Assembly (NCBI GenBank): GCA_977020255.1
Contig: CDROCS010002946.1
Coordinates: 186,001-250,000 of the forward strand
Reading direction: 5' to 3'
DNA length: 64,000 bases
DNA from: Obrimoposthia wandeli
Lineage: Eukaryota
This document shows positions 1 through 64,000 of this stretch, piece by piece. Every line of letters starts with the position of its first letter. Position 1 is the first letter of the stretch. The position numbers and the translations under genes were made by a program. Under the pieces are notes generated by a model. That model ran no database searches, was not told the origin of the DNA, and saw nothing but the letters and a program-made list of their open reading frames with translations.

Positions 1-232
1 ACTGGGAATGCTTTTAATTCGAAATAATGAATCTACACCATATGTATGTGATCAATCTAATTTATTTTATCAAACTTTCCATATCCCTTTCAGCTCTCCT
101 TCCCAATTATGTTGGAAATAAATGATTAAAAAATTAACACATCAATAAAGTAAAAAAGGTTTTCGAGAATATTTTTAAAAATTAAATATTTTTTATTTTA
201 GTTTAAAAAATCTAAATGGCATCGAAACCAGT

Positions 233-2160
233 ATGAAAGACTTAAATCGAGGATATGTACAAGGAGATTATTCGCAGGCCATGGCGACGGACGAAGTAAA
301 GCTTATTCTCCTCATCAGTAACGTATCTTCAAACATTTACTCAAGAATCGCAAATTCAAAGTCATACTACGAAGCTATCGAGATCCTGGACCGAATCCTC
401 ATTGCAAAAAATAATGAGATATTCTCTAGATATCAGCTTATGCACAGGTCCCAGAAAGCAGAAGAAAACGTTGAGGACTCTGTGACTGCTCTACAAGTTC
501 TCGCCACAAACTGCAACTTCAAAACTACCACGGCAGAAGTACACCGAGTATATCCGGACGCCTTCGTGTCAGGAATTAAACTGCAGTCAACTCGGCAAAG
601 ACTTCTAGAAAACGAAGAACTGAGTCTAACTCAAGCAATCTCCCAAGCTCAATCTCTGGAAACTGCTATGGAGAACTCAGACGCTTATGTTAGAAGATCC
701 GTAACCTCCGGCAATCAGAATTTCTTACGGCAGCAGCAATCCAAAAATGAAGGAAATGTTATTTCTGCGGAAAAGAATATAATGTAAGAAATCTATGTCC
801 ACCAAAAAATGCAACGTGCAACAAATGCATGAAACCGGACACTTCTCCAGCGTCTGTCTGCCGAGAAAGAAACAATCAACGCAGCGACACATATGGCAAA
901 TGCAGCCATCAAATTCCCTACAGGACTCCGAAAAGCATTAGGACAAATAAAGATCCTAGACAGGTATCACGATGCACTAATCGAGAGTGGAAGCGAACTC
1001 AGTTTGATCAACGGAAACTTAGTTAAGTGCATCAAATTATCAGGCCAAAATATGCTAATATCTCTGGCATCCAACAACAATAAAACAACCTCTACAACGT
1101 TCTGTTTCATGTATTTTGAACTAAACAATGTGCCGATTGAACGTACTGGATAACATATGTACTTCAGTAATCCTTGGCCAAGTCTTTATGAAAAAACATA
1201 AATCAATAACCTTCAAATTTGACGGAGAGATTCAACCGCAGACCCTAGCATCCGTCGTACCAATGCACATTGAACTGCCACGAATCTTCGAGAACATCGC
1301 GACCAAATCAAGAACCTACTGCTATTCAGACGTGAACTTCATAAAACTCGAAGTCGAAAAATTATTTCAGGGTAGCATCATCGAGAAACCATCGTCCCCA
1401 TGGAGAGCTCAAATACTCGTCACAAACAGGAACACGAAGAAGCGTCTAGTAATCGATTACTCACAGACGATCAACAAATTCAGCATTTTAGACGCGTACC
1501 CATTACCTAACATGGACGAACTAGTGCGAGAAATATCAAAAACAAATAGTTAAGCAAACTGGACCTGCGATCCACCTACCACCAGGTACCTCTGCACCCA
1601 GACGACAAAAAATTCACGGCTTTCCAAGCCTCCGGTAACTTATATCAGTTCAGACGCCTACCATTTGGAGTTACTAATGCCGTCAGCGCTTTCCAACAGA
1701 CTATGAACAACATCATCGACGATAACAATCTCAAAGGCACCTACGCTTATCTAGATGACATAATCATCGTCGGGCCATCACTAGAAGATCATGACAAAAA
1801 CGGCAATAAATTCCTTGGAGTGGTTAAAAAAGTCCAAATCTCGCTAAACTTGGAAAAATGCTTGCTTCGAAAAACGTCCATAAATTTTCTTGGATATCAA
1901 ATCGAATTCAATGCGCCCTGATCCAGAAAGGTTAAAACCAATTACCCATTACCAACCAATCAAAGGAATTGCAGAGACTACGTGGACTCCTGAGTTATTA
2001 CGCCAAATGATACCATCATTTTCAGACAAAATCCAATCTCTTCTGATAGTAACATTTCCTCTACCCCTGTCAGTAAAAACAGCACTCTCTCAATTGAATA
2101 AGAAAATCTTATCATCCACACTATCTCCAATCAAACTCAATATCCCGATTGAAATTCAAA
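233..2160 (+). mobile_element. Degenerate Ty3/Gypsy LTR retrotransposon (gag, CCHC knuckle, protease, RT, start of RNase H), 3'-truncated
   Basis: Gag-like ORF 233-787. Frameshifted CNKCMK..GHFSSVC knuckle near 815-860. Protease-like DALIESGSELSLI. RT motifs SSPWRAQIL, IDYSQTINK, DAYPLP, LDLRSTYHQV, LPFGVTNA and YLDD. Several frameshifts and a stop; no integrase or LTR seen. Confidence 0.9.
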
Positions 2161-3257
2161 AATGTATAAATTTAGTTATTCTCAGTTTTCTCCAGCTGTC
2201 TTTCTAACTATATGTAACAGATTAAATGTACACAGCGTATGTTCTATGATTAGCACTGTTCTATTTGAATACATGAGTTATGTTTAAATAATATTTTTTT
2301 CCTAATGATATAGTTTCATTTCATAAATTGTATCTATGTTTTGCTGATTATGTCTATTATTAGCATTTGTACCATTTAAATATTAATCTTTAATTAATCA
2401 TATGTTATTAAAATTTAGAACTAAAAATATTTAATTTTTCGATTTTATTTCGCTTAAAAATTTTATAAAACTTATTTACTTTAAAACAAATATAAAAGAT
2501 TTTATCATTTATTTCTATAATTTTTATTTCTTGAAATAATTGAGAAATGCCGATGAAAATGAAAAGAAGAAGTCTCATAAAAATGAAATTATCACATAAA
2601 AGAGGAGTATGTTTATTATTTCCTATACTCAAGGTTTCCTAGAGAGCCACAATTTGGGGTGTTCAATTGCAACTGGACAAAGATACAGAAGCTGCAGAAA
2701 GAGGATGATGTATCATTAAAAATCGTTGATCCATTTGCGTTTCAGCCTACCTTACAGATTGGTTTAATGTGTCATGGTTATGCAAAATTCTTGGTGGCAT
2801 TTCTTCCATTAAGTATTTGTCCTGTCCATCATCCAATGGCTTATTCTTGTCCCAGTTTGTTCAATAGAATGTACCGATATTTCCGGGTTGCCATGGCCAC
2901 AGTTGTGAGGTTGCAGACACAGTTGGCTGGGTGGTGACCAATGAGAGGCGCCGTGAACTCAGTTCTGAGAATCACTCACGCGCGGTTAAATATCCATGGT
3001 CCCAGCACAGCCAAGCGGTACAATTGTTGCCCCATCCTTATGGAAACTATCGCGGGAGACCCCGAGAACCGGCTCACAAACAGTGCCAATCAGATTTAAT
3101 GTTGATAAGTGGGGTTTCAATTGAATATTTGGTAGTGAGCTATCTACAAAGTGAGCAATTTTTGTTGATTTGTGATATTGTAATGGAGTGATATTTTATT
3201 TTACAAATCTAACGATATTGCAGAACATCCGTTTTCTCATCATAAAAGTCTACTCAC

Positions 3258-3668
3258 CATGACGACCATCGCCAAGGTCATCACCATGAGCACAGCAGCT
3301 GGGTCCGCCAGTGAGACTTGACACTGACTCATCACTTTTGGACAGCAACAACTTGCGCCGCTGCTGTTGCTGAGGTTGTTGATAGGGAGTGTTTGCCGTA
3401 GCAACCGTTTGTTGCTGTGCAGCTAGTTGACGCCGCGGCGTAGTGGAGCACTTGTGTGCTACCAGATCCATGGCAACACTGTTGCTGGGGGACATCATCA
3501 CCGCTGCCGGGTATGGCAACTCCTCGTAGCTGCGTGACGATGACGGACCGCTCTCTGGTTGATCTCTAACGTTGCCAGGGATGACCGGCTTGTTGCTAGG
3601 GTTGGTTCCGGAGGCCGTCAGTAGACGAGACAGTCGCTCGATTGCCAGACTTAATTTCTTCTGGTGAC
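3258..3668 (-). CDS. CASKIN: Caskin-like exon: end of SAM2 (GHQKKLSLAIERL) plus low-complexity tail
   Basis: Acceptor catcgcag|GT at 3668; donor CATG|gtgagt at 3258; phase 1 at both ends. Confidence 0.85.
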
Positions 3669-6600
3669 CTGCGATGTAGAAACATTGGTCATTAGGCATT
3701 AACCTTTAACTTTCTTCCATTCCTCCTTTTAGGGAGGTTCCTACTCGTGACTATAAATGACACAGAAATAAAAAATACAATTTTAGTTTAGTGAAAAAAT
3801 AGAATAATTATTAAAAATATTTAAAAATAACGATTAAATGAAAAATTTACAATGATAAAAAATGTATTCTCTCATCGATAATTTATCCACGTTGAAATAT
3901 TGATTATCTAATTGATTTTATAAAATTATAATTTATATTTAGTACTGTTCTTACTAATAGAATAAGTAGAAAGTAGAATACATAAAACTGGAGAATTTGC
4001 CTTATTAGTACAAACCTTGTCATAACAAATAATGCCATCACCCTCCAGCTCGGGATTGAACTATGTTTTACTCAGTTAGTAATGTAATGGCGCAAATTAC
4101 CCATGGTTAAGTAAATTTGATTGATTTGTTTTAATTATAAAATGGTTTCCAAGTGAATTGTGTAACCTGTAAAAGTCAAAAATGAATTAAAAAGAAAACC
4201 CATCTGAGTTTACGATATTTATCTAGCGGCAATGGTTTAATGTTTGACTAGTTTCCGATCGTAAATAAAAGTAGACGACTAAGTTTGTGAGGTCGCGGAG
4301 CATAGACAAATGCCGGTCCACAACTGGGGTACACATACCCAGTTTTTCGATGCCAATGTCAGCCAGATCCTCCCAGCTGAGGCCGAGCAGATGCTCAATC
4401 TGGGTGAAGCTGTGTCTGGCCAGCATCTCCTCGTATTGGCTCAGTTTCAGGCAATCGAGCAACTCCCGGACACTCGACTGCAGGAATGGACAGTCGTCAG
4501 CTAACTTATTAACTACCTAATAAAGCGTCCCCAGTTTGTAGAAGGGAACTGACCTACATAATGTGTGCACTGTGAAGCACTTATAATACACCTGATTCAT
4601 CTCATTGACTACGTACTGTCAAATCAACGATGATGTCAGCGATATAAAGACTGATCAATTATATTAATCCTTTGTACAAAACTTTAACATTTTGTTTTTG
4701 TTAATGATTAATAATGATCCGTGGGATCACAATTTTTTGAAACAAAAACAGAAATGTTTCTCGAATGGACAAGGATATAAAGACGGGAATAAATAAAAAA
4801 TTGAAATTTTGTTTCAGGTATTATATTAAAAAACATCACTTAATCTCCTAAAATGTCTTCCTTGTGTCAGCTTCGTACAAACAAAATATTTTATATGCTT
4901 ACAGTGATTCTTGAGGTTAGCAGAACCTTCTCTGTGTGTATGTGTGCTTATGTTGGAATCACCGTTAGTTTGAAAATGGGTGTACCTTCACTCAGTTTCA
5001 TAACTGTATTGTTAATTTCACATGTGTGGTGTACAACTTTGACGACAATCACCGTTGAAGAGAGTTGGGTATACAGATTCTTCGTGTATCTTCGATTAAA
5101 TCCATCAGACCGATTTTGACAGCTATAGAAGGACTATGTTTATTTTATGGATATTTTCACAGGTTAAAATGAATGTATATTTATCGGTAGTTACATCTAA
5201 TCTAACATATTTGACCTCGTTGACCGGCTAGTAAATCTATCACTATCTAAGACAGTATATAGAGATAGTAACTAAGATAGAACTCGTTTATGACTGGTTT
5301 GATCTTCAAAAATGTATTTCATTTTCGCCATGATGGAAGAATCAGATCAGAGCAGTTAATATTATATTCCGGTTGGATCGATGCAACAACCAATATCAAC
5401 ACATCTGTGGTGGATTCCTATAAAAGACCCATTTCAGAGATCATTTTACAAAATAAACAGTGCGTCTTATTTGTGAGTCAATACGGAATATTCGGAAATG
5501 CACCACATCAACTGTAGAGGTTAAGTGCATATACAAATGATTTCAACGAGTGAAATTTACAGATGATAAATATCCCGATTGTACTCGACCCTCCTAACGT
5601 ACCGGGACGAATTGAGGGAGTAGGTTATCGCAGCACACGCTGATGCCGGATAGGTGATTCTTGAGAAACTGGCGGTCCTGGGGACTCGTTATGCCACTGG
5701 CGTTCAGATCCTCCGGAGTAGCCTTGGACAGTGTGGGCAAGTCGTACCTGGACAATGAGGCGGAGTGAGATATCCAGGAGCAGACATTAAACATTCGTTC
5801 TTTCTTCACATTCCCTCAGTGATGTGAGGAAATTAACCGGCTAATAACATCAGCTCGCCATTAATTTACAATAATTCGTGGAGAACCAAGGTAAATGTTC
5901 ATGGAAATTCTGACTTAACCCCCTAACATTGTTAAGATGAGATCCTCCTTACTCCAGCGACACAACAACCCCTCGATGACTTAGCACTCGCCGAATTTAT
6001 AACGACCCTAAACTAGGTGAGCTGAACAACACTACATGTCATAATCCCATGAGTCTTGTGAGCCTGCTGTGACATAATTGAAAGAGTTTGGTCTATTTTA
6101 AAAGATTAAGAGAGGAAATCCTGAGTTTAGTAGAGGTAAAAACATTATCCAGAGAAGAATTTTGTTTCACCAAAGCTGATTAGATTAAAAAACTAGATTT
6201 AGACAGCTTCATCAACAAGGACTAAATTTTATTAGTTTTCAATTCCATTATATATCTTAAATAAATATATATTATGTCATTATGGAGATTTTTTTGTGTT
6301 AAGTAGTTTTGTTTTCAAATGTTTGTGCTAAATTTTCTGTTTGCCTTAACAAAGTGGGGGTGATGGGGGGAAGACTCACCCTGCAGCGACCAGTTGGGCC
6401 GCACACACTGACGGCAAGCCAATGTAGCGTAACCAAGCAATCATGACGTCATCGCCACCGGCCTGGCCAGAGAGCCCGCCAGATGAGGACAACACAGACT
6501 TGCTGTCGGTGGCGGAGCCGCGTCCACTATCAAGGCTGGCCACGCTGTTGCGCTTATTCCCGTTGCTGCTGCAGAAACAGGACTGCTGCTGCTGTTGTTG

Positions 6601-9600
6601 CTGCTGTTGCTGACTGGAAGTCCATTTGGCAGACGCCGGTGTCAGAATACTCGACATCTGCGGCGGGATCTCAATGGGACTGTGAGATTCTCCTTCCTCT
6701 TCCTCATCTTCTTCCTCACTGGCATCATCGTCTTCCTCCTCGTCATCACAGACTGCCTCGTCTCGAGACGCCAACTGCATATCATACTCCCAGTCAGCAC
6801 ACTATTATCCTTTCATCCTACCCCAACTCAGTCACTTTCCAACTGTGACATTTGCCAAGACATTCCCCAACTCTATATTTATAAGAAATGCATTTGTTGA
6901 CATAAAAACTGCTACAGTTATTTTTTCATTTAATGAACGCGACTTAATGAATATTTCAGGGCGTTCATTAAATAAAATAATGAAAAAAATCTCAAAACAT
7001 ACTTGAAATCTCAACAAAAAAATTTCAAAAAATACTTAAAATATCAACAAAAAATCTCAAAAAATACTTGAAATATCAACAACAAATCTCAAAAAAATAC
7101 TTGAAATATCAACAACAAATCTCAAAAAATACTTGAAATATCAACAAATCTCAAAAAATACTTGAAATATCAACTAATCTCAAAAAATACTTGAAATATC
7201 AACAACAAATCTCAAAAAATACTTGAAATATCAACAAAAAATCTCAAAAAAATACTTGAAATATCAACAACAAATCTCAAAAAATACTTGAAATATCAAC
7301 AACAAAAAGTCTCAAAAAAATACTTGAAATATCAACAACAAATATCTCAAAAAAATACTTGAAATATCAACAACAAATCTCAAAAAATACTTGAAATATC
7401 AACAACAAATCTCAAAAAATACTTGAAATATCAACAACAAATCTCAAAAAATACTTGAAATATCAACAACAAATATCTCAAAAAAATACTTGAAATATCA
7501 ACAACAAATCTCAAAAAATACTTGAAATATCAACAACAAATCTCAAAAAATACTTGAAATATCAACAACAAATCTCAAAAAAATACTTGAAATATCAACA
7601 AATCTCAAAAAATACTTGAAATATCAACAACAAATATCTCAAAAATACTTGAAATATCAACAAATCTCAAAAAAACTGTTATCTTAAATCTTTGATTTAA
7701 TTTGAGCTCATCTTCATCTTCAAGTCCAATATTTCAATTTAAACAAAAGTTAATGACAAAAAAATCAAAAGTCTGATAGAAATACAAAGAATTGTTCATT
7801 AAATAAAATGTCCATCGAGTAAAACAATAACTGCTATAGGAGCAAATTGATGCCATGATGAAAACTGATGTGCCAAAACAAAATCTGCAGCACTGAAAGT
7901 ACAAAGACGGAGATGGAATAAATAGCTATCTGAGTGAAAATCTAGTCGTAGAGATCTATAAAGAGAACCGGCAGTGTTGGGGTGTGAAGGAGGCAGTGAG
8001 ACGTGTTTTCATAACTGTCAACAGTCGATGAAGTGCAGCATAGTATGCGGTGTCTGTGTTTCAGGCTGCCGTCTGTGACAGATATAGAGGCCTCGCGGGG
8101 GATATTGTGGAGTAATATTGACCTTCAGCAGTCACGTTGCTTTGCAAAATAGAAGTCAGTACATTTTAACCCAAATCCAGAAGCTTCAAGGTAAAATTGC
8201 TTTTATAATGAAAGTCAAAAAACAAAATATAAAACTTCAAATAATTTCATGTGAAAATGTCTTGTATTGATTTAAAATAGTATTTAATTTGAATATATTT
8301 GATAATTTTAAATTCTGACAAGGTCATTTGCTAATTTGTCATGCTCTAGAAAACATTTAGAGTAAATTTAAAACAAGGGTTGTTCTCCAAATATTAGATT
8401 TTTATAATTTTCAAATTTAATTATATATTCCAATATATTAAAATATCTTTTACTTATAATCATTTATAAATTCTAATAAAAATTATATAATTAAAATATA
8501 TTTAATATAGCACTGATATCTTATGAATCTATGATTTATTACTCAGAAGCGTCTCCTGGTTCCCACTATTCTACGTAATATTTTCTTAACTGCATCTGCT
8601 ACATCTGATTAAGAGAATAACTTGTTTATCTTAAGGGGTAAAAAAGATACTTTATACACAAATCCCTAATAGTTCAGCCCTATATAGTAAACGTGAAGTT
8701 AACTGTTGTCGATATGGGTGTAAAGAAACAACAAACCATCACCCGAGACTGCTATAGTAGGATGCTATAAAATGCATCACTGGAAAGTACAGAGGGACGA
8801 TATGGTAGTTCGAGAAGATATGCCTTACTTAAACTTACCCTAAATGACGGAGATATTATTGGCATGGAGGAAACTTCTACGGTATTGGACGACAGTGGCA
8901 ATATTCAGCGAGCAAGACCATATATTACGGTAAAAGGTAGAACCTACATCCATTAAGTAGAATTTAAAGTTCCATTTGACAGTAATATGAGTCAAAATAA
9001 TAGTTACAGCAATGCAATGGACAAAAGTCAGAATCTAGTCGAGACTACACGGAAAGATAATAGTGACAAAATGGTAGTATTCTATGTCATTAGAGTAGGG
9101 ACCCTCGGGTTCTTGAATATCGACAACAACCAACTTTTGCCGACCTACAAATATTCTGCTGTAGAAAGAAATAAGGTTAAAATACGAATCGCAAGTAAGG
9201 TCATAGAATATACTTGTCCAGTGGAATTGCTTTAGACTACGTGGAATTTCAGAAACTGAGGATACAATACCTGATCGAGTAGATGCTCTGACTACCGACA
9301 AGTTGGAGAGGATTAAAAAGTGGATGTATGTATTATAAAAATAAATTACCCAATTAAAACTTCTGGCTAATACTTTTTGGAAGACATTTAAATACCAGAA
9401 AATATAATATTCACTTTTACAATACTCTGGTAATATTCAGAAAATGCAGTCACAACCTGGGAAACAACCAAGAAATGTCTTACAAACAATCTCCCTTGAA
9501 GATTCATCAATCCTACATGAAATAGAAGACACCTTTTGGTGTATTGCTATAGAGAATATTAGTACCTGAATGTGTTTACTATGAATATAGCTTTCTCATC

Positions 9601-12600
9601 TTATTACCTCTGCTTCTTAGATGTGTCAAAACTATTACAGTTTCTCATATTCATTGGCAAATTGCCGTAAAGTTTGGAGCATAAATTGTCAAATATTCCA
9701 TCAGTCTGTTTGTTATTTGAGAACTTCTTGGTCAATCTGCAGTCATCATCGTTGCTTACTGCACCAGATTCGAGATATTTTTATAAATATTGGGTTTTTG
9801 TGAGAGAATTCAATTCTGACATTGATTGCCAATTGAGAACCAATGGAACTTTATTAAATGTTTACTTGTGCTGTCATTGTGTTTTAAACATAATTCTGAC
9901 GACTTTGTTTACATTTTTGCAAGAAATTTAATTGACAATCTGGAATATTAAAAAGTAAAGAATTTTGGACATCACGCATGTATTAGCATTGTAGTTATCT
10001 CAGCAGTTGAATTTTGGACATCACGCATGTATTAGCATTGTAGTTATCTCAGCAGTTGAATTTTGGACATCACGCATGTATTAGCATTGTAGTTATCTCA
10101 GCAGTTGAATTTTGGACATCACACATGTATTAGCATTGTAGTTATCTCAGCAGTTGAATTTTGGACATCACACATGTATTAGCATTGTAGTTATCTCAGC
10201 AGTTGAATTTTGGACATCACACATGTATTAGCATTGTAGTTATCTCAGCAGTTGAATTTTGGACATCACGCATGTATTAGCATTGTAGTTATATCAGCAG
10301 TTGAATTTTGGACATCACGCATGTATTAGCATTGTAGTTATCTCAGCAGTTAAATTTTTTTTTTAATTTGACAATTTATTGTAATATTTTTAACACAACC
10401 ACTATGTTACTTTGTAAATTATTAATATTTTCCATGACCTTTATGAACCACACAATTTTAGTGTTTCTTTAGTGTAAATATAGACTTACTTTGATTTTGC
10501 ACGGAAAAGCCTTGGAGTATTATATTTTACCATTCTATCTATATGCAAACTTTCAGCCAATTCTGATCGTCAATGTGTCAGTAGGGCTGTTGGTGCTGCT
10601 GCTGAAACAAAGGCTTTAGCTATGGGAAGTTTGGAGGTTTTTCGACACCGCGTTTGAGCTTCATTCATGGTACCATGTGTCACAGCCAACACAAGCATCC
10701 ATATTGTGATGAGGTGGAGTCATGTGTGGTGTCAAGGGAACCGTATATGAGTGGGTGTGGATATATGCCCTACCGGTAGTCGGGCGGCAGCAACTGGCGT
10801 CTTCTCAGGGGACTTGTTGCCGGCCTTGGAGGACCCAGGAGCTCCCAGAGCACAGCGGTAGAGTTGCAGTGGGCGGTCACAGCAAGTGGGAGGCTGAGCA
10901 GAGCTCCGTGAACGAGCCAGGTACTCGACACAGTGGACTGGTAACAAACCCGTACCACTGATACCATCCGATGTGACGTAGCCCTTGGCGAGACCGTTGT
11001 GATACTGTCGCAGCACCTGCACATCAACATGGAAGCTGGTTTACATCTGGTGAACACTTCCCCGGCAGTTTCTACACACATAATAAAGAAGAAATTGAAA
11101 CAAAGCGGAAGTACATTTATCCCCAAGTTCAGCAAAATAATAATCTTTCAGAATCCGCGATTTTATTCATAAGGACCAAACCTGATGAGGATTCCTGGTC
11201 TAATTTGATATGCAATATCCGCAAACAATATTTTTGGAAAGCAGCAAAATAGTATTTTAAATTACAAAATCTGATGGCAATGTAATCTGCTGAAATCCAC
11301 AGTAAGTATTGAAACACAAATAAAAATCCCTATTCCGAACTAAACTTCAGGAACACTAGAGACCTTGTAAAATACGAATATTTATATAGTTTCAAAAATG
11401 AAAATTTCTTTTGACACTTATAATTATAACTGAAGCGATTTGTTTAAGTAGTTTAAACGATTTATAATTTAATTCAAAATAATTAATGTATATTTATCAA
11501 TTTCAATTATTATAGACTTTACAAATTTAAAGCTTGATTTTAGATTTATTTATTCGTAGATTACTTGTAAGGTCATTCAAATATCCTACACGGTGCTAAT
11601 TTAGATATTTTCACTTAGAATCAGATTTGTATGCCAAAAGTTCTAATGGGAAAATTGCAAATTTGTGTGACGGTAAAGATTCCATTTAGAGCATATCTGA
11701 AATTAGAGCTGATTTGGTAGATCAGTCTCTGATAAATTGACAATTAATCAGCTTGCTGTGATCCAACAAGTTCAGAGCCGTATTCAAGAACCTTCCATAA
11801 CTATGGAAAAAGTTACCGAAAACTTTTTTAATACGGACAAAAAGATTGAACCGAAAACTGAAACCTCATTAACGTTTAGCTTCAGAAAACGAAACATGTC
11901 ACATTGTGCTATTGTAAAGTAAACTTACAATTATACTCAGCGTGTCGGAGTTGACACTTGACAAGCTGAGGTCAGAAAATATTAAGGACCATAAATACAA
12001 ACAGTTAGAAATAGGAACAACTTATTTATTTAGCTGACACCAGCTCATTTATGATTGAAGCCAGATTGGGTTCGTCGTTATATCAAATATCAGAAAACAG
12101 AATTGTATATTGAGATCATTGGTTTCTGGCAAATTTATCGACTGTCTGTTTGACGTTTATTCTGGCTTCAATTGTAAACAGTGCGGTGTCAGATAAATAA
12201 GAACATTTGAAATATTGAGATAATCACTTTTCCTGGATTTCTCTACATAAATGTAAAATTATTTGAGTAAACACGAATTAAAAGATATTAATATTGTTCA
12301 TAAAAACATGTAGGTAATCTTTAAATATGTTTAGAGAGCTAATGTAGTTCAATCAAAAATATTTAACCATCAAATAAAAAGAGGAATAAGTACACTAAAA
12401 TAAATTTCTGATTTTGTATTCAGTTGCGTGACTTGGTTTCCTCCATTCTTGCTCAAAATAAATAACTTTAACCCGATTTACTCAGACCAGTAATGGATAC
12501 CGTGGCAATGTCGCATGGGCAAGGCAGTGCGTTGTGCACGGTCCGGAAATTCGACGGCACGGGATTAATGTACAAATAAGTACACAATGAATATCCAAGT

Positions 12601-15600
12601 GAATAAAATGTATTGGCCACTATCCCTCCAAAAAGTCAAATTTCACATTTTGATTAACTCTTCGTTTGGTTTCATTGTTTGTTAAATAAAAAGGCTTAAA
12701 CTACGACTTTTAAAATGTTTAATTTTAGCGCTCTAACTAAAATTGTAGTGTACTATACATAACTGTCTTGCGCCTGAGGCGCCTGATGCTAAAATTCATT
12801 CATTATTTCTTGCAAATAGAGTCAATTTTGGTAACGTTGTCCAGGAAAAAAGTATACTGGCATATCGTAAAATATATCCATTCAGTTTTACATAGCTTGC
12901 CGTAATTTGCCCGATGAGACAACACTTAAAGTTACTCAAACTCTTCTTTAATCATTATTTCTCAAGACATCGTAACATTGTCCTTGCTGTTATTATGTAT
13001 TCAAAATTAGCAAGAAATTTGTAAGAACAAACTCAGTTCATCTTCGCATTTCACTTCCCTATATGTCAGTATCTTGATTGGGAGTAATTAGGTTTTACTG
13101 CTATTTTATTACCTATAAAATAGCAGTAAATTATATATGAGTAAAATATTTTTTTAAAATATACTCCACAAACGTAAGTTGGCAATTTCGGTTTGATCCT
13201 CTGGTTGGAGGAATGGGCAGTTGGTGGTTTGTAGCAAAGTGGGGCAGTGAATGTTTCCAAAATACGATCGTGTGTGTAGGCAAGAGTTCTTGTGACCAGA
13301 GTGCAAATGCCAAGATATCAGCAGAAACTGACAGGATGTATGTGGGCCAGGGAGATTGACAGTCAACTGGCAACATGTGCCATCTCACACACCGGCAACA
13401 ATGCCGAGCCAGAGTGTGGGAGTGTGGGGAGATGTGCATGTTATTGCACGTGTGATGCAGGGCTGCTGATCCTGACGACCAGTTGTCTGTGACGGCTAAT
13501 TCTGATCCCGACTGGCAGACTGCAATACCTCCCACAATACCCAGTCCCAGTTAGAAATCCCTCAACGGCTCTCAGACACAAATTTATTATTCAGCAAATG
13601 CTGCCTCTACAGGATGGCTAGAGGTAACTTCAATAGCTCAGTCGATACAGCCATGAATGACCAATGAAACTGGAGCTTCAGAAGAATTCAGAAGATACAT
13701 CAATACGTTCCTGTTCAGGAAACTGACCTACAGTTAACTGAATTTTATGTGGATTTTTTTTAAATTAGACATAAATTCATAATTTGACAAAAATAAAACA
13801 TCATATTCAAAAGCCTAAATGATCGTTTGCTTATGAAATGCAGAATGAACAATAAACATTTCAAATTACAAGTGCCGTATTTTATAATCTATGAAAGTCG
13901 GTATATCAAATTAAATTAGCTTTACATTCAGTGAACGATCATGGTCGGTAGCCCAAGCATGAACAAAGAGCGAGACTTGTTTCGTGGCCCGTTGCACATC
14001 AAACCCACTCAGGAGTGGTCTGTTTTAAGATACACAAAGATATTGTCAGATATTGAGTGAGCATGTTATTCTTTATTGCAAGCGTGACAAGGAAAATATC
14101 AGCAAGGCGGTACTCCCCACATTTCCCGAATTTTCGAGACATCAATGACAATTTCCCAAACAGGGCCTTTAGAATGGCCACCCGACCTTTTGGTCTGCAA
14201 TTTCTTTTAATGGAGTGACATGAATTGAGAAATACGTTTATCAAAGTCTCAGAAAACCATATGCAGTTCGCTCAAATTATCGAGCAAGAAATCGTCCATA
14301 TCCCTCGTTCAAAGATTCAAAATGGCTGAGTATTTGCCAGCAATAATGATAGCGGAAACTTCCAACATTTTTTGCATAACTTGAAGTATATTTTGCTGCC
14401 GTGTTGTATAAATTATTTAATCAAAGGAGAGAACAAAATATATGTACAATTTTTATTAAAAGAACAGGAATCAGAGAAGTGATTATTATGGTTACTCACA
14501 CAGTTATTATTCAGTAAAGATTTCTCGACTTCTGAGCAAATTATTCTCAACAAAGCTACCAGATTAGTACCTCAACTACGAAAGAGATACTATAACGCTA
14601 AAAATAACCAATAAAAGCTAGAATTGAATTTAAAGTTATCTAAATTATTCAGAAAAAAATTTTCCTGAAATTCAAGTTCCGTAATGTGTTCAATTGAAAA
14701 TTCAAACGATTCTCTTATACACGGTTTTTTAAATAAACGGAGTACACAAAAGTGTTTCTTTCTTTTTTTGCACAATTTTTTCTTTCTCACACGGTATGGA
14801 GTCTATGTCTTTTTACACAGTTTTCTGCGGAATGTATCTACCGTGTAAAGAGAATTATGTGTACTGACATATTTTCATGTGATTGAGTAACAAATGCATT
14901 CAACATAATCTCCTCTTATCAAAATTAACAAAACCCAGTTTCAATTAAGTTCAGTTGCGCAATAGTATCACTTATATTCTACAATAGCATTACGCAACAC
15001 CTGCTCGGAGATTAGCTACTCTTAACAGGTTCACCGTGGGGCCTGTGATTGGGTCTTATTAATCAAGACGATATTTAATTCACAAATCTAACAATTATTT
15101 CGTTAATGATGATTTTAATAAATGAAATTTAACATTGTTTCTTTAACTTTTATCTTAAAATTATTTCCTTGGGTAAAAATTTATGTGGGGAATGTGATTT
15201 ATGAATACAGCTCTTAAATTGACTTCGAAACCAATTCACTTATAAAAACGTCTTGAAAATATAGTTGAAGGTGTTCTTATTTTAACATATTAAAGGTAAC
15301 TAAATTCGGCTTTTCAACATACACAAATCAAGAAACTCTAGAAATATTAACAGATTTTTAAGACGTTCTTCGAATGTTAGGATATATTCAGGTAAAATTA
15401 AGAGGGCCAGTCCAATTCCAGCAGACAAACATGGATTTCTTGACTGTTCGTTGAGTAACTAGAAACAAAACTGCGCCACAAAGAAATTCGGAAAAAATGA
15501 TTTATGGGTAAGACAGATTGAGATTGTTTCATTGACAGACAGTCTGTTGTACATGGATATTCGTGGTGTTCAGGTTTCCCGTCAATTGGGAGCAACAGTT

Positions 15601-18600
15601 AAGGCGTCAAGGGCCCCCTAACCAAATCAGAAGGACGCAGTAAATTGACACACACATACAGTCGTACACTCCAAGAGAAAAGAAGGACAGTGAGTCATCG
15701 TCTGGGATCCGGGCAATATCGATCGACTACACACATAGCACATTCTGCATTCGCACTGACCTCACCTCGGTACACCATTTCCGGTCACAGACGTCACCTG
15801 CTTTCATTTCACGAGTATCTGTAAGCACAAAAAGCAATCGTTCTTTCGTTGAATAGGAGTTTGTTACACCATTGCATGTCTAACTACAATGCTAACACAT
15901 ACGATTGTTATATCAAGAATTGATAATTTTTACTGTCTAATTATATCAATTATATTGCTAGTAAAAAATTTGAAACAAACACATCAGAATTATATTAAAA
16001 TGAAAGAAGGGTTCTAGTACAAGTGAACATTTAATGAAGCTTCATTGGCTATCGAGAAATGCGAGAAATAAATTTTCATAAGAGTCCAAATTTGTATATG
16101 ATCTTATCGAATCTGATGCAGTGGGCAGCGATGATGACTGTATTTGGTTAAGAAACTCCAAAACTCCAAATATAAAAATGGAATATTTAAAATTTAGTGC
16201 TGCATCTAGCTCCTCGATCCCACCTTGCTTTTTCCATAAATTAAAATGTTATTATAAATTAGTCGTTTCGCAATTCTCGGCCCATATAAAGAATTTTCGA
16301 AAAAGCCAGACTATTTCATTTTATAACAGTACATTGAATCGTTTTTATCTTCATTTTGTAGTAAATCTAGAAGAGCGACCGTGTCTGAATCAAAACTAGG
16401 CTCCCAAGCATGCGAACTGTTAAGACAAGAATACACTGAGGGTAATCTGGAAATGTCCATCAGACAATAGCACATAAGCCAATCAAACTTTGATAGAAAA
16501 AGCAATAACATTTGCCTACTAAATATTTAATTTGTTTTAATTTGACCTAATTCACTAAACTGAGCACACTTTCTAGAGTAACATACGCATAATTATGAGC
16601 ATTCCCAGCTACCTCTAGCATAATGACACAAATTCGTACTTACTATACCCGCCCTACTATCTCACTAAGATCAGTATTCGAATTGAACACTAAAAATCGA
16701 TTTGAAACTTTACTGTATCCTTACAAAATTAAGTGTTCATCCCATCCTCAGATCAAAGAATAATGTATGATTCGCATCTAAGTGAATAGTTTGCTAAATC
16801 CAGCATCATGCAATGTTTACGTCTGGGTTGATCCATAGTCTGCTTTCCTTCCCCCATTTTAAAATACAATATTTCAGCCATATGCGCAGCTTTTCTTCTA
16901 GTAAAAGCAGACCAGATCAGTCAGTATTATATCCCGACTTGATCGATACAACAATAAGTGCCATTTAAGAATACTCACTTATATTTATGAAAATCCATGT
17001 TTTAGTGAATCTTATCTGTGGCTAAATATGCTAAAGACAACTACAACTATTCAACTATCTTAACATACAGACGGACTTGAGGGTAAAAATCTCACTTAAA
17101 GTTTTGGAAGGACAAATCCTGCTAAACTATGGTAATTTCAAATATATTTCTACAAGTTCCTGATTAAATTCCAATGAAAAGTTATAACTAATTCTTTTTA
17201 CCGATACTTTTCAGACTAACAAATGACAAAAGTGGGGAACAACAGATGCACAGTTTCTGGATATAAAACAAGAAAAACAATTGCCTCCAAACTGTATCGA
17301 CAGAGACTTGAGTGTATAGCATTTATTGTATTGCATAATTGATTCACTGAAGTCGACTTCGATGCAGGAAATAGATAATCATCATTGACAATGTTTCAAC
17401 TCTAGAAGTGGTATCTGAATCTGCGACACTTATTTGACAACTCGGACTTACTAATCAGACGCTACAATCACTCATCAAAGCGCTGAATCATGCAAATTTC
17501 ATCACTGTGTTGTGGTTGTAAAGTTCAAATTCGAATTTAATACTTCTTCAAAAAAACTAAATTATAAATAACTTCCATGCATTGAAACATCAGTAGTTAG
17601 TAGGAATAATTAACTTCCCAATGGAATAAAATCCGCCAATTTCTAATAAACTGATTAGATAAGCACTCACTGTTATCAGGTCTCCCACATTGAACGAAAT
17701 AGTTTCTCGAGCGAATGACAGAATCGCTCTGGCTTGGACAGCAAAACAGGCTTCTGTAAATATATTCAACCATTTAAGAACAACCAGTAAAAGTACATCG
17801 CTGATAATTTCAATTGAACTAACAGTGTAAACAAATTAAAACAATCGATTAATTATAATTTTATGAAATAAATCCTAATTAAAAAAATGGATTAATTATT
17901 ATTTCATAATTTAAAAACTCAAATTGAAAATAGTACGTGTCTAATTAGAGGGAATCTGTTAATTGTGATGCTGAGTATAAATGTCGTCAAATCCCCACCT
18001 CTCAGATTCTGTCTCAAATCTGTAGAATAACTGAGCACATGATCAGCATCGTCTAAAGTCGGTGGATGACATGGCACCGCGCTTGGAGTATTTGGGACGT
18101 CGATCTGCAATGACACAACACGACAATTAGAAGACGCCAAGATTCAATTTAGTCGCGCGCTTAATCAATTGAAAAGAGATTTTGTATTTTATCAGCTGTA
18201 CCAAATTGTAAACACACACACCCGGAAAATCAAATTAATCGACTTGGGATGAGTCATGCAATTTGTGCTAGTGTGTTTGGTTAGATATCGATTACAAGCG
18301 GTTTATTAGCTCATTTAGGAGTTTTGTTTTACGGTCATCAATTATTGCGCTCGGGTTTGTACTTTTCCATTTCATAGTTTTATTTAATCCAAATATAATT
18401 TTTAAAATGTGTTAAGAAGAAAAATAGAATCGTTTTCGGTTAGATTAATAAAAATAATGTATAGGCAAGGAACATGAATTGTTTAAATATGCGAAGAATT
18501 GTGATGTTTGTTAAGATAAAGAAACTTAAGTAACAATAATATTCCAGAACACAAAATATTTCAATATCAACAGTACATGCAGTATATTATCAATGCTATT

Positions 18601-21600
18601 TTTGGTCAATTTACGTTTTTTCTGTAAATGGTCCTTGTAAAAACTTGATCCCAAATGTGTAAATATTTCCAAAATAGAATTTATCGAAAGGAAATATACG
18701 ACTTTATGTACAACAGTTTACCTCATGTTTAAAGAACTTATGCGTTGCAGTAACGATCAATTCGAAAAAAATCGGTGTGTGATTATTAGCGATTATTATT
18801 TAGCAATTATTATGGAAATAAATGGATACAGCTAATAATTTGCTTTAACTTAATCAAATCTTGTTCTGACATTATTGCGATGTAGTTTAGTTTGGCTGAC
18901 AAAAGAGGGAGATGGAAAGAGAGAAAATTGGTTAAATATCAATCATGTTGCATATTGGAATTTCCACAACATCATCGACTTAGAAAGGCAACAGAGGCTA
19001 CAATATAAACAAATCCTTATTGGTTGATTGGTAGGACTGACAGTACGCTAAAGTAGTAGGGAATGTGTAGCCGCGGATGATCATGTGCTGGAGTTAATTA
19101 AATGAGCTGCTGACTTCAGCTGGGTGCACATGTTGTGGTCGACTGTTGGTGCAAGTTGACATTTTCAACTCCCGCTAGAAGACACGGCTCCATCTTGTGA
19201 TGTTGCTGCGGGAAACCCTCTTTCCCCCGTCACAACCGTTCGGGATTACAATTCCCACCGAGAACCGGTCTCAACAAAAACCTCACCTTGTCCCATACCT
19301 ACCATTGCTCGGCAATGCCAACGATTCTATTAATTTTTAATCGAAGTTTCGGCAACGTTACAAATAAAAAAGAGTCTGAAATAGAAATGAGGTTAAAGAT
19401 TTTGGTAGCGTAATATTGCTAATCACTTTTGATGATGCTATAGAAAATATCTTGAAACTAAAATACGGGTGATAATTCTAAGGGAGATATTTATTTTAGC
19501 AAGTAAAAGATGTTTGGAAATGCTTCGCGAACAGTTTTATCCAATACTTCATCGTTCAGGAGTGCATGACGGAGCCCCTCCCAGTGCGGTTTGATTGTAA
19601 GAAGTTGGTTGGTTGGAATGTTCGAAAACGAAGGGATGTGCCGTGGTTCGCCAACAATGCCTTGGTCTCTTTGTGATTATTTTCTGTGGGGTTCATAAAA
19701 TCTAAAGGATATGATGTTAAGTGAAATAGTGTACTGAAACTCAAGGAAAAGATCAGAGGCATTTCAGTTAGTAAACCAAAATATGTTTTCTGATCTGTTA
19801 TAGAATTGTCACGGTCCTCTTCGTCGCGTAATGGAAGAAATGGAAAACATACAGAACTCCATACAACTCCACCTTTAGAGTTCACATCCTAAACATTAAG
19901 CTGGCCTCTGTGCGATTAAACTAGCACACACGGTAGCAACGTCTCGCGGCCTCATTCAGTTAAAAGTAAACTGTGAGCAAAATAAAAAATCTACACACTC
20001 TCATGACATTACTTCAATCATTGATGGGTGCAAAGATAGTTGAAAAGATCATCGTGTAAGTTGCAAATTCCACAATATAAAGACAGTATCAAAACTATTG
20101 CAGAGATTAATTAAAAAGAAGTACATGGAATAGTGAGGAATTTATGAAACAAGCCTATATATATTTACATTGGATAAACAACAAAAATGGTGCTTGCTTT
20201 CTACACAGCGATGATTTAATGAGTTTGATAAGTATATGAGAACTCTGGATATGGGCTGGTGTTATGTTGCACATCTTCCAGTTTTGTACCTCACAAAGAT
20301 GTCCCAGGAAGTTAGGGTGTGCGTTATTCTTGCAAAAATCAAGCACCCACCGAATGGAGGCAAAAATAGTGTTTATTTCGACAAGTGCAAGCTTCCTACC
20401 GTATATTTCCACCCTTCACATCAAAGTTTAGGGGGTGTTAGATTCCTACCGTATATTTCCACCCCTCACATCAAAGTTTAGGGGGTGTTAGACGAAGAAA
20501 ATACAATAAATAAGAGTTATAATTAATAAAATTTTGAAACATTATTCCTAATAATTATTTCAACCAACAACCATTTTGTAATTAATATAGCTTGGGAGGG
20601 AAAAGGGGATAGCGTGAAAGACATCAACTGTTTCAATAACTTCACACACACACGCGCGCGAGTTTAATCTCAGATTAATGTTTCAATGCATTTCTCACTA
20701 ATATCAACAATGAATTAAGCTGGGAAAGTGTCTACGCTCAACACCATCAATAATATCCCAATGCAATCCAGCTTTCATCCATTTCCTAGCATAACAATGG
20801 CCTGAGCGGAATTGTGGGAAACTATTTATTGGAGTGGATTAATAGTCCACTTACAAATCCCAATCACAAAGACAGCGATAAAATAGGCCTCTAGTCCTTT
20901 CTAGACCTTTGGTCTCCCAGTATATCTTAGCGTTCCCAATACCCGTATGAGAGGAGAAAATTCAATACCAAACCATTAAAACCGCTATTGCAATACTTAA
21001 TTATAAAAATACTTTCAAAATATATTTGAAATTTTCTACACTGCATTCAAAACGGTTCTTTTTTATTGTCGTTTTGAAAGAAAGGGAATGAGAAAGAGAA
21101 TGGCATCCCAAAATTCTACTCTCGTTGTGAATAGAGCTCAGAATGTATGCAGGTTGAGGTCAGAAGACTAATCGACCCTATCGTAGTTGGATTCAGCTGA
21201 AGTTTCCTTCAAGATAGCGGGCATTTGGAGCGTAGTTGTATCTCATAAAGTGATTAGAATTGAAACGAAGCACTTGGGATGTAACGTCATCAACTGATTC
21301 TCAAATTGTAAACGGATACGATTTATTAAGAATGCTTGGTGAGAAAAACAGCACATCGTACTTATTTAAACTCAATTGTTTATTTCAGAGAATGTAAGGA
21401 TTTTGAAAGCAAACTTTTAAAAGTATATAATAAAACAAATTATTTCTGAATCAACTTGTTTTTTCAAACGAATTTTTGGGTTTAGTGTACTTGTACTGTT
21501 TTTGCATATTACTAAGTTTAGCGGCAAAGTCCCAAATTGCAGTTAAAATTGGCACTTAAAATAGAATCCGACTTCAGGTAATTGCGATACAAAGTCCACA

Positions 21601-24600
21601 ATCGTCTGCGGGACTTATCAGTGGGAAGACCCCAAGAAACCTCGCCCAGATGCCCTTAGATGGCATGGCGATGTACTTGCCTGATCCAGAAATCTGGGCA
21701 CATAAATCAGATTCCTCGGCCCATTTCCCAGAGGCGCTATCAGACCGCTATTCAATGACATCGACATCACGAACTCCTGGCGTAGGAATTCACCCCCCTC
21801 GAAAATTTCAGATTTAGTAAGTTTCAACGAAAGTGTTTAGGGTGTGATAGAGCAAGCACTGCTTCGTCGCAGTTCAAATCTTCGGCAGAAACAATTCTGG
21901 AGTCTATGTTCCTCTACAGAATTTCCTTCTCAGATATACACTGGTTTCAATCAAAACCACAGCTATATTAGAGCATATTTGGAGACAAACGTGTATTTCA
22001 GAAGAAAGCACCTGTAAATGTATTGAGGAACTTTTATAGGACAATATGTGTTAGATAAATAATTGGGCATAAAATTGAAAAAGACCCTGGTTCAGAAGTG
22101 TGAGATGGAGTTATTGCATGTTTGAATACTGATCAGAAAATGGAGGAAATCCCTGCAAAGCGACAGCCGGTGACAGAAATCCTATTTTGAGAATTTGCAG
22201 ACGAAATCCGCGTTTAAAAGGAAAAATTATGGGTGAAGCTGAAAATAAATTCAAAATTTCAATGATATCTGAGTAAAAAGGGACATAAAAAACAAATACG
22301 GTGCCAAAAGTGAAAGGCCAGTAAAAACTACAAAGCAAATCCATGAAAGAAGTTTGGAACTAAAATTGCCAAATAGAAGACATAATCAGAAATATAGATA
22401 GCATTATAGTGAGTTAAATCGAAGCCCAAGTTGAACATTTCTCAGCTGTATCAAAAGAGTGCTCACTCAGGAAACTGATGAAACGCCTTTGTTAGTTATT
22501 TAAGGTGCAAATGATTCAGGGCGGAGCTGCTCGCTTGGTCCTTAGTATGCACAAAAATCGTGAAAGTATGAAGAGCCAACTGAAGGAGCTTGGTTGGTGT
22601 CTGTCCAGTGGTGCTCATTCCAGACAATCTGCCAGCATATCTGAGTGATTTAATAACAAAGGAGCATAGCACGTGATGAGGACCCGAAGATAGAGAATTG
22701 TGTCATGAAGATGGTGTGCTCAAGTGGCAGTGTTAGACGCATGCCTACCCACATGCCTATCTCAATGTCTATGCACGTCAGAAGGCCTAGATCAAGGGAG
22801 TAAAGAGAAAATTGGCGAATTGAGGCTGTAAAGAGACCGGTTATTTCTCGCTCAGCTTCTGGAAACTAGTTGACCGCCACCCTCGCTAAGTGACGTACTG
22901 GGAAAACCTGAGTGGTTTCTGAGTATCAGTAACATTTGGTGTTTTCAATTGTGTATGCCTCAATTGCGTGGAAATATGTACGAGAAATGTAGCTGTAACA
23001 AACCCAGTACGAAATGAGGAACCATAAACAATTTCTGTAAGCGATCCAATAATATCAATCTAATAAGTTGGGCTATTAAACAATAAGGAAGTTAGAATTG
23101 CCGATGTTTTTGAATAAGTTGCACAATGAATGGTGGATGATATTTTCGCAGATTACAGATAACGACTCTCGGTCGATGGACTTGTTGGTATTTGGTACGA
23201 GTAAGGTCGCCCAAACGACATTCAAGTGGTGGTGCTGCATCCGGCGGTGCAGACAGTAGGTCTGGTGTGGTGGTGCGACAGTCGGTGTGAACTAACGGCG
23301 ACTCTCAGAACCAGTTGACGACTGCGACAACATGCTGGTGCTGGCAACGGTATCCTAGTTCCGCGACGACGCTGTGTCAACAGCCGCGTCCACCACCACC
23401 AACCCCTTTTCTCACATGCCCAGTCGGGAGTCACGTGTAAGCATATCTCATAGAAACGGATGATTGAGGGATAGACGAGGAACCAGGCGAGATCCCACCC
23501 TTCTAGCCCAACTACGAATTGCTCATTGCCGGCTGCTCTGGTGTACAAAAATCTTCTAGACCCTTCTGTCGACCCTGTTCAAAGGCCATTCGCTAACACG
23601 CTTGCGCTCCATTGACATTGCCGTCACTCACCTGCTGCTGATTTCTCTCGACCAGAGTTGGACTGTTGGCTCGGAGAACTTTATTGCAGGGGACTCGTGC
23701 AAACACACACAATGTCTCCCTTGGGACAATGGAGAGAGGCAATCATACATCACGAGTTGCCGGGACCAGGCGGACTACTCACCCACCGTCGTCATCCACA
23801 GGAGCAGTCATTGTTGTGGATTACTGAAGCCTACCGACACGTATGTGGATGACCGAGTTTCCCTACACAGCCTCAGCTGCACGCTAACCGCCGACCATTA
23901 CCCCTCGCCCCAGGGAAACTACATCTCAACAATGAAGTCACCGTTATATTTGTTGAAGTATCTCTCGGAGAAATTAGATGATAGCAGGCGTTCAATATGA
24001 AGTGAAACTGCAATTTTGGGTACCTCGTTCGACAGTTTTTAAGGATCTGTAGATACAAATTTCAGGATAATATTGAAGATAATTTTATCAAGATTCTTAT
24101 AAATATGCCACTGGTACTCAATTGAAATGACAATATGACATCAGATTCGATACTGTAGCCATGAACTCACAATGGTTGACTTAGTTCACCAAAGTAGGTC
24201 ACCTACCTTGATTAACATAGTTCATTAAAGTAGGTCACTCACCTTATGTTGTTGCTGCTGGTCACTGCCAAAAGACACGGCTGCATTGGATTCTCTCGGT
24301 GACTGCAGTGCCCGATAGGGGATGGTCTGTTGCTGGCTGCCATATGAGCAGTATGACTGAGACCGACAGTGGTCCGACTCCATCAGCTGCTGCAAGTAGG
24401 ACTCATTGTTGCTGTTGTGGTTTCCATGGCGACAACACCCGCCGCCATGACTGCTACCATGACTACTGCCGTTGCTGTGGCAACTGCCGCTACCGGTGGA
24501 GATTGCCGCGCTACTTCCGTAGGGAGAAGATGAAGAGGCCCCCCCACCTCCAATGTAGCGCTCCACAATGGGCGTGCCCGGTGGAAAAAGTTGACCACCT

Positions 24601-27600
24601 CCCAGATGGCGCCCAGGCCTGTGACAGAGAAGAGGGTCATTGTCTTTCCACACAGTCATTCTCAGCCAGGCACTAAACCACTGCTTATTTGCAACTCGCA
24701 TTTAAAAAATATCCTAAAACAAACTCAAACTATTTGTCATGTTTATTTGTTAGCATATTTGAAAATTCCATGGGATATTCTTGTCTAGTCTAAATGAAGC
24801 TGGTTGACAAGTATGTCAACTAGAGAAGACAATGTGAAACATCGAAGAGAAAATCGAATTCCAAAATTGGCCTATTGTCAGGAAAGTGCCACAGTTTGAG
24901 TACATACCAGGAGAGCCTTGTGCCGCCGCCGAGAAATCGACGTCGACAAATTTGTAGACAACGAAATGAAAATTTAATAATTCAGTTTTTTAGATAATGT
25001 TATATGCTCCATCAGAAATTTATTTTAGATAATCCAAATGTTTTAATTAGATCTAAATTCACTTGATAAGTCAACCAGAAATTGATAATATTTTAAAAGA
25101 ATGTCGAATTCCTATAAAGCAAATTGACTCCCAGCTGCTGCATCTGATCCCTGCCAAGGCATGTTGCTCGGAAATTTGACGAGGAGAAAATAGCTACTAA
25201 TCGACATGATTTCCGCCTGTATTTGGCAAATTCTCAGCCTAACATACTTAAACAAATTCACTCTGAAAGGCAACTGCGTCAATTTCGGTAAGAAGAACTG
25301 GCGATGTGGATCGAATTTGTTGACAAGGTATTTTAAACTTTTTATTTTGGCTCATTATAACGTACACCGCCAATTGCAAAGCTATAATAACTGGGCTTCA
25401 TTGCATCGTGAATGGTCTATACTTGTAATTATCCAGGAGAAATTTGTATTGTTGCAGCAGTAGAGTCATTGCAGAAAATCTACTTTCAAATGGCCATAGT
25501 TTTGATTTACAAAACCTGGGAACCTACAAGAACCCTCTCCGACTTCTCCCCGCAAAGGGATAACTATTTGAAGAGTTTATAAATCATGAAATCTTTGACC
25601 CAATTAGTAGAGCTGGTTTCGTACCAGCGTCTACAATATCCGGTTCGTCCACAGCACCAAACATGGCCCACTAGTTTTGTAATAAATCGCGCAAGTTCAA
25701 TGAAGATCGAATTCAGATCCACTGATCCCACAAAAACAGAAAGGGGTGAGACACTTCATCAGATGTCTTAGAATAAATCTTTTAACAATGTATAATAAGA
25801 AACATTTGAAAAGCATGGCAAAAGAGCTTTAGAAACTCCAAGTAAACGTTGCCAGTTTAGGGATTGTCACATGGTGCTCTTTACTTGAATGACACACAAC
25901 ATATTAAGCAAATCAAGTAGGGAAGTTACTGCAGAAGTTTATTACAGGGAAAGTTACACTTGAAATCTAGTTTATCTTCATATTTTGCAATATAAAACCG
26001 AATCTTTACTCGCTGTTAGATCTATTAAAAAACAGACGTATCAAAACGTACCGAGGTAAAAAATAAATAAAGCAAGTACAACATACAAAAAGGCCAAACA
26101 AAGTAACGATATATACGACTTATGTACACAGCTAAGAGCTGGAAATTTACATTGAGAGAACCCCGATCGTGAAATTCACAAAGGTAATAAAATCCGATAA
26201 GCAACTCGGAACACAAGCTTGCAAATACATGCTCCTAAACCAGAGATGGAATTTTCTTCTTTACGTCTGAAAATGTACAGACAAGAGAGAACAATACAAC
26301 AATCAGCACTTTAATCCCCCATCTTGCCCCGACCACGTTGTACACAACTCCAACAAAGACACTAGTGTGTGTGTGTGAGTGTATTACCCACCTCAAAATA
26401 TGGTCGTGTGTCCGGACACTGTTGTTGGCTGAGGGTGAAGCAGCCACCGCGTCATACAGCATCATCTGTCCCATTTGCTGACTGACGACCCCCACCGCAT
26501 TCGTGGTCGATGATGTCATCGCGGACTTGGACTGGTTGGTGTAGGCTAGCAGAAGATTGATTACCTGCAAGAAACAGACATGCCGGCAGCAGCAGAATGA
26601 TAAAACTTGGTCTGGATTTCTTTTTCTCTCGAAACACACACACGCACACAATCAATACAGTAGCACAAGCACACAGACAAACAAACAAACTGGAGAGAGA
26701 AGAACTCGATTATAATAATTATTATCATTATCAAGTTTACCTCTTTGTGTGTGTATTTTTGCAAAGAATCAACTGCTTAATTAGTGATACAGTGAATTAT
26801 TTATTTATATTAGGCTATTACAGTTAATCTTCCACTAGATTTACTTCATGCACAGTTTGACATTGTCACTGTTGCACAGTAGTCAACAGATAATCTGAAT
26901 TTTTACACCCGAGAAACCAATCACACGGTCCTGGTTACATGGTTACTTGGCTGATAATAATAACAATTATGTGTCAATTATTGCAAAATATTATTTCGAT
27001 GTTTTTTCTCATCCAATTTTCCGGTCGCGCCCTGTTTCAAAATGACCCTGTCGTTTGTCAGTAACTGCAGTATTTGCTTCGTGCCCTTTTGTGCCAATTT
27101 AGAGATCAATAGTTGCAGGGAATTTTAGCGCTTGATTCTGGACAAATGTCCCATAGCAAATCAGTTGTACATTTATTTGTCTCTTACATGTGGCTCGGCA
27201 AACGTCATGTGTATGTTATCACAATGACTTATCTTTCTTTGAATGAGAATTTATTAGAACTAACCCTTCAAATCTTGAGCATAGCCTCTCGATTTAGAAA
27301 ATTGTCAAAGAAGTTTCGTTGTAATTTGAATGCTTTATTTACAGACATTGTGAACTCAACCACAACACCATTTAACACCAAAATGTAAAATTGATCCCCA
27401 ATAAAAATGGAATAAATAGTCTAAACGCTTTGAAATTTTTCAGAGGGAAATTTTTCCACTTTTCAAATCTGCATTTTTTGAGCATTTCTCAAAGGTTTAT
27501 CTTAGATTAGCGTTTAAGATACAGTAAAATAAATTGAAATGTCATGCTTCTAGATTCCAAGGGTTTCAATTCTTCTCCAAACATATTCTCCCGTTAATAA

Positions 27601-29241
27601 CAAGTCTAGCAAAGTCTCAGTTCCCAATCTCTTGTCATCTTGGTGTTCATCCAGCGTTACAGTTCACGAATCGAGAACTCACATTGTACTTGCCGTAGGC
27701 ACAGGCGAGCTCCAGAGCAGTCCGCTGTTCGCGGTTGACTGCAGTCACGTCAGCGTTGTATCGCAACAGTAGATGAACCTGCCAATGCGGAGTCAGTCAT
27801 GACACACTCCTCCGTACTCTCCAAATAGTCTGATTCAGAACAAAGCCCCATGACGACTTTACAGCAAAACCGCTATTTACCTTACATATATGAAGATTGA
27901 AGTTGGATTAGTAGGAATTAGATTGTAGTTCTTCTTCAAATTCGTGGTACACATTTAAATATATCGCCACAATAATAGAAAGAATCCGGTTGGATGTGAT
28001 TTGGGGCATCGAAGTGGGTTTAAAGAAGTTGTCAACTGGTATACGGCTAAGTGCATCTTTACTTTCAATTTTTACAACTGGATTTCAGAACATTTTCACC
28101 GTACACATCTTAAAATCCGTTTTTGAACCTTCAAATATACAAAGAAACGAATATATCGTCCTTGATTCAAAGTAGAGCTCCCAGAAAGTAAATAACATTA
28201 CAAATTATATTTATATTGCTAATCAAAAGTTTTATGAAGCGGTTCTACATTACACAATTAAAAATCAAATTAAAACTGTACTGAAAAGTGCAAATCTCAA
28301 AATCGCGTCAGAATTTGTCTGAAGAAGCTGTGCTGATGTTAACACCTTCGACTACCTCTTCTAGATTAGATATGGCAATGTAATGCCATGGGCCTTCCAG
28401 ATAGGCTGACCCTTCTGAACTATCGCTGCCACTCATTTTCAGATTAAAGAAAGTTGAATCAATTTCACGATATTTAAAAGAACACTTCCCTGGTTTCCCA
28501 TTGAAGCAGGGATGAAATTATCACTGGTGTTGGTAGATATTGCTTAAAAGGCAGCTAAATCTGCGGCGAGACAATGAAGAAGATAGACCAATCTTAGTCA
28601 GAGCGTCAAAAGGTTCAGAAGATCGTCTATTCAGAAGGAACATATCCAGAGGCTCCTGAAGACGTGCTTGTTGGAGAGATTGTCCGGTGCCGAACAACTG
28701 GCGAGAGGAAGCGAGTGCGAGGAGCGAGTTTGTCAGCTCGATTGCAATGTCTGAGCCGCCAGATAAACAAAGGAACCTTTCTCGTCTCAAGAATGATATC
28801 AACCGACAAAAGTGTCAATAGTTCTAATTAATCGCTAATAAAACATTCTACTACAAAATGGGGTTATCATTTAAGGCACCGATACTCTGATTAAGGCTTA
28901 CAGCGTTTGTAATGCGACTAAACTAACTAAGATGTCACACAAACCCTACGGAAACGCGCACAGAATCTACCAAAATACAGAAACACGCTCTTACAATCTC
29001 GGCGTAGCCGTACATGGCCGCTAGATGAAGCGGAGTGAGATGCTCGGCCACATTGATGCGACTGCAACTGGATCCGCTCTGCAGCAGACGCTCCACGATC
29101 TTGTAGTGGCCCTCTGCACACGCGTAGCTCACCGGACGCAGGCCATGCAAGTCGTACACCTCAAACGGTGCTCCACTCTGCAGCAGAGTCTCCAGGATCT
29201 CCCAGTTTCCATTCCGAGCGGCATGGTGAGCCACTGTCAAT
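3258..29241 (-). CDS. CASKIN: Caskin-like ankyrin-SH3-SAM-SAM scaffold protein, multi-exon, partial
   Basis: GT-AG exons with consistent phases: 29241-28995, 27778-27683, 26564-26392, 24618-24243, 18104-17999, 17753-17671, 11016-10774, 6774-6380, 5747-5603, 4477-4339, 3668-3258. SAM1 ...AAGYDLPTLSKATPEDLNASGIT and SAM2 [24 protein letters not shown] match Caskin signatures recalled from memory ([35 protein letters not shown]). First and last exons were not found. Confidence 0.85.
4339..4477 (-). CDS. CASKIN: Caskin-like exon: SAM2 core
   Basis: [46 protein letters not shown](G); acceptor ttcctgcag|, donor |gtatgt. Confidence 0.88.
5603..5747 (-). CDS. CASKIN: Caskin-like exon: SAM1 second half
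   Basis: YDLPTLSKATPEDLNASGITSPQDRQFLKNHL; acceptor tgtccag|, donor |gtacgt. Confidence 0.88.
6380..6774 (-). CDS. CASKIN: Caskin-like exon: acidic/poly-Q linker plus SAM1 start
   Basis: D/E tract, poly-Q, SLDSGRGS, then WLRYIGLPSVCAAQLVAAG; donor |gtgagt in phase 2 matches the next exon. Confidence 0.85.
7010..7675. repeat. Minisatellite, ~32-bp unit, ~20 copies (intronic)
   Basis: Unit AAAAAATACTTGAAATATCAACAACAAATCTC with small length variants. Confidence 0.95.
9961..10352. repeat. Tandem repeat, 49-bp unit, ~8 near-identical copies (intronic)
   Basis: Unit TTTTGGACATCACGCATGTATTAGCATTGTAGTTATCTCAGCAGTTGAA; period 49. Confidence 0.95.
10774..11016 (-). CDS. CASKIN: Caskin-like exon: SH3 second half
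   Basis: VLRQYHNGLAKGYVTSDGISGTGLLPVHCVEY (cf. Caskin VLEQHPDGRWKG...GYFP). Acceptor tgtgcag|. The donor |gtaggg is less certain. Confidence 0.7.
17671..17753 (-). CDS. CASKIN: Caskin-like exon: SH3 first half
   Basis: (E)ACFAVQARAILSFARETISFNVGDLIT|gtgagt; aligns with Caskin ALQVRA...KAGDIIT|VLEQ. Too short to appear in the ORF track. Confidence 0.8.
17999..18104 (-). CDS. CASKIN: Caskin-like exon preceding SH3
   Basis: IDVPNTPSAVPCHPPTLDDADHVLSYSTDLRQNLR(E); acceptor cattgcag|, phase-1 donor |gtgggg fits the next exon. Confidence 0.6.
20393..20492. repeat. 50-bp direct duplication
   Basis: TTCCTACCGTATATTTCCACCC(T/C)TCACATCAAAGTTTAGGGGGTGTTAGA twice in tandem. Confidence 0.9.
22480..22680 (+). 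mobile_element. LINE (CR1/L2-like) post-RT C-terminal remnant
   Basis: Translates VQMIQGGAARLVLSMHKNRESMKSQLKELGW and NLPAYLSDLI, resembling L2/CR1-group LQxxQNAAARLV...LKELHWLP...PxYLSxL. Confidence 0.5.
24243..24618 (-). CDS. CASKIN: Caskin-like exon: Gly/Ser/His/Gln low-complexity insert
   Basis: Acceptor ctctgtcacag|G completes an AG|G codon from the upstream exon; donor AAG|gtgagt. Confidence 0.75.
26392..26564 (-). CDS. CASKIN: Caskin-like exon: end of ankyrin repeat 4 plus linker
   Basis: VINLLLAYTNQSKS...; acceptor ttcttgcag|, donor |gtgggt (phase 2). Confidence 0.8.
27683..27778 (-). CDS. CASKIN: Caskin-like exon: ankyrin repeat
   Basis: VHLLLRYNADVTAVNREQRTALELACAYGKYN; 96 nt, phase 0/0, donor |gtgagt. 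Confidence 0.88.
28995..29241 (-). CDS. CASKIN: Caskin-like exon: ankyrin repeats 1-3
   Basis: LTVAHHAARNGNWEILETLL...GLRPVSYACAEG...HLTPLHLAAMYGYAEI|gtaaga. Confidence 0.9.
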
Positions 29242-30430
29242 CTGAATAACTTTACTACACATAAGCATCGAAAATCGCATTACCCATAGCTGTCTCGAGA
29301 GTCAAAATCCAATTTCTTAGTTTTGGTCTTTAGAGATTCTATAGAAAAATAATAAATTTTTTCTGAGTATAAAAAAACTTTGTTTAGCAAATTTTTCCAA
29401 AACTTTGATAACATTTGACACATTGTTACTTTTTACAGCAGTTAAAAGTTTATTTTCTTTGACCATTACAGCATTACTAATAAAATACTTCTATAATAAC
29501 TTCTGTAATTAGTTTAGAAAAATATATCTTGAAAGAATTTAAAAGTGTGATTAGTTTAACTTTAGTCAATGATGCAATAAAACACTTAATTTATTATACT
29601 TTAATTTTTTTGTTAATTGATTATGTAATTGTTAAATATAAAAATAAAAACAAAAATTGATTTTATTTCCTATTTTTATATAAATTATATTGATTTAATA
29701 AATAAAAAATTAAATGCATCCATAGTTGTAAATGTATACATTTTTTAAAATTTGATTTTGTTAATTAATGAATATTTTAAGTTAACTACAACCAAATATT
29801 TAACAATTATCTGTATTTTTCTTATTTTCACTTCTAAGGTATTATTAACCAAATTTATTTTAAAAATTTGTTGATTTTGTCTTTATAAAAACGTCTTGTA
29901 TTAACAAAAATAAAAAGTTCTGTAAAACAACCTAAAAAAGAATTTTCTACACCCATAATTTCTAAACCAAAACTAAATTTAATCCCTGAAGAATTTAATG
30001 ATATGACAAATAAAATTATTGAGTTGTATGAGTTAACTATGGAACAAACCATAAACACAAATCCGATAAGAGATAATGAATTAATAAATACACCAGAGAG
30101 TGTGAAGATAGTGAACAAATCAACAATCACGTATTTATCATAAATAAAGTAAAAACATGTTAGAAAGTGATGAAAATAATGAAACAGATATTGAATCTAT
30201 TTTAGATAAACTTCAAAAAGTAGAACCTAATAATTTAAAATAAGATATAACCAAATTAGCAGAGATTTCAGGTGACATGTCAGAACACAGATGAATGTTC
30301 ATTTTGTTATGCAGCAGTAATTTTGTTACAGAAATATGATAAATATGTAAAACAGGTAGACCGTGAAGCATCCTTACCAGTGTTCACTAAAGTGAATGAT
30401 GGTAGAGAGAATAGAGTCAAAATGAACATT

Positions 30431-30835
30431 TGTTAGGATTAGAAATTTAATATTTTTTGAAAATAATTATTATTTATATAAGAATATAAAAACTTTGAAA
30501 GCAAGGTTAAAAAGAATAAATAATTAAATTAGAATTAAAATTAAATATAATAAAATCAAAAAAGTATTTTATGACCTTGAAGAAGTCAAGTGTTTAATGC
30601 GTTATATATAAGAAAGTTGTAATAAAATAAAGGGTACCAGTGTAGAAACCAAGAACGAAAATTAACAAAGAAAAGCTGAAGAGGAAAATCAATTAACAAT
30701 AATTTTGGAAAATTAATTGAAATCAATTCTGCTGCTGAGAATAAAGCAGCTGTCGGCCACTAAGTGCACAAGATTCGCAGACACCATCCATTACGACTGG
30801 GAACAAAGCAGCCGTCATCGTAATCAAGGTAAGAA
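30431..30835 (+). repeat. LTR-like direct repeat, copy 1
   Basis: Starts TGTTAGG. Shares collinear blocks (TTGAAAGCAAGGTT, TATATAAG, AGCAGCTG, CCGTC) with 34839-35245; clearly diverged. Confidence 0.5.
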
Positions 30836-32129
30836 TTACTCAGCTTCCATTAAGCTAATTGTTTCTTTTTCAGAGATAATTGTATAAAAGCAAGAATAAG
30901 AAGAAATTTGGAATTATATAAGAAGCCGACATAAATTGGAAGTTGAGAGTAGAGAAAATAAAAAAATAATCAGAAGTAGAAGAGTCGCGAACAGGTATAT
31001 AATTGCTCATTTTGAATTGATTTGAACCCAGTAAAATTGGTTGGCTTATTTTGAAAATATAAGAAGTAAAATAATATCGAATTAGAAAAAGCTATCGGGA
31101 CAAGAATATTGTGACATAGAAGCAGAAAAAACCTTAAAAATATACGACTTATTAGCTACTACCAATAAATCTTGCACGACTTCGGTCGACAATGTTAATG
31201 AAGCTTGGCAAAGAATAGAAGAAACACAAATAGTTAATGATATAGACTCAGTAGATTTAGACCCAACGGAAACTGTAAATGAACAAGTGACAAACAATAA
31301 TATTCTTCAACTTGGAGAAGAAATTGAAATAATTTTATTTAAATTATTAGAAGGAAATTCAGGAAGAGGTTAAAAATCCAAATGTAGAACCAACGAGAGA
31401 ATAAATAGAACTTATAAATGTAAACGATTTAGAAAAAAATTATGAGAAACAGAATAATGCCGTCACAGAACTGAAAGTGAATTTTTCTCAAGACAACCAA
31501 AAGACAGGAAAGAAAACCAAACATTAAGATATATTTTTACGGACAACACCAATGAGCAGACTCGTACGAGATATATAGACAGAGTAACACAAGCACTCAG
31601 AGATTACAGTGAAGAAAGACATGGAGGACGAAGTGGTGAAACAGCAGATAGTTCAATAAACTCTAAAAAATTGGTGACAAATATCTTCAAATCATTAAAT
31701 CCAAAAGTATTTATATCATACAAAAATAAAATAACTGATATTAGTGAAACATTAACCAATGTAATGAAAATATAGATACCGAACAAAACGAGAAATAAAT
31801 TCCTTCGGTTATCATTCATCAGTCGACAGAGGTCCTGATGGTAAAATATTGCAATTATTGTTAAGAGATGAGCCATCAAATATTATCGTATTTAATGAAT
31901 CCATTATCTAAGAGAACTATTCAAGCTGACAACATGAACAGAGGAATAGATGAAGCTGCATTTCTGATCGAATACGTCATGGAACAATGGATTAATGACA
32001 ACAGAGCATGAAATAGTCTGAACGAATATGCAAAATCGATAATCTACAGATTTACAGAAGAAAACGACGACACTGGACAAGCTGTAGGAAATATATATAA
32101 TTTTTATATTCGGGAAACGAGACAAAATC

Positions 32130-33900
32130 GCAATAGAGACATGGTTAATCAGACGGGAACCTTGATGGTTATGATGATAATGATGATGTTGATTGGAATA
32201 CATCAGAGCTCTGCGATTAGCGCGTACAATTGTAACGCACCGACAAATAGAACAAAGTATTCGCTGTTAGATAGTGAAGATTGTCCAGAATCACAACTGT
32301 CTAAAAATAACAAAAACTGATGAAATTAACTATAATGAGTATCAGGAAGCAGAATTAATTAAAACATAAGTAAAATAATGAACGATAAAAGAGTTTTGTA
32401 GTCTTATTGCGGTCAACACAGTCCCAAGTCACTCGGAAGTTTGTAAGATAGCTTTTCGTAATAGAAAAATGAGGATAGATTCAGAATATGATTCGGCTTC
32501 TACACCAGGAGTACGAAGATACCAGACTGTCCTAAGACTAGGTGCATTGAAACCAGACGGAGCATGTACTGGTGAAAGTATAATAATAAAAGGAACGACA
32601 GTAAAATCTGTTACGAGCATAAACTTATTTTGTTGAATTGAAAACATGGATAGCTAATTTTGATACATAAAAATAAAAATTATGAAATATTCCAAGTGTT
32701 TAGTTAACAGAATATCTTTTAATTAACTCTATTGTACAAAATTAATCCGTATCAGTGTTCACTAACACATCTCAAAGAAGTAATTTTTGAGAAAATAGAA
32801 GGTTTTACATACAAAAATGGGGAGTACAATTCACAAACAAATCACAAACATACACAACAAAAACGTACACATCTGCTTTAGTATACATGTACACATTCAC
32901 TACATTATTAGCAATGATTTATATGGAAATATCACATCAAACGTGCGTACCCTGTAAATATTCCGAATGGATTTATGAAAATATAAATTCAATAGCCATT
33001 AACACCACCAAAGAAGTCCTATTGTATCTAGATAATGAAATAGTAGACAACATAATCGACACTAACCCAAGGACAAGGAGAAATGGAATTTCACAGCATA
33101 AACGCAAAATCCGACAGTAACAAAATCAACCAGACATATATAAAGCATATGTAATAGACGATGACTTAATTAAAGCTGAAACAATTGAAAACGTAGTAGT
33201 ATGGATAAACGAAGAAGAGATTCCGTCAAGAATAAGAGCACGCATAAGCAAAGGAAGAATCCAAATAAAGAACATTAACGTCAAAATGATTATCAGAAAA
33301 TCGGAAATAGAAGACATGCTTAGTATCGACAGAGGAGATGGACAGAGATTCAGCGAGAAAACACTCATAAATGGAAGAAATGTATATACCACTTAGTAAT
33401 TGAATACATAGCACAAGCATTACCAATATACATACTCACACAACTCATACCTAAAGCAATTGAAAATAGAATACATTCAGAATCCATGAATATAATTTAT
33501 TTGTGTGAGATTTGGAAAATCAACTAATTATAATCCGAACCGAGCCTAGTATTTTTTTCCCCTATGGTTTCAAGTATGGGAGACTGTCCAAATCAAATTT
33601 CTATGTATAAGATAAGATAAGAAAACCCACCAGGTTACAACCACAAGCAGAAATAAACTAAACAGTCCTATGTGACAGATACTATTTAGGACAGAATAAG
33701 ATATTTTTAATTAGCAATGTAGACGAATCTAACGCAAACGTTAGTAATAATTAAAACCAGACAATTAATAGTTAAAAATGAACATAAGTGAATGAACATA
33801 ACCCACTTAACAATTACCACAGTTACAGCCATTATAGTACTAAGTATTCTCATAATAATGTGTTGTATTCGAAAATGAATAAGGAAACACGTAAATTCCA
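32130..33900 (+). pseudogene. Decayed viral-type envelope glycoprotein, chuvirus-G-like
   Basis: Hydrophobic signal LMVMMIMMMLIGIHQSSA, then ISAYNCNAPTNRTKYSLLDSEDCP, then HSEVCKIAF and LGALKPDGACTGESI. C-terminal TM ITTVTAIIVLSILIIMCCIRK near 33800-33870. Many stops and frameshifts. Confidence 0.55.
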
Positions 33901-34838
33901 TAATGACAATAAGCGCAGTTTGGAACACAAACCTATCGAATACAACCGTTAATTACCCCCACCATCGATGTTTGATAAATCAGTGCCAATATACAAATCT
34001 ACGTTATATGATCACATAGGAAACCAATCATATTTTTCTGAGTCAACAATATTCAACAGTTCATTCAAAGTAACCGAAGTAATGATCATGATGATGATAA
34101 TCACTCTGTTGTCACAAAACACTCAAGCAATGCCTGAATTCATATGCAGTATTAGAAGAACACATACGCATTTCAAAATAAACCTACCCAGCATAGAACC
34201 AAAACATGTAGTAATGATATTTGTCAAAACATTTGGTTCAGGAAGTGTATAAAATACCCCGATAAGAGTTTTTAGCAATAAGTTAACATACAAACGCCAA
34301 GAAATTAAAGCAATCAAACAACCACTGGAAAACCTCATAACCGCAGACACCAGATTAAGATAACTCAACACAATCATAGATCACATTCGTCCAGAATTAT
34401 CAATTCTCCCATATAATAAACGTATCAAATCTACTACTGATAAGATACAAATTTAAAAAGATTCAACTTGAGAACTAAACAAAAACCTATCTCAAAGGAT
34501 ATTGATTTTCATCTTGAACAAACATTATATTACACCGAAACAGTAATCATAACATGTCCTAAAGCGAAAGGAGACGTACATCCGAAACCTCACACTAAAG
34601 CAACAATGAAACAACCCACATTAGATTGTGAATATCTACGATTTAACATACCTTTAAATTTGACATATTGATAATATACGATCAAATAGGAATACTTTAC
34701 ACACTATCCCTAAATGTTAAGACGAACCATTGGTCTGGAGAAGATCAGCCCATGAATTGTACACACACGCATAACAAATAAATTGAGCCCAAACCACAGC
34801 AAGAACCGAAAAGATAATCAACTTTAACTCTATCCCAT

Positions 34839-35245
34839 TGTTAGGTTTAGGAATTAGGAAATTAAAATAATTAGTCGATTTTATACTAAAATAAAAATCC
34901 TTGAAAGCAAGGTTGAAAATTAAATTAAATATTAATTTTAAAATTCAAAACTAAAATTATTGAAATTAAGATAAATATTAGGAGGACCACGAAGGTCGTG
35001 TATAGTGTGTGATATATAAGGTTAGAATTAATTACTACAAAAGTGCAAAAGGGAACAATATAGAAATCTGCTAACGTCAGCAGAAGAAAAAAAGAAAAAC
35101 TACGAACGTCAGCAGAAAATCAAAAAGTAAGCACATTTACGTGCAATTGATTTAAATTGAGTCAACTTAGCAGCTGCCGCCAAGCCCCGGACCTCGGACC
35201 TCAAGTGTGCTGATTGACAGCAAACCGTCGACTATATAAGTCGCT
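34839..35245 (+). repeat. LTR-like direct repeat, copy 2
   Basis: Starts TGTTAGG; homologous to 30431-30835. No clear polypurine tract upstream. Confidence 0.5.
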
Positions 35246-35350
35246 GAGATCTCCTACCAAGTGAACAAAAAACAGAATCAGCAGAGAATCTAGTAAGTAG
35301 AAATTTGGGTGATTTCATTTGTAATAAATTAGTTTAGATCACAAGTCGAT

Positions 35351-35559
35351 TTAGAAGAAGCTATCGTCCAACATATTTATCTAATTGCTTAGAAGAAGCT
35401 ATCGTCCAACATATTTATCTAATTGCTTAGAAGAAGCTATCGTCCAACATATTTATCTAATTGCTCAGAAGAAGCTATCGTCCAACATATTTATCTAATT
35501 GCTTAGAAGAAGCTATCGTCCAACATATTTATCTAATTGCTTAGAAGAAGCTATCGTCC
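35351..35559. repeat. Tandem repeat, 38-bp unit, ~5.5 copies
   Basis: Unit TTAGAAGAAGCTATCGTCCAACATATTTATCTAATTGC. Confidence 0.95.
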
Positions 35560-35689
35560 ATATTCGTCAACTACATTGTTGAAAAAGTTGCATTCGAAGA
35601 CGACCACACACTATTCGTCAAGAAATCAGCAGCGGATCCAGTGCCGAATCAGATTTTAGTTGCAGCATAGGTGAGAAAACTCTCTAAAA

Positions 35690-36595
35690 TATTCATTGTC
35701 CCTTGTTGACAATTAGGATAGATTCATTGTCCCTTGTTGACAATTAGGATAGATTCATTGTCCCTTGTTGACAATTAGGATAGATTCATTGTCCCTAGTT
35801 GACAATTAGGAATTGTTTCGAATTGTCTTTAATATTCATTGTCCATAGTTGACAATTAGGATTTGTCTTTAATATTCATTGTCCCTAGTTGACAATTAGG
35901 ATTTGTGTCTAATATTCATTGTCCCTAGTTGACAATTAGGAATTGTTTCGAATTTGTCTAATATTCATTGTCCCTAGTTGACAATTAGGAATTGTTTCGA
36001 AATTGTCTAATATTCATTGTCCCTAGTTGACAATTAGGAATTGTTTCGAATTTGTCTAATATTCATTGTCCCTAGTTGACAATTAGGAATTGTTTCGAAT
36101 TTGTGTCTAATATTCATTGTCCCTAGTTGACAATTCGGATCACATATTCATTGTCCCTAGTTGACAATTCGGATCACGTATTCATTGTCCCACGTTGACA
36201 ATTCGGATCGCATATTCATTGTCCCTCGTTGACAATTCGGATCGCATATTCATTGTCCCACGTTGACAATTAGGAATTGTTTCGAAATTGTCTAATATTC
36301 ATTGTCCCTAGTTGACAATTAGGAATTGTTTCGAATTTGTCTAATATTCATTGTCCCTAGTTGACAATTAGGAATTGTTTCGAATTTGTGTCTAATATTC
36401 ATTGTCCCTAGTTGACAATTCGGATCACATATTCATTGTCCCTAGTTGACAATTCGGATCACGTATTCATTGTCCCACGTTGACAATTCGGATCGCATAT
36501 TCATTGTCCCTCGTTGACAATTAGGATCGCATATTCATTGTCCATCGTTGACAATTAGGTTTTTATACGAATCATTGTCCACAGTTGACAATTCG
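35690..36595. repeat. Tandem array with palindromic core and a few alternative linkers (~two dozen units)
   Basis: Core ATATTCATTGTCCCTAGTTGACAATT(A/C)GGA contains ATTGTC-N7-GACAAT; linkers are reused variants. Confidence 0.92.
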
Positions 36596-37225
36596 CGTTT
36601 GAATTCACAACAATAGAATTTGCCGAGTCAAGAAAGCTTTACCCACACGTTCTAAGTTAAGTTGAAGAAGTTTTAAGAGAGTTGTGTTATAAATTAACCA
36701 ACCTAGGAAGAAGATTTGCATCCGCACCTTTATCGTCATAAGAATAAAGGTTTAACCCCAAAATTCAAGCCGATAGCAAAGTAAAATTATTAAGAAATCT
36801 ATAACGCGAGCTTATTCTCGAGTTAGAAGAATAACTCGAAATCTCGATCACCCCGAACGTAAAATCGATACGTGGTTCATCCCCACTTGTTGTAGAGACT
36901 TACAGAAGTCTTAGGAATTTTTACTATACTTTTTAGAAAATACGTACATAAACGTATTGTTGTGTTTAGTTTCGTGAATTACCAATAAACGATTTCCTAC
37001 ATTAGAACAAGTTGTTTTTGCACCCTTCAGATTAAGAGACGTCAAATCAAACACCTTCAGATAGTACAAGAGATAGGCAACCATAACACTAAGTAGGCCA
37101 CGACCAACTTTAAGACCTGCTTCTATTCGAACTCACGTTGGGGCCCTCCGCATTCAAGAGGATCTGTACAAGTTTCGTATAGAAACCCCAACACCATTAC
37201 TAAAATCACCTAAACAATCAATTTA

Positions 37226-37372
37226 TGATAAAGTTAAACAAGTAAAAACTATAATTGTTGTAAATAAACCCATTAAAACTCAGAAACAAAGCAATAATGA
37301 TAAAGTTAAACAAGTAAAAACTATAATTGTTGTAAATAAACCCATTAAAACTCAGAAACAAAGCAATAATAG
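37226..37372. repeat. 72-bp direct duplication
   Basis: GATAAAGTTAAACAAGTAAAAACTATAATTG...GCAATAAT twice (37228 and 37300). Confidence 0.9.
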
Positions 37373-40300
37373 TAATATTAAGAATCAGTCTGACGTTTCT
37401 CACTCTACTAGATACCTGGTAATTTTCTTAATAACAATAGCCCCTTAGTATGGCTATATATGTCTTTCGGAACAAAGGTCAAGTTAAGGTCATGTGAGGC
37501 CAACTTAAGATCATAACCTCATGGGGTCATGCCCCCTAAGGTTAAATTAAGGTCATGACCTCATAAGGTTACAACCAAGGTTACCATGAGGTTTTCATGA
37601 GGACAAGGACAGTCTTTACCAAAGGATACCTAAGAGTTCGATTAGGGTTGACCAGACCTTCGAGGGTCAATAACCTTCAAAAAAATTTCCATAAAGTTTT
37701 TTTTTTAATTGTATTTTTTGTTTAATATTCAAAATTTTAAAAAGTAATAAAAAGTTTACAAAATTATTTTTACATTTAATTTTACTAAATTTAATTAAAC
37801 TATATACTCATAAAAATAAGTATTATATAATTTCCTAAATTTATTTAAAGATTTTTATAGTACGTGTGTAACAAAATAACTACATTCATCTGTATTCATC
37901 ATAAAGACATTTTGTTTAAATACATCAATTTCATAATTAGATTATTCAAACAAAACTCATTTAATTCAAATAACGTATAATATAAATATCATTAGTTGAA
38001 TGTATCTAGGTTATTATATATCATATGTATTTTATTTAATTCGAAACTTTATTATATTATCCATTGTTAATTAAAATAATTTTTTTTTTACTGCATCAGT
38101 AAAATTAATTAATCCGGGAAGAATAATATGTTACTACATAAGAGAAATATTTTAGTTTCAATTCATTATTTTGAAAATGGAAGCACTACGTGAAACTTTA
38201 TTGAACCAACTTATGGAGAGCGAGTACACACTAGCCGAAAAGTGCTATCTCAGAAACACTATAAATTATTTCAACTCCAAGTATTCGTAAGAATAATTTT
38301 AAATAAAATTATCTACTTTAAATTTAGAAGTAGAATTTAAAACACTAAGTTTAAATTTTGATAAGATGTATTCAAATAGTTAATCAGGAGGAAACGTAGA
38401 GAGATTGCCGTGATTAAGTGAGACAGGTGATGCGATTCAGTGGGTTTGTGGAAACGTGGAAACACAGGGGAAACCGTCCCGCCTTGAACACAGCCTAGAT
38501 ATAGAGTGGTTTGACAATTGGGCAGGCCAAGATCGCGTGGGCTAGCAGTTGACAGACTGATCCAAAACATGCTGCAACCTGGACGACTCCTTCCAAAAAA
38601 TATTATTTTTATTTCATCTTGTCTAACTGTCTCATTTAGTATTTCGAGGTAAACATTTACTGCGAAGTAAAAGATAAGACCTCTTCGGCCGCCTGATGAG
38701 TTCGTATGGACGAAACGGCCCAATGTGCTGGTTGTAGCGGTCTCTTGGAACTTGCCGTTCAATCATTGGAATTTTAATTTAATTTAAATTTTAATTAAGC
38801 TATTAATTTTAATTGGATTTTTTAAACTTTAATAACATTTCAAAATACTTTTTATTATAAAGCAAAAAAGGTTATTTTACTAAATTTCAATTATTTATTT
38901 GATCCTCTCGAGCTCGATGTAACGAGTACGCACATATCTTTCTCAACACCCACTCCAATTAGAAAGGTAATCAGACTGGACACACATGTTTAGACGGTTT
39001 TAGAAGTTAGATATCTTTTTCTTACCGATCCTTTTGTGGGAAATGCTAAACCTTTGTTTAAACAGTCACTTCCAGTCCTTAAAGTCAATGCGACCTTATA
39101 ATTACACATACGATTTTGGGACCACTATATGCAAGAGTAAATGACAAAATAGAAATAGAAATATTTAGGTTTTCTCCCAATATTATTTTTAACTGATATT
39201 CCTAGGTAAAGCTATTCAACTTTACAATTTAGTTAACTAATTTAATATTTTACAATTGAACACTGTTGTCAAGATAGTAACAAATCTTCTCAAATAATGT
39301 ATCGTTCAGAAAATGTCTCGTGAGACAATTCGCTTTTAAACGGCCGTTATGGAAATATATTTTAATGAAATTTGAATCGCACCTACTCGGAGATATATTC
39401 ACTTTTTTAAAATTTTAATTTTCTACAACTTAAAAATCCATTTTATTAAGTTTCAAAATCTTCTGGAAAATTTAACTTTTAGCTTGTATTAAGCATTTTT
39501 ATTACGCTCGTTCTGTCTGAAAAAAAATAGCTGAAGTTAAATATTTATATAGTATGTATGTGGGAAAGTTATTCAAGTCGTAGGAAAAATAGTTAATACA
39601 TAGCTGGAACTCGAGTACTGATTTTGAGAAAAATATAAATAATTTATATCTGTAAGGTCACCAACTTATTATAATAATGCGCTAAATAAAAGTAGATTTA
39701 AAATATTTCACTTATAAAAGTATTTAGAGATTTCTGACATTTCTCCTCTGTATACCATTCACAAGAATCAACGATAATAAACATAATTTTTTTCTCTTAC
39801 AAATTGAAATGTTTTTTCAATAAAATCCTGTACAATTGAATTTAAAACAAAGACTCAGAAGGTATTGTGGTATCATATGATTTTATATAAAATATTCTTG
39901 ACCTTTTCATGATAACAATTTTCAATTTTTTAGCTTTCCAAAGTTTTGAATTGATAAGTCCTGAACATCAATTCGACTATGGAGAAGGAGAAAAATCTGT
40001 TAGTTCATTTTTGGTTATATTTTTTAAATTTTCTATTTACTAAGCTTATAAAATGTAATTTTTATTTAGAAGATAGTATAGTTTAATATTTATCTGCACT
40101 ACTTACAATTGTAAGTAAACCAATTCTAAAATAACTATTTTTTATTATATTCAAGACTTTATTTCTTTATCAGATAAATATAATGAAAATAATTGGTAAT
40201 TCTTCAATAAAATTATCTACCGTTCTATTTACTTTTGAAAGTTAATAAAAATACTATCGATTGTGAATAGTGGAAAATAATTTTGGTAATTTAGAAAAAT

Positions 40301-40893
40301 CTTACGTTGATTATTTTTAAATATAATTTTACTGGTCTAATGAAATTGTACATAAAATTTGATTTTTCACCAACAAAAAGTTGCTTATTGAGTTCAGAAA
40401 TCAGGATTTTGATATTTTATGATTATATAAAAGTTTATTACGAATATTCAAACTTATGATTAGGTTACCATTTAAATTTTTTAAAGTATTATTATTGAGG
40501 ACATCAACAAAAAATCGGACTGTTTTATATATTATAATTTGGGAAACGATGTTTAAGTAAAAGTTACTATATTAAACAAAATCCACTATTATATGGTTTT
40601 AAGTCCTTTATCCTCACTATAGTTCCTTTTTATGTCTTTAGGGTTCTTTTAAAGTTCCGTGATATTTCAAGATGTTTTTTCCTATTTTGCTTTTTTTGTT
40701 TGATTCAACTTGCATAAATTCATCTTCAAAGTTAAAAAATTATGCTAGAATTGGCCTTTTAAACTTTTTTATAGTACGAGTGTGGTATATTTTTACATAA
40801 ATTCGTTGCAAAATATGTTAAATACAAAATAAAGAATTTTAAATAATCGATCTTAGTTATACGAATTATCTTTAACCTACCACATGACTGCAG

Positions 40894-43750
40894 ATTTGAA
40901 CAACTTATTCATTCCATCAATGAGTTGGACGTAGAAGGAGTGGCAAGATGTTACAGACCGGAATTGATAGAAAAAACGGATTATGTAATTTTTTACTGAC
41001 TATTTTTACGATAATTTACCAAGTTTGGGTTGTCTCCATTACATTGGGCTGTGAGGAAGAACTTCATCGAGGGACTACGCATTTTCTTAAGGGGAAATCC
41101 AAACTTGAACATCGTTAGCAACGTAAGTCATCTTTAATAATGCATCGATTATGACGTTTACATCCACTTAGACCGGTTACACTCCTCTCCACTTGGCTGT
41201 AGAATTTTCCAAATTTGAAAGTGTAAAGTTTCTCGTTGAGAATAGAGCGAATGTGAATGCGGTTGATCAGGTGACTTGGATTTATTACTTTAAAATTATT
41301 GTGTATAATTTTTATGATGGATGTTACCACATTTTTGTGCTTAATTTTGACAGGAAATGTTATGATCTAAATCGGGCATGATTTCAATTGTTGAAGTTTT
41401 GACCTCGTTTTTCCTATTTTAGTACGGGAAAACTGCATTGCTTATCGCATTGCAAAAGAACTGCTTCCGGATCGTTAAGTTCCTGTTGCAAAATGGAGCC
41501 AACATAGATAATGTAAGTTTAGTGCTGTCTGAACCAGCTAGTCAACTTATAAAAACAATCACCCATTCTCGCTCAGATTGGAAGAACTGCCATCCATGTC
41601 GCTGTGGCGTGGGGGAAACTGGAGTACCTTAAGTGCTTGATTGACCATGGAGCGCGGTTTGAAGGGGTTGGCAATAAGGTAATTCGCAAACTGCACTGTA
41701 TCATATTCTCCCTCGACCATTCTGCAGCATTTTCATGGGGTGATCAAGGGACTGCGCAGCGACAACTGCCTATATATGATAAAGCGAATATTTAGAAGTA
41801 TGGGAGATGTAACATCCTCAACTTTTACTGTAAATTTAAATGGATTTCTTCGGTGAAGTTGCTCGATCTAATACGACTAGTGCGCCGTTTTTGTTAAGAT
41901 GAACTGGCGATGTGAGGATCTGTTTTGCCGATTCTGCGTCAACTTATGTTGTCATCCATACAACACTGCGGCGTTTGGTAGAAGAGAGGTCACATCGCCA
42001 GTTTGTATCGCCGTGTGTTCGACCCCACCGCTGGGATTTAACCTAGGCTTTCTAAAACTTTTTCGATCGTAACTTAACTTGATAAACATTTGAAGAAATT
42101 TATTTTACATTCCCCAATTATAATAATAGCTTTTTAACAGTGCTTAAATAAAGTTAGTATAAAAGGATGGGATATACAAATATGGGATCAAAGATACTTA
42201 ACTGAGGCTCAAACGGTGAATAAAAAATCATTTTACTGATATTGTTTGATCACCGAATTCAGGATGGTTTAACAGCGCTCCATCTGGCTACAGCAATTGA
42301 CAACATCGAAATAATGCAAGTCTTGAAGGGGCATGGAGTAGATTTTGAAGCAAAAGACAATGTAAGTGGTTTCTAGCAGATATTTCTACACTTAAAATTT
42401 GACATTTATTTTTAATTATATTACTTTTTTCAGAAAGAAAGAACTGCTTTACATTTGGCCGCTGAAAACGGGACTATTGATTCGTTGGCATTTCTCATTG
42501 ACAGTGGCGTGGATGTAAACTCCCTTGACAATGTATATTAACGATCAGATTTGCTATATTTAACCAATTCAGTATGAGAAAACTCCTCTACATGTAGCAA
42601 CTCAGTATTCTAATTCCAGCATCGTAGAGCGTCTTTTAGAGAGTGGAGTGAATGTGAAATTAATAGACATAGTAAGATTGTGATTGTTTGGGCCAATAAT
42701 CGATGTAGTCAGGAAAAACTGCTCTCCATTATGCAGCAATGCAAAGTTTTCTACCGATCATTCAGTGCTTGCTTGATCACGGTGCTGATGTCCATGCTCC
42801 AGACCATGTACGGATTTAGCCTAAATAATTCCCATTTATTGACTCCCTTAGGGTGGACGGACTCCAATTCACTACGCCATCATGTATAACAGTGACGTGG
42901 TGATTTTAAAGTATTTTATAGAGAAAGGAGCTGATGTTTTTGCGGTCGATACGGTAAGTTTCTGTAATCAAGGTAATCCTTAGCTGATGCCCATTCAGTG
43001 TGGCCAGACCGGACTACATTTAGCATCATACAATGGCTTTGTGGAAAATATTGTGAATATCGAGTTTCTCCTGGGATTAGGAATCGATGTAAATGTTCTT
43101 AACAAGGTTGGTATCTCCGTTGGAATGTGTTTAACGGTCTGTTCAGGATTTGGAGACTCCACTGCACTATGCCGCAATTTGGGATACAGTGCCCTGTGCA
43201 GAGTATCTGCTAGAAGCCGGCGCAAACGTCAACGCCAAAGATAATGTAAGATTGCTCTTTTGGAGTGTTTTATTCAATTTTCAAGAAAGGAAACACACCG
43301 CTGTGCATTGCATGTGGCTACAACAAATCAAACGTGATTCCGTATCTGTTAGATTATGGAGCCGATATCAATATATCCACAAAAGTTGGTTTACTAGTTA
43401 AAGATGTTTTTTTATGAAAATCTAGACGAGAATGAGGGCCACAGAACTATCGACCATGAAAAATAAACGCTATGAATTTGAATTGAAGGTCAGAACGGAG
43501 AAGAATGTAAGTTTGAATCATTTTCTGGCCAACCTATGTAATGTTGATGGGAGAAAAAAAGTTAGACTTAATTATTTCCCATTTACAGGCCATTTGCGAA
43601 GTGTGTGAAGATCAACCAATCAACCGTGCTCTCGTACCCTGTACCCACACGATGTGTTTGCAATGCTCATGGAAAATGAAAATTTGTCCATTCTGTGGGG
43701 AACAAATCGAACATCGACAGAGCTTTTCTTTGCAAAATAGAATTAGTTGA
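40894..43750 (+). CDS. Ankyrin-repeat (~12) plus C-terminal C3HC4 RING-finger protein, putative E3 ligase; start exon unresolved
   Basis: Exons 40894-40984, 41024-41122, 41172-41270, 41423-41512, 41577-41678, 42263-42361, 42434-42532, 42573-42671, 42709-42807, 42852-42953, 42999-43106, 43147-43245, 43286-43384, 43426-43506, 43589-43750. All GT-AG, phase 0. Repeats such as GYTPLHLAVEF and ETPLHYAAIW. RING CEVCEDQPINRALVPCTHTMCLQCSWKMKICPFC. Confidence 0.9.
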
Positions 43751-44687
43751 ACATTTTGTATCTTGTACTGTCTTTTTAATTTAATAATCTATGTTAAGTC
43801 TGTATAATATTTCAAATTATATTTAACACCAAATCTGCCGTTCTCTTTTAAGTAAAGCGCACTGTGGGGAAATGCCGGTAGTTATGCAATCATACAGGTA
43901 CAAACATTCAATTAATTAGTTTATTGTGAGATTATAATTATTTACCTAAGTAGGTGGATGTGTCCGGTCTAATCCACACCCACCCTCCCCCTGTTCTTTA
44001 AAACTGTGTATGTGTGTGGAGTGAAATTTCGTGCATGTGTGTAGAGTGACATTTTCTAGCCCCCCAACCAAAAAAAACTTATTAACCCCATATAAACCCC
44101 TTTAAAATTGAAAATCTCATAATGCTCCCAAAAAAGTGAGGAAGGTCCTGAGAGGCCGTCTAGTGGGCCAAAGCGTGCCCTCCGGGCCCGCGGTGGTTTG
44201 ACGAGCAATACATATACAGGGTCGCGAATTTTTTTTATTAAACTTTCATTTGATAAATAAAAATAGATCATTTAAAGGGTTAAAAATGTCTTAAATTTAT
44301 ATATATAGGTTCAAATTTATTATCCTCTTCATAATTAAAAAATGGAATTCATTAAATTGCAAAGTTTGGTAACGAAGATAGAAGTAAACATAAGAATAAA
44401 TGAGAAGAAAGGGGACTTAAGAAAGAGGGTCCTCAATCAAAATTTGTATGCTGCTGTCGCGACCGAGTGGAACCGCCGGGTGGAGATACAAGATAGAAGG
44501 CTAGCAGACGATCTCGGATCGTGGAGTGGCATAAGAAGATCGAATTGGAATAAAGAAGAGAAGAGATGGAGGATGTTCGGCAAGCAGCAAGAAAGAGAAT
44601 CCTCCTGATTAAACCGGAAGATGGTCCTTCTACAAAAAATATTTAGAATGTAGGATTGTTAGTTTAAATAATCAATTATTACCAGCA

Positions 44688-45071
44688 ATGTTTAGGGACA
44701 ACTTACTAGAAACCCATAAATATCCCGCTAACCATCCTCTACACTCTATGAGATTAAGGATAAAAGCGAGGGACAGGTTTCGTATGATGATTATATTTTC
44801 CTACGCCCTAAATGCTACAGTTTACAATGCATCTAATAATACATGTTCAATGAGAGCAAATGGTATGGGAAGAAACAATCTTACACATGAGGCCTACCAG
44901 AATGTTTATGATACTGGGTGTATCGAAAGCGTTGAGTAAACTAGATTTATTTCAAGAGCCCATCAACTGTATTCCCATAAATCAACAAAAATCGCTTTGA
45001 GTAGTAATGACGACAAGCGATTTTCGGTAGAAAAGAACGCTAGCCTGGCTTATGGACACTTCCGAATTTAA
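44688..45071 (+). pseudogene. Protein-primed family B DNA polymerase, C-terminal fragment
   Basis: KYPANHPLHS...; after one stop, HQLYSHKSTKIALSSNDDKRFSVEKNASLAYGHFRI*, which matches the Polinton pPolB terminal motif KxALSxxDDKR...LAYGHY. Confidence 0.8.
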
Positions 45072-45335
45072 ACGGTTTTCATTTTTTGATTTTTTTAGTT
45101 TAGTTTTTTAAAATTTTAGGTCCCTATGGCACCTTGAATCTAACTTTTTGTTATTTCAATACATTTTTTTAGGATGGACCTTATCTTTGCTGACAGATCT
45201 CATTGTGATGTTGTTTTTTATAAATGTATTAAAAAAAATTTCGTCTTATGTCTTTTATTATTTTACACTTATATTTTTAGAGATTTAAAAAATAATTCAA
45301 AATAAAACATTAAAAATATTTATTTTTATAACACA

Positions 45336-45635
45336 CTAATCGTTTTGCAACGATAACCATAAAATACATAAATGTCCACAGTTTCTCGTCGCAGGATCCT
45401 GATATTGTATCTTGTTGTAAAATACTCTTCTTCGTACTTTTTGAATAGTTGAAACAAGTTTGTGTGGATAATACATTGCAGGTGGATCAAATACATGTAT
45501 TGTCCACTCTCTAACATAAATAGCTATCCAATGTTCTCCTGGTAAATTCGAAGTATGAGTATTGATAATGTAACCTCCAGATTGAAAAAATGGAATCATA
45601 TCAATAGGATAAACTCCATTGAATTTATCACCCAA
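45336..45635 (-). CDS. Adenain-type (peptidase C5) maturation protease of a Polinton
   Basis: FNGVYPID, IINTHTSNLPGEHWIA, FDP, YNKIQYQ, NCGHLC carry the His/Asp/Gln/Cys catalytic set. No ATG start seen. Confidence 0.82.
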   Translation of the reverse strand: MGDKFNGVYPIDMIPFFQSGGYIINTHTSNLPGEHWIAIYVREWTIHVFDPPAMYYPHKLVSTIQKVRRRVFYNKIQYQDPATRNCGHLCILWLSLQND

Positions 45636-45717
45636 GACCTTCTCTGCTGATTCTTGTACTTGTACTGAACTAAATAAAAATTAATAAATATAAATTTAAA
45701 AAATGTCTTACTTCATT

Positions 45718-45955
45718 CTATAATATGACAGTTCTGTTTTTATTGATTTGTATTTCTGAATCAAACACTCCGTAAATAAGCACCGTAGTAGGATGTGTTA
45801 AAGCTGCATTGAACTTAATTTCTAGTCGTAAATTTCCATCATTTGGTAGTTGGCATTAATTTATATCAAAGTCTAGTGCCAAAACAAATGTGAAGAAGGG
45901 GCAGCTGCTTTTAAACTCAGTGAAAGAAATACCATTGTTTATATTTATGTGGTTC
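45718..45955 (-). pseudogene. Polinton double-jelly-roll major capsid protein, C-terminal fragment
   Basis: NGISFTEFKSSCPFFTFVL...GNLRLEIKFNAALTHPTTVLIYGVFDSEIQINKNRTVIL* with one internal stop. Confidence 0.72.
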
Positions 45956-46025
45956 TAGAGGAGAAACTAATGATATATTCAGGAAATTAACGATATTTAG
46001 GTGGTTAGAGAATGTTTTTGAAAAA

Positions 46026-48779
46026 CAAGTCAAATATCTGCTATATCAAACATGTTAATTATCCGTGAATGAATATAGCTCTATAAAACCTTTTAAAATA
46101 TATCTAATGAATTTATGTCAAACAAGTCCTCGTTAAATTTATGCCAAATAAACTAATAAATCAATGAAAATATTACATAAATTCATTAAAAACTCTAAAT
46201 ATTTATCAAAGCAATGTTAATTAATCAAATTTTATCAATAAATCATATTAAAAATATCATATAAAGTCATTCAAATACATCAAATCTCTGGAAAACTCAA
46301 GTAAAATTCCTACGTTGCAGTTATTTAAAAATATTCTACGTTGTAGTTGTTTAATCAATATGATTAACTTTTAGTTGTGAACATTTTTGTTGTAAACAGT
46401 TTCCTTATAATGTTTGATGAATAATTGTGTAGAAAGAATATATTGAAAAAGAATGAATCAATAAAAAAATACTGTTAATTCATACATTATCATAGAAACA
46501 TATTGATTTTGAAACATCAAATTTCCAAATACTGTAATTTCATACATTATCATAGATACATATTGAAACACCGAAATTATCAATATTATTATCAACATTC
46601 AGTCTCATCAACCACCATAATATCACTAATCATTTTATTATGATATTTCTAATATTCTATAGACGTTTGGAGTAATGTATGTTAGATGTTTTAAAATGTA
46701 TTATTGTTTTGGAAGTTGATTATTTTCTCTTATACGTTAATAACAGGTTATATATATACCCTCACAAAATCAGTAACAATAATACACATGATCATAACAC
46801 ATACATTTTCGATAGAAGCTTGAAACAATAATGTACGTTCAATGTTACTAACAAAAATGGCTTTATTATCTAAAAATATCACGAATAGGTTTTATACTTC
46901 ACATATTACTTTGGTAGAGTTAAATTTAAAAGAACATTAAAATAACAAATATTAAATTACTATCCTCTAAAAACTTTTAAGCAAATAAATAACAATTGCA
47001 TAAGTTATGAATAAAGTTTATACCAAAATACATTAAAATGTTATGTAGTGACCCACAATTAAGAATAATAGTTTTAAAATATTAATTAATTTTGCGGTAA
47101 ATTCACCTTTTTACGAATAACTGGTGTTGATAACCTCTAGAGATTTTATTTTCAAAGATAACAATGTATGCAAGGGTTAGCAATAATAAAAGCAAGATAG
47201 TAAGATACAAGTTTCATGTGCTGGATCAAAATACATCAAGGAATCTGAGTGAGAATCTTTCATCGAAAGTATGGAAACTGGTTCCTTAAATTTAAAAAAT
47301 CATCGACCAATTCTTATCACAGTTTCAAATCATTGATTAGATCGCGAGCCAAGGATATCATATATACTTCGATGAAAGCTTGAAATGATGAAGAAACATG
47401 TTTTAATTCTTACATACTATTTATAAAATCTATTTTTAGTAACATTTTGCAACAAGTTATGTGTTCTATTTTTAGTAACATTAAAACATCTATGGTTAAT
47501 TTGAGGTCCAGTAATGATCTGTAACGTATATTCTTAGACCACATTGCAACTTTTGGCAGCAATTCATGTGTTCTATTTTTAGTAACATTACGACATCTAT
47601 TGGTTAATTTAAGTCTCAGTTAAGAGATATTTCATTAAACATGCAAGCAATTACTGATTTATATTAATGTGCCCGTATGGATATGCATTTCAAGCCTATT
47701 ACAATTTCGGTATCGATGAAAATATTTGATTACTTAATTTCTAATATTATTAAAGCAGAGAATAAAATACTTACAAAATCAATTGTATCAGCTGGAAGAA
47801 CCCATTATCAAAGGAAATTATGCCATTTTCAGAAATATCAAAACTAGATGTTTACCCAAATGGAATATCAAGATTACACCCAGTGGATTGGTGACTCCTG
47901 TTTGGAAGGAATTAATAAATGTTATCTTTATTTTCTTCTTTATTAATAAGAAGCCTGACAGTTATGAATAAATTGATAGAAATATTTAATCAGATGATAA
48001 AACGATATATGATAGTAACGAATGGCTTCTAGAAGAGATGTAGATTAAATACTTACAAAGCACTGATTTGAAAATAAGTATAATTTTTTCTATATATCGA
48101 TTTGTAATGTTAGATTTGCAATAGTATGTGCTTTGTATTTGAGGGTTTCATTATAAAATATATATTATTCATATATACAGATTTCACACGAGATATAAAC
48201 AAAATCAATAACATATATTCATGGATACAACCAATCCTCGACCAATCAGGTGAGGTTATATAAACTATTCAGACATTATTTCACAGTGTTGACAAAATCG
48301 AGATACCAGAGGATCAATTCAAACACATTAAAGAAACACTCTAAGGAATCAACATTTAGTTTGTTATATATGATGCCATCAAATTGAAAAAAAATCAAGA
48401 TCCTTATCATAGGATGGGTTATTTATTTACTCAAGAATCCTATCACTTCTCCAATCAATGTAAAGAAAGTTCGATTATAGATATTTTAAATATTTAATCT
48501 ATGTGTTTTTTATAGAAAATTTATGTATTTGAATGACTTGATATGATATTTTGTATATTTTAATATGATACAATTTGATTAATTAACATTGATTTGATAA
48601 AGATTTAGAGTGTTTGAATGAATTTATATAATATTTTCATTGATTTATTTCACAGATTTAACAGATTTAACGAGGACTGGATTGACATTAATTCGGTAGA
48701 TATATTTTAAAAGATTTTAAATAACTATAAAACTATTCACGGATAATTAACATGTTTGATATAGCAGATATTTGACTTG
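46026..48779. mobile_element. Element bounded by ~260-bp imperfect inverted repeats (foldback/MITE-like)
   Basis: 46026-~46290 is the reverse complement of ~48510-48779 (CAAGTCAAATATCTGCTATATCAAACATGTTAATTATCCGTGAAT...). AT-rich interior with no recognised ORF. Confidence 0.65.
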
Positions 48780-49799
48780 GTTTTATCAGAGTTAGTAATT
48801 CTTACTTATCGGGGATATAATGTATTTGTGTTTATCAGATATTTATTGTATTTTACTTGGGGTTTAGCAGATTTACATATATTTATTGATTAACTTAATG
48901 TAATTGGTATTTGAGTTATTTGATGTATGGGGTTTATAAATATTTAATGTATTTGAATTTGATTAATTATTATGGATTTATTAGAGAATATTTGATGTGG
49001 TTTGTGATTCATTTACATGAATGAAGCTATGTATTTCAATATAGTTACAAGTTCTCATTGAGCAGGGTTTACAGGGTTTAATAAATATTTTCATAGCATT
49101 TTCATTGATTTTACTGATTAATTTCATAAGTGATTTTAATTTGTATTTGTATATGAGATTACCAGTTATGTAATTATATACATGCGAATAATTAGTACTA
49201 TAATTTATTCTCATACACACATATACTGATATATCAAATTATGTCCAAATATAGACATGTACACTAACTCTTCTTGTTATTTTCAACAAACGAAATTATC
49301 CTCTTCTTAACTATTTTCCTCTTCTTAAACCTCTTAACCAGCACGAGATTATCCTCTAAACGCCAAAATATCGTAAATTTCCTGAACATATCATTAATTT
49401 CTATAATTATTATATATTTCTTGAATATATCATTAGTTTCTAGAATTATCATCGATTTACTGATCATTTATCTTCTAGAAGCATTCTATTACCTCTAGCA
49501 AACAAAACGTTAATGAGTTAATTTAGAAGTCTTCTTTTCTAAGGGAAGTTTGTAATTCACTCGGAATACTACTTCAATGAATTATTTCTGCTAGTGAGGT
49601 TGAGACAAATATTGTCAATCATAGTTAGTAAATACCTCCAACTTGAATCTTGGGATCAGTCTTTTAGCTAACGCGCTTGAAAACCTCTGTAAAATAATAT
49701 CTTACCTTATAGAAGTGTTCAAAATTCTAAAGCTTATTTGGTCTCCTACACTTGTCTAGAATAAATAAATAATGAGCATATATTCTTCCACAAATAAAA

Positions 49800-50030
49800 T
49801 AAATTGTAAGATATTGTTTCTTCCACAAATAATATAAATTGTAAGATATTGTTTCTAAATAAATTGTAAGATATTGTTTCTTCCACAAATAATATAAATT
49901 GTAAGATATTGTTTCTAAATAAATTGTAAGATATTGTTTCTAAATAAATTGTAAGATATTGTTTCTAAATAAATTGTAAGATATTGTTTCTTTCACAAAT
50001 AATATAAATTGTACAATATTTTAATTTTAA
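49800..50030. repeat. Short tandem array of AAATTGTAAGATATTGTTTCT with two linker types
   Basis: About 7 copies of the 21-bp core. Confidence 0.88.
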
Positions 50031-51108
50031 TGGCTGATTTTCTAAATCAATCCCAGTTATAGTTCTGCATTCAAAAAGGAGATAAGAGGGAGAAATTCGC
50101 CGCAGAGAGAAATAGCAGCGCTGGCCGTCAAAACTGCGAGAGGATAGTTGTTGCCGAGAGACACGAAACACCGACCGCATCCGAGAATCCCGCGCTGCAT
50201 CCACCCACACGCCGAGCCGCAGCAGTGGCTGCAACAGACTGACAGCAGAGGGAGATAGCTGCGGTTGTGGGGAGATGCATCCCGACACAGCCACGCATAG
50301 AGGGAGAGAGAGAGAGAAATGGCAGCATCTCCAGGCAATTGGAACTGGGCAGAGAGGAATAAACCAAGAGTCCAGTTGATCTGTAATGCCATCTAAATAT
50401 GGCTAAATTTGTCTCGATCACAGATCGAACTGAATCAAATTAGTCCAGTCGATCTGCGACCGAATCCCAAACAGTGACATTCTTCTGTCACTTTTATCTC
50501 TGGCTTCGCGGAAATAACTACCGCGAAGTCAGAGATAACCCGCCGTTCCCCTGATGAGCCCGGCAGGGCGAAACCGGTGATAAACCGGTCGGGAACTGAC
50601 CAAAATAAAATGATTCTAAAAATGTGCACCGAATGCACTTTTTAATTAACTTTTAATTAATTAAACTTAACAATCCTATGGGGGTAAACCAAGACAGACC
50701 TCTGACGTTCGCAAAAATAAATGAAAAATGAATATCCCGTTTAGCATGTCTGTCAAAATGTGATTTTTTTTTAAAAAACAAAATTATCAAGGCTGTTAAT
50801 CCATAATCCAAAAAATTTGAAGATGAAAAGTAAAACGTCAATTTTTATGTTACACATTCGCGAGTAGTAAAAATATCTATTGCATGATGCATAAAATAAT
50901 AAGAGTATAAAATTTGTTCTTACATTAAAAGTTGATGTCAGGATCAAAATTTCAGTAATTTGCAGAAAAATTTGTATACGAAGTCATTTTAAAAATGATA
51001 AATAGTTTAAAAGTTGATAGGTTTTTGATAACAAATAGGTCAATTGTTCGTGCAGTAATAATAATACCTTTTAACTATACGTTGTCTAGAATAAAACAGT
51101 CGTTTGAA

Positions 51109-52077
51109 TCAGAGTCGGAGTTTGGATATCTCATTTGGGGTACCCAACAAATCATTCAAACGGAACTCCTCCACCAGTCTTTCTTTACGTTTGTCAAAAA
51201 CTCGCTTAATGTTTCTTGCGTCTTCTAAACAAGTGTGATATTTCTTTTGAGATTCTTCTCCAAAATATTTCTCTACCATTGTTTTTAGTGCTATTTTTGG
51301 ATGATTATGGCCTAGTTCTGATCTAATTTCAGTGGATGCACCTAGATCTACTATTCTTGCAAAATGACATCTTTCGAGTCGTAAAACTTTTAAATCATTT
51401 TCTACTCCTGCTCCTACTAGAATGTTTCCGACTAGTATTGTTTGAGCTCTTGCTATAATGTCTTCCGCATCGACTCTTCCTGTCAATGATTTTTCCGTAA
51501 AATGAGTCACTCGATGTACATAATTTTGAATTCTTTCCCTCGGTGTGACTATTTCATGTAACACGATCTGGTTCTTTTCATCTATTATCGTGATACTTCC
51601 TAAATCCTGTTTTTTGTTAACTGCGGTGGCCATTTCACAATCCATAAAATATTTAACGGGTGCCTGTTTTGTAGTATTATGTTCTATGAACATGATTTTA
51701 TTGGTCTTTTTTATAAGCTCTATAAAAAATGTATTGCGTCTAGGACTAAATTTTAATAAATATTCGTTTCTTAATTCGTTTTTACTTATGGTGTATGAAT
51801 GATTTTGGAGGAACATGTAACTTAAATCTTTCTCTTGCTTACTCATAAAGTGGGCTCGTCCTTCTGCTACATGTATCTCTATCTCCTCTATGTCTATCAA
51901 TTCACCTACCAATTCTATTAAACTTATCCTTACATTTTTTGTATGATGCATGGTGATTATGACACTTTTTCTACTAGTTTTAGTGATTTTCAATTTATTT
52001 GGGATGAACGTTTGATTTTCAAAAATGTGTTTGCTCTCATCATTATTTTTAAGCTTCTCTTTCCTATACTGTCTCAT
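51109..52077 (-). CDS. Intronless DEDDh 3'-5' exonuclease (REX4/ISG20-like) with a possible N-terminal RRM-like domain
   Basis: ATG start, 322 aa. Exo I YFMDCEM (D146, E148), Exo II ILVGAGVENDLKVL (D228), Exo III HTCLEDA (H281, D286). Also IVTPRERIQNY, IALKTM. Confidence 0.88.
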   Translation of the reverse strand: MRQYRKEKLKNNDESKHIFENQTFIPNKLKITKTSRKSVIITMHHTKNVRISLIELVGELIDIEEIEIHVAEGRAHFMSKQEKDLSYMFLQNHSYTISKNELRNEYLLKFSPRRNTFFIELIKKTNKIMFIEHNTTKQAPVKYFMDCEMATAVNKKQDLGSITIIDEKNQIVLHEIVTPRERIQNYVHRVTHFTEKSLTGRVDAEDIIARAQTILVGNILVGAGVENDLKVLRLERCHFARIVDLGASTEIRSELGHNHPKIALKTMVEKYFGEESQKKYHTCLEDARNIKRVFDKRKERLVEEFRLNDLLGTPNEISKLRL

Positions 52078-52553
52078 TCTTCTATAAAAGAACTTTTGCT
52101 AAGATATTCATTTTTGGAGTACACTTTGTTTGTATTTCATCGTTGCTTAAATCTATAACTGGTGGTGAAGGACCGTCTAAACAACTTTCTCCCACTACAC
52201 GGATCCATTTCCGTTTGTTTGTTGAGTATTCCATCTGTGATATATATAACAGAATAAGAATACAGCAAGGTCATTAGTCACAAAGCTCATGCAAAAATAA
52301 AAATAAATTATTAGTTCATTAGTTAGTTGGTTAATCAAGAGTCTATATCTAATATTGTACTAGTTCCTTGCTGCTCCATAGACATAAATAAAGTATAGAT
52401 ATATATATAGATATAATTATGTTTATTATTATTATTTTTCTCTCTTTATCCTTTTTTAATTCAGTAAACATTATTTTCCTAAATCATGCTCATAATCTCT
52501 ATTTCATTCTCAGTCTTTATTAAATGATTTTAATTCTACTCACTAGGAATTTA

Positions 52554-52862
52554 CTAATTGTCGCATCCAGAATCATCGCTTTCTATATGTTGGAATCCCA
52601 TCAAGTGATTCACCATTGATCGTAAGGATATTAGTGAATTTAACGCTTCTCTGAGTCTTTGTACTAGTATTTCTTGGCTTGATTGGCTATGTTCTAATCT
52701 TTCAATTGCAACGTCAAAAGCATTATTCATTCGTTCACATTCCATTTCCTTGTCTTTTAAATGCGATCTCAGATTTATATTCTCTATCAACAATTTATTT
52801 TCCCATTTCTTCTGTCTCTTATTTCTTCTTCTATTATTTTGTACCAATTTTGAATTTCTCAT
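52554..52862 (-). CDS. Small basic/coiled-coil ORF (102 aa), unknown function
   Basis: ATG start, Arg/Lys cluster RRRNKRQKK, heptad-like Leu/Ile pattern; co-oriented with the neighbouring retroelement ORFs. Confidence 0.5.
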   Translation of the reverse strand: MRNSKLVQNNRRRNKRQKKWENKLLIENINLRSHLKDKEMECERMNNAFDVAIERLEHSQSSQEILVQRLREALNSLISLRSMVNHLMGFQHIESDDSGCDN

Positions 52863-53016
52863 TTTCTAAAATGATAATAAATTTTTAAGTTTATTTTTTA
52901 CTATCTTCTATTTAAACTAAACACATACGCACTTTCCTTTATCTACATTATAATTACTTTATTTTATGATTAGTTTTTATTTTAGTATTTCATTTCATGT
53001 ATTTCTTATGACAATT

Positions 53017-54265
53017 TTATAAAGATTTTTCTATTTTCTTTTTATTATTCTCAATTATTGTATTTATTGACACGTTAGATGAGTTTGAAGAGCTAGGAAT
53101 GATGGGTGTCATAAATGGGCCAGGTGGTTCACAATACTTAGTCCGATAATGATTCTTGAAAATTGTGTTATTTTTTACTTTAATGATCTTCCATGTTATT
53201 TTTATGATTAATGTGCAGGTTTCGATTATTATGATTGTTATAAAAAATTCCTTGTTATTTATATTTTTGAGTATTTTTGTTTATTAAAGTGTATTTTTAG
53301 ACTTTTATTAAAATGATTTATAGAGTATTGTTTCTGTTGTTTTTAATTTTTGTTAATTGTTTTATTTTCTGTGATATTATTTTGATTTGTTCTTTCATAA
53401 GTCTTTGTTGTGAATGTTGTAGTATGTGGTATTTGTTTTAAGGTTGTTTCTTTGATATATTTCCTAATTGTAATTACTGACCATTGACCACAAAAAATCG
53501 TAAGTTGGTATAATTTGGATATTTTATTTCCTAAAATCCTTAAGTTTGTTAGGTTTTTACAAGTCTCAAATTGTTGTCCCCATTGTCTATACATTATGGG
53601 TTTGTTAGTAATTACACATTCTCTATTATCCATAATTATTTTTTCTGGATATCTTATATTTTTTATAGTTATATTTGTTCTGATTTGTGTTTTTTCTAAT
53701 TGTTTTTCTGCGTCTTTCCAAAAATGATCATTATATCCTCTATATCTAATTCTAATGAGGGTTTTATCTAAATTATCTATTTTAAGTTGAAATTCCCAAT
53801 TTATCATGATTTGATGTTTTGTTATATATTTTGCTGTTGTTTTTAATATTGAGGCTAAGTATAAGTGAGTTTCTATAATTCTTTCATAGAGTGTTATATT
53901 TTTTAAATTCAACTTAACTCTTATTTTGTATTGTGTTTCTGTTCTTAAAAATGGTATTATATAATTTTTTGATTCGATTTTGTAAATATTTATTATTTGA
54001 TTTTTTTCAGATTGTATTATTTGAATTCTTCCTAATTTTTTGTAAAGAGTGATATTTTTAACTTTATTGATGTGATTTCAGGTATTATTGTAATTAGTCC
54101 AAAATTTTTTATGAGATGTGTTGATGAGTCGTATCTTTGTATTTCTTCTTTTACTATTAATTGATTTTCATTCAGGTTTATAGCATTTACTTTTATTATG
54201 TTACTTTTTACTGTAAAATATATTATTAATAACATCATTATTTTACATATTTCTTTTATTGACAT
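53017..54265 (-). pseudogene. env-like type-I membrane protein of the Gypsy element (frameshifted)
   Basis: Signal-like MSIKEICKIMMLLIIYFTV at 54265, middle piece in ORF 53343-53912, TM-like FFITIIIIETCTLIIKITW plus a short tail ending at 53017. Confidence 0.55.
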
Positions 54266-54361
54266 TTTTATTCTATTTATAGTTTGGTGACTCAATTTAG
54301 TCTTGTTTTGTTTTTGTGAGTTTTTTATAGTTAACATTTGTAGAACAGTATTATTGTTAGT

Positions 54362-57300
54362 TGATCTTAAGTTATATTTGTGACTTTTTACTTTTGTATT
54401 TTCCTCTGGTATTTCTCGACATCTGTTTATATGTGTTCTTATTTCTTTTGATTTTGGTTCATTGTCGAGTTTAGCTGTTATGTTAGTTCCATTGGTACTA
54501 ATAACTGTATATGGTCCTTTGTATGGTTTTGATAATTTGTGTGATAATCCTACATTGATTTGTGGATTGTGAATCATTACTTTACTTCCGATTTTTATAT
54601 TTGATGGTTTAGTTCTTCTATCATAATATTCTTTGTAATTTTCTTGTATGTTTTTTACAAATAATTTAGCTTTTTCAAATGCTAGTTTTATTCTTTCTCT
54701 AATTTCTATTTTGTATTCAGGTATGTCTAGGTACTGTGTAGTAGGTTGTAGTAATGTTAGATCAATAGGCATTTGAGGATCTCTGAGGAAAATAAGGTAA
54801 AAAGGTGTTTCTCCTGTAGATGCATGTACTGATGTTCTATATGCAAAAAGGCATGGGGGTATGTGTAAATCCCAATCTGTTTGGTTGTTGTTTGTGTATG
54901 ATGCCATCATATCTTCGAGGGTTCTATTAAATCTTTCTACTAATCCGTCGGTTTGAGGGTGATATGGTGTTGTATTGATCTTTTTATGTGAAAGATTTCA
55001 GCTATTGATGCTAATACATTATTTATAAATTCAGGACCTTTGTCGGTTAATAATTTTCGGGGTGCACCGAAAGTAAAAATAATTTTTTCGACTAAAACCT
55101 TCGCGATGGTTTCAGCCTTATGATCATGTGTTGGGAAAGCCTCTGGCCATCTTGTAAAATAATCCGAAAATACTATTATATATCGATTTCCTCGGGTGTT
55201 TCAGGTAATGGCCCCATTACATCCATGGCAACAGTTTCCATGGGGGCCGATGGATACGGTATTGGTTTTAAAGGTATCTTTGTGGTACGTAAAGTGTTTT
55301 TTCTTTTAAGACATATTTCACAAGTATTACACCAATTTTTACATCTTCTTTCATATCAATCAAATAATATTTTAAATTTAATCTCGAATGTGTCTTTTTT
55401 GTTGAAAGATGTCCTCCTAAAGCTCCGTTATGATATTGAAGGAGTAATTGGCATTGTATTTCTTTAGGTATAACTAGTGAGTACAGATTTTTATCGTTTA
55501 AATAATGTAAAATATTGTTACTGAATTTATAACGAAATTCATGAATTTTTAAATGTTTTCTTAATTTTTCATCCGTTGGAACTTGATTGATGGTGATGTA
55601 CTTAATTATTTGTTGTATTTCCGTATCTTTGCTTTGAAGATAGGTGATTACTTTATCATCATATCGAGCCTTGATTATTGTAAAAATGTTTAATTCGGTG
55701 TCATTGGAATTTATTACATTTACTTCTCTTTATTCTAGATAGGCAATCTGCATTGGCATTTGATTTACCTTTTCTATATTTAATTTCGATATCATATTTT
55801 GGAGAATTAACGCCCATCTCATTAATCTAGATGTTGTATCTTTATGATTTAGTAGCCACTGTAATGGTCTTTGATCAGTATAAACGTGAACCTTTTCTGA
55901 CCTAATAAGTAATGTTTAAAATGTTCCATTGCGAAACAAATATGCCAGGCATTCTCTTTCTATTGTTGAATAATTTATTTCGTGTTTTTTAAGACCTCTG
56001 CTTGCGTAAGCTATCACATGATCTTTTTCGTTATTATCTTGTTGTCCTAGTACTGCTCCTAACGCATATCCACTTGCGTCAGTCATTACTAGAAACGAGT
56101 TGTTGAAATTAGGATATCTCAATATAGGTTTTTCAATCAATTTTGTTTTAAATACTGCGTATGACTCTTGTTGTTTCTGTTTCCATTCAAATTTTTCATC
56201 CTTTTAATAAGTTTGTTTAATGGTGTTGCTATTTGTGCAAAGTTTCTGATAAATCTACGATAATATCCTGCAAGTCCCAAAAATTCTTGTATATTTTTTA
56301 CTGTTTTTGGGATTGGAAAATTCTTTATTTTTTTTCTATATTACTTTCATCTGGTTGAATTCCTTTTGCAGATACTGCGTGACCTAGATAATTCACTTTG
56401 TCTTTCATCCATTCACACTTTTTTGGTTTTAATTTTAAACCTGCTATTTTTAATCTAAGAAATACATTTTCTAAATCTTTTAAATGTTCTTCAAAATTTT
56501 TTGAAAAATTAGAATATCGTCGATATAGACCATGACATGATCGGCGTCCATTAAAATGTGGCTCATGCATCTCTGAAATGTTGCTGGAGCACCTGTTAAT
56601 CCAAAAGGTAAAACGTTAAATTCGTATAATCCTTCTCCTGTTGAGAATGCTGTTTTTCTTTATCTGATTCATCTATTTCTATCTGCCAATATCCACTTTG
56701 TAAATCTAAGGTTGTAAATATTTTTGCATTTTTAGTTTATCTAAGATTTCATCGATTCTGGAAGCGGATATGTGTCTTTATGTGGGATCTCGTTTAATTT
56801 TCTGTAATCTACGCAAAATCTTAGTGAACCATCTTTCTTTTTATCAAAACAACTGAGAAGTCCATGCTGAAAACTTTTCTTATGATTTTATTCTCTAACA
56901 TTCCTTTTACCTGTCTTTGAGCTTCTTCTCTGTAAGCGTATGGGATACGGTAAGGTCGTTGTTTGATTGCTGTATTAATAGTTAACGGAAGGTTATGTTT
57001 AATTAAATCTGTTCGTCCAAGGTCATATTCATTTTTGCAAAAAATTACGTCATATTTCTTGTTGTAAGTTATTACTTTAATATAATTTACAACAAAACTT
57101 CAAGTAATTTACTTGTAAACTACAAAATTTATAAGTTCTTGGATATATTCAGTTTAAAACATAGTAATGTAAAACTCTAATATAATCTAAACATAAAAAT
57201 ACAAGTAATTTACTTATTAATCATAATTTTAATGATTTGATCAATAAATTGACTTGTAAACATAATATAATTTGCATATTTTCAATTTAACACGTTGTAA

Positions 57301-59210
57301 GTTAATACTGTAATATTTCATTACATAAAAAGTAATTCATAGTTTACTATCGTTTACAATAAATTGACTTGTAAACATAATATATTTATGCATATATTCA
57401 CTTAAAAATGTTGTAAGTTATTACTTTAATAAAATTTTCAACAAAAACTTCAAGTAGTTTACTTATTAAACATAAGTTTAATGTTTTGTACAATAAATTG
57501 ACTTGTAAACATAATTTATTTTGGTATATTTTCAATTTAATATGTTGTGTTATTACTTTAATATAATTTACAACAAAAACTTCAAGTAATTTACTTGTAA
57601 ACTACAATATTTATTTGTTGTTGTATATATTCAGTTTAATATATTGTAAGTTAATACTGTAATATTTCATTACATAAAAAGTAATTGATAGTTTACTATC
57701 GTTTACAATAAATTTATGCATATATTCACTTTAATATGTTGTGTTATTACTTTATTATCATCTTAACTAAAAAAACTTCAAGTAGTTTACTTATTAAACA
57801 TAAGTTTAATGTTTTGTACAATAAATTGACTTGTAAACATAATTTATTTTGGTATATTTTCAATTTAATATGTTGTAAGTTATTACTTTAATATAATTTA
57901 CAACAAAAACTTCAAGTAATTTACTTGTAAACTACAATATTTATTTGTTGTTGTATATATTCAGTTTAAAATGTTGTAAGTTATTACTTTAATATAATTT
58001 ACAACCAAATCTTCAAGTAATTTACTTATTAATCATAATATTAATGATTTGATCAATAAATTGACTTGTAAACATAATATAATTTGCATATTTTCAATTT
58101 AATATATTCTAAGTTAATACTGTAATATTTCATTACATAAAAAGTAATTCATAGTTTACTGTCGTTTACAATAAATTGACTTGTAAACATAATATAATTT
58201 GCATATTTTCAATTTAATATATTGTGTTATTACTATAATATTACATTACATAAAAAAGTAATTGATAGTTTACTATCGTTTACAATAAATTTATGCATAT
58301 ATTCACTTTAATATGTTGTAAGTTATTACTTTATTATAATTTTCAACAAAAACTTCAAGTAATTTACTTATTAATCATAATATTAATGATTTGATCAATA
58401 AATTGACTTGTAAACATAATATAATTTGCATATTTTCAATTTAACACGTTGTAAGTTAATACTGTAATATTTCATTACATAAAAAGTAATTGATAGTTTA
58501 CTATCGTTTACAATAAATTGATTTGTAAACATAATATATTAATGCATATATTCACTTAAAAATGTTGTAAGTTATTACTTTAATAAAATTTTCAACAAAA
58601 ACTTCAAGTAGTTTACTTATTAAACATAAGTTTAATGTTTTGTACAATAAATTGACTTGTAAACATAATTTATTTTGGTATATTTTCAATTTAATATGTT
58701 GTAAGTTATTACTTTAATATAATTTATAACAAAAACTTCAAGTAATTTACTTGTAAACTACAATATTTATTTGTTGTTGGAGACATTCAGTTTAAAATGT
58801 TGTACGTTAATACTTTAATATAATTTACAACCAAATCTTCAAGTAATTTACTTATTAATCATAATTTTAATGATTTGATCAATAAATTGACTTGTAAACA
58901 TAATATAATTTGCATATTTTCAATTTAATATATTGTAAGTTAATACTGTTATTTTCCATAAATTCTAGAAGATTTTGTTAAAATTATATGTATTTTTAAG
59001 AGTTGACTTTTTACTATTTTTTGGTGTTTTTCGTTTATTTTTATTTTTCGATTTTGTATCTTGTGTTTGAGTGGTTTGATTTATTTTTGTACTTATTTGT
59101 GTTCTTTTTTCTAATGTTAGACAACCATTTCTAAATATTTCTCCGAATTGATTGGAGAGTTGGTAATTTATTTGTGTTTTGTTCATTGTTTTGGTATTGC
59201 TGATGTATTT
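54362..59210 (-). mobile_element. Ty3/Gypsy pol (RT-RNase H-integrase), frameshifted and split by a satellite at 57061-58950
   Basis: [62 protein letters not shown]. RNase H TDASGYALGAVL..IAYASR. Integrase H..GGH..C..C, MDVMGP, LTDKGPEF, YHPQTDGLVERFNRTL, KPYKGPY. Confidence 0.92.
57061..58950. repeat. AT-rich satellite A, related ~100-135-bp monomers in a variable ~480-bp higher-order unit
   Basis: Recurring TTGTAAGTTATTACTTTAATA and TAAATTGACTTGTAAACATAAT; four monomer types recur in roughly fixed order. Confidence 0.93.
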
Positions 59211-59238
59211 CCTTTTGTAAAGCGATTAGAAGGATTTA

Positions 59239-59418
59239 CCACTTGACCCCCCCCAAAGGGTGTCACTCCATGCGGATGTCACACCATGTGCAGTAGCCTG
59301 CCACACCATAAGGGTATATGCTGCCTCACCTCTGGTGAGGCAACATATACCCTTATGGTGTGGCAAGACACCTTTATGGTGTGACACCCTTTAGAGGGGA
59401 GGGGGAGGGGCCAAGTGG
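59239..59418. other. Large imperfect DNA palindrome
   Basis: 32-bp arms 59299-59330 and 59334-59365 (1 mismatch, 3-nt loop), with further outer arms AAAGGGTGTCAC.CCAT and CCACTTG.CCCC. Confidence 0.88.
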
Positions 59419-59469
59419 CTTGAGACTCCATCCTTCTTTGATATACTACCATGGTCGTCCATAGTTTAA

Positions 59470-59860
59470 AGGGTCAAGTGGCTTAGTCTCCACCCTTCTT
59501 TTGAGATATGTCTACCACTATGAAAGGGTCAAGTGGCTTAGTCTCCACCCTTCTTTTGAGATATACCACTATGAAAGGTCAAGTGGCTTAGTCTCCACCC
59601 TTCTTCTTTTTCAGATATACCACTCATGAAAGGGTCAATTGGCTTAGTCTCCACCCTTCTTTTAGTGATCTAGTTCCACCCTTCTTCTTTTAGTGATCTA
59701 GTTCCACCTTTTCTTTTTTGTGGTCTAGTTCCACCCTTCTTTTTAGTGATCTAGTCTCCACCCTTCTTTTGTGATCTAGTCTCCACCCCTTCTTTTGGCT
59801 AACTACTAATTCAAAGGATCAAGTGGCTTAGTCTCCACTCTCTTTTTGTGGATCTAGTCC
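59470..59860. repeat. Tandem repeats (~50-bp units decaying to ~25-bp sub-units)
   Basis: GGTCAAGTGGCTTAGTCTCCACCCTTCTTTT... then GTGATCTAGT(C)TCCACCCTTCTTTT units. Confidence 0.88.
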
Positions 59861-60486
59861 ATAATGAAAATTTATGATAAAAAAGTTCACTTTAACAATT
59901 AAGAAATGTGTGGTTTTTAACATACACATACAATATTTTATGTGAAATTCTGTGATAAAGTTCACTCTTATCAATTAAGAAATGCGGTGGTTTTTTAACA
60001 CACATACACTATTTTATTATTTTATGAAATTTAAACTAAAGTTCACTCTTATAAGCGGGTTAATGAATGTATTACGTAATCACACACATACTATTTTATG
60101 TGAAATTTAGATCAAAGTTTTTCCTAGGTTTTCACATTTATAGAATTATGATAAAATTTCTTTAAATAACTTCAATTATATATTAAAATAAAAATAAAAT
60201 AAGAAAGAAGTCAGAGAATAATACAAAATTAAACACATTTATTATGTAATTTCATAATATCATCTTCAAACTTAAGTGAATAACATTTACAAAGTAAGAA
60301 AGTCCATTCTTTATACATTCTTTTTGTTTAAATCGACTAAGTTAAATGGAATTAATAGAAAATTAGTAAAAATATTAATTTATTTGAATATTTGAATGAG
60401 AGTTTGAATAAATGAGAGGTAGAATGAATGTAAATGAATAAAATTATGCATGCAAGTATGAATGTCATTTACAAGTAAGAGTCTTA

Positions 60487-61418
60487 GCAAGTGAATGTAA
60501 TTTTAAAATAAGAGTGTCGATAGTTTGATTGAATGCAAGTGTAATTTAGACTATAAGTAAATTAAAATATAGTTTTTGTTGAATAAATTATAGTTAGATT
60601 GAATGCAAGTATGACGAGCAAGTGATTGATAGTATGAATTTCAATACAAGTAAGTGGGTTTAGCAAGTGAATGTAATTTAAAAATAAGAGTGTCGATAGT
60701 TTGATTGAATGAGAGTGTAATTTAGACTATAAGTAAATTAAAATAGAGTTTTTTGTTGAATAAATTATAGTTAGATTGAATGCAAGTATGACGAGCAAGT
60801 GATTGATAGTATGAATTTCAATACAAGTAAGTGGGTTTAGCAAGTGAATGTAATTTTTAAAATAAGAGTGTCGATAGTTTGATTGCAATGTAAAAGTGTA
60901 CTAGACTATAAGTAAATTAAAATAGAGTTTTTGTTGAATAAATTATAGTTAGATTGAATGCAAGTATGACGAGCAAGTGATTGATAGTATGAATTTCAAT
61001 ACAAGTAAGTGGGTTTAGCAAGTGAATGTAATTTTTAAAATAAGAGTGTCGATAGTTTGATTGAATGCAAGTGTAATTTAGACTATAAGTAAATTAAAAT
61101 AGAGATTTTGTTGAATAAATTATAGTTAGATTGAATGCAAGTATGACGAGCAAGTGATTGATAGTATGAATTTCAATACAAGTAAGTGGGTTTAGCAAGT
61201 GAATGTAATTTTAAAAAATAAGAGTGTCGATAGTTTGATTGAATGCAAGTGTAATTTAGACTATAAGTAAATTAAAATAGAGATTTTGTTGAATAAATTA
61301 TAGTTAGATTGAATGCAAGTATGACGAGCAAGTGATTGATAGTGGCGAATTTCAATACAAGTAAGTGGGTTTAGCAAGTGAATGTAATTTTAAAAATAAG
61401 AGTGTCGATAGTTTGATT
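60487..61418. repeat. Satellite B, ~178-bp monomer, ~5 copies
   Basis: AGAGTGTCGATAG at 60511, 60687, 60865, 61043, 61221 and 61399. Confidence 0.95.
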
Positions 61419-61720
61419 TTTAAATTACTTGACATTTTTTTTGCCATTGTCCGTTTAATATAATTATGAATATTCAATTTATTTCTTCAAAAATTCATTT
61501 TATATGTTAAATAATATTCTTTATCACATTATTGTGGTTTTTATCATGATTTTAACCTTAAACTATAAAAAGATATTTTAATTATAAAGTTAGTTGCTGT
61601 ACCTCTGCCCACTGCGTATATAACATAAATTTCAAATATAAAGTACTATTAAGTTTATTATTTCAAATAGTAAATGTTTTTTTTTTCGAGTTATTTAATT
61701 TTGTTTACTAGACATTCGAA

Positions 61721-64000
61721 AATTTACTTATAAACTACAATATTTATTTGTTGTTGTATATATTTAGTTTAAAATGTTGTAAGTTATTACTTTAATATAA
61801 TTTTCAACAAAAACTTCAAGTAGTTTACTTATTAAACATAAGTTTAATGTTTTGTACAATAAATTGACTTGTAAACATAAATTATTTTGATATATTTTCA
61901 ATTTAATATGTTGTAAGTTATTACTTTAATATAATTTACAACAAAAACTTCAAGTAATTTACTTGTAAACTACAATATTTATTTGTTATATCATATATTC
62001 AGTTTAAAATGTTGAAGTTAATACTTTAATATAATTTTCAAACAAAAACTTCAAGTAGTTTACTTATTAATCATATATTAATGATTTGATCAATAAATTG
62101 ACTTGTAAACATAATATAATTTGTATATTTTCAATTTAACATCGTTTTAAGTTAATACTGTAATATTTCATTACATAAAAAAGTAATTGAGGTTTACTAT
62201 TTGTTTACAATAAATTTATGCATATATATTCATTTTATTAGGCGTTGTGTTATTACTTTATTATAATTTTCAACAAAAACTTGCTAGTTTACTTTATTAA
62301 ATATAAGTTTAATGTTTTGTATAATAAATTGACTTGTAAACATAATTTATTTTGCATATTTTCAATTTAATATGTTGTAAGTTATTACTTTAATATAATT
62401 TACAAATAAACCCAAGTAATTTACTTGTAAACTACAATATTTATTTGTTGTTGTATATATTCAGTTTAAAATGTTGTAAGTTAATACTTTAATATAATTT
62501 ACAACCAAATCTTCAAGTAATTTACTTATTAATCATAATTTTAATGATTTGATCAATAAATTGACTTGTAAACATAATATAATTTGCATATTTTCAATTT
62601 AACACGTTGTAAGTTAATACTGTAATATTTCATTACATAAAAAAGTAATTGATAGTTTACTATCGTTTACAATAAATTTATGCATATATTCACTTTAATA
62701 TGTTGTAAGTTATTACTTTATTATAATTTTCAACAAAAACTTCAAGTAGTTTACTTATTAAACATAGTGTTTAATGGGTTTTGGTATAACAAATTGACTT
62801 GTAAACATAATATAATTTGCATATTTTCAATTTAATATATTGTAAGTTATTACTATAATATTACATTACATAAAAAGTAATTCATAGTTTACTATCGTTT
62901 ACAATAAATTGACTTGTAAACATAATATATTAATGCATATATTCACTTAAAAATGTTGTAAGTTATTACTTTAATAAAATTTTCAACAAAAACTTCAAGT
63001 AGTTTACTTATTAAACATAAGTTTAATGTTTTGTACAATAAATTGACTTGTAAACATAATTTATTTTGGTATATTTTCAATTTAATATGTTGTAAGTTAT
63101 TACTTTAATATAATTCTCATAAACAAAACTTTATAATTTACTTGTAAACTACAATATTTATTTGTTGTTGTATATATTCAGTTTAAATGTTGTAAGTTAA
63201 TACTTTAATATAATTTACAACCAAATCTTCAAGTAATTTACTTATTAATCATAATTTTAATGATTTGATCAATAAATTGACTTGTAAACATAATATAATT
63301 TGCATATTTTCAATTTAACACGTTGTAAGTTAATACTGTAATATTTCATTACATAAAAAAGTAATTGATAGTTTACTATCGTTTACAATAAATTGACTTG
63401 TAAACATAATATATTAATGCATATATTCACTTAAAAATGTTGTAAGTTATTACTTTAATAAAATTTTCAACAAAAACTTCAAGTAGTTTACTTATTAAAC
63501 ATAAGTTTAATGTTTTGTACAATAAATTGACTTAAACATATAATTTATTTTGCATATTTTCAATTTAATATGTTTTTTATTATTACTTTAATATAATATA
63601 TAACAAAAATCCTGGCAATTTACTTGTAAACTACAATATTTATTTGTTGTTGTATATATTCAGTTTAAAATGTTGTAAGTTAATACTTTAATATAATTTA
63701 TAACCAAATCTTCTTCAAGTAATTTACTTTATTAATCATAATTTTTAATGATTTGATCAATAAATTGACTTGTAAACATAATATAATTTGGTATATTTTC
63801 TAATTTAACACGTTGTAAAGTTAATACTGTAATATTTCATTACATAAAAGTAATTGAGAAGCTTATTATCGTTTACAATAAATTGACTTGTAAACATAAT
63901 ATATTAATGCATATATTCACTTAAAAATGTTGTAAGTTATTACTTTAATAAAATGTCTAACAAAATCTCAAGTAGCTTCATTTATTAAACATAAGTTTAA
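61721..64000. repeat. AT-rich satellite A, second array (runs off the window)
   Basis: Same monomers and orientation as 57061-58950. Confidence 0.95.

Follow-up and report, generated by a model that had tools for sequence, protein, structure and literature searches.

An intact two-domain DEDDh nuclease gene, probably an accessory gene of a large Ty3/Gypsy element lineage, beside a truncated pol in Obrimoposthia wandeli

We analysed a 64,000-nucleotide stretch of the Obrimoposthia wandeli genome (contig CDROCS010002946.1, positions 186,001 to 250,000; hereafter the window). All features of the region of interest lie on the minus strand: a reverse transcriptase-RNase H-integrase gene and a membrane-protein tail, both broken, followed by two intact ORFs of 102 aa and 322 aa. 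An earlier note on this DNA had proposed this order, with an env-like stretch in the second place, and an A-rich coding bias common to the ORFs. The ORF list and Pfam confirm the order, and the bias is borne out by an AT skew of -0.18 to -0.35 on the plus strand between 51 and 57 kb, which makes the minus strand A-rich there. The 322-aa ORF is the longest in the 64-kb window; no ORF of rival size overlaps positions 46000-62000, and the longest within positions 1-51000 reaches only 184 aa. The features, from the 5' side of the element to its 3' side, are as follows.

57020..59068, no strand assigned: AT-rich satellite array (repeat families D1-D5 and D7, Tandem Repeats Finder rows)
54158..57099, minus strand: Ty3/Gypsy-type pol remnant with reverse transcriptase, RNase H and integrase (Pfam, frameshift-aware alignment)
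53020..54157, bounds approximate, minus strand: broken post-integrase membrane module (hydrophobic segments)
52554..52862, minus strand: intact 102-aa ORF (ORF list)
51109..52077, minus strand: intact 322-aa ORF, a predicted two-domain accessory nuclease (phmmer, AlphaFold2)
51709..52035, minus strand: N-terminal beta-barrel domain of that protein, cupin-like fold, residues ~15-123 (AlphaFold2, Foldseek)
51163..51654, minus strand: its DEDDh exonuclease domain, residues ~142-305 (Foldseek, profile against the PDB)
50050..51108, minus strand: stretch 3' of the nuclease stop codon, the expected place of the element's 3' end or LTR

The separate pieces of pol match RVT_1, RT_RNaseH_2/RT_RNaseH, Integrase_H2C2 and rve in Pfam, and reverse transcriptase, RNase H and integrase thus stand in the sequence expected of a Ty3/Gypsy pol, with protease lost by truncation. 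Frameshift-aware alignment places the outer bounds of pol at ~54.1-57.1 kb. It gives 52-57% identity over ~900-970 residues to the polyproteins of three intact relatives (L005, L007 and L008), against which the remnant shows 14 frameshifts and 0-2 in-frame stops over ~2.9 kb. The 5' side of pol is cut off, and protease, gag and env are absent from this copy; satellite that starts near 57020 terminates the element. This array is built of ~100-134 bp units with a higher-order period of 342 bp (GC 0.18), and the same satellite resumes at 61675-64000 with a higher-order period of ~482 bp in the second block. Gag, a primer-binding site and a polypurine tract are absent from the window or unrecognised there because satellite replaces the 5' part; the env region and protease are missing because the array truncates the copy. 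The possibility of a gag-env half elsewhere in the window was rejected, the only trace being a short, weak env-like match at ~32.0-32.8 kb on the other strand.

On the 3' side, the stretch at 50050..51108 consists of ~450 nt of AT-rich sequence followed by a GC-rich block of non-coding look, and it has no second copy anywhere in the window. LTRs, which the earlier note had left unresolved, were not found in the 64 kb either: the search returned only satellite and unrelated repeats, and no direct repeat flanks the region. Since this copy lacks LTR, gag, env and protease, the linkage of nuclease and element in the window rests on position, strand and comparison, with support coming from the relatives instead. 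An Rfam search and a tRNA scan of the window gave no matches. Host exons in the window (ankyrin, SAM and RING) are short and far apart, in keeping with the intron-rich host assumed before.

The stretch after integrase had been read as env-like. It is instead a membrane module fused to integrase, running on from the integrase C-terminus with at least two frame changes, and the Env of the relatives, a PF24664 fusion glycoprotein, lies between gag and protease (L003-L008). At L010 an N-terminal stretch can be aligned with that part of the L005 polyprotein which bears env. The post-integrase stretch has no Pfam match. All intact relatives carry two hydrophobic segments in their post-integrase tails; positions 53020..54157 keep a hydrophobic stretch at both ends and align weakly to those tails, barely above shuffled controls. 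The 102-aa ORF that follows has a basic N-terminus, a coiled-coil-like middle and an acidic C-terminus; its Pfam matches are all weak and fall in coiled-coil families. In L003, L005 and L006 the nuclease gene has small coiled-coil ORFs next to it, and the 102-aa ORF has no detectable sequence similarity to the small ORFs of the relatives, these three included.

The 322-aa protein combines a cupin-like barrel with a DEDDh domain of the ISG20/ISG20L2/REXO4 type. In the AlphaFold2 model (mean pLDDT 82) the N-terminal domain is all-beta, and Foldseek relates it to EutQ, the CENP-C cupin domain and tm1459 (E ~4e-5 to 9e-5). The nuclease domain matches ISG20 (1wlj) with a target-normalised TM of 0.85 and an rmsd of 2.3 A over 166 columns, and ISG20L2 with a target-normalised TM of 0.82-0.83. 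Sequence searches of the PDB point the same way, both for the single protein (phmmer; SDN1 8.9e-6, ISG20 1.5e-4) and for the family profile (ISG20L2 5e-25, ISG20 3e-20, SDN1 5e-17); PAN2 is also among the fold and profile matches. The five DEDDh residues named earlier are all present: D146, E148, D228, H281 and D286 fall on the catalytic positions of ISG20 and SDN1 in the alignment. The ExoI pair D-x-E (D146, E148) and the ExoIII pair H-x4-D (H281, D286; histidine, not tyrosine) are invariant in 19/19 full-length relatives. The ExoII acidic residue, D228 in the window protein, is D in 10 relatives and E in 9, and with this D/E exchange the catalytic set is kept in all 19 members despite pairwise identities of only 22-47%. 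PF00929 (RNase_T) is not matched by the window protein alone at E<=0.1, and relatives score 40.0 (P0001), 28.4 (L005), 27.4 (L004) and 24.1 bits (L002) against a gathering cut-off of 24 bits. PF01612, the RNase D-like DEDDy family, has no match in the window protein and only a sub-threshold one in L002 (3.4e-4). The protein is predicted to act on the ends of single-stranded RNA as a metal-dependent 3'-to-5' exonuclease.

Relatives of this protein number 685 at E<=1e-3. The closest, P0001 (5e-36) and P0002 (1e-33), match at full length with 31-34% identity and lie on contigs of 2-3 kb, where an upstream pol end is visible at L002 only. The N-terminal domain is common to 20/152 screened sequences, and because it is family-wide the match covers the whole protein, not just the common nuclease fold. 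A word-indexed protein search with the 322-aa protein gave no match; the same kind of search with the family profile was swamped and returned three members. A narrower-alignment locus search yielded four metagenome loci, of which one was both new and informative, and a locus search of viral contigs found none. An exact-sequence look-up of the 322-aa ORF had no match, and no orthologue or exact copy was found. The nuclease phylogeny proposed in the earlier note gave an unresolved neighbour-joining tree in which the two-domain proteins were not recovered as one clade; being saturated, the tree decides neither monophyly nor cellular donor.

These relatives bear on whether the gene belongs to the host. 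A host REXO4-like gene or retrogene merely adjoining a Gypsy remnant would fit an intact, intronless gene with no enclosing LTR in the window, and the relatives include cellular REXO4 genes (P0006, 1.7e-17). However, the Mesocestoides corti REXO4 is spliced, sits among host genes and has no such N-terminal domain, whereas every closer match with readable surroundings (P0002, P0004, P0005 and P0007; P0001 and P0003 excepted) lies 3' of a pol. Strand, order and coding bias likewise agree with the element, and we consider a host gene very improbable.

The gene order of other loci supports the link between nuclease and element that the earlier note had left unproven, and its inference that an env-bearing Gypsy lineage carries the DEDDh nuclease as an accessory gene. 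In 7/7 other distinct loci with enough upstream sequence (L002, L003/L006, L004, L005, L007, L008 and L010), or 8/8 with the window included, a related Gypsy pol is followed on its own strand by a two-domain homologue. The gap between pol and nuclease is 33-361 nt, and 961 nt where a coiled-coil ORF intervenes. At two loci the nuclease gene lies between paired LTRs, 83% identical and 15.3 kb apart in L007 and 90% identical and 16 kb apart in L008; the 3' LTR begins 0.8-1.2 kb past the gene, downstream of each 5' repeat stands a TGG-led primer-binding-like motif, and gag is also seen. Since the LTR pairs are only 83-90% identical, these contigs are either old insertions or composite assemblies. 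Nuclease identity and pol identity co-vary between loci. Judged from the complete relatives, the nuclease is a regular, long-kept part of the element family.

Taken together, the region is probably what remains, after loss of the 5' part, of a large endogenous retrovirus-like element of the Ty3/Gypsy group (Metaviridae), with the 322-aa ORF as an accessory gene of the lineage. The ORF would then belong to the element lineage and not to the host. Complete members of the lineage carry between their LTRs, in this order, gag, env (class III fusion glycoprotein), PR-RT-RH-IN ending in a membrane tail, and the nuclease; in some, small coiled-coil ORFs adjoin the nuclease gene on one side or on both. 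The nuclease would be made from its separate downstream reading frame, presumably through a subgenomic or spliced message, and may act in trans. Because the window copy has no gag-env part, its membership in the GAG-ENV-POL lineage with class III Env is suggested from pol, by the identity given above.

The earlier note had contrasted an open nuclease with a frameshifted pol and env-like stretch. The breaks are there, in pol as in the tail; the contrast with the nuclease may be partly an assembly artefact. If the element were dead and the host had kept the nuclease, perhaps with the 102-aa ORF, under selection, only these would stay open. The nuclease indeed has 0 frameshifts in 969 nt where 4.7 would be expected from the rate in pol (Poisson P(0) 0.009), base-run density is the same in both, no catalytic residue is lost and the model of the fold is confident. 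However, the case comes from one locus, with neither an orthologue nor an exact copy, and the nuclease still sits where the element's gene order puts it. The breaks in pol, moreover, resemble indel errors and not age, so the premise of a long-dead element falls, and domestication appears improbable to us.

Most of the pol frameshifts may instead be indel errors of long-read assembly, left unpolished in repeated DNA, which would make the contrast technical. Frameshifts far outnumber stops; one missing base fits 12 of the 14, and 10 lie near a run of >=4 identical bases (background 0.36) and 7 near a run of >=5 (background 0.16). Because nearly all of the breaks in pol shift the frame close to a base run, and hardly any are stops, they may be assembly errors. 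Pfam still gives good scores to the motifs of reverse transcriptase, RNase H and integrase, and A-runs of >=9 are absent from the whole 64 kb, although A makes up 34% of bases. Yet such an error rate should hit the nuclease and the 102-aa ORF too, given equal base-run density, and base-run slippage also occurs as natural mutation. We regard assembly error as a real possibility, if short of likely, and as compatible with a truncated element carrying an accessory nuclease.

As for function, we tentatively favour counter-defence, in which the enzyme would trim or destroy the small RNAs of the host or further RNA that sets off silencing or sensing. The next candidate, on the unlikely side, is that it processes the ends of the element's own RNA or cDNA or serves their quality control. 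In a fuller form of the first idea, which we think rather unlikely as a whole, the nuclease would be a retroelement-encoded suppressor of RNA-based defence, an ISG20/SDN1-like enzyme turned against host small RNAs or sensing-trigger RNA and long kept by a large env-bearing Gypsy lineage. The same gene might serve replication and not counter-defence, trimming primer, genomic RNA or cDNA 3' ends or removing misincorporated 3' nucleotides; the latter would parallel nidovirus ExoN, here in a retroelement whose genome, at 15-16 kb, is unusually long. Three points speak for a replication role: single-stranded DNA, too, is degraded by ISG20-type enzymes, the relatives are of great size for LTR elements (15.3-16 kb from one LTR start to the other, with polyproteins of 2694-4057 aa), and every member examined has the nuclease gene. 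However, the closest relatives of solved structure process or degrade RNA, and the nuclease has an ORF of its own instead of forming part of pol, in contrast to known proofreading modules; a replication role is possible but seems to us doubtful.

Accessory genes distinguish complex retroviruses from simple retrotransposons, and to our knowledge few are known in invertebrate elements. Here a conserved accessory enzyme of the same clade as antiviral ISG20 occurs in a 15-16 kb env-bearing Gypsy lineage from several unrelated data sets. It is a concrete candidate for coping with RNA-based silencing or for managing a very long RNA genome, and arenavirus and nidovirus nucleases raise the same question. 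Intronless REXO4- or ISG20-like genes beside retroelement remains in animal genomes may likewise be element genes, not host genes.

The earlier note had known of no description of this combination. A DEDDy exonuclease, ORF3, is known from bdelloid rotifer LTR retrotransposons (Juno, Vesta) and from Athena/Terminon (Rodriguez, Kenefick and Arkhipova 2017, PMC5408684). Like the window gene, ORF3 encodes a DEDD-superfamily 3'-5' exonuclease in a separate ORF after pol in Gypsy-like LTR elements, and it is likewise accompanied by coiled-coil and transmembrane ORFs (PMC5408684). The rotifer enzymes, however, are RNase D/WRN-like DEDDy nucleases, whereas the window protein has the H-x4-D signature of the DEDDh type, matching ISG20, ISG20L2 and SDN1, adds a cupin-like N-terminal domain and belongs to a different element lineage. 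KolobokD DNA transposons encode a DEDDh nuclease (PMC9587614) and are thus also mobile elements with a DEDDh accessory nuclease, but as DNA transposons with a TREX/ERI1-like enzyme they are unrelated in element class and nuclease subgroup. With the rotifer ORF3 already published, the nuclease-bearing element is a variant and not a wholly new combination. What stands of the claim is the DEDDh type in such elements: we found no description in the literature of this enzyme type as a regular gene of such an element family.

GAG-ENV-POL 'errantiviruses' with gB/class III-type Env have been described in Nematoda, Bryozoa and Platyhelminthes (eLife 2026, PMC13524379), in a text that mentions no nuclease (the words 'exonuclease' and 'nuclease' occur 0 times). 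Their layout is shared by relatives L003-L008 and, judged from the alignment above, L010, and the pol identity of 52-57% ties the window copy to L005, L007 and L008. Sacco et al. 2022 reportedly also deals with such errantiviruses.

Among cellular enzymes, ISG20, ISG20L2 and REXO4 are the best fold and profile matches and have the same five catalytic residues, but they are only ~19-20% identical in structural alignments and lack the cupin-like domain; introns are absent from the element gene but present in the flatworm REXO4 we checked, which is spliced. Arabidopsis SDN1, a small-RNA degrading nuclease, is the best single-sequence PDB match (8.9e-6) and shares the DEDDh core; it may serve as a model for an attack on small RNAs, although its flanking domains differ. 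The arenavirus nucleoprotein C-domain and nidovirus nsp14 are virus-borne DEDDh nucleases, as the element nuclease is an element-borne one. The LCMV nucleoprotein C-domain ranks 23rd in Foldseek (E 2.6e-5), far weaker than ISG20, and the viral ExoN enzymes are domains of larger RNA-virus proteins, whereas the window nuclease is a free-standing ORF of a reverse-transcribing element.

We assign the window's 322-aa DEDDh exonuclease gene to a 5'-truncated Ty3/Gypsy-type element whose relatives, 15-16 kb long, carry gag, env, pol and the nuclease. The host is an animal with an AT-rich genome and long introns. Across 51-57 kb the minus strand of the window is A-rich, and all element features lie on that strand.

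Features of the element fragment in the window
Minus strand, most 5' of the features: pol pieces matching RVT_1, RT_RNaseH_2/RT_RNaseH, Integrase_H2C2 and rve, in that order (Pfam)
Minus strand, between the integrase and the 102-aa ORF: post-integrase stretch, no Pfam match
52554-52862, minus strand: intact 102-aa ORF (ORF list)
51109-52077, minus strand: intact 322-aa ORF (ORF list)

The 322-aa ORF is the longest listed for the window, the maximum within 1-51000 being 184 aa. Because the 5' side of the element ends in AT-rich satellite at ~57.06-57.1 kb, this copy lacks gag, protease and any 5' LTR. A repeat search of the 64-kb window found no LTR-like direct repeat flanking the element, and what lies beyond the stop codon of the 322-aa ORF occurs only once in the window. 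The satellite is large (GC about 0.18) and forms two blocks of ~100-134-bp sub-units: one at 57020-59068, next to the element fragment, has a higher-order period of 342 bp, and the other, at 61675-64000, one of 482-484 bp. Other repeats separate the two blocks, among them two more tandem arrays (59468-59796 and 60455-61418), one a G+C-richer 26/53-55-bp repeat and the other a 178-bp repeat (5.4 copies, 95% matches).

The linkage between exonuclease and Gypsy element, left unproven in the earlier note, is settled by loci outside the window. The order pol then nuclease was found in 8/8 distinct loci, the window included, whose upstream sequence is long enough to tell; left out were L001, L011, L012 and L013, short contigs (2.1-2.7 kb) without pol in which no more than ~470 nt precede the gene, and likewise the contig encoding the related protein P0003. 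In L002, from a run assembly, the integrase end is fused to a membrane module and the homologue P0002 starts 33 nt downstream. The ENA and JGI metagenome contigs L003/L006, L004, L005, L007, L008 and L010 each encode a polyprotein of 2694-4057 aa followed on the same strand by a homologue of the 322-aa protein, after a gap of 100-361 nt, or of 961 nt with an intervening coiled-coil ORF. Paired LTRs bracket gag, polyprotein and nuclease gene in L007 (7149-7482 / 22409-22743, 83% identical) and L008 (2-396 / 15964-16355, 90% identical). In both elements a TGG-led motif like those that serve as primer-binding sites comes after the 5' repeat. From just before RT through the integrase end, the window pol is 52-57% identical to the polyproteins of L005, L007 and L008. 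Nuclease identity and pol identity covary between loci: by either measure L003-L005 are the closest and L007 and L008 the most distant, a pattern that fits long joint descent rather than repeated capture. That the nuclease is instead a host gene adjoining the element by chance is very improbable, because REXO4 of Mesocestoides corti, the cellular relative that carries a name, is an intron-containing gene surrounded by host genes, and its product does not have the N-terminal domain.

Directly downstream of the nuclease gene, L003 (11421-11684), L005 (11430-11699) and L006 (11481-11684) carry a small coiled-coil ORF of 67-89 aa with an acidic Ser/Pro-rich end; it is 38% identical between L003 and L005, and identical between L003 and L006, which come from different archives. 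The L004 polyprotein (P0164, 4057 aa) also contains the ankyrin-repeat families PF12796, PF13637, PF13857 and PF13606. Just past the 3' LTR of L008 lies a protein-primed DNA polymerase B gene (16872-18689, PF03175). Directly upstream of the L007 element (2334-5753) runs a one-strand series of fragmented bacterial-type genes (MacB, ABC ATPase, YknX-like, TetR), which could reflect chimeric joining of the contig, decay of genes acquired horizontally or frameshift errors from long-read metagenome assembly.

As the earlier note had described, pol and the post-integrase stretch are frameshifted and the exonuclease is intact: pol has 14 frameshifts and 0-2 in-frame stops across ~2.9 kb, the tail at least two frame changes, and neither the 102-aa nor the 322-aa ORF is broken. 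If the nuclease gene broke at the pol rate, it should contain 4.7 frameshifts (P(0) = 0.009); base-run density is equal in both. Domestication of the nuclease by the host at this locus is unlikely in our assessment. Either assembly error or real decay may lie behind the pol breaks. They look like indel errors: 12 of the 14 frameshifts fit a single missing base, they are enriched near base runs (10/14 against a background of 0.36), in-frame stops are nearly absent, and the whole window (34% A) lacks A-runs of nine or more. Runs of 7-8 are also rarer than the shorter-run trend predicts, and this scarcity of long A-runs may indicate that base runs were compressed during assembly.

Against solved structures, the 322-aa protein matches Arabidopsis SDN1 (8.9e-6) and human ISG20 (1.5e-4), and in this alignment D146/E148, D228 and H281/D286 map onto the three Exo motifs, so that the reported retention of all DEDDh residues is borne out. 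The window protein alone gives no match to the Pfam RNase_T model; its relatives exceed the cut-off. Scanned in full with HMMER, 1.84 billion representative sequences yielded 685 relatives at E<=1e-3, two of them full-length (P0001, 5e-36; P0002, 1e-33), and the family profile matches ISG20L2 (5e-25), ISG20 (3e-20) and SDN1 (5e-17). An AlphaFold2 model built from the family alignment has two domains (mean pLDDT 82). ISG20 can be superposed on the C-terminal domain (target-normalised TM 0.85, rmsd 2.3 A), as can ISG20L2, PAN2 and SDN1; the all-beta N-terminal domain resembles the small cupin barrels of EutQ, the CENP-C cupin domain and tm1459. In BFVD this layout of N-terminal barrel plus exonuclease occurs in no viral protein. 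Among 152 screened sequences (the 150 best matches, the window protein and the L007 protein), 20 have the N-terminal domain. Branching order was not resolved in a nuclease-domain tree. The catalytic D, E, D/E, H and D are kept in 19/19 full-length family members, and pairwise identity is 22-47% among the eight proteins compared; invariance despite such divergence argues that catalysis is probably under selection.

By fold and profile matches, the closest solved relatives of the 322-aa protein are RNA 3'-end nucleases. Of the roles that we infer for the nuclease, we favour, tentatively, counter-defence against RNA-based silencing or sensing; ranked behind it, a more doubtful possibility is that it would process the ends of the element's own nucleic acids or safeguard their fidelity.

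The label "env" given earlier to the stretch after pol does not hold. In L005, Env is the class III fusion glycoprotein PF24664 (5e-80), upstream of the protease, and PF24664 also precedes the protease in other relatives' Pfam lists. This order is that of the GAG-ENV-POL elements described from Nematoda, Bryozoa and Platyhelminthes (PMC13524379). A second module, with two hydrophobic segments at its bounds, follows the integrase in 4/4 intact tails examined; the window's "env-like" stretch occupies its position, with a weak sequence match to the relatives' tails.

Elsewhere in the window, an A-rich coding-like block on the plus strand (30000-35000, chiefly 32012-32818) has a weak, below-cut-off PF24664 match (E 8e-5), and aligns to the relatives' Env N-terminus at 32-37% identity; lying apart from the studied copy, it may have been left by a different env-bearing element. 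A second, unrelated and interrupted retroelement fragment (233-1984, plus strand), with a gag-like ORF and protease/RT pieces, is 26-43% identical to the studied pol. Host exons encode ankyrin repeats with a C3HC4 RING finger (41172-43747, plus strand) and, tens of kb apart on the minus strand (3253-6801 and 28938-29279), ankyrin repeats with a SAM domain and poly-Q and acidic stretches. An inverted repeat pair (46021-46295 / 48508-48784; 84% identical over ~280 bp, spacing 2.2 kb) may represent DNA transposon ends. A 114-aa open stretch (45339-45680, minus strand) has no Pfam match; it may resemble the cysteine proteases of Maverick/Polinton elements.

The earlier note took the combination of exonuclease and Gypsy element to be undescribed. 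This stands for Gypsy or errantivirus-like elements with a DEDDh nuclease of the ISG20/REXO4 type, of which we found no published description; the GAG-ENV-POL element survey does not mention the nuclease (PMC13524379). It does not extend to exonuclease ORFs in LTR elements at large, and the rotifer exonuclease is cited among well-known LTR-retrotransposon accessory domains (PMC6338049). A DEDDh nuclease is known from KolobokD DNA transposons (PMC9587614). In the LTR elements of bdelloid rotifers, ORF3 occurs alongside coiled-coil and transmembrane ORFs and encodes a DEDDy exonuclease (PMC5408684), whereas the gene carried by the window element and its relatives is of the ISG20/REXO4-type DEDDh class.
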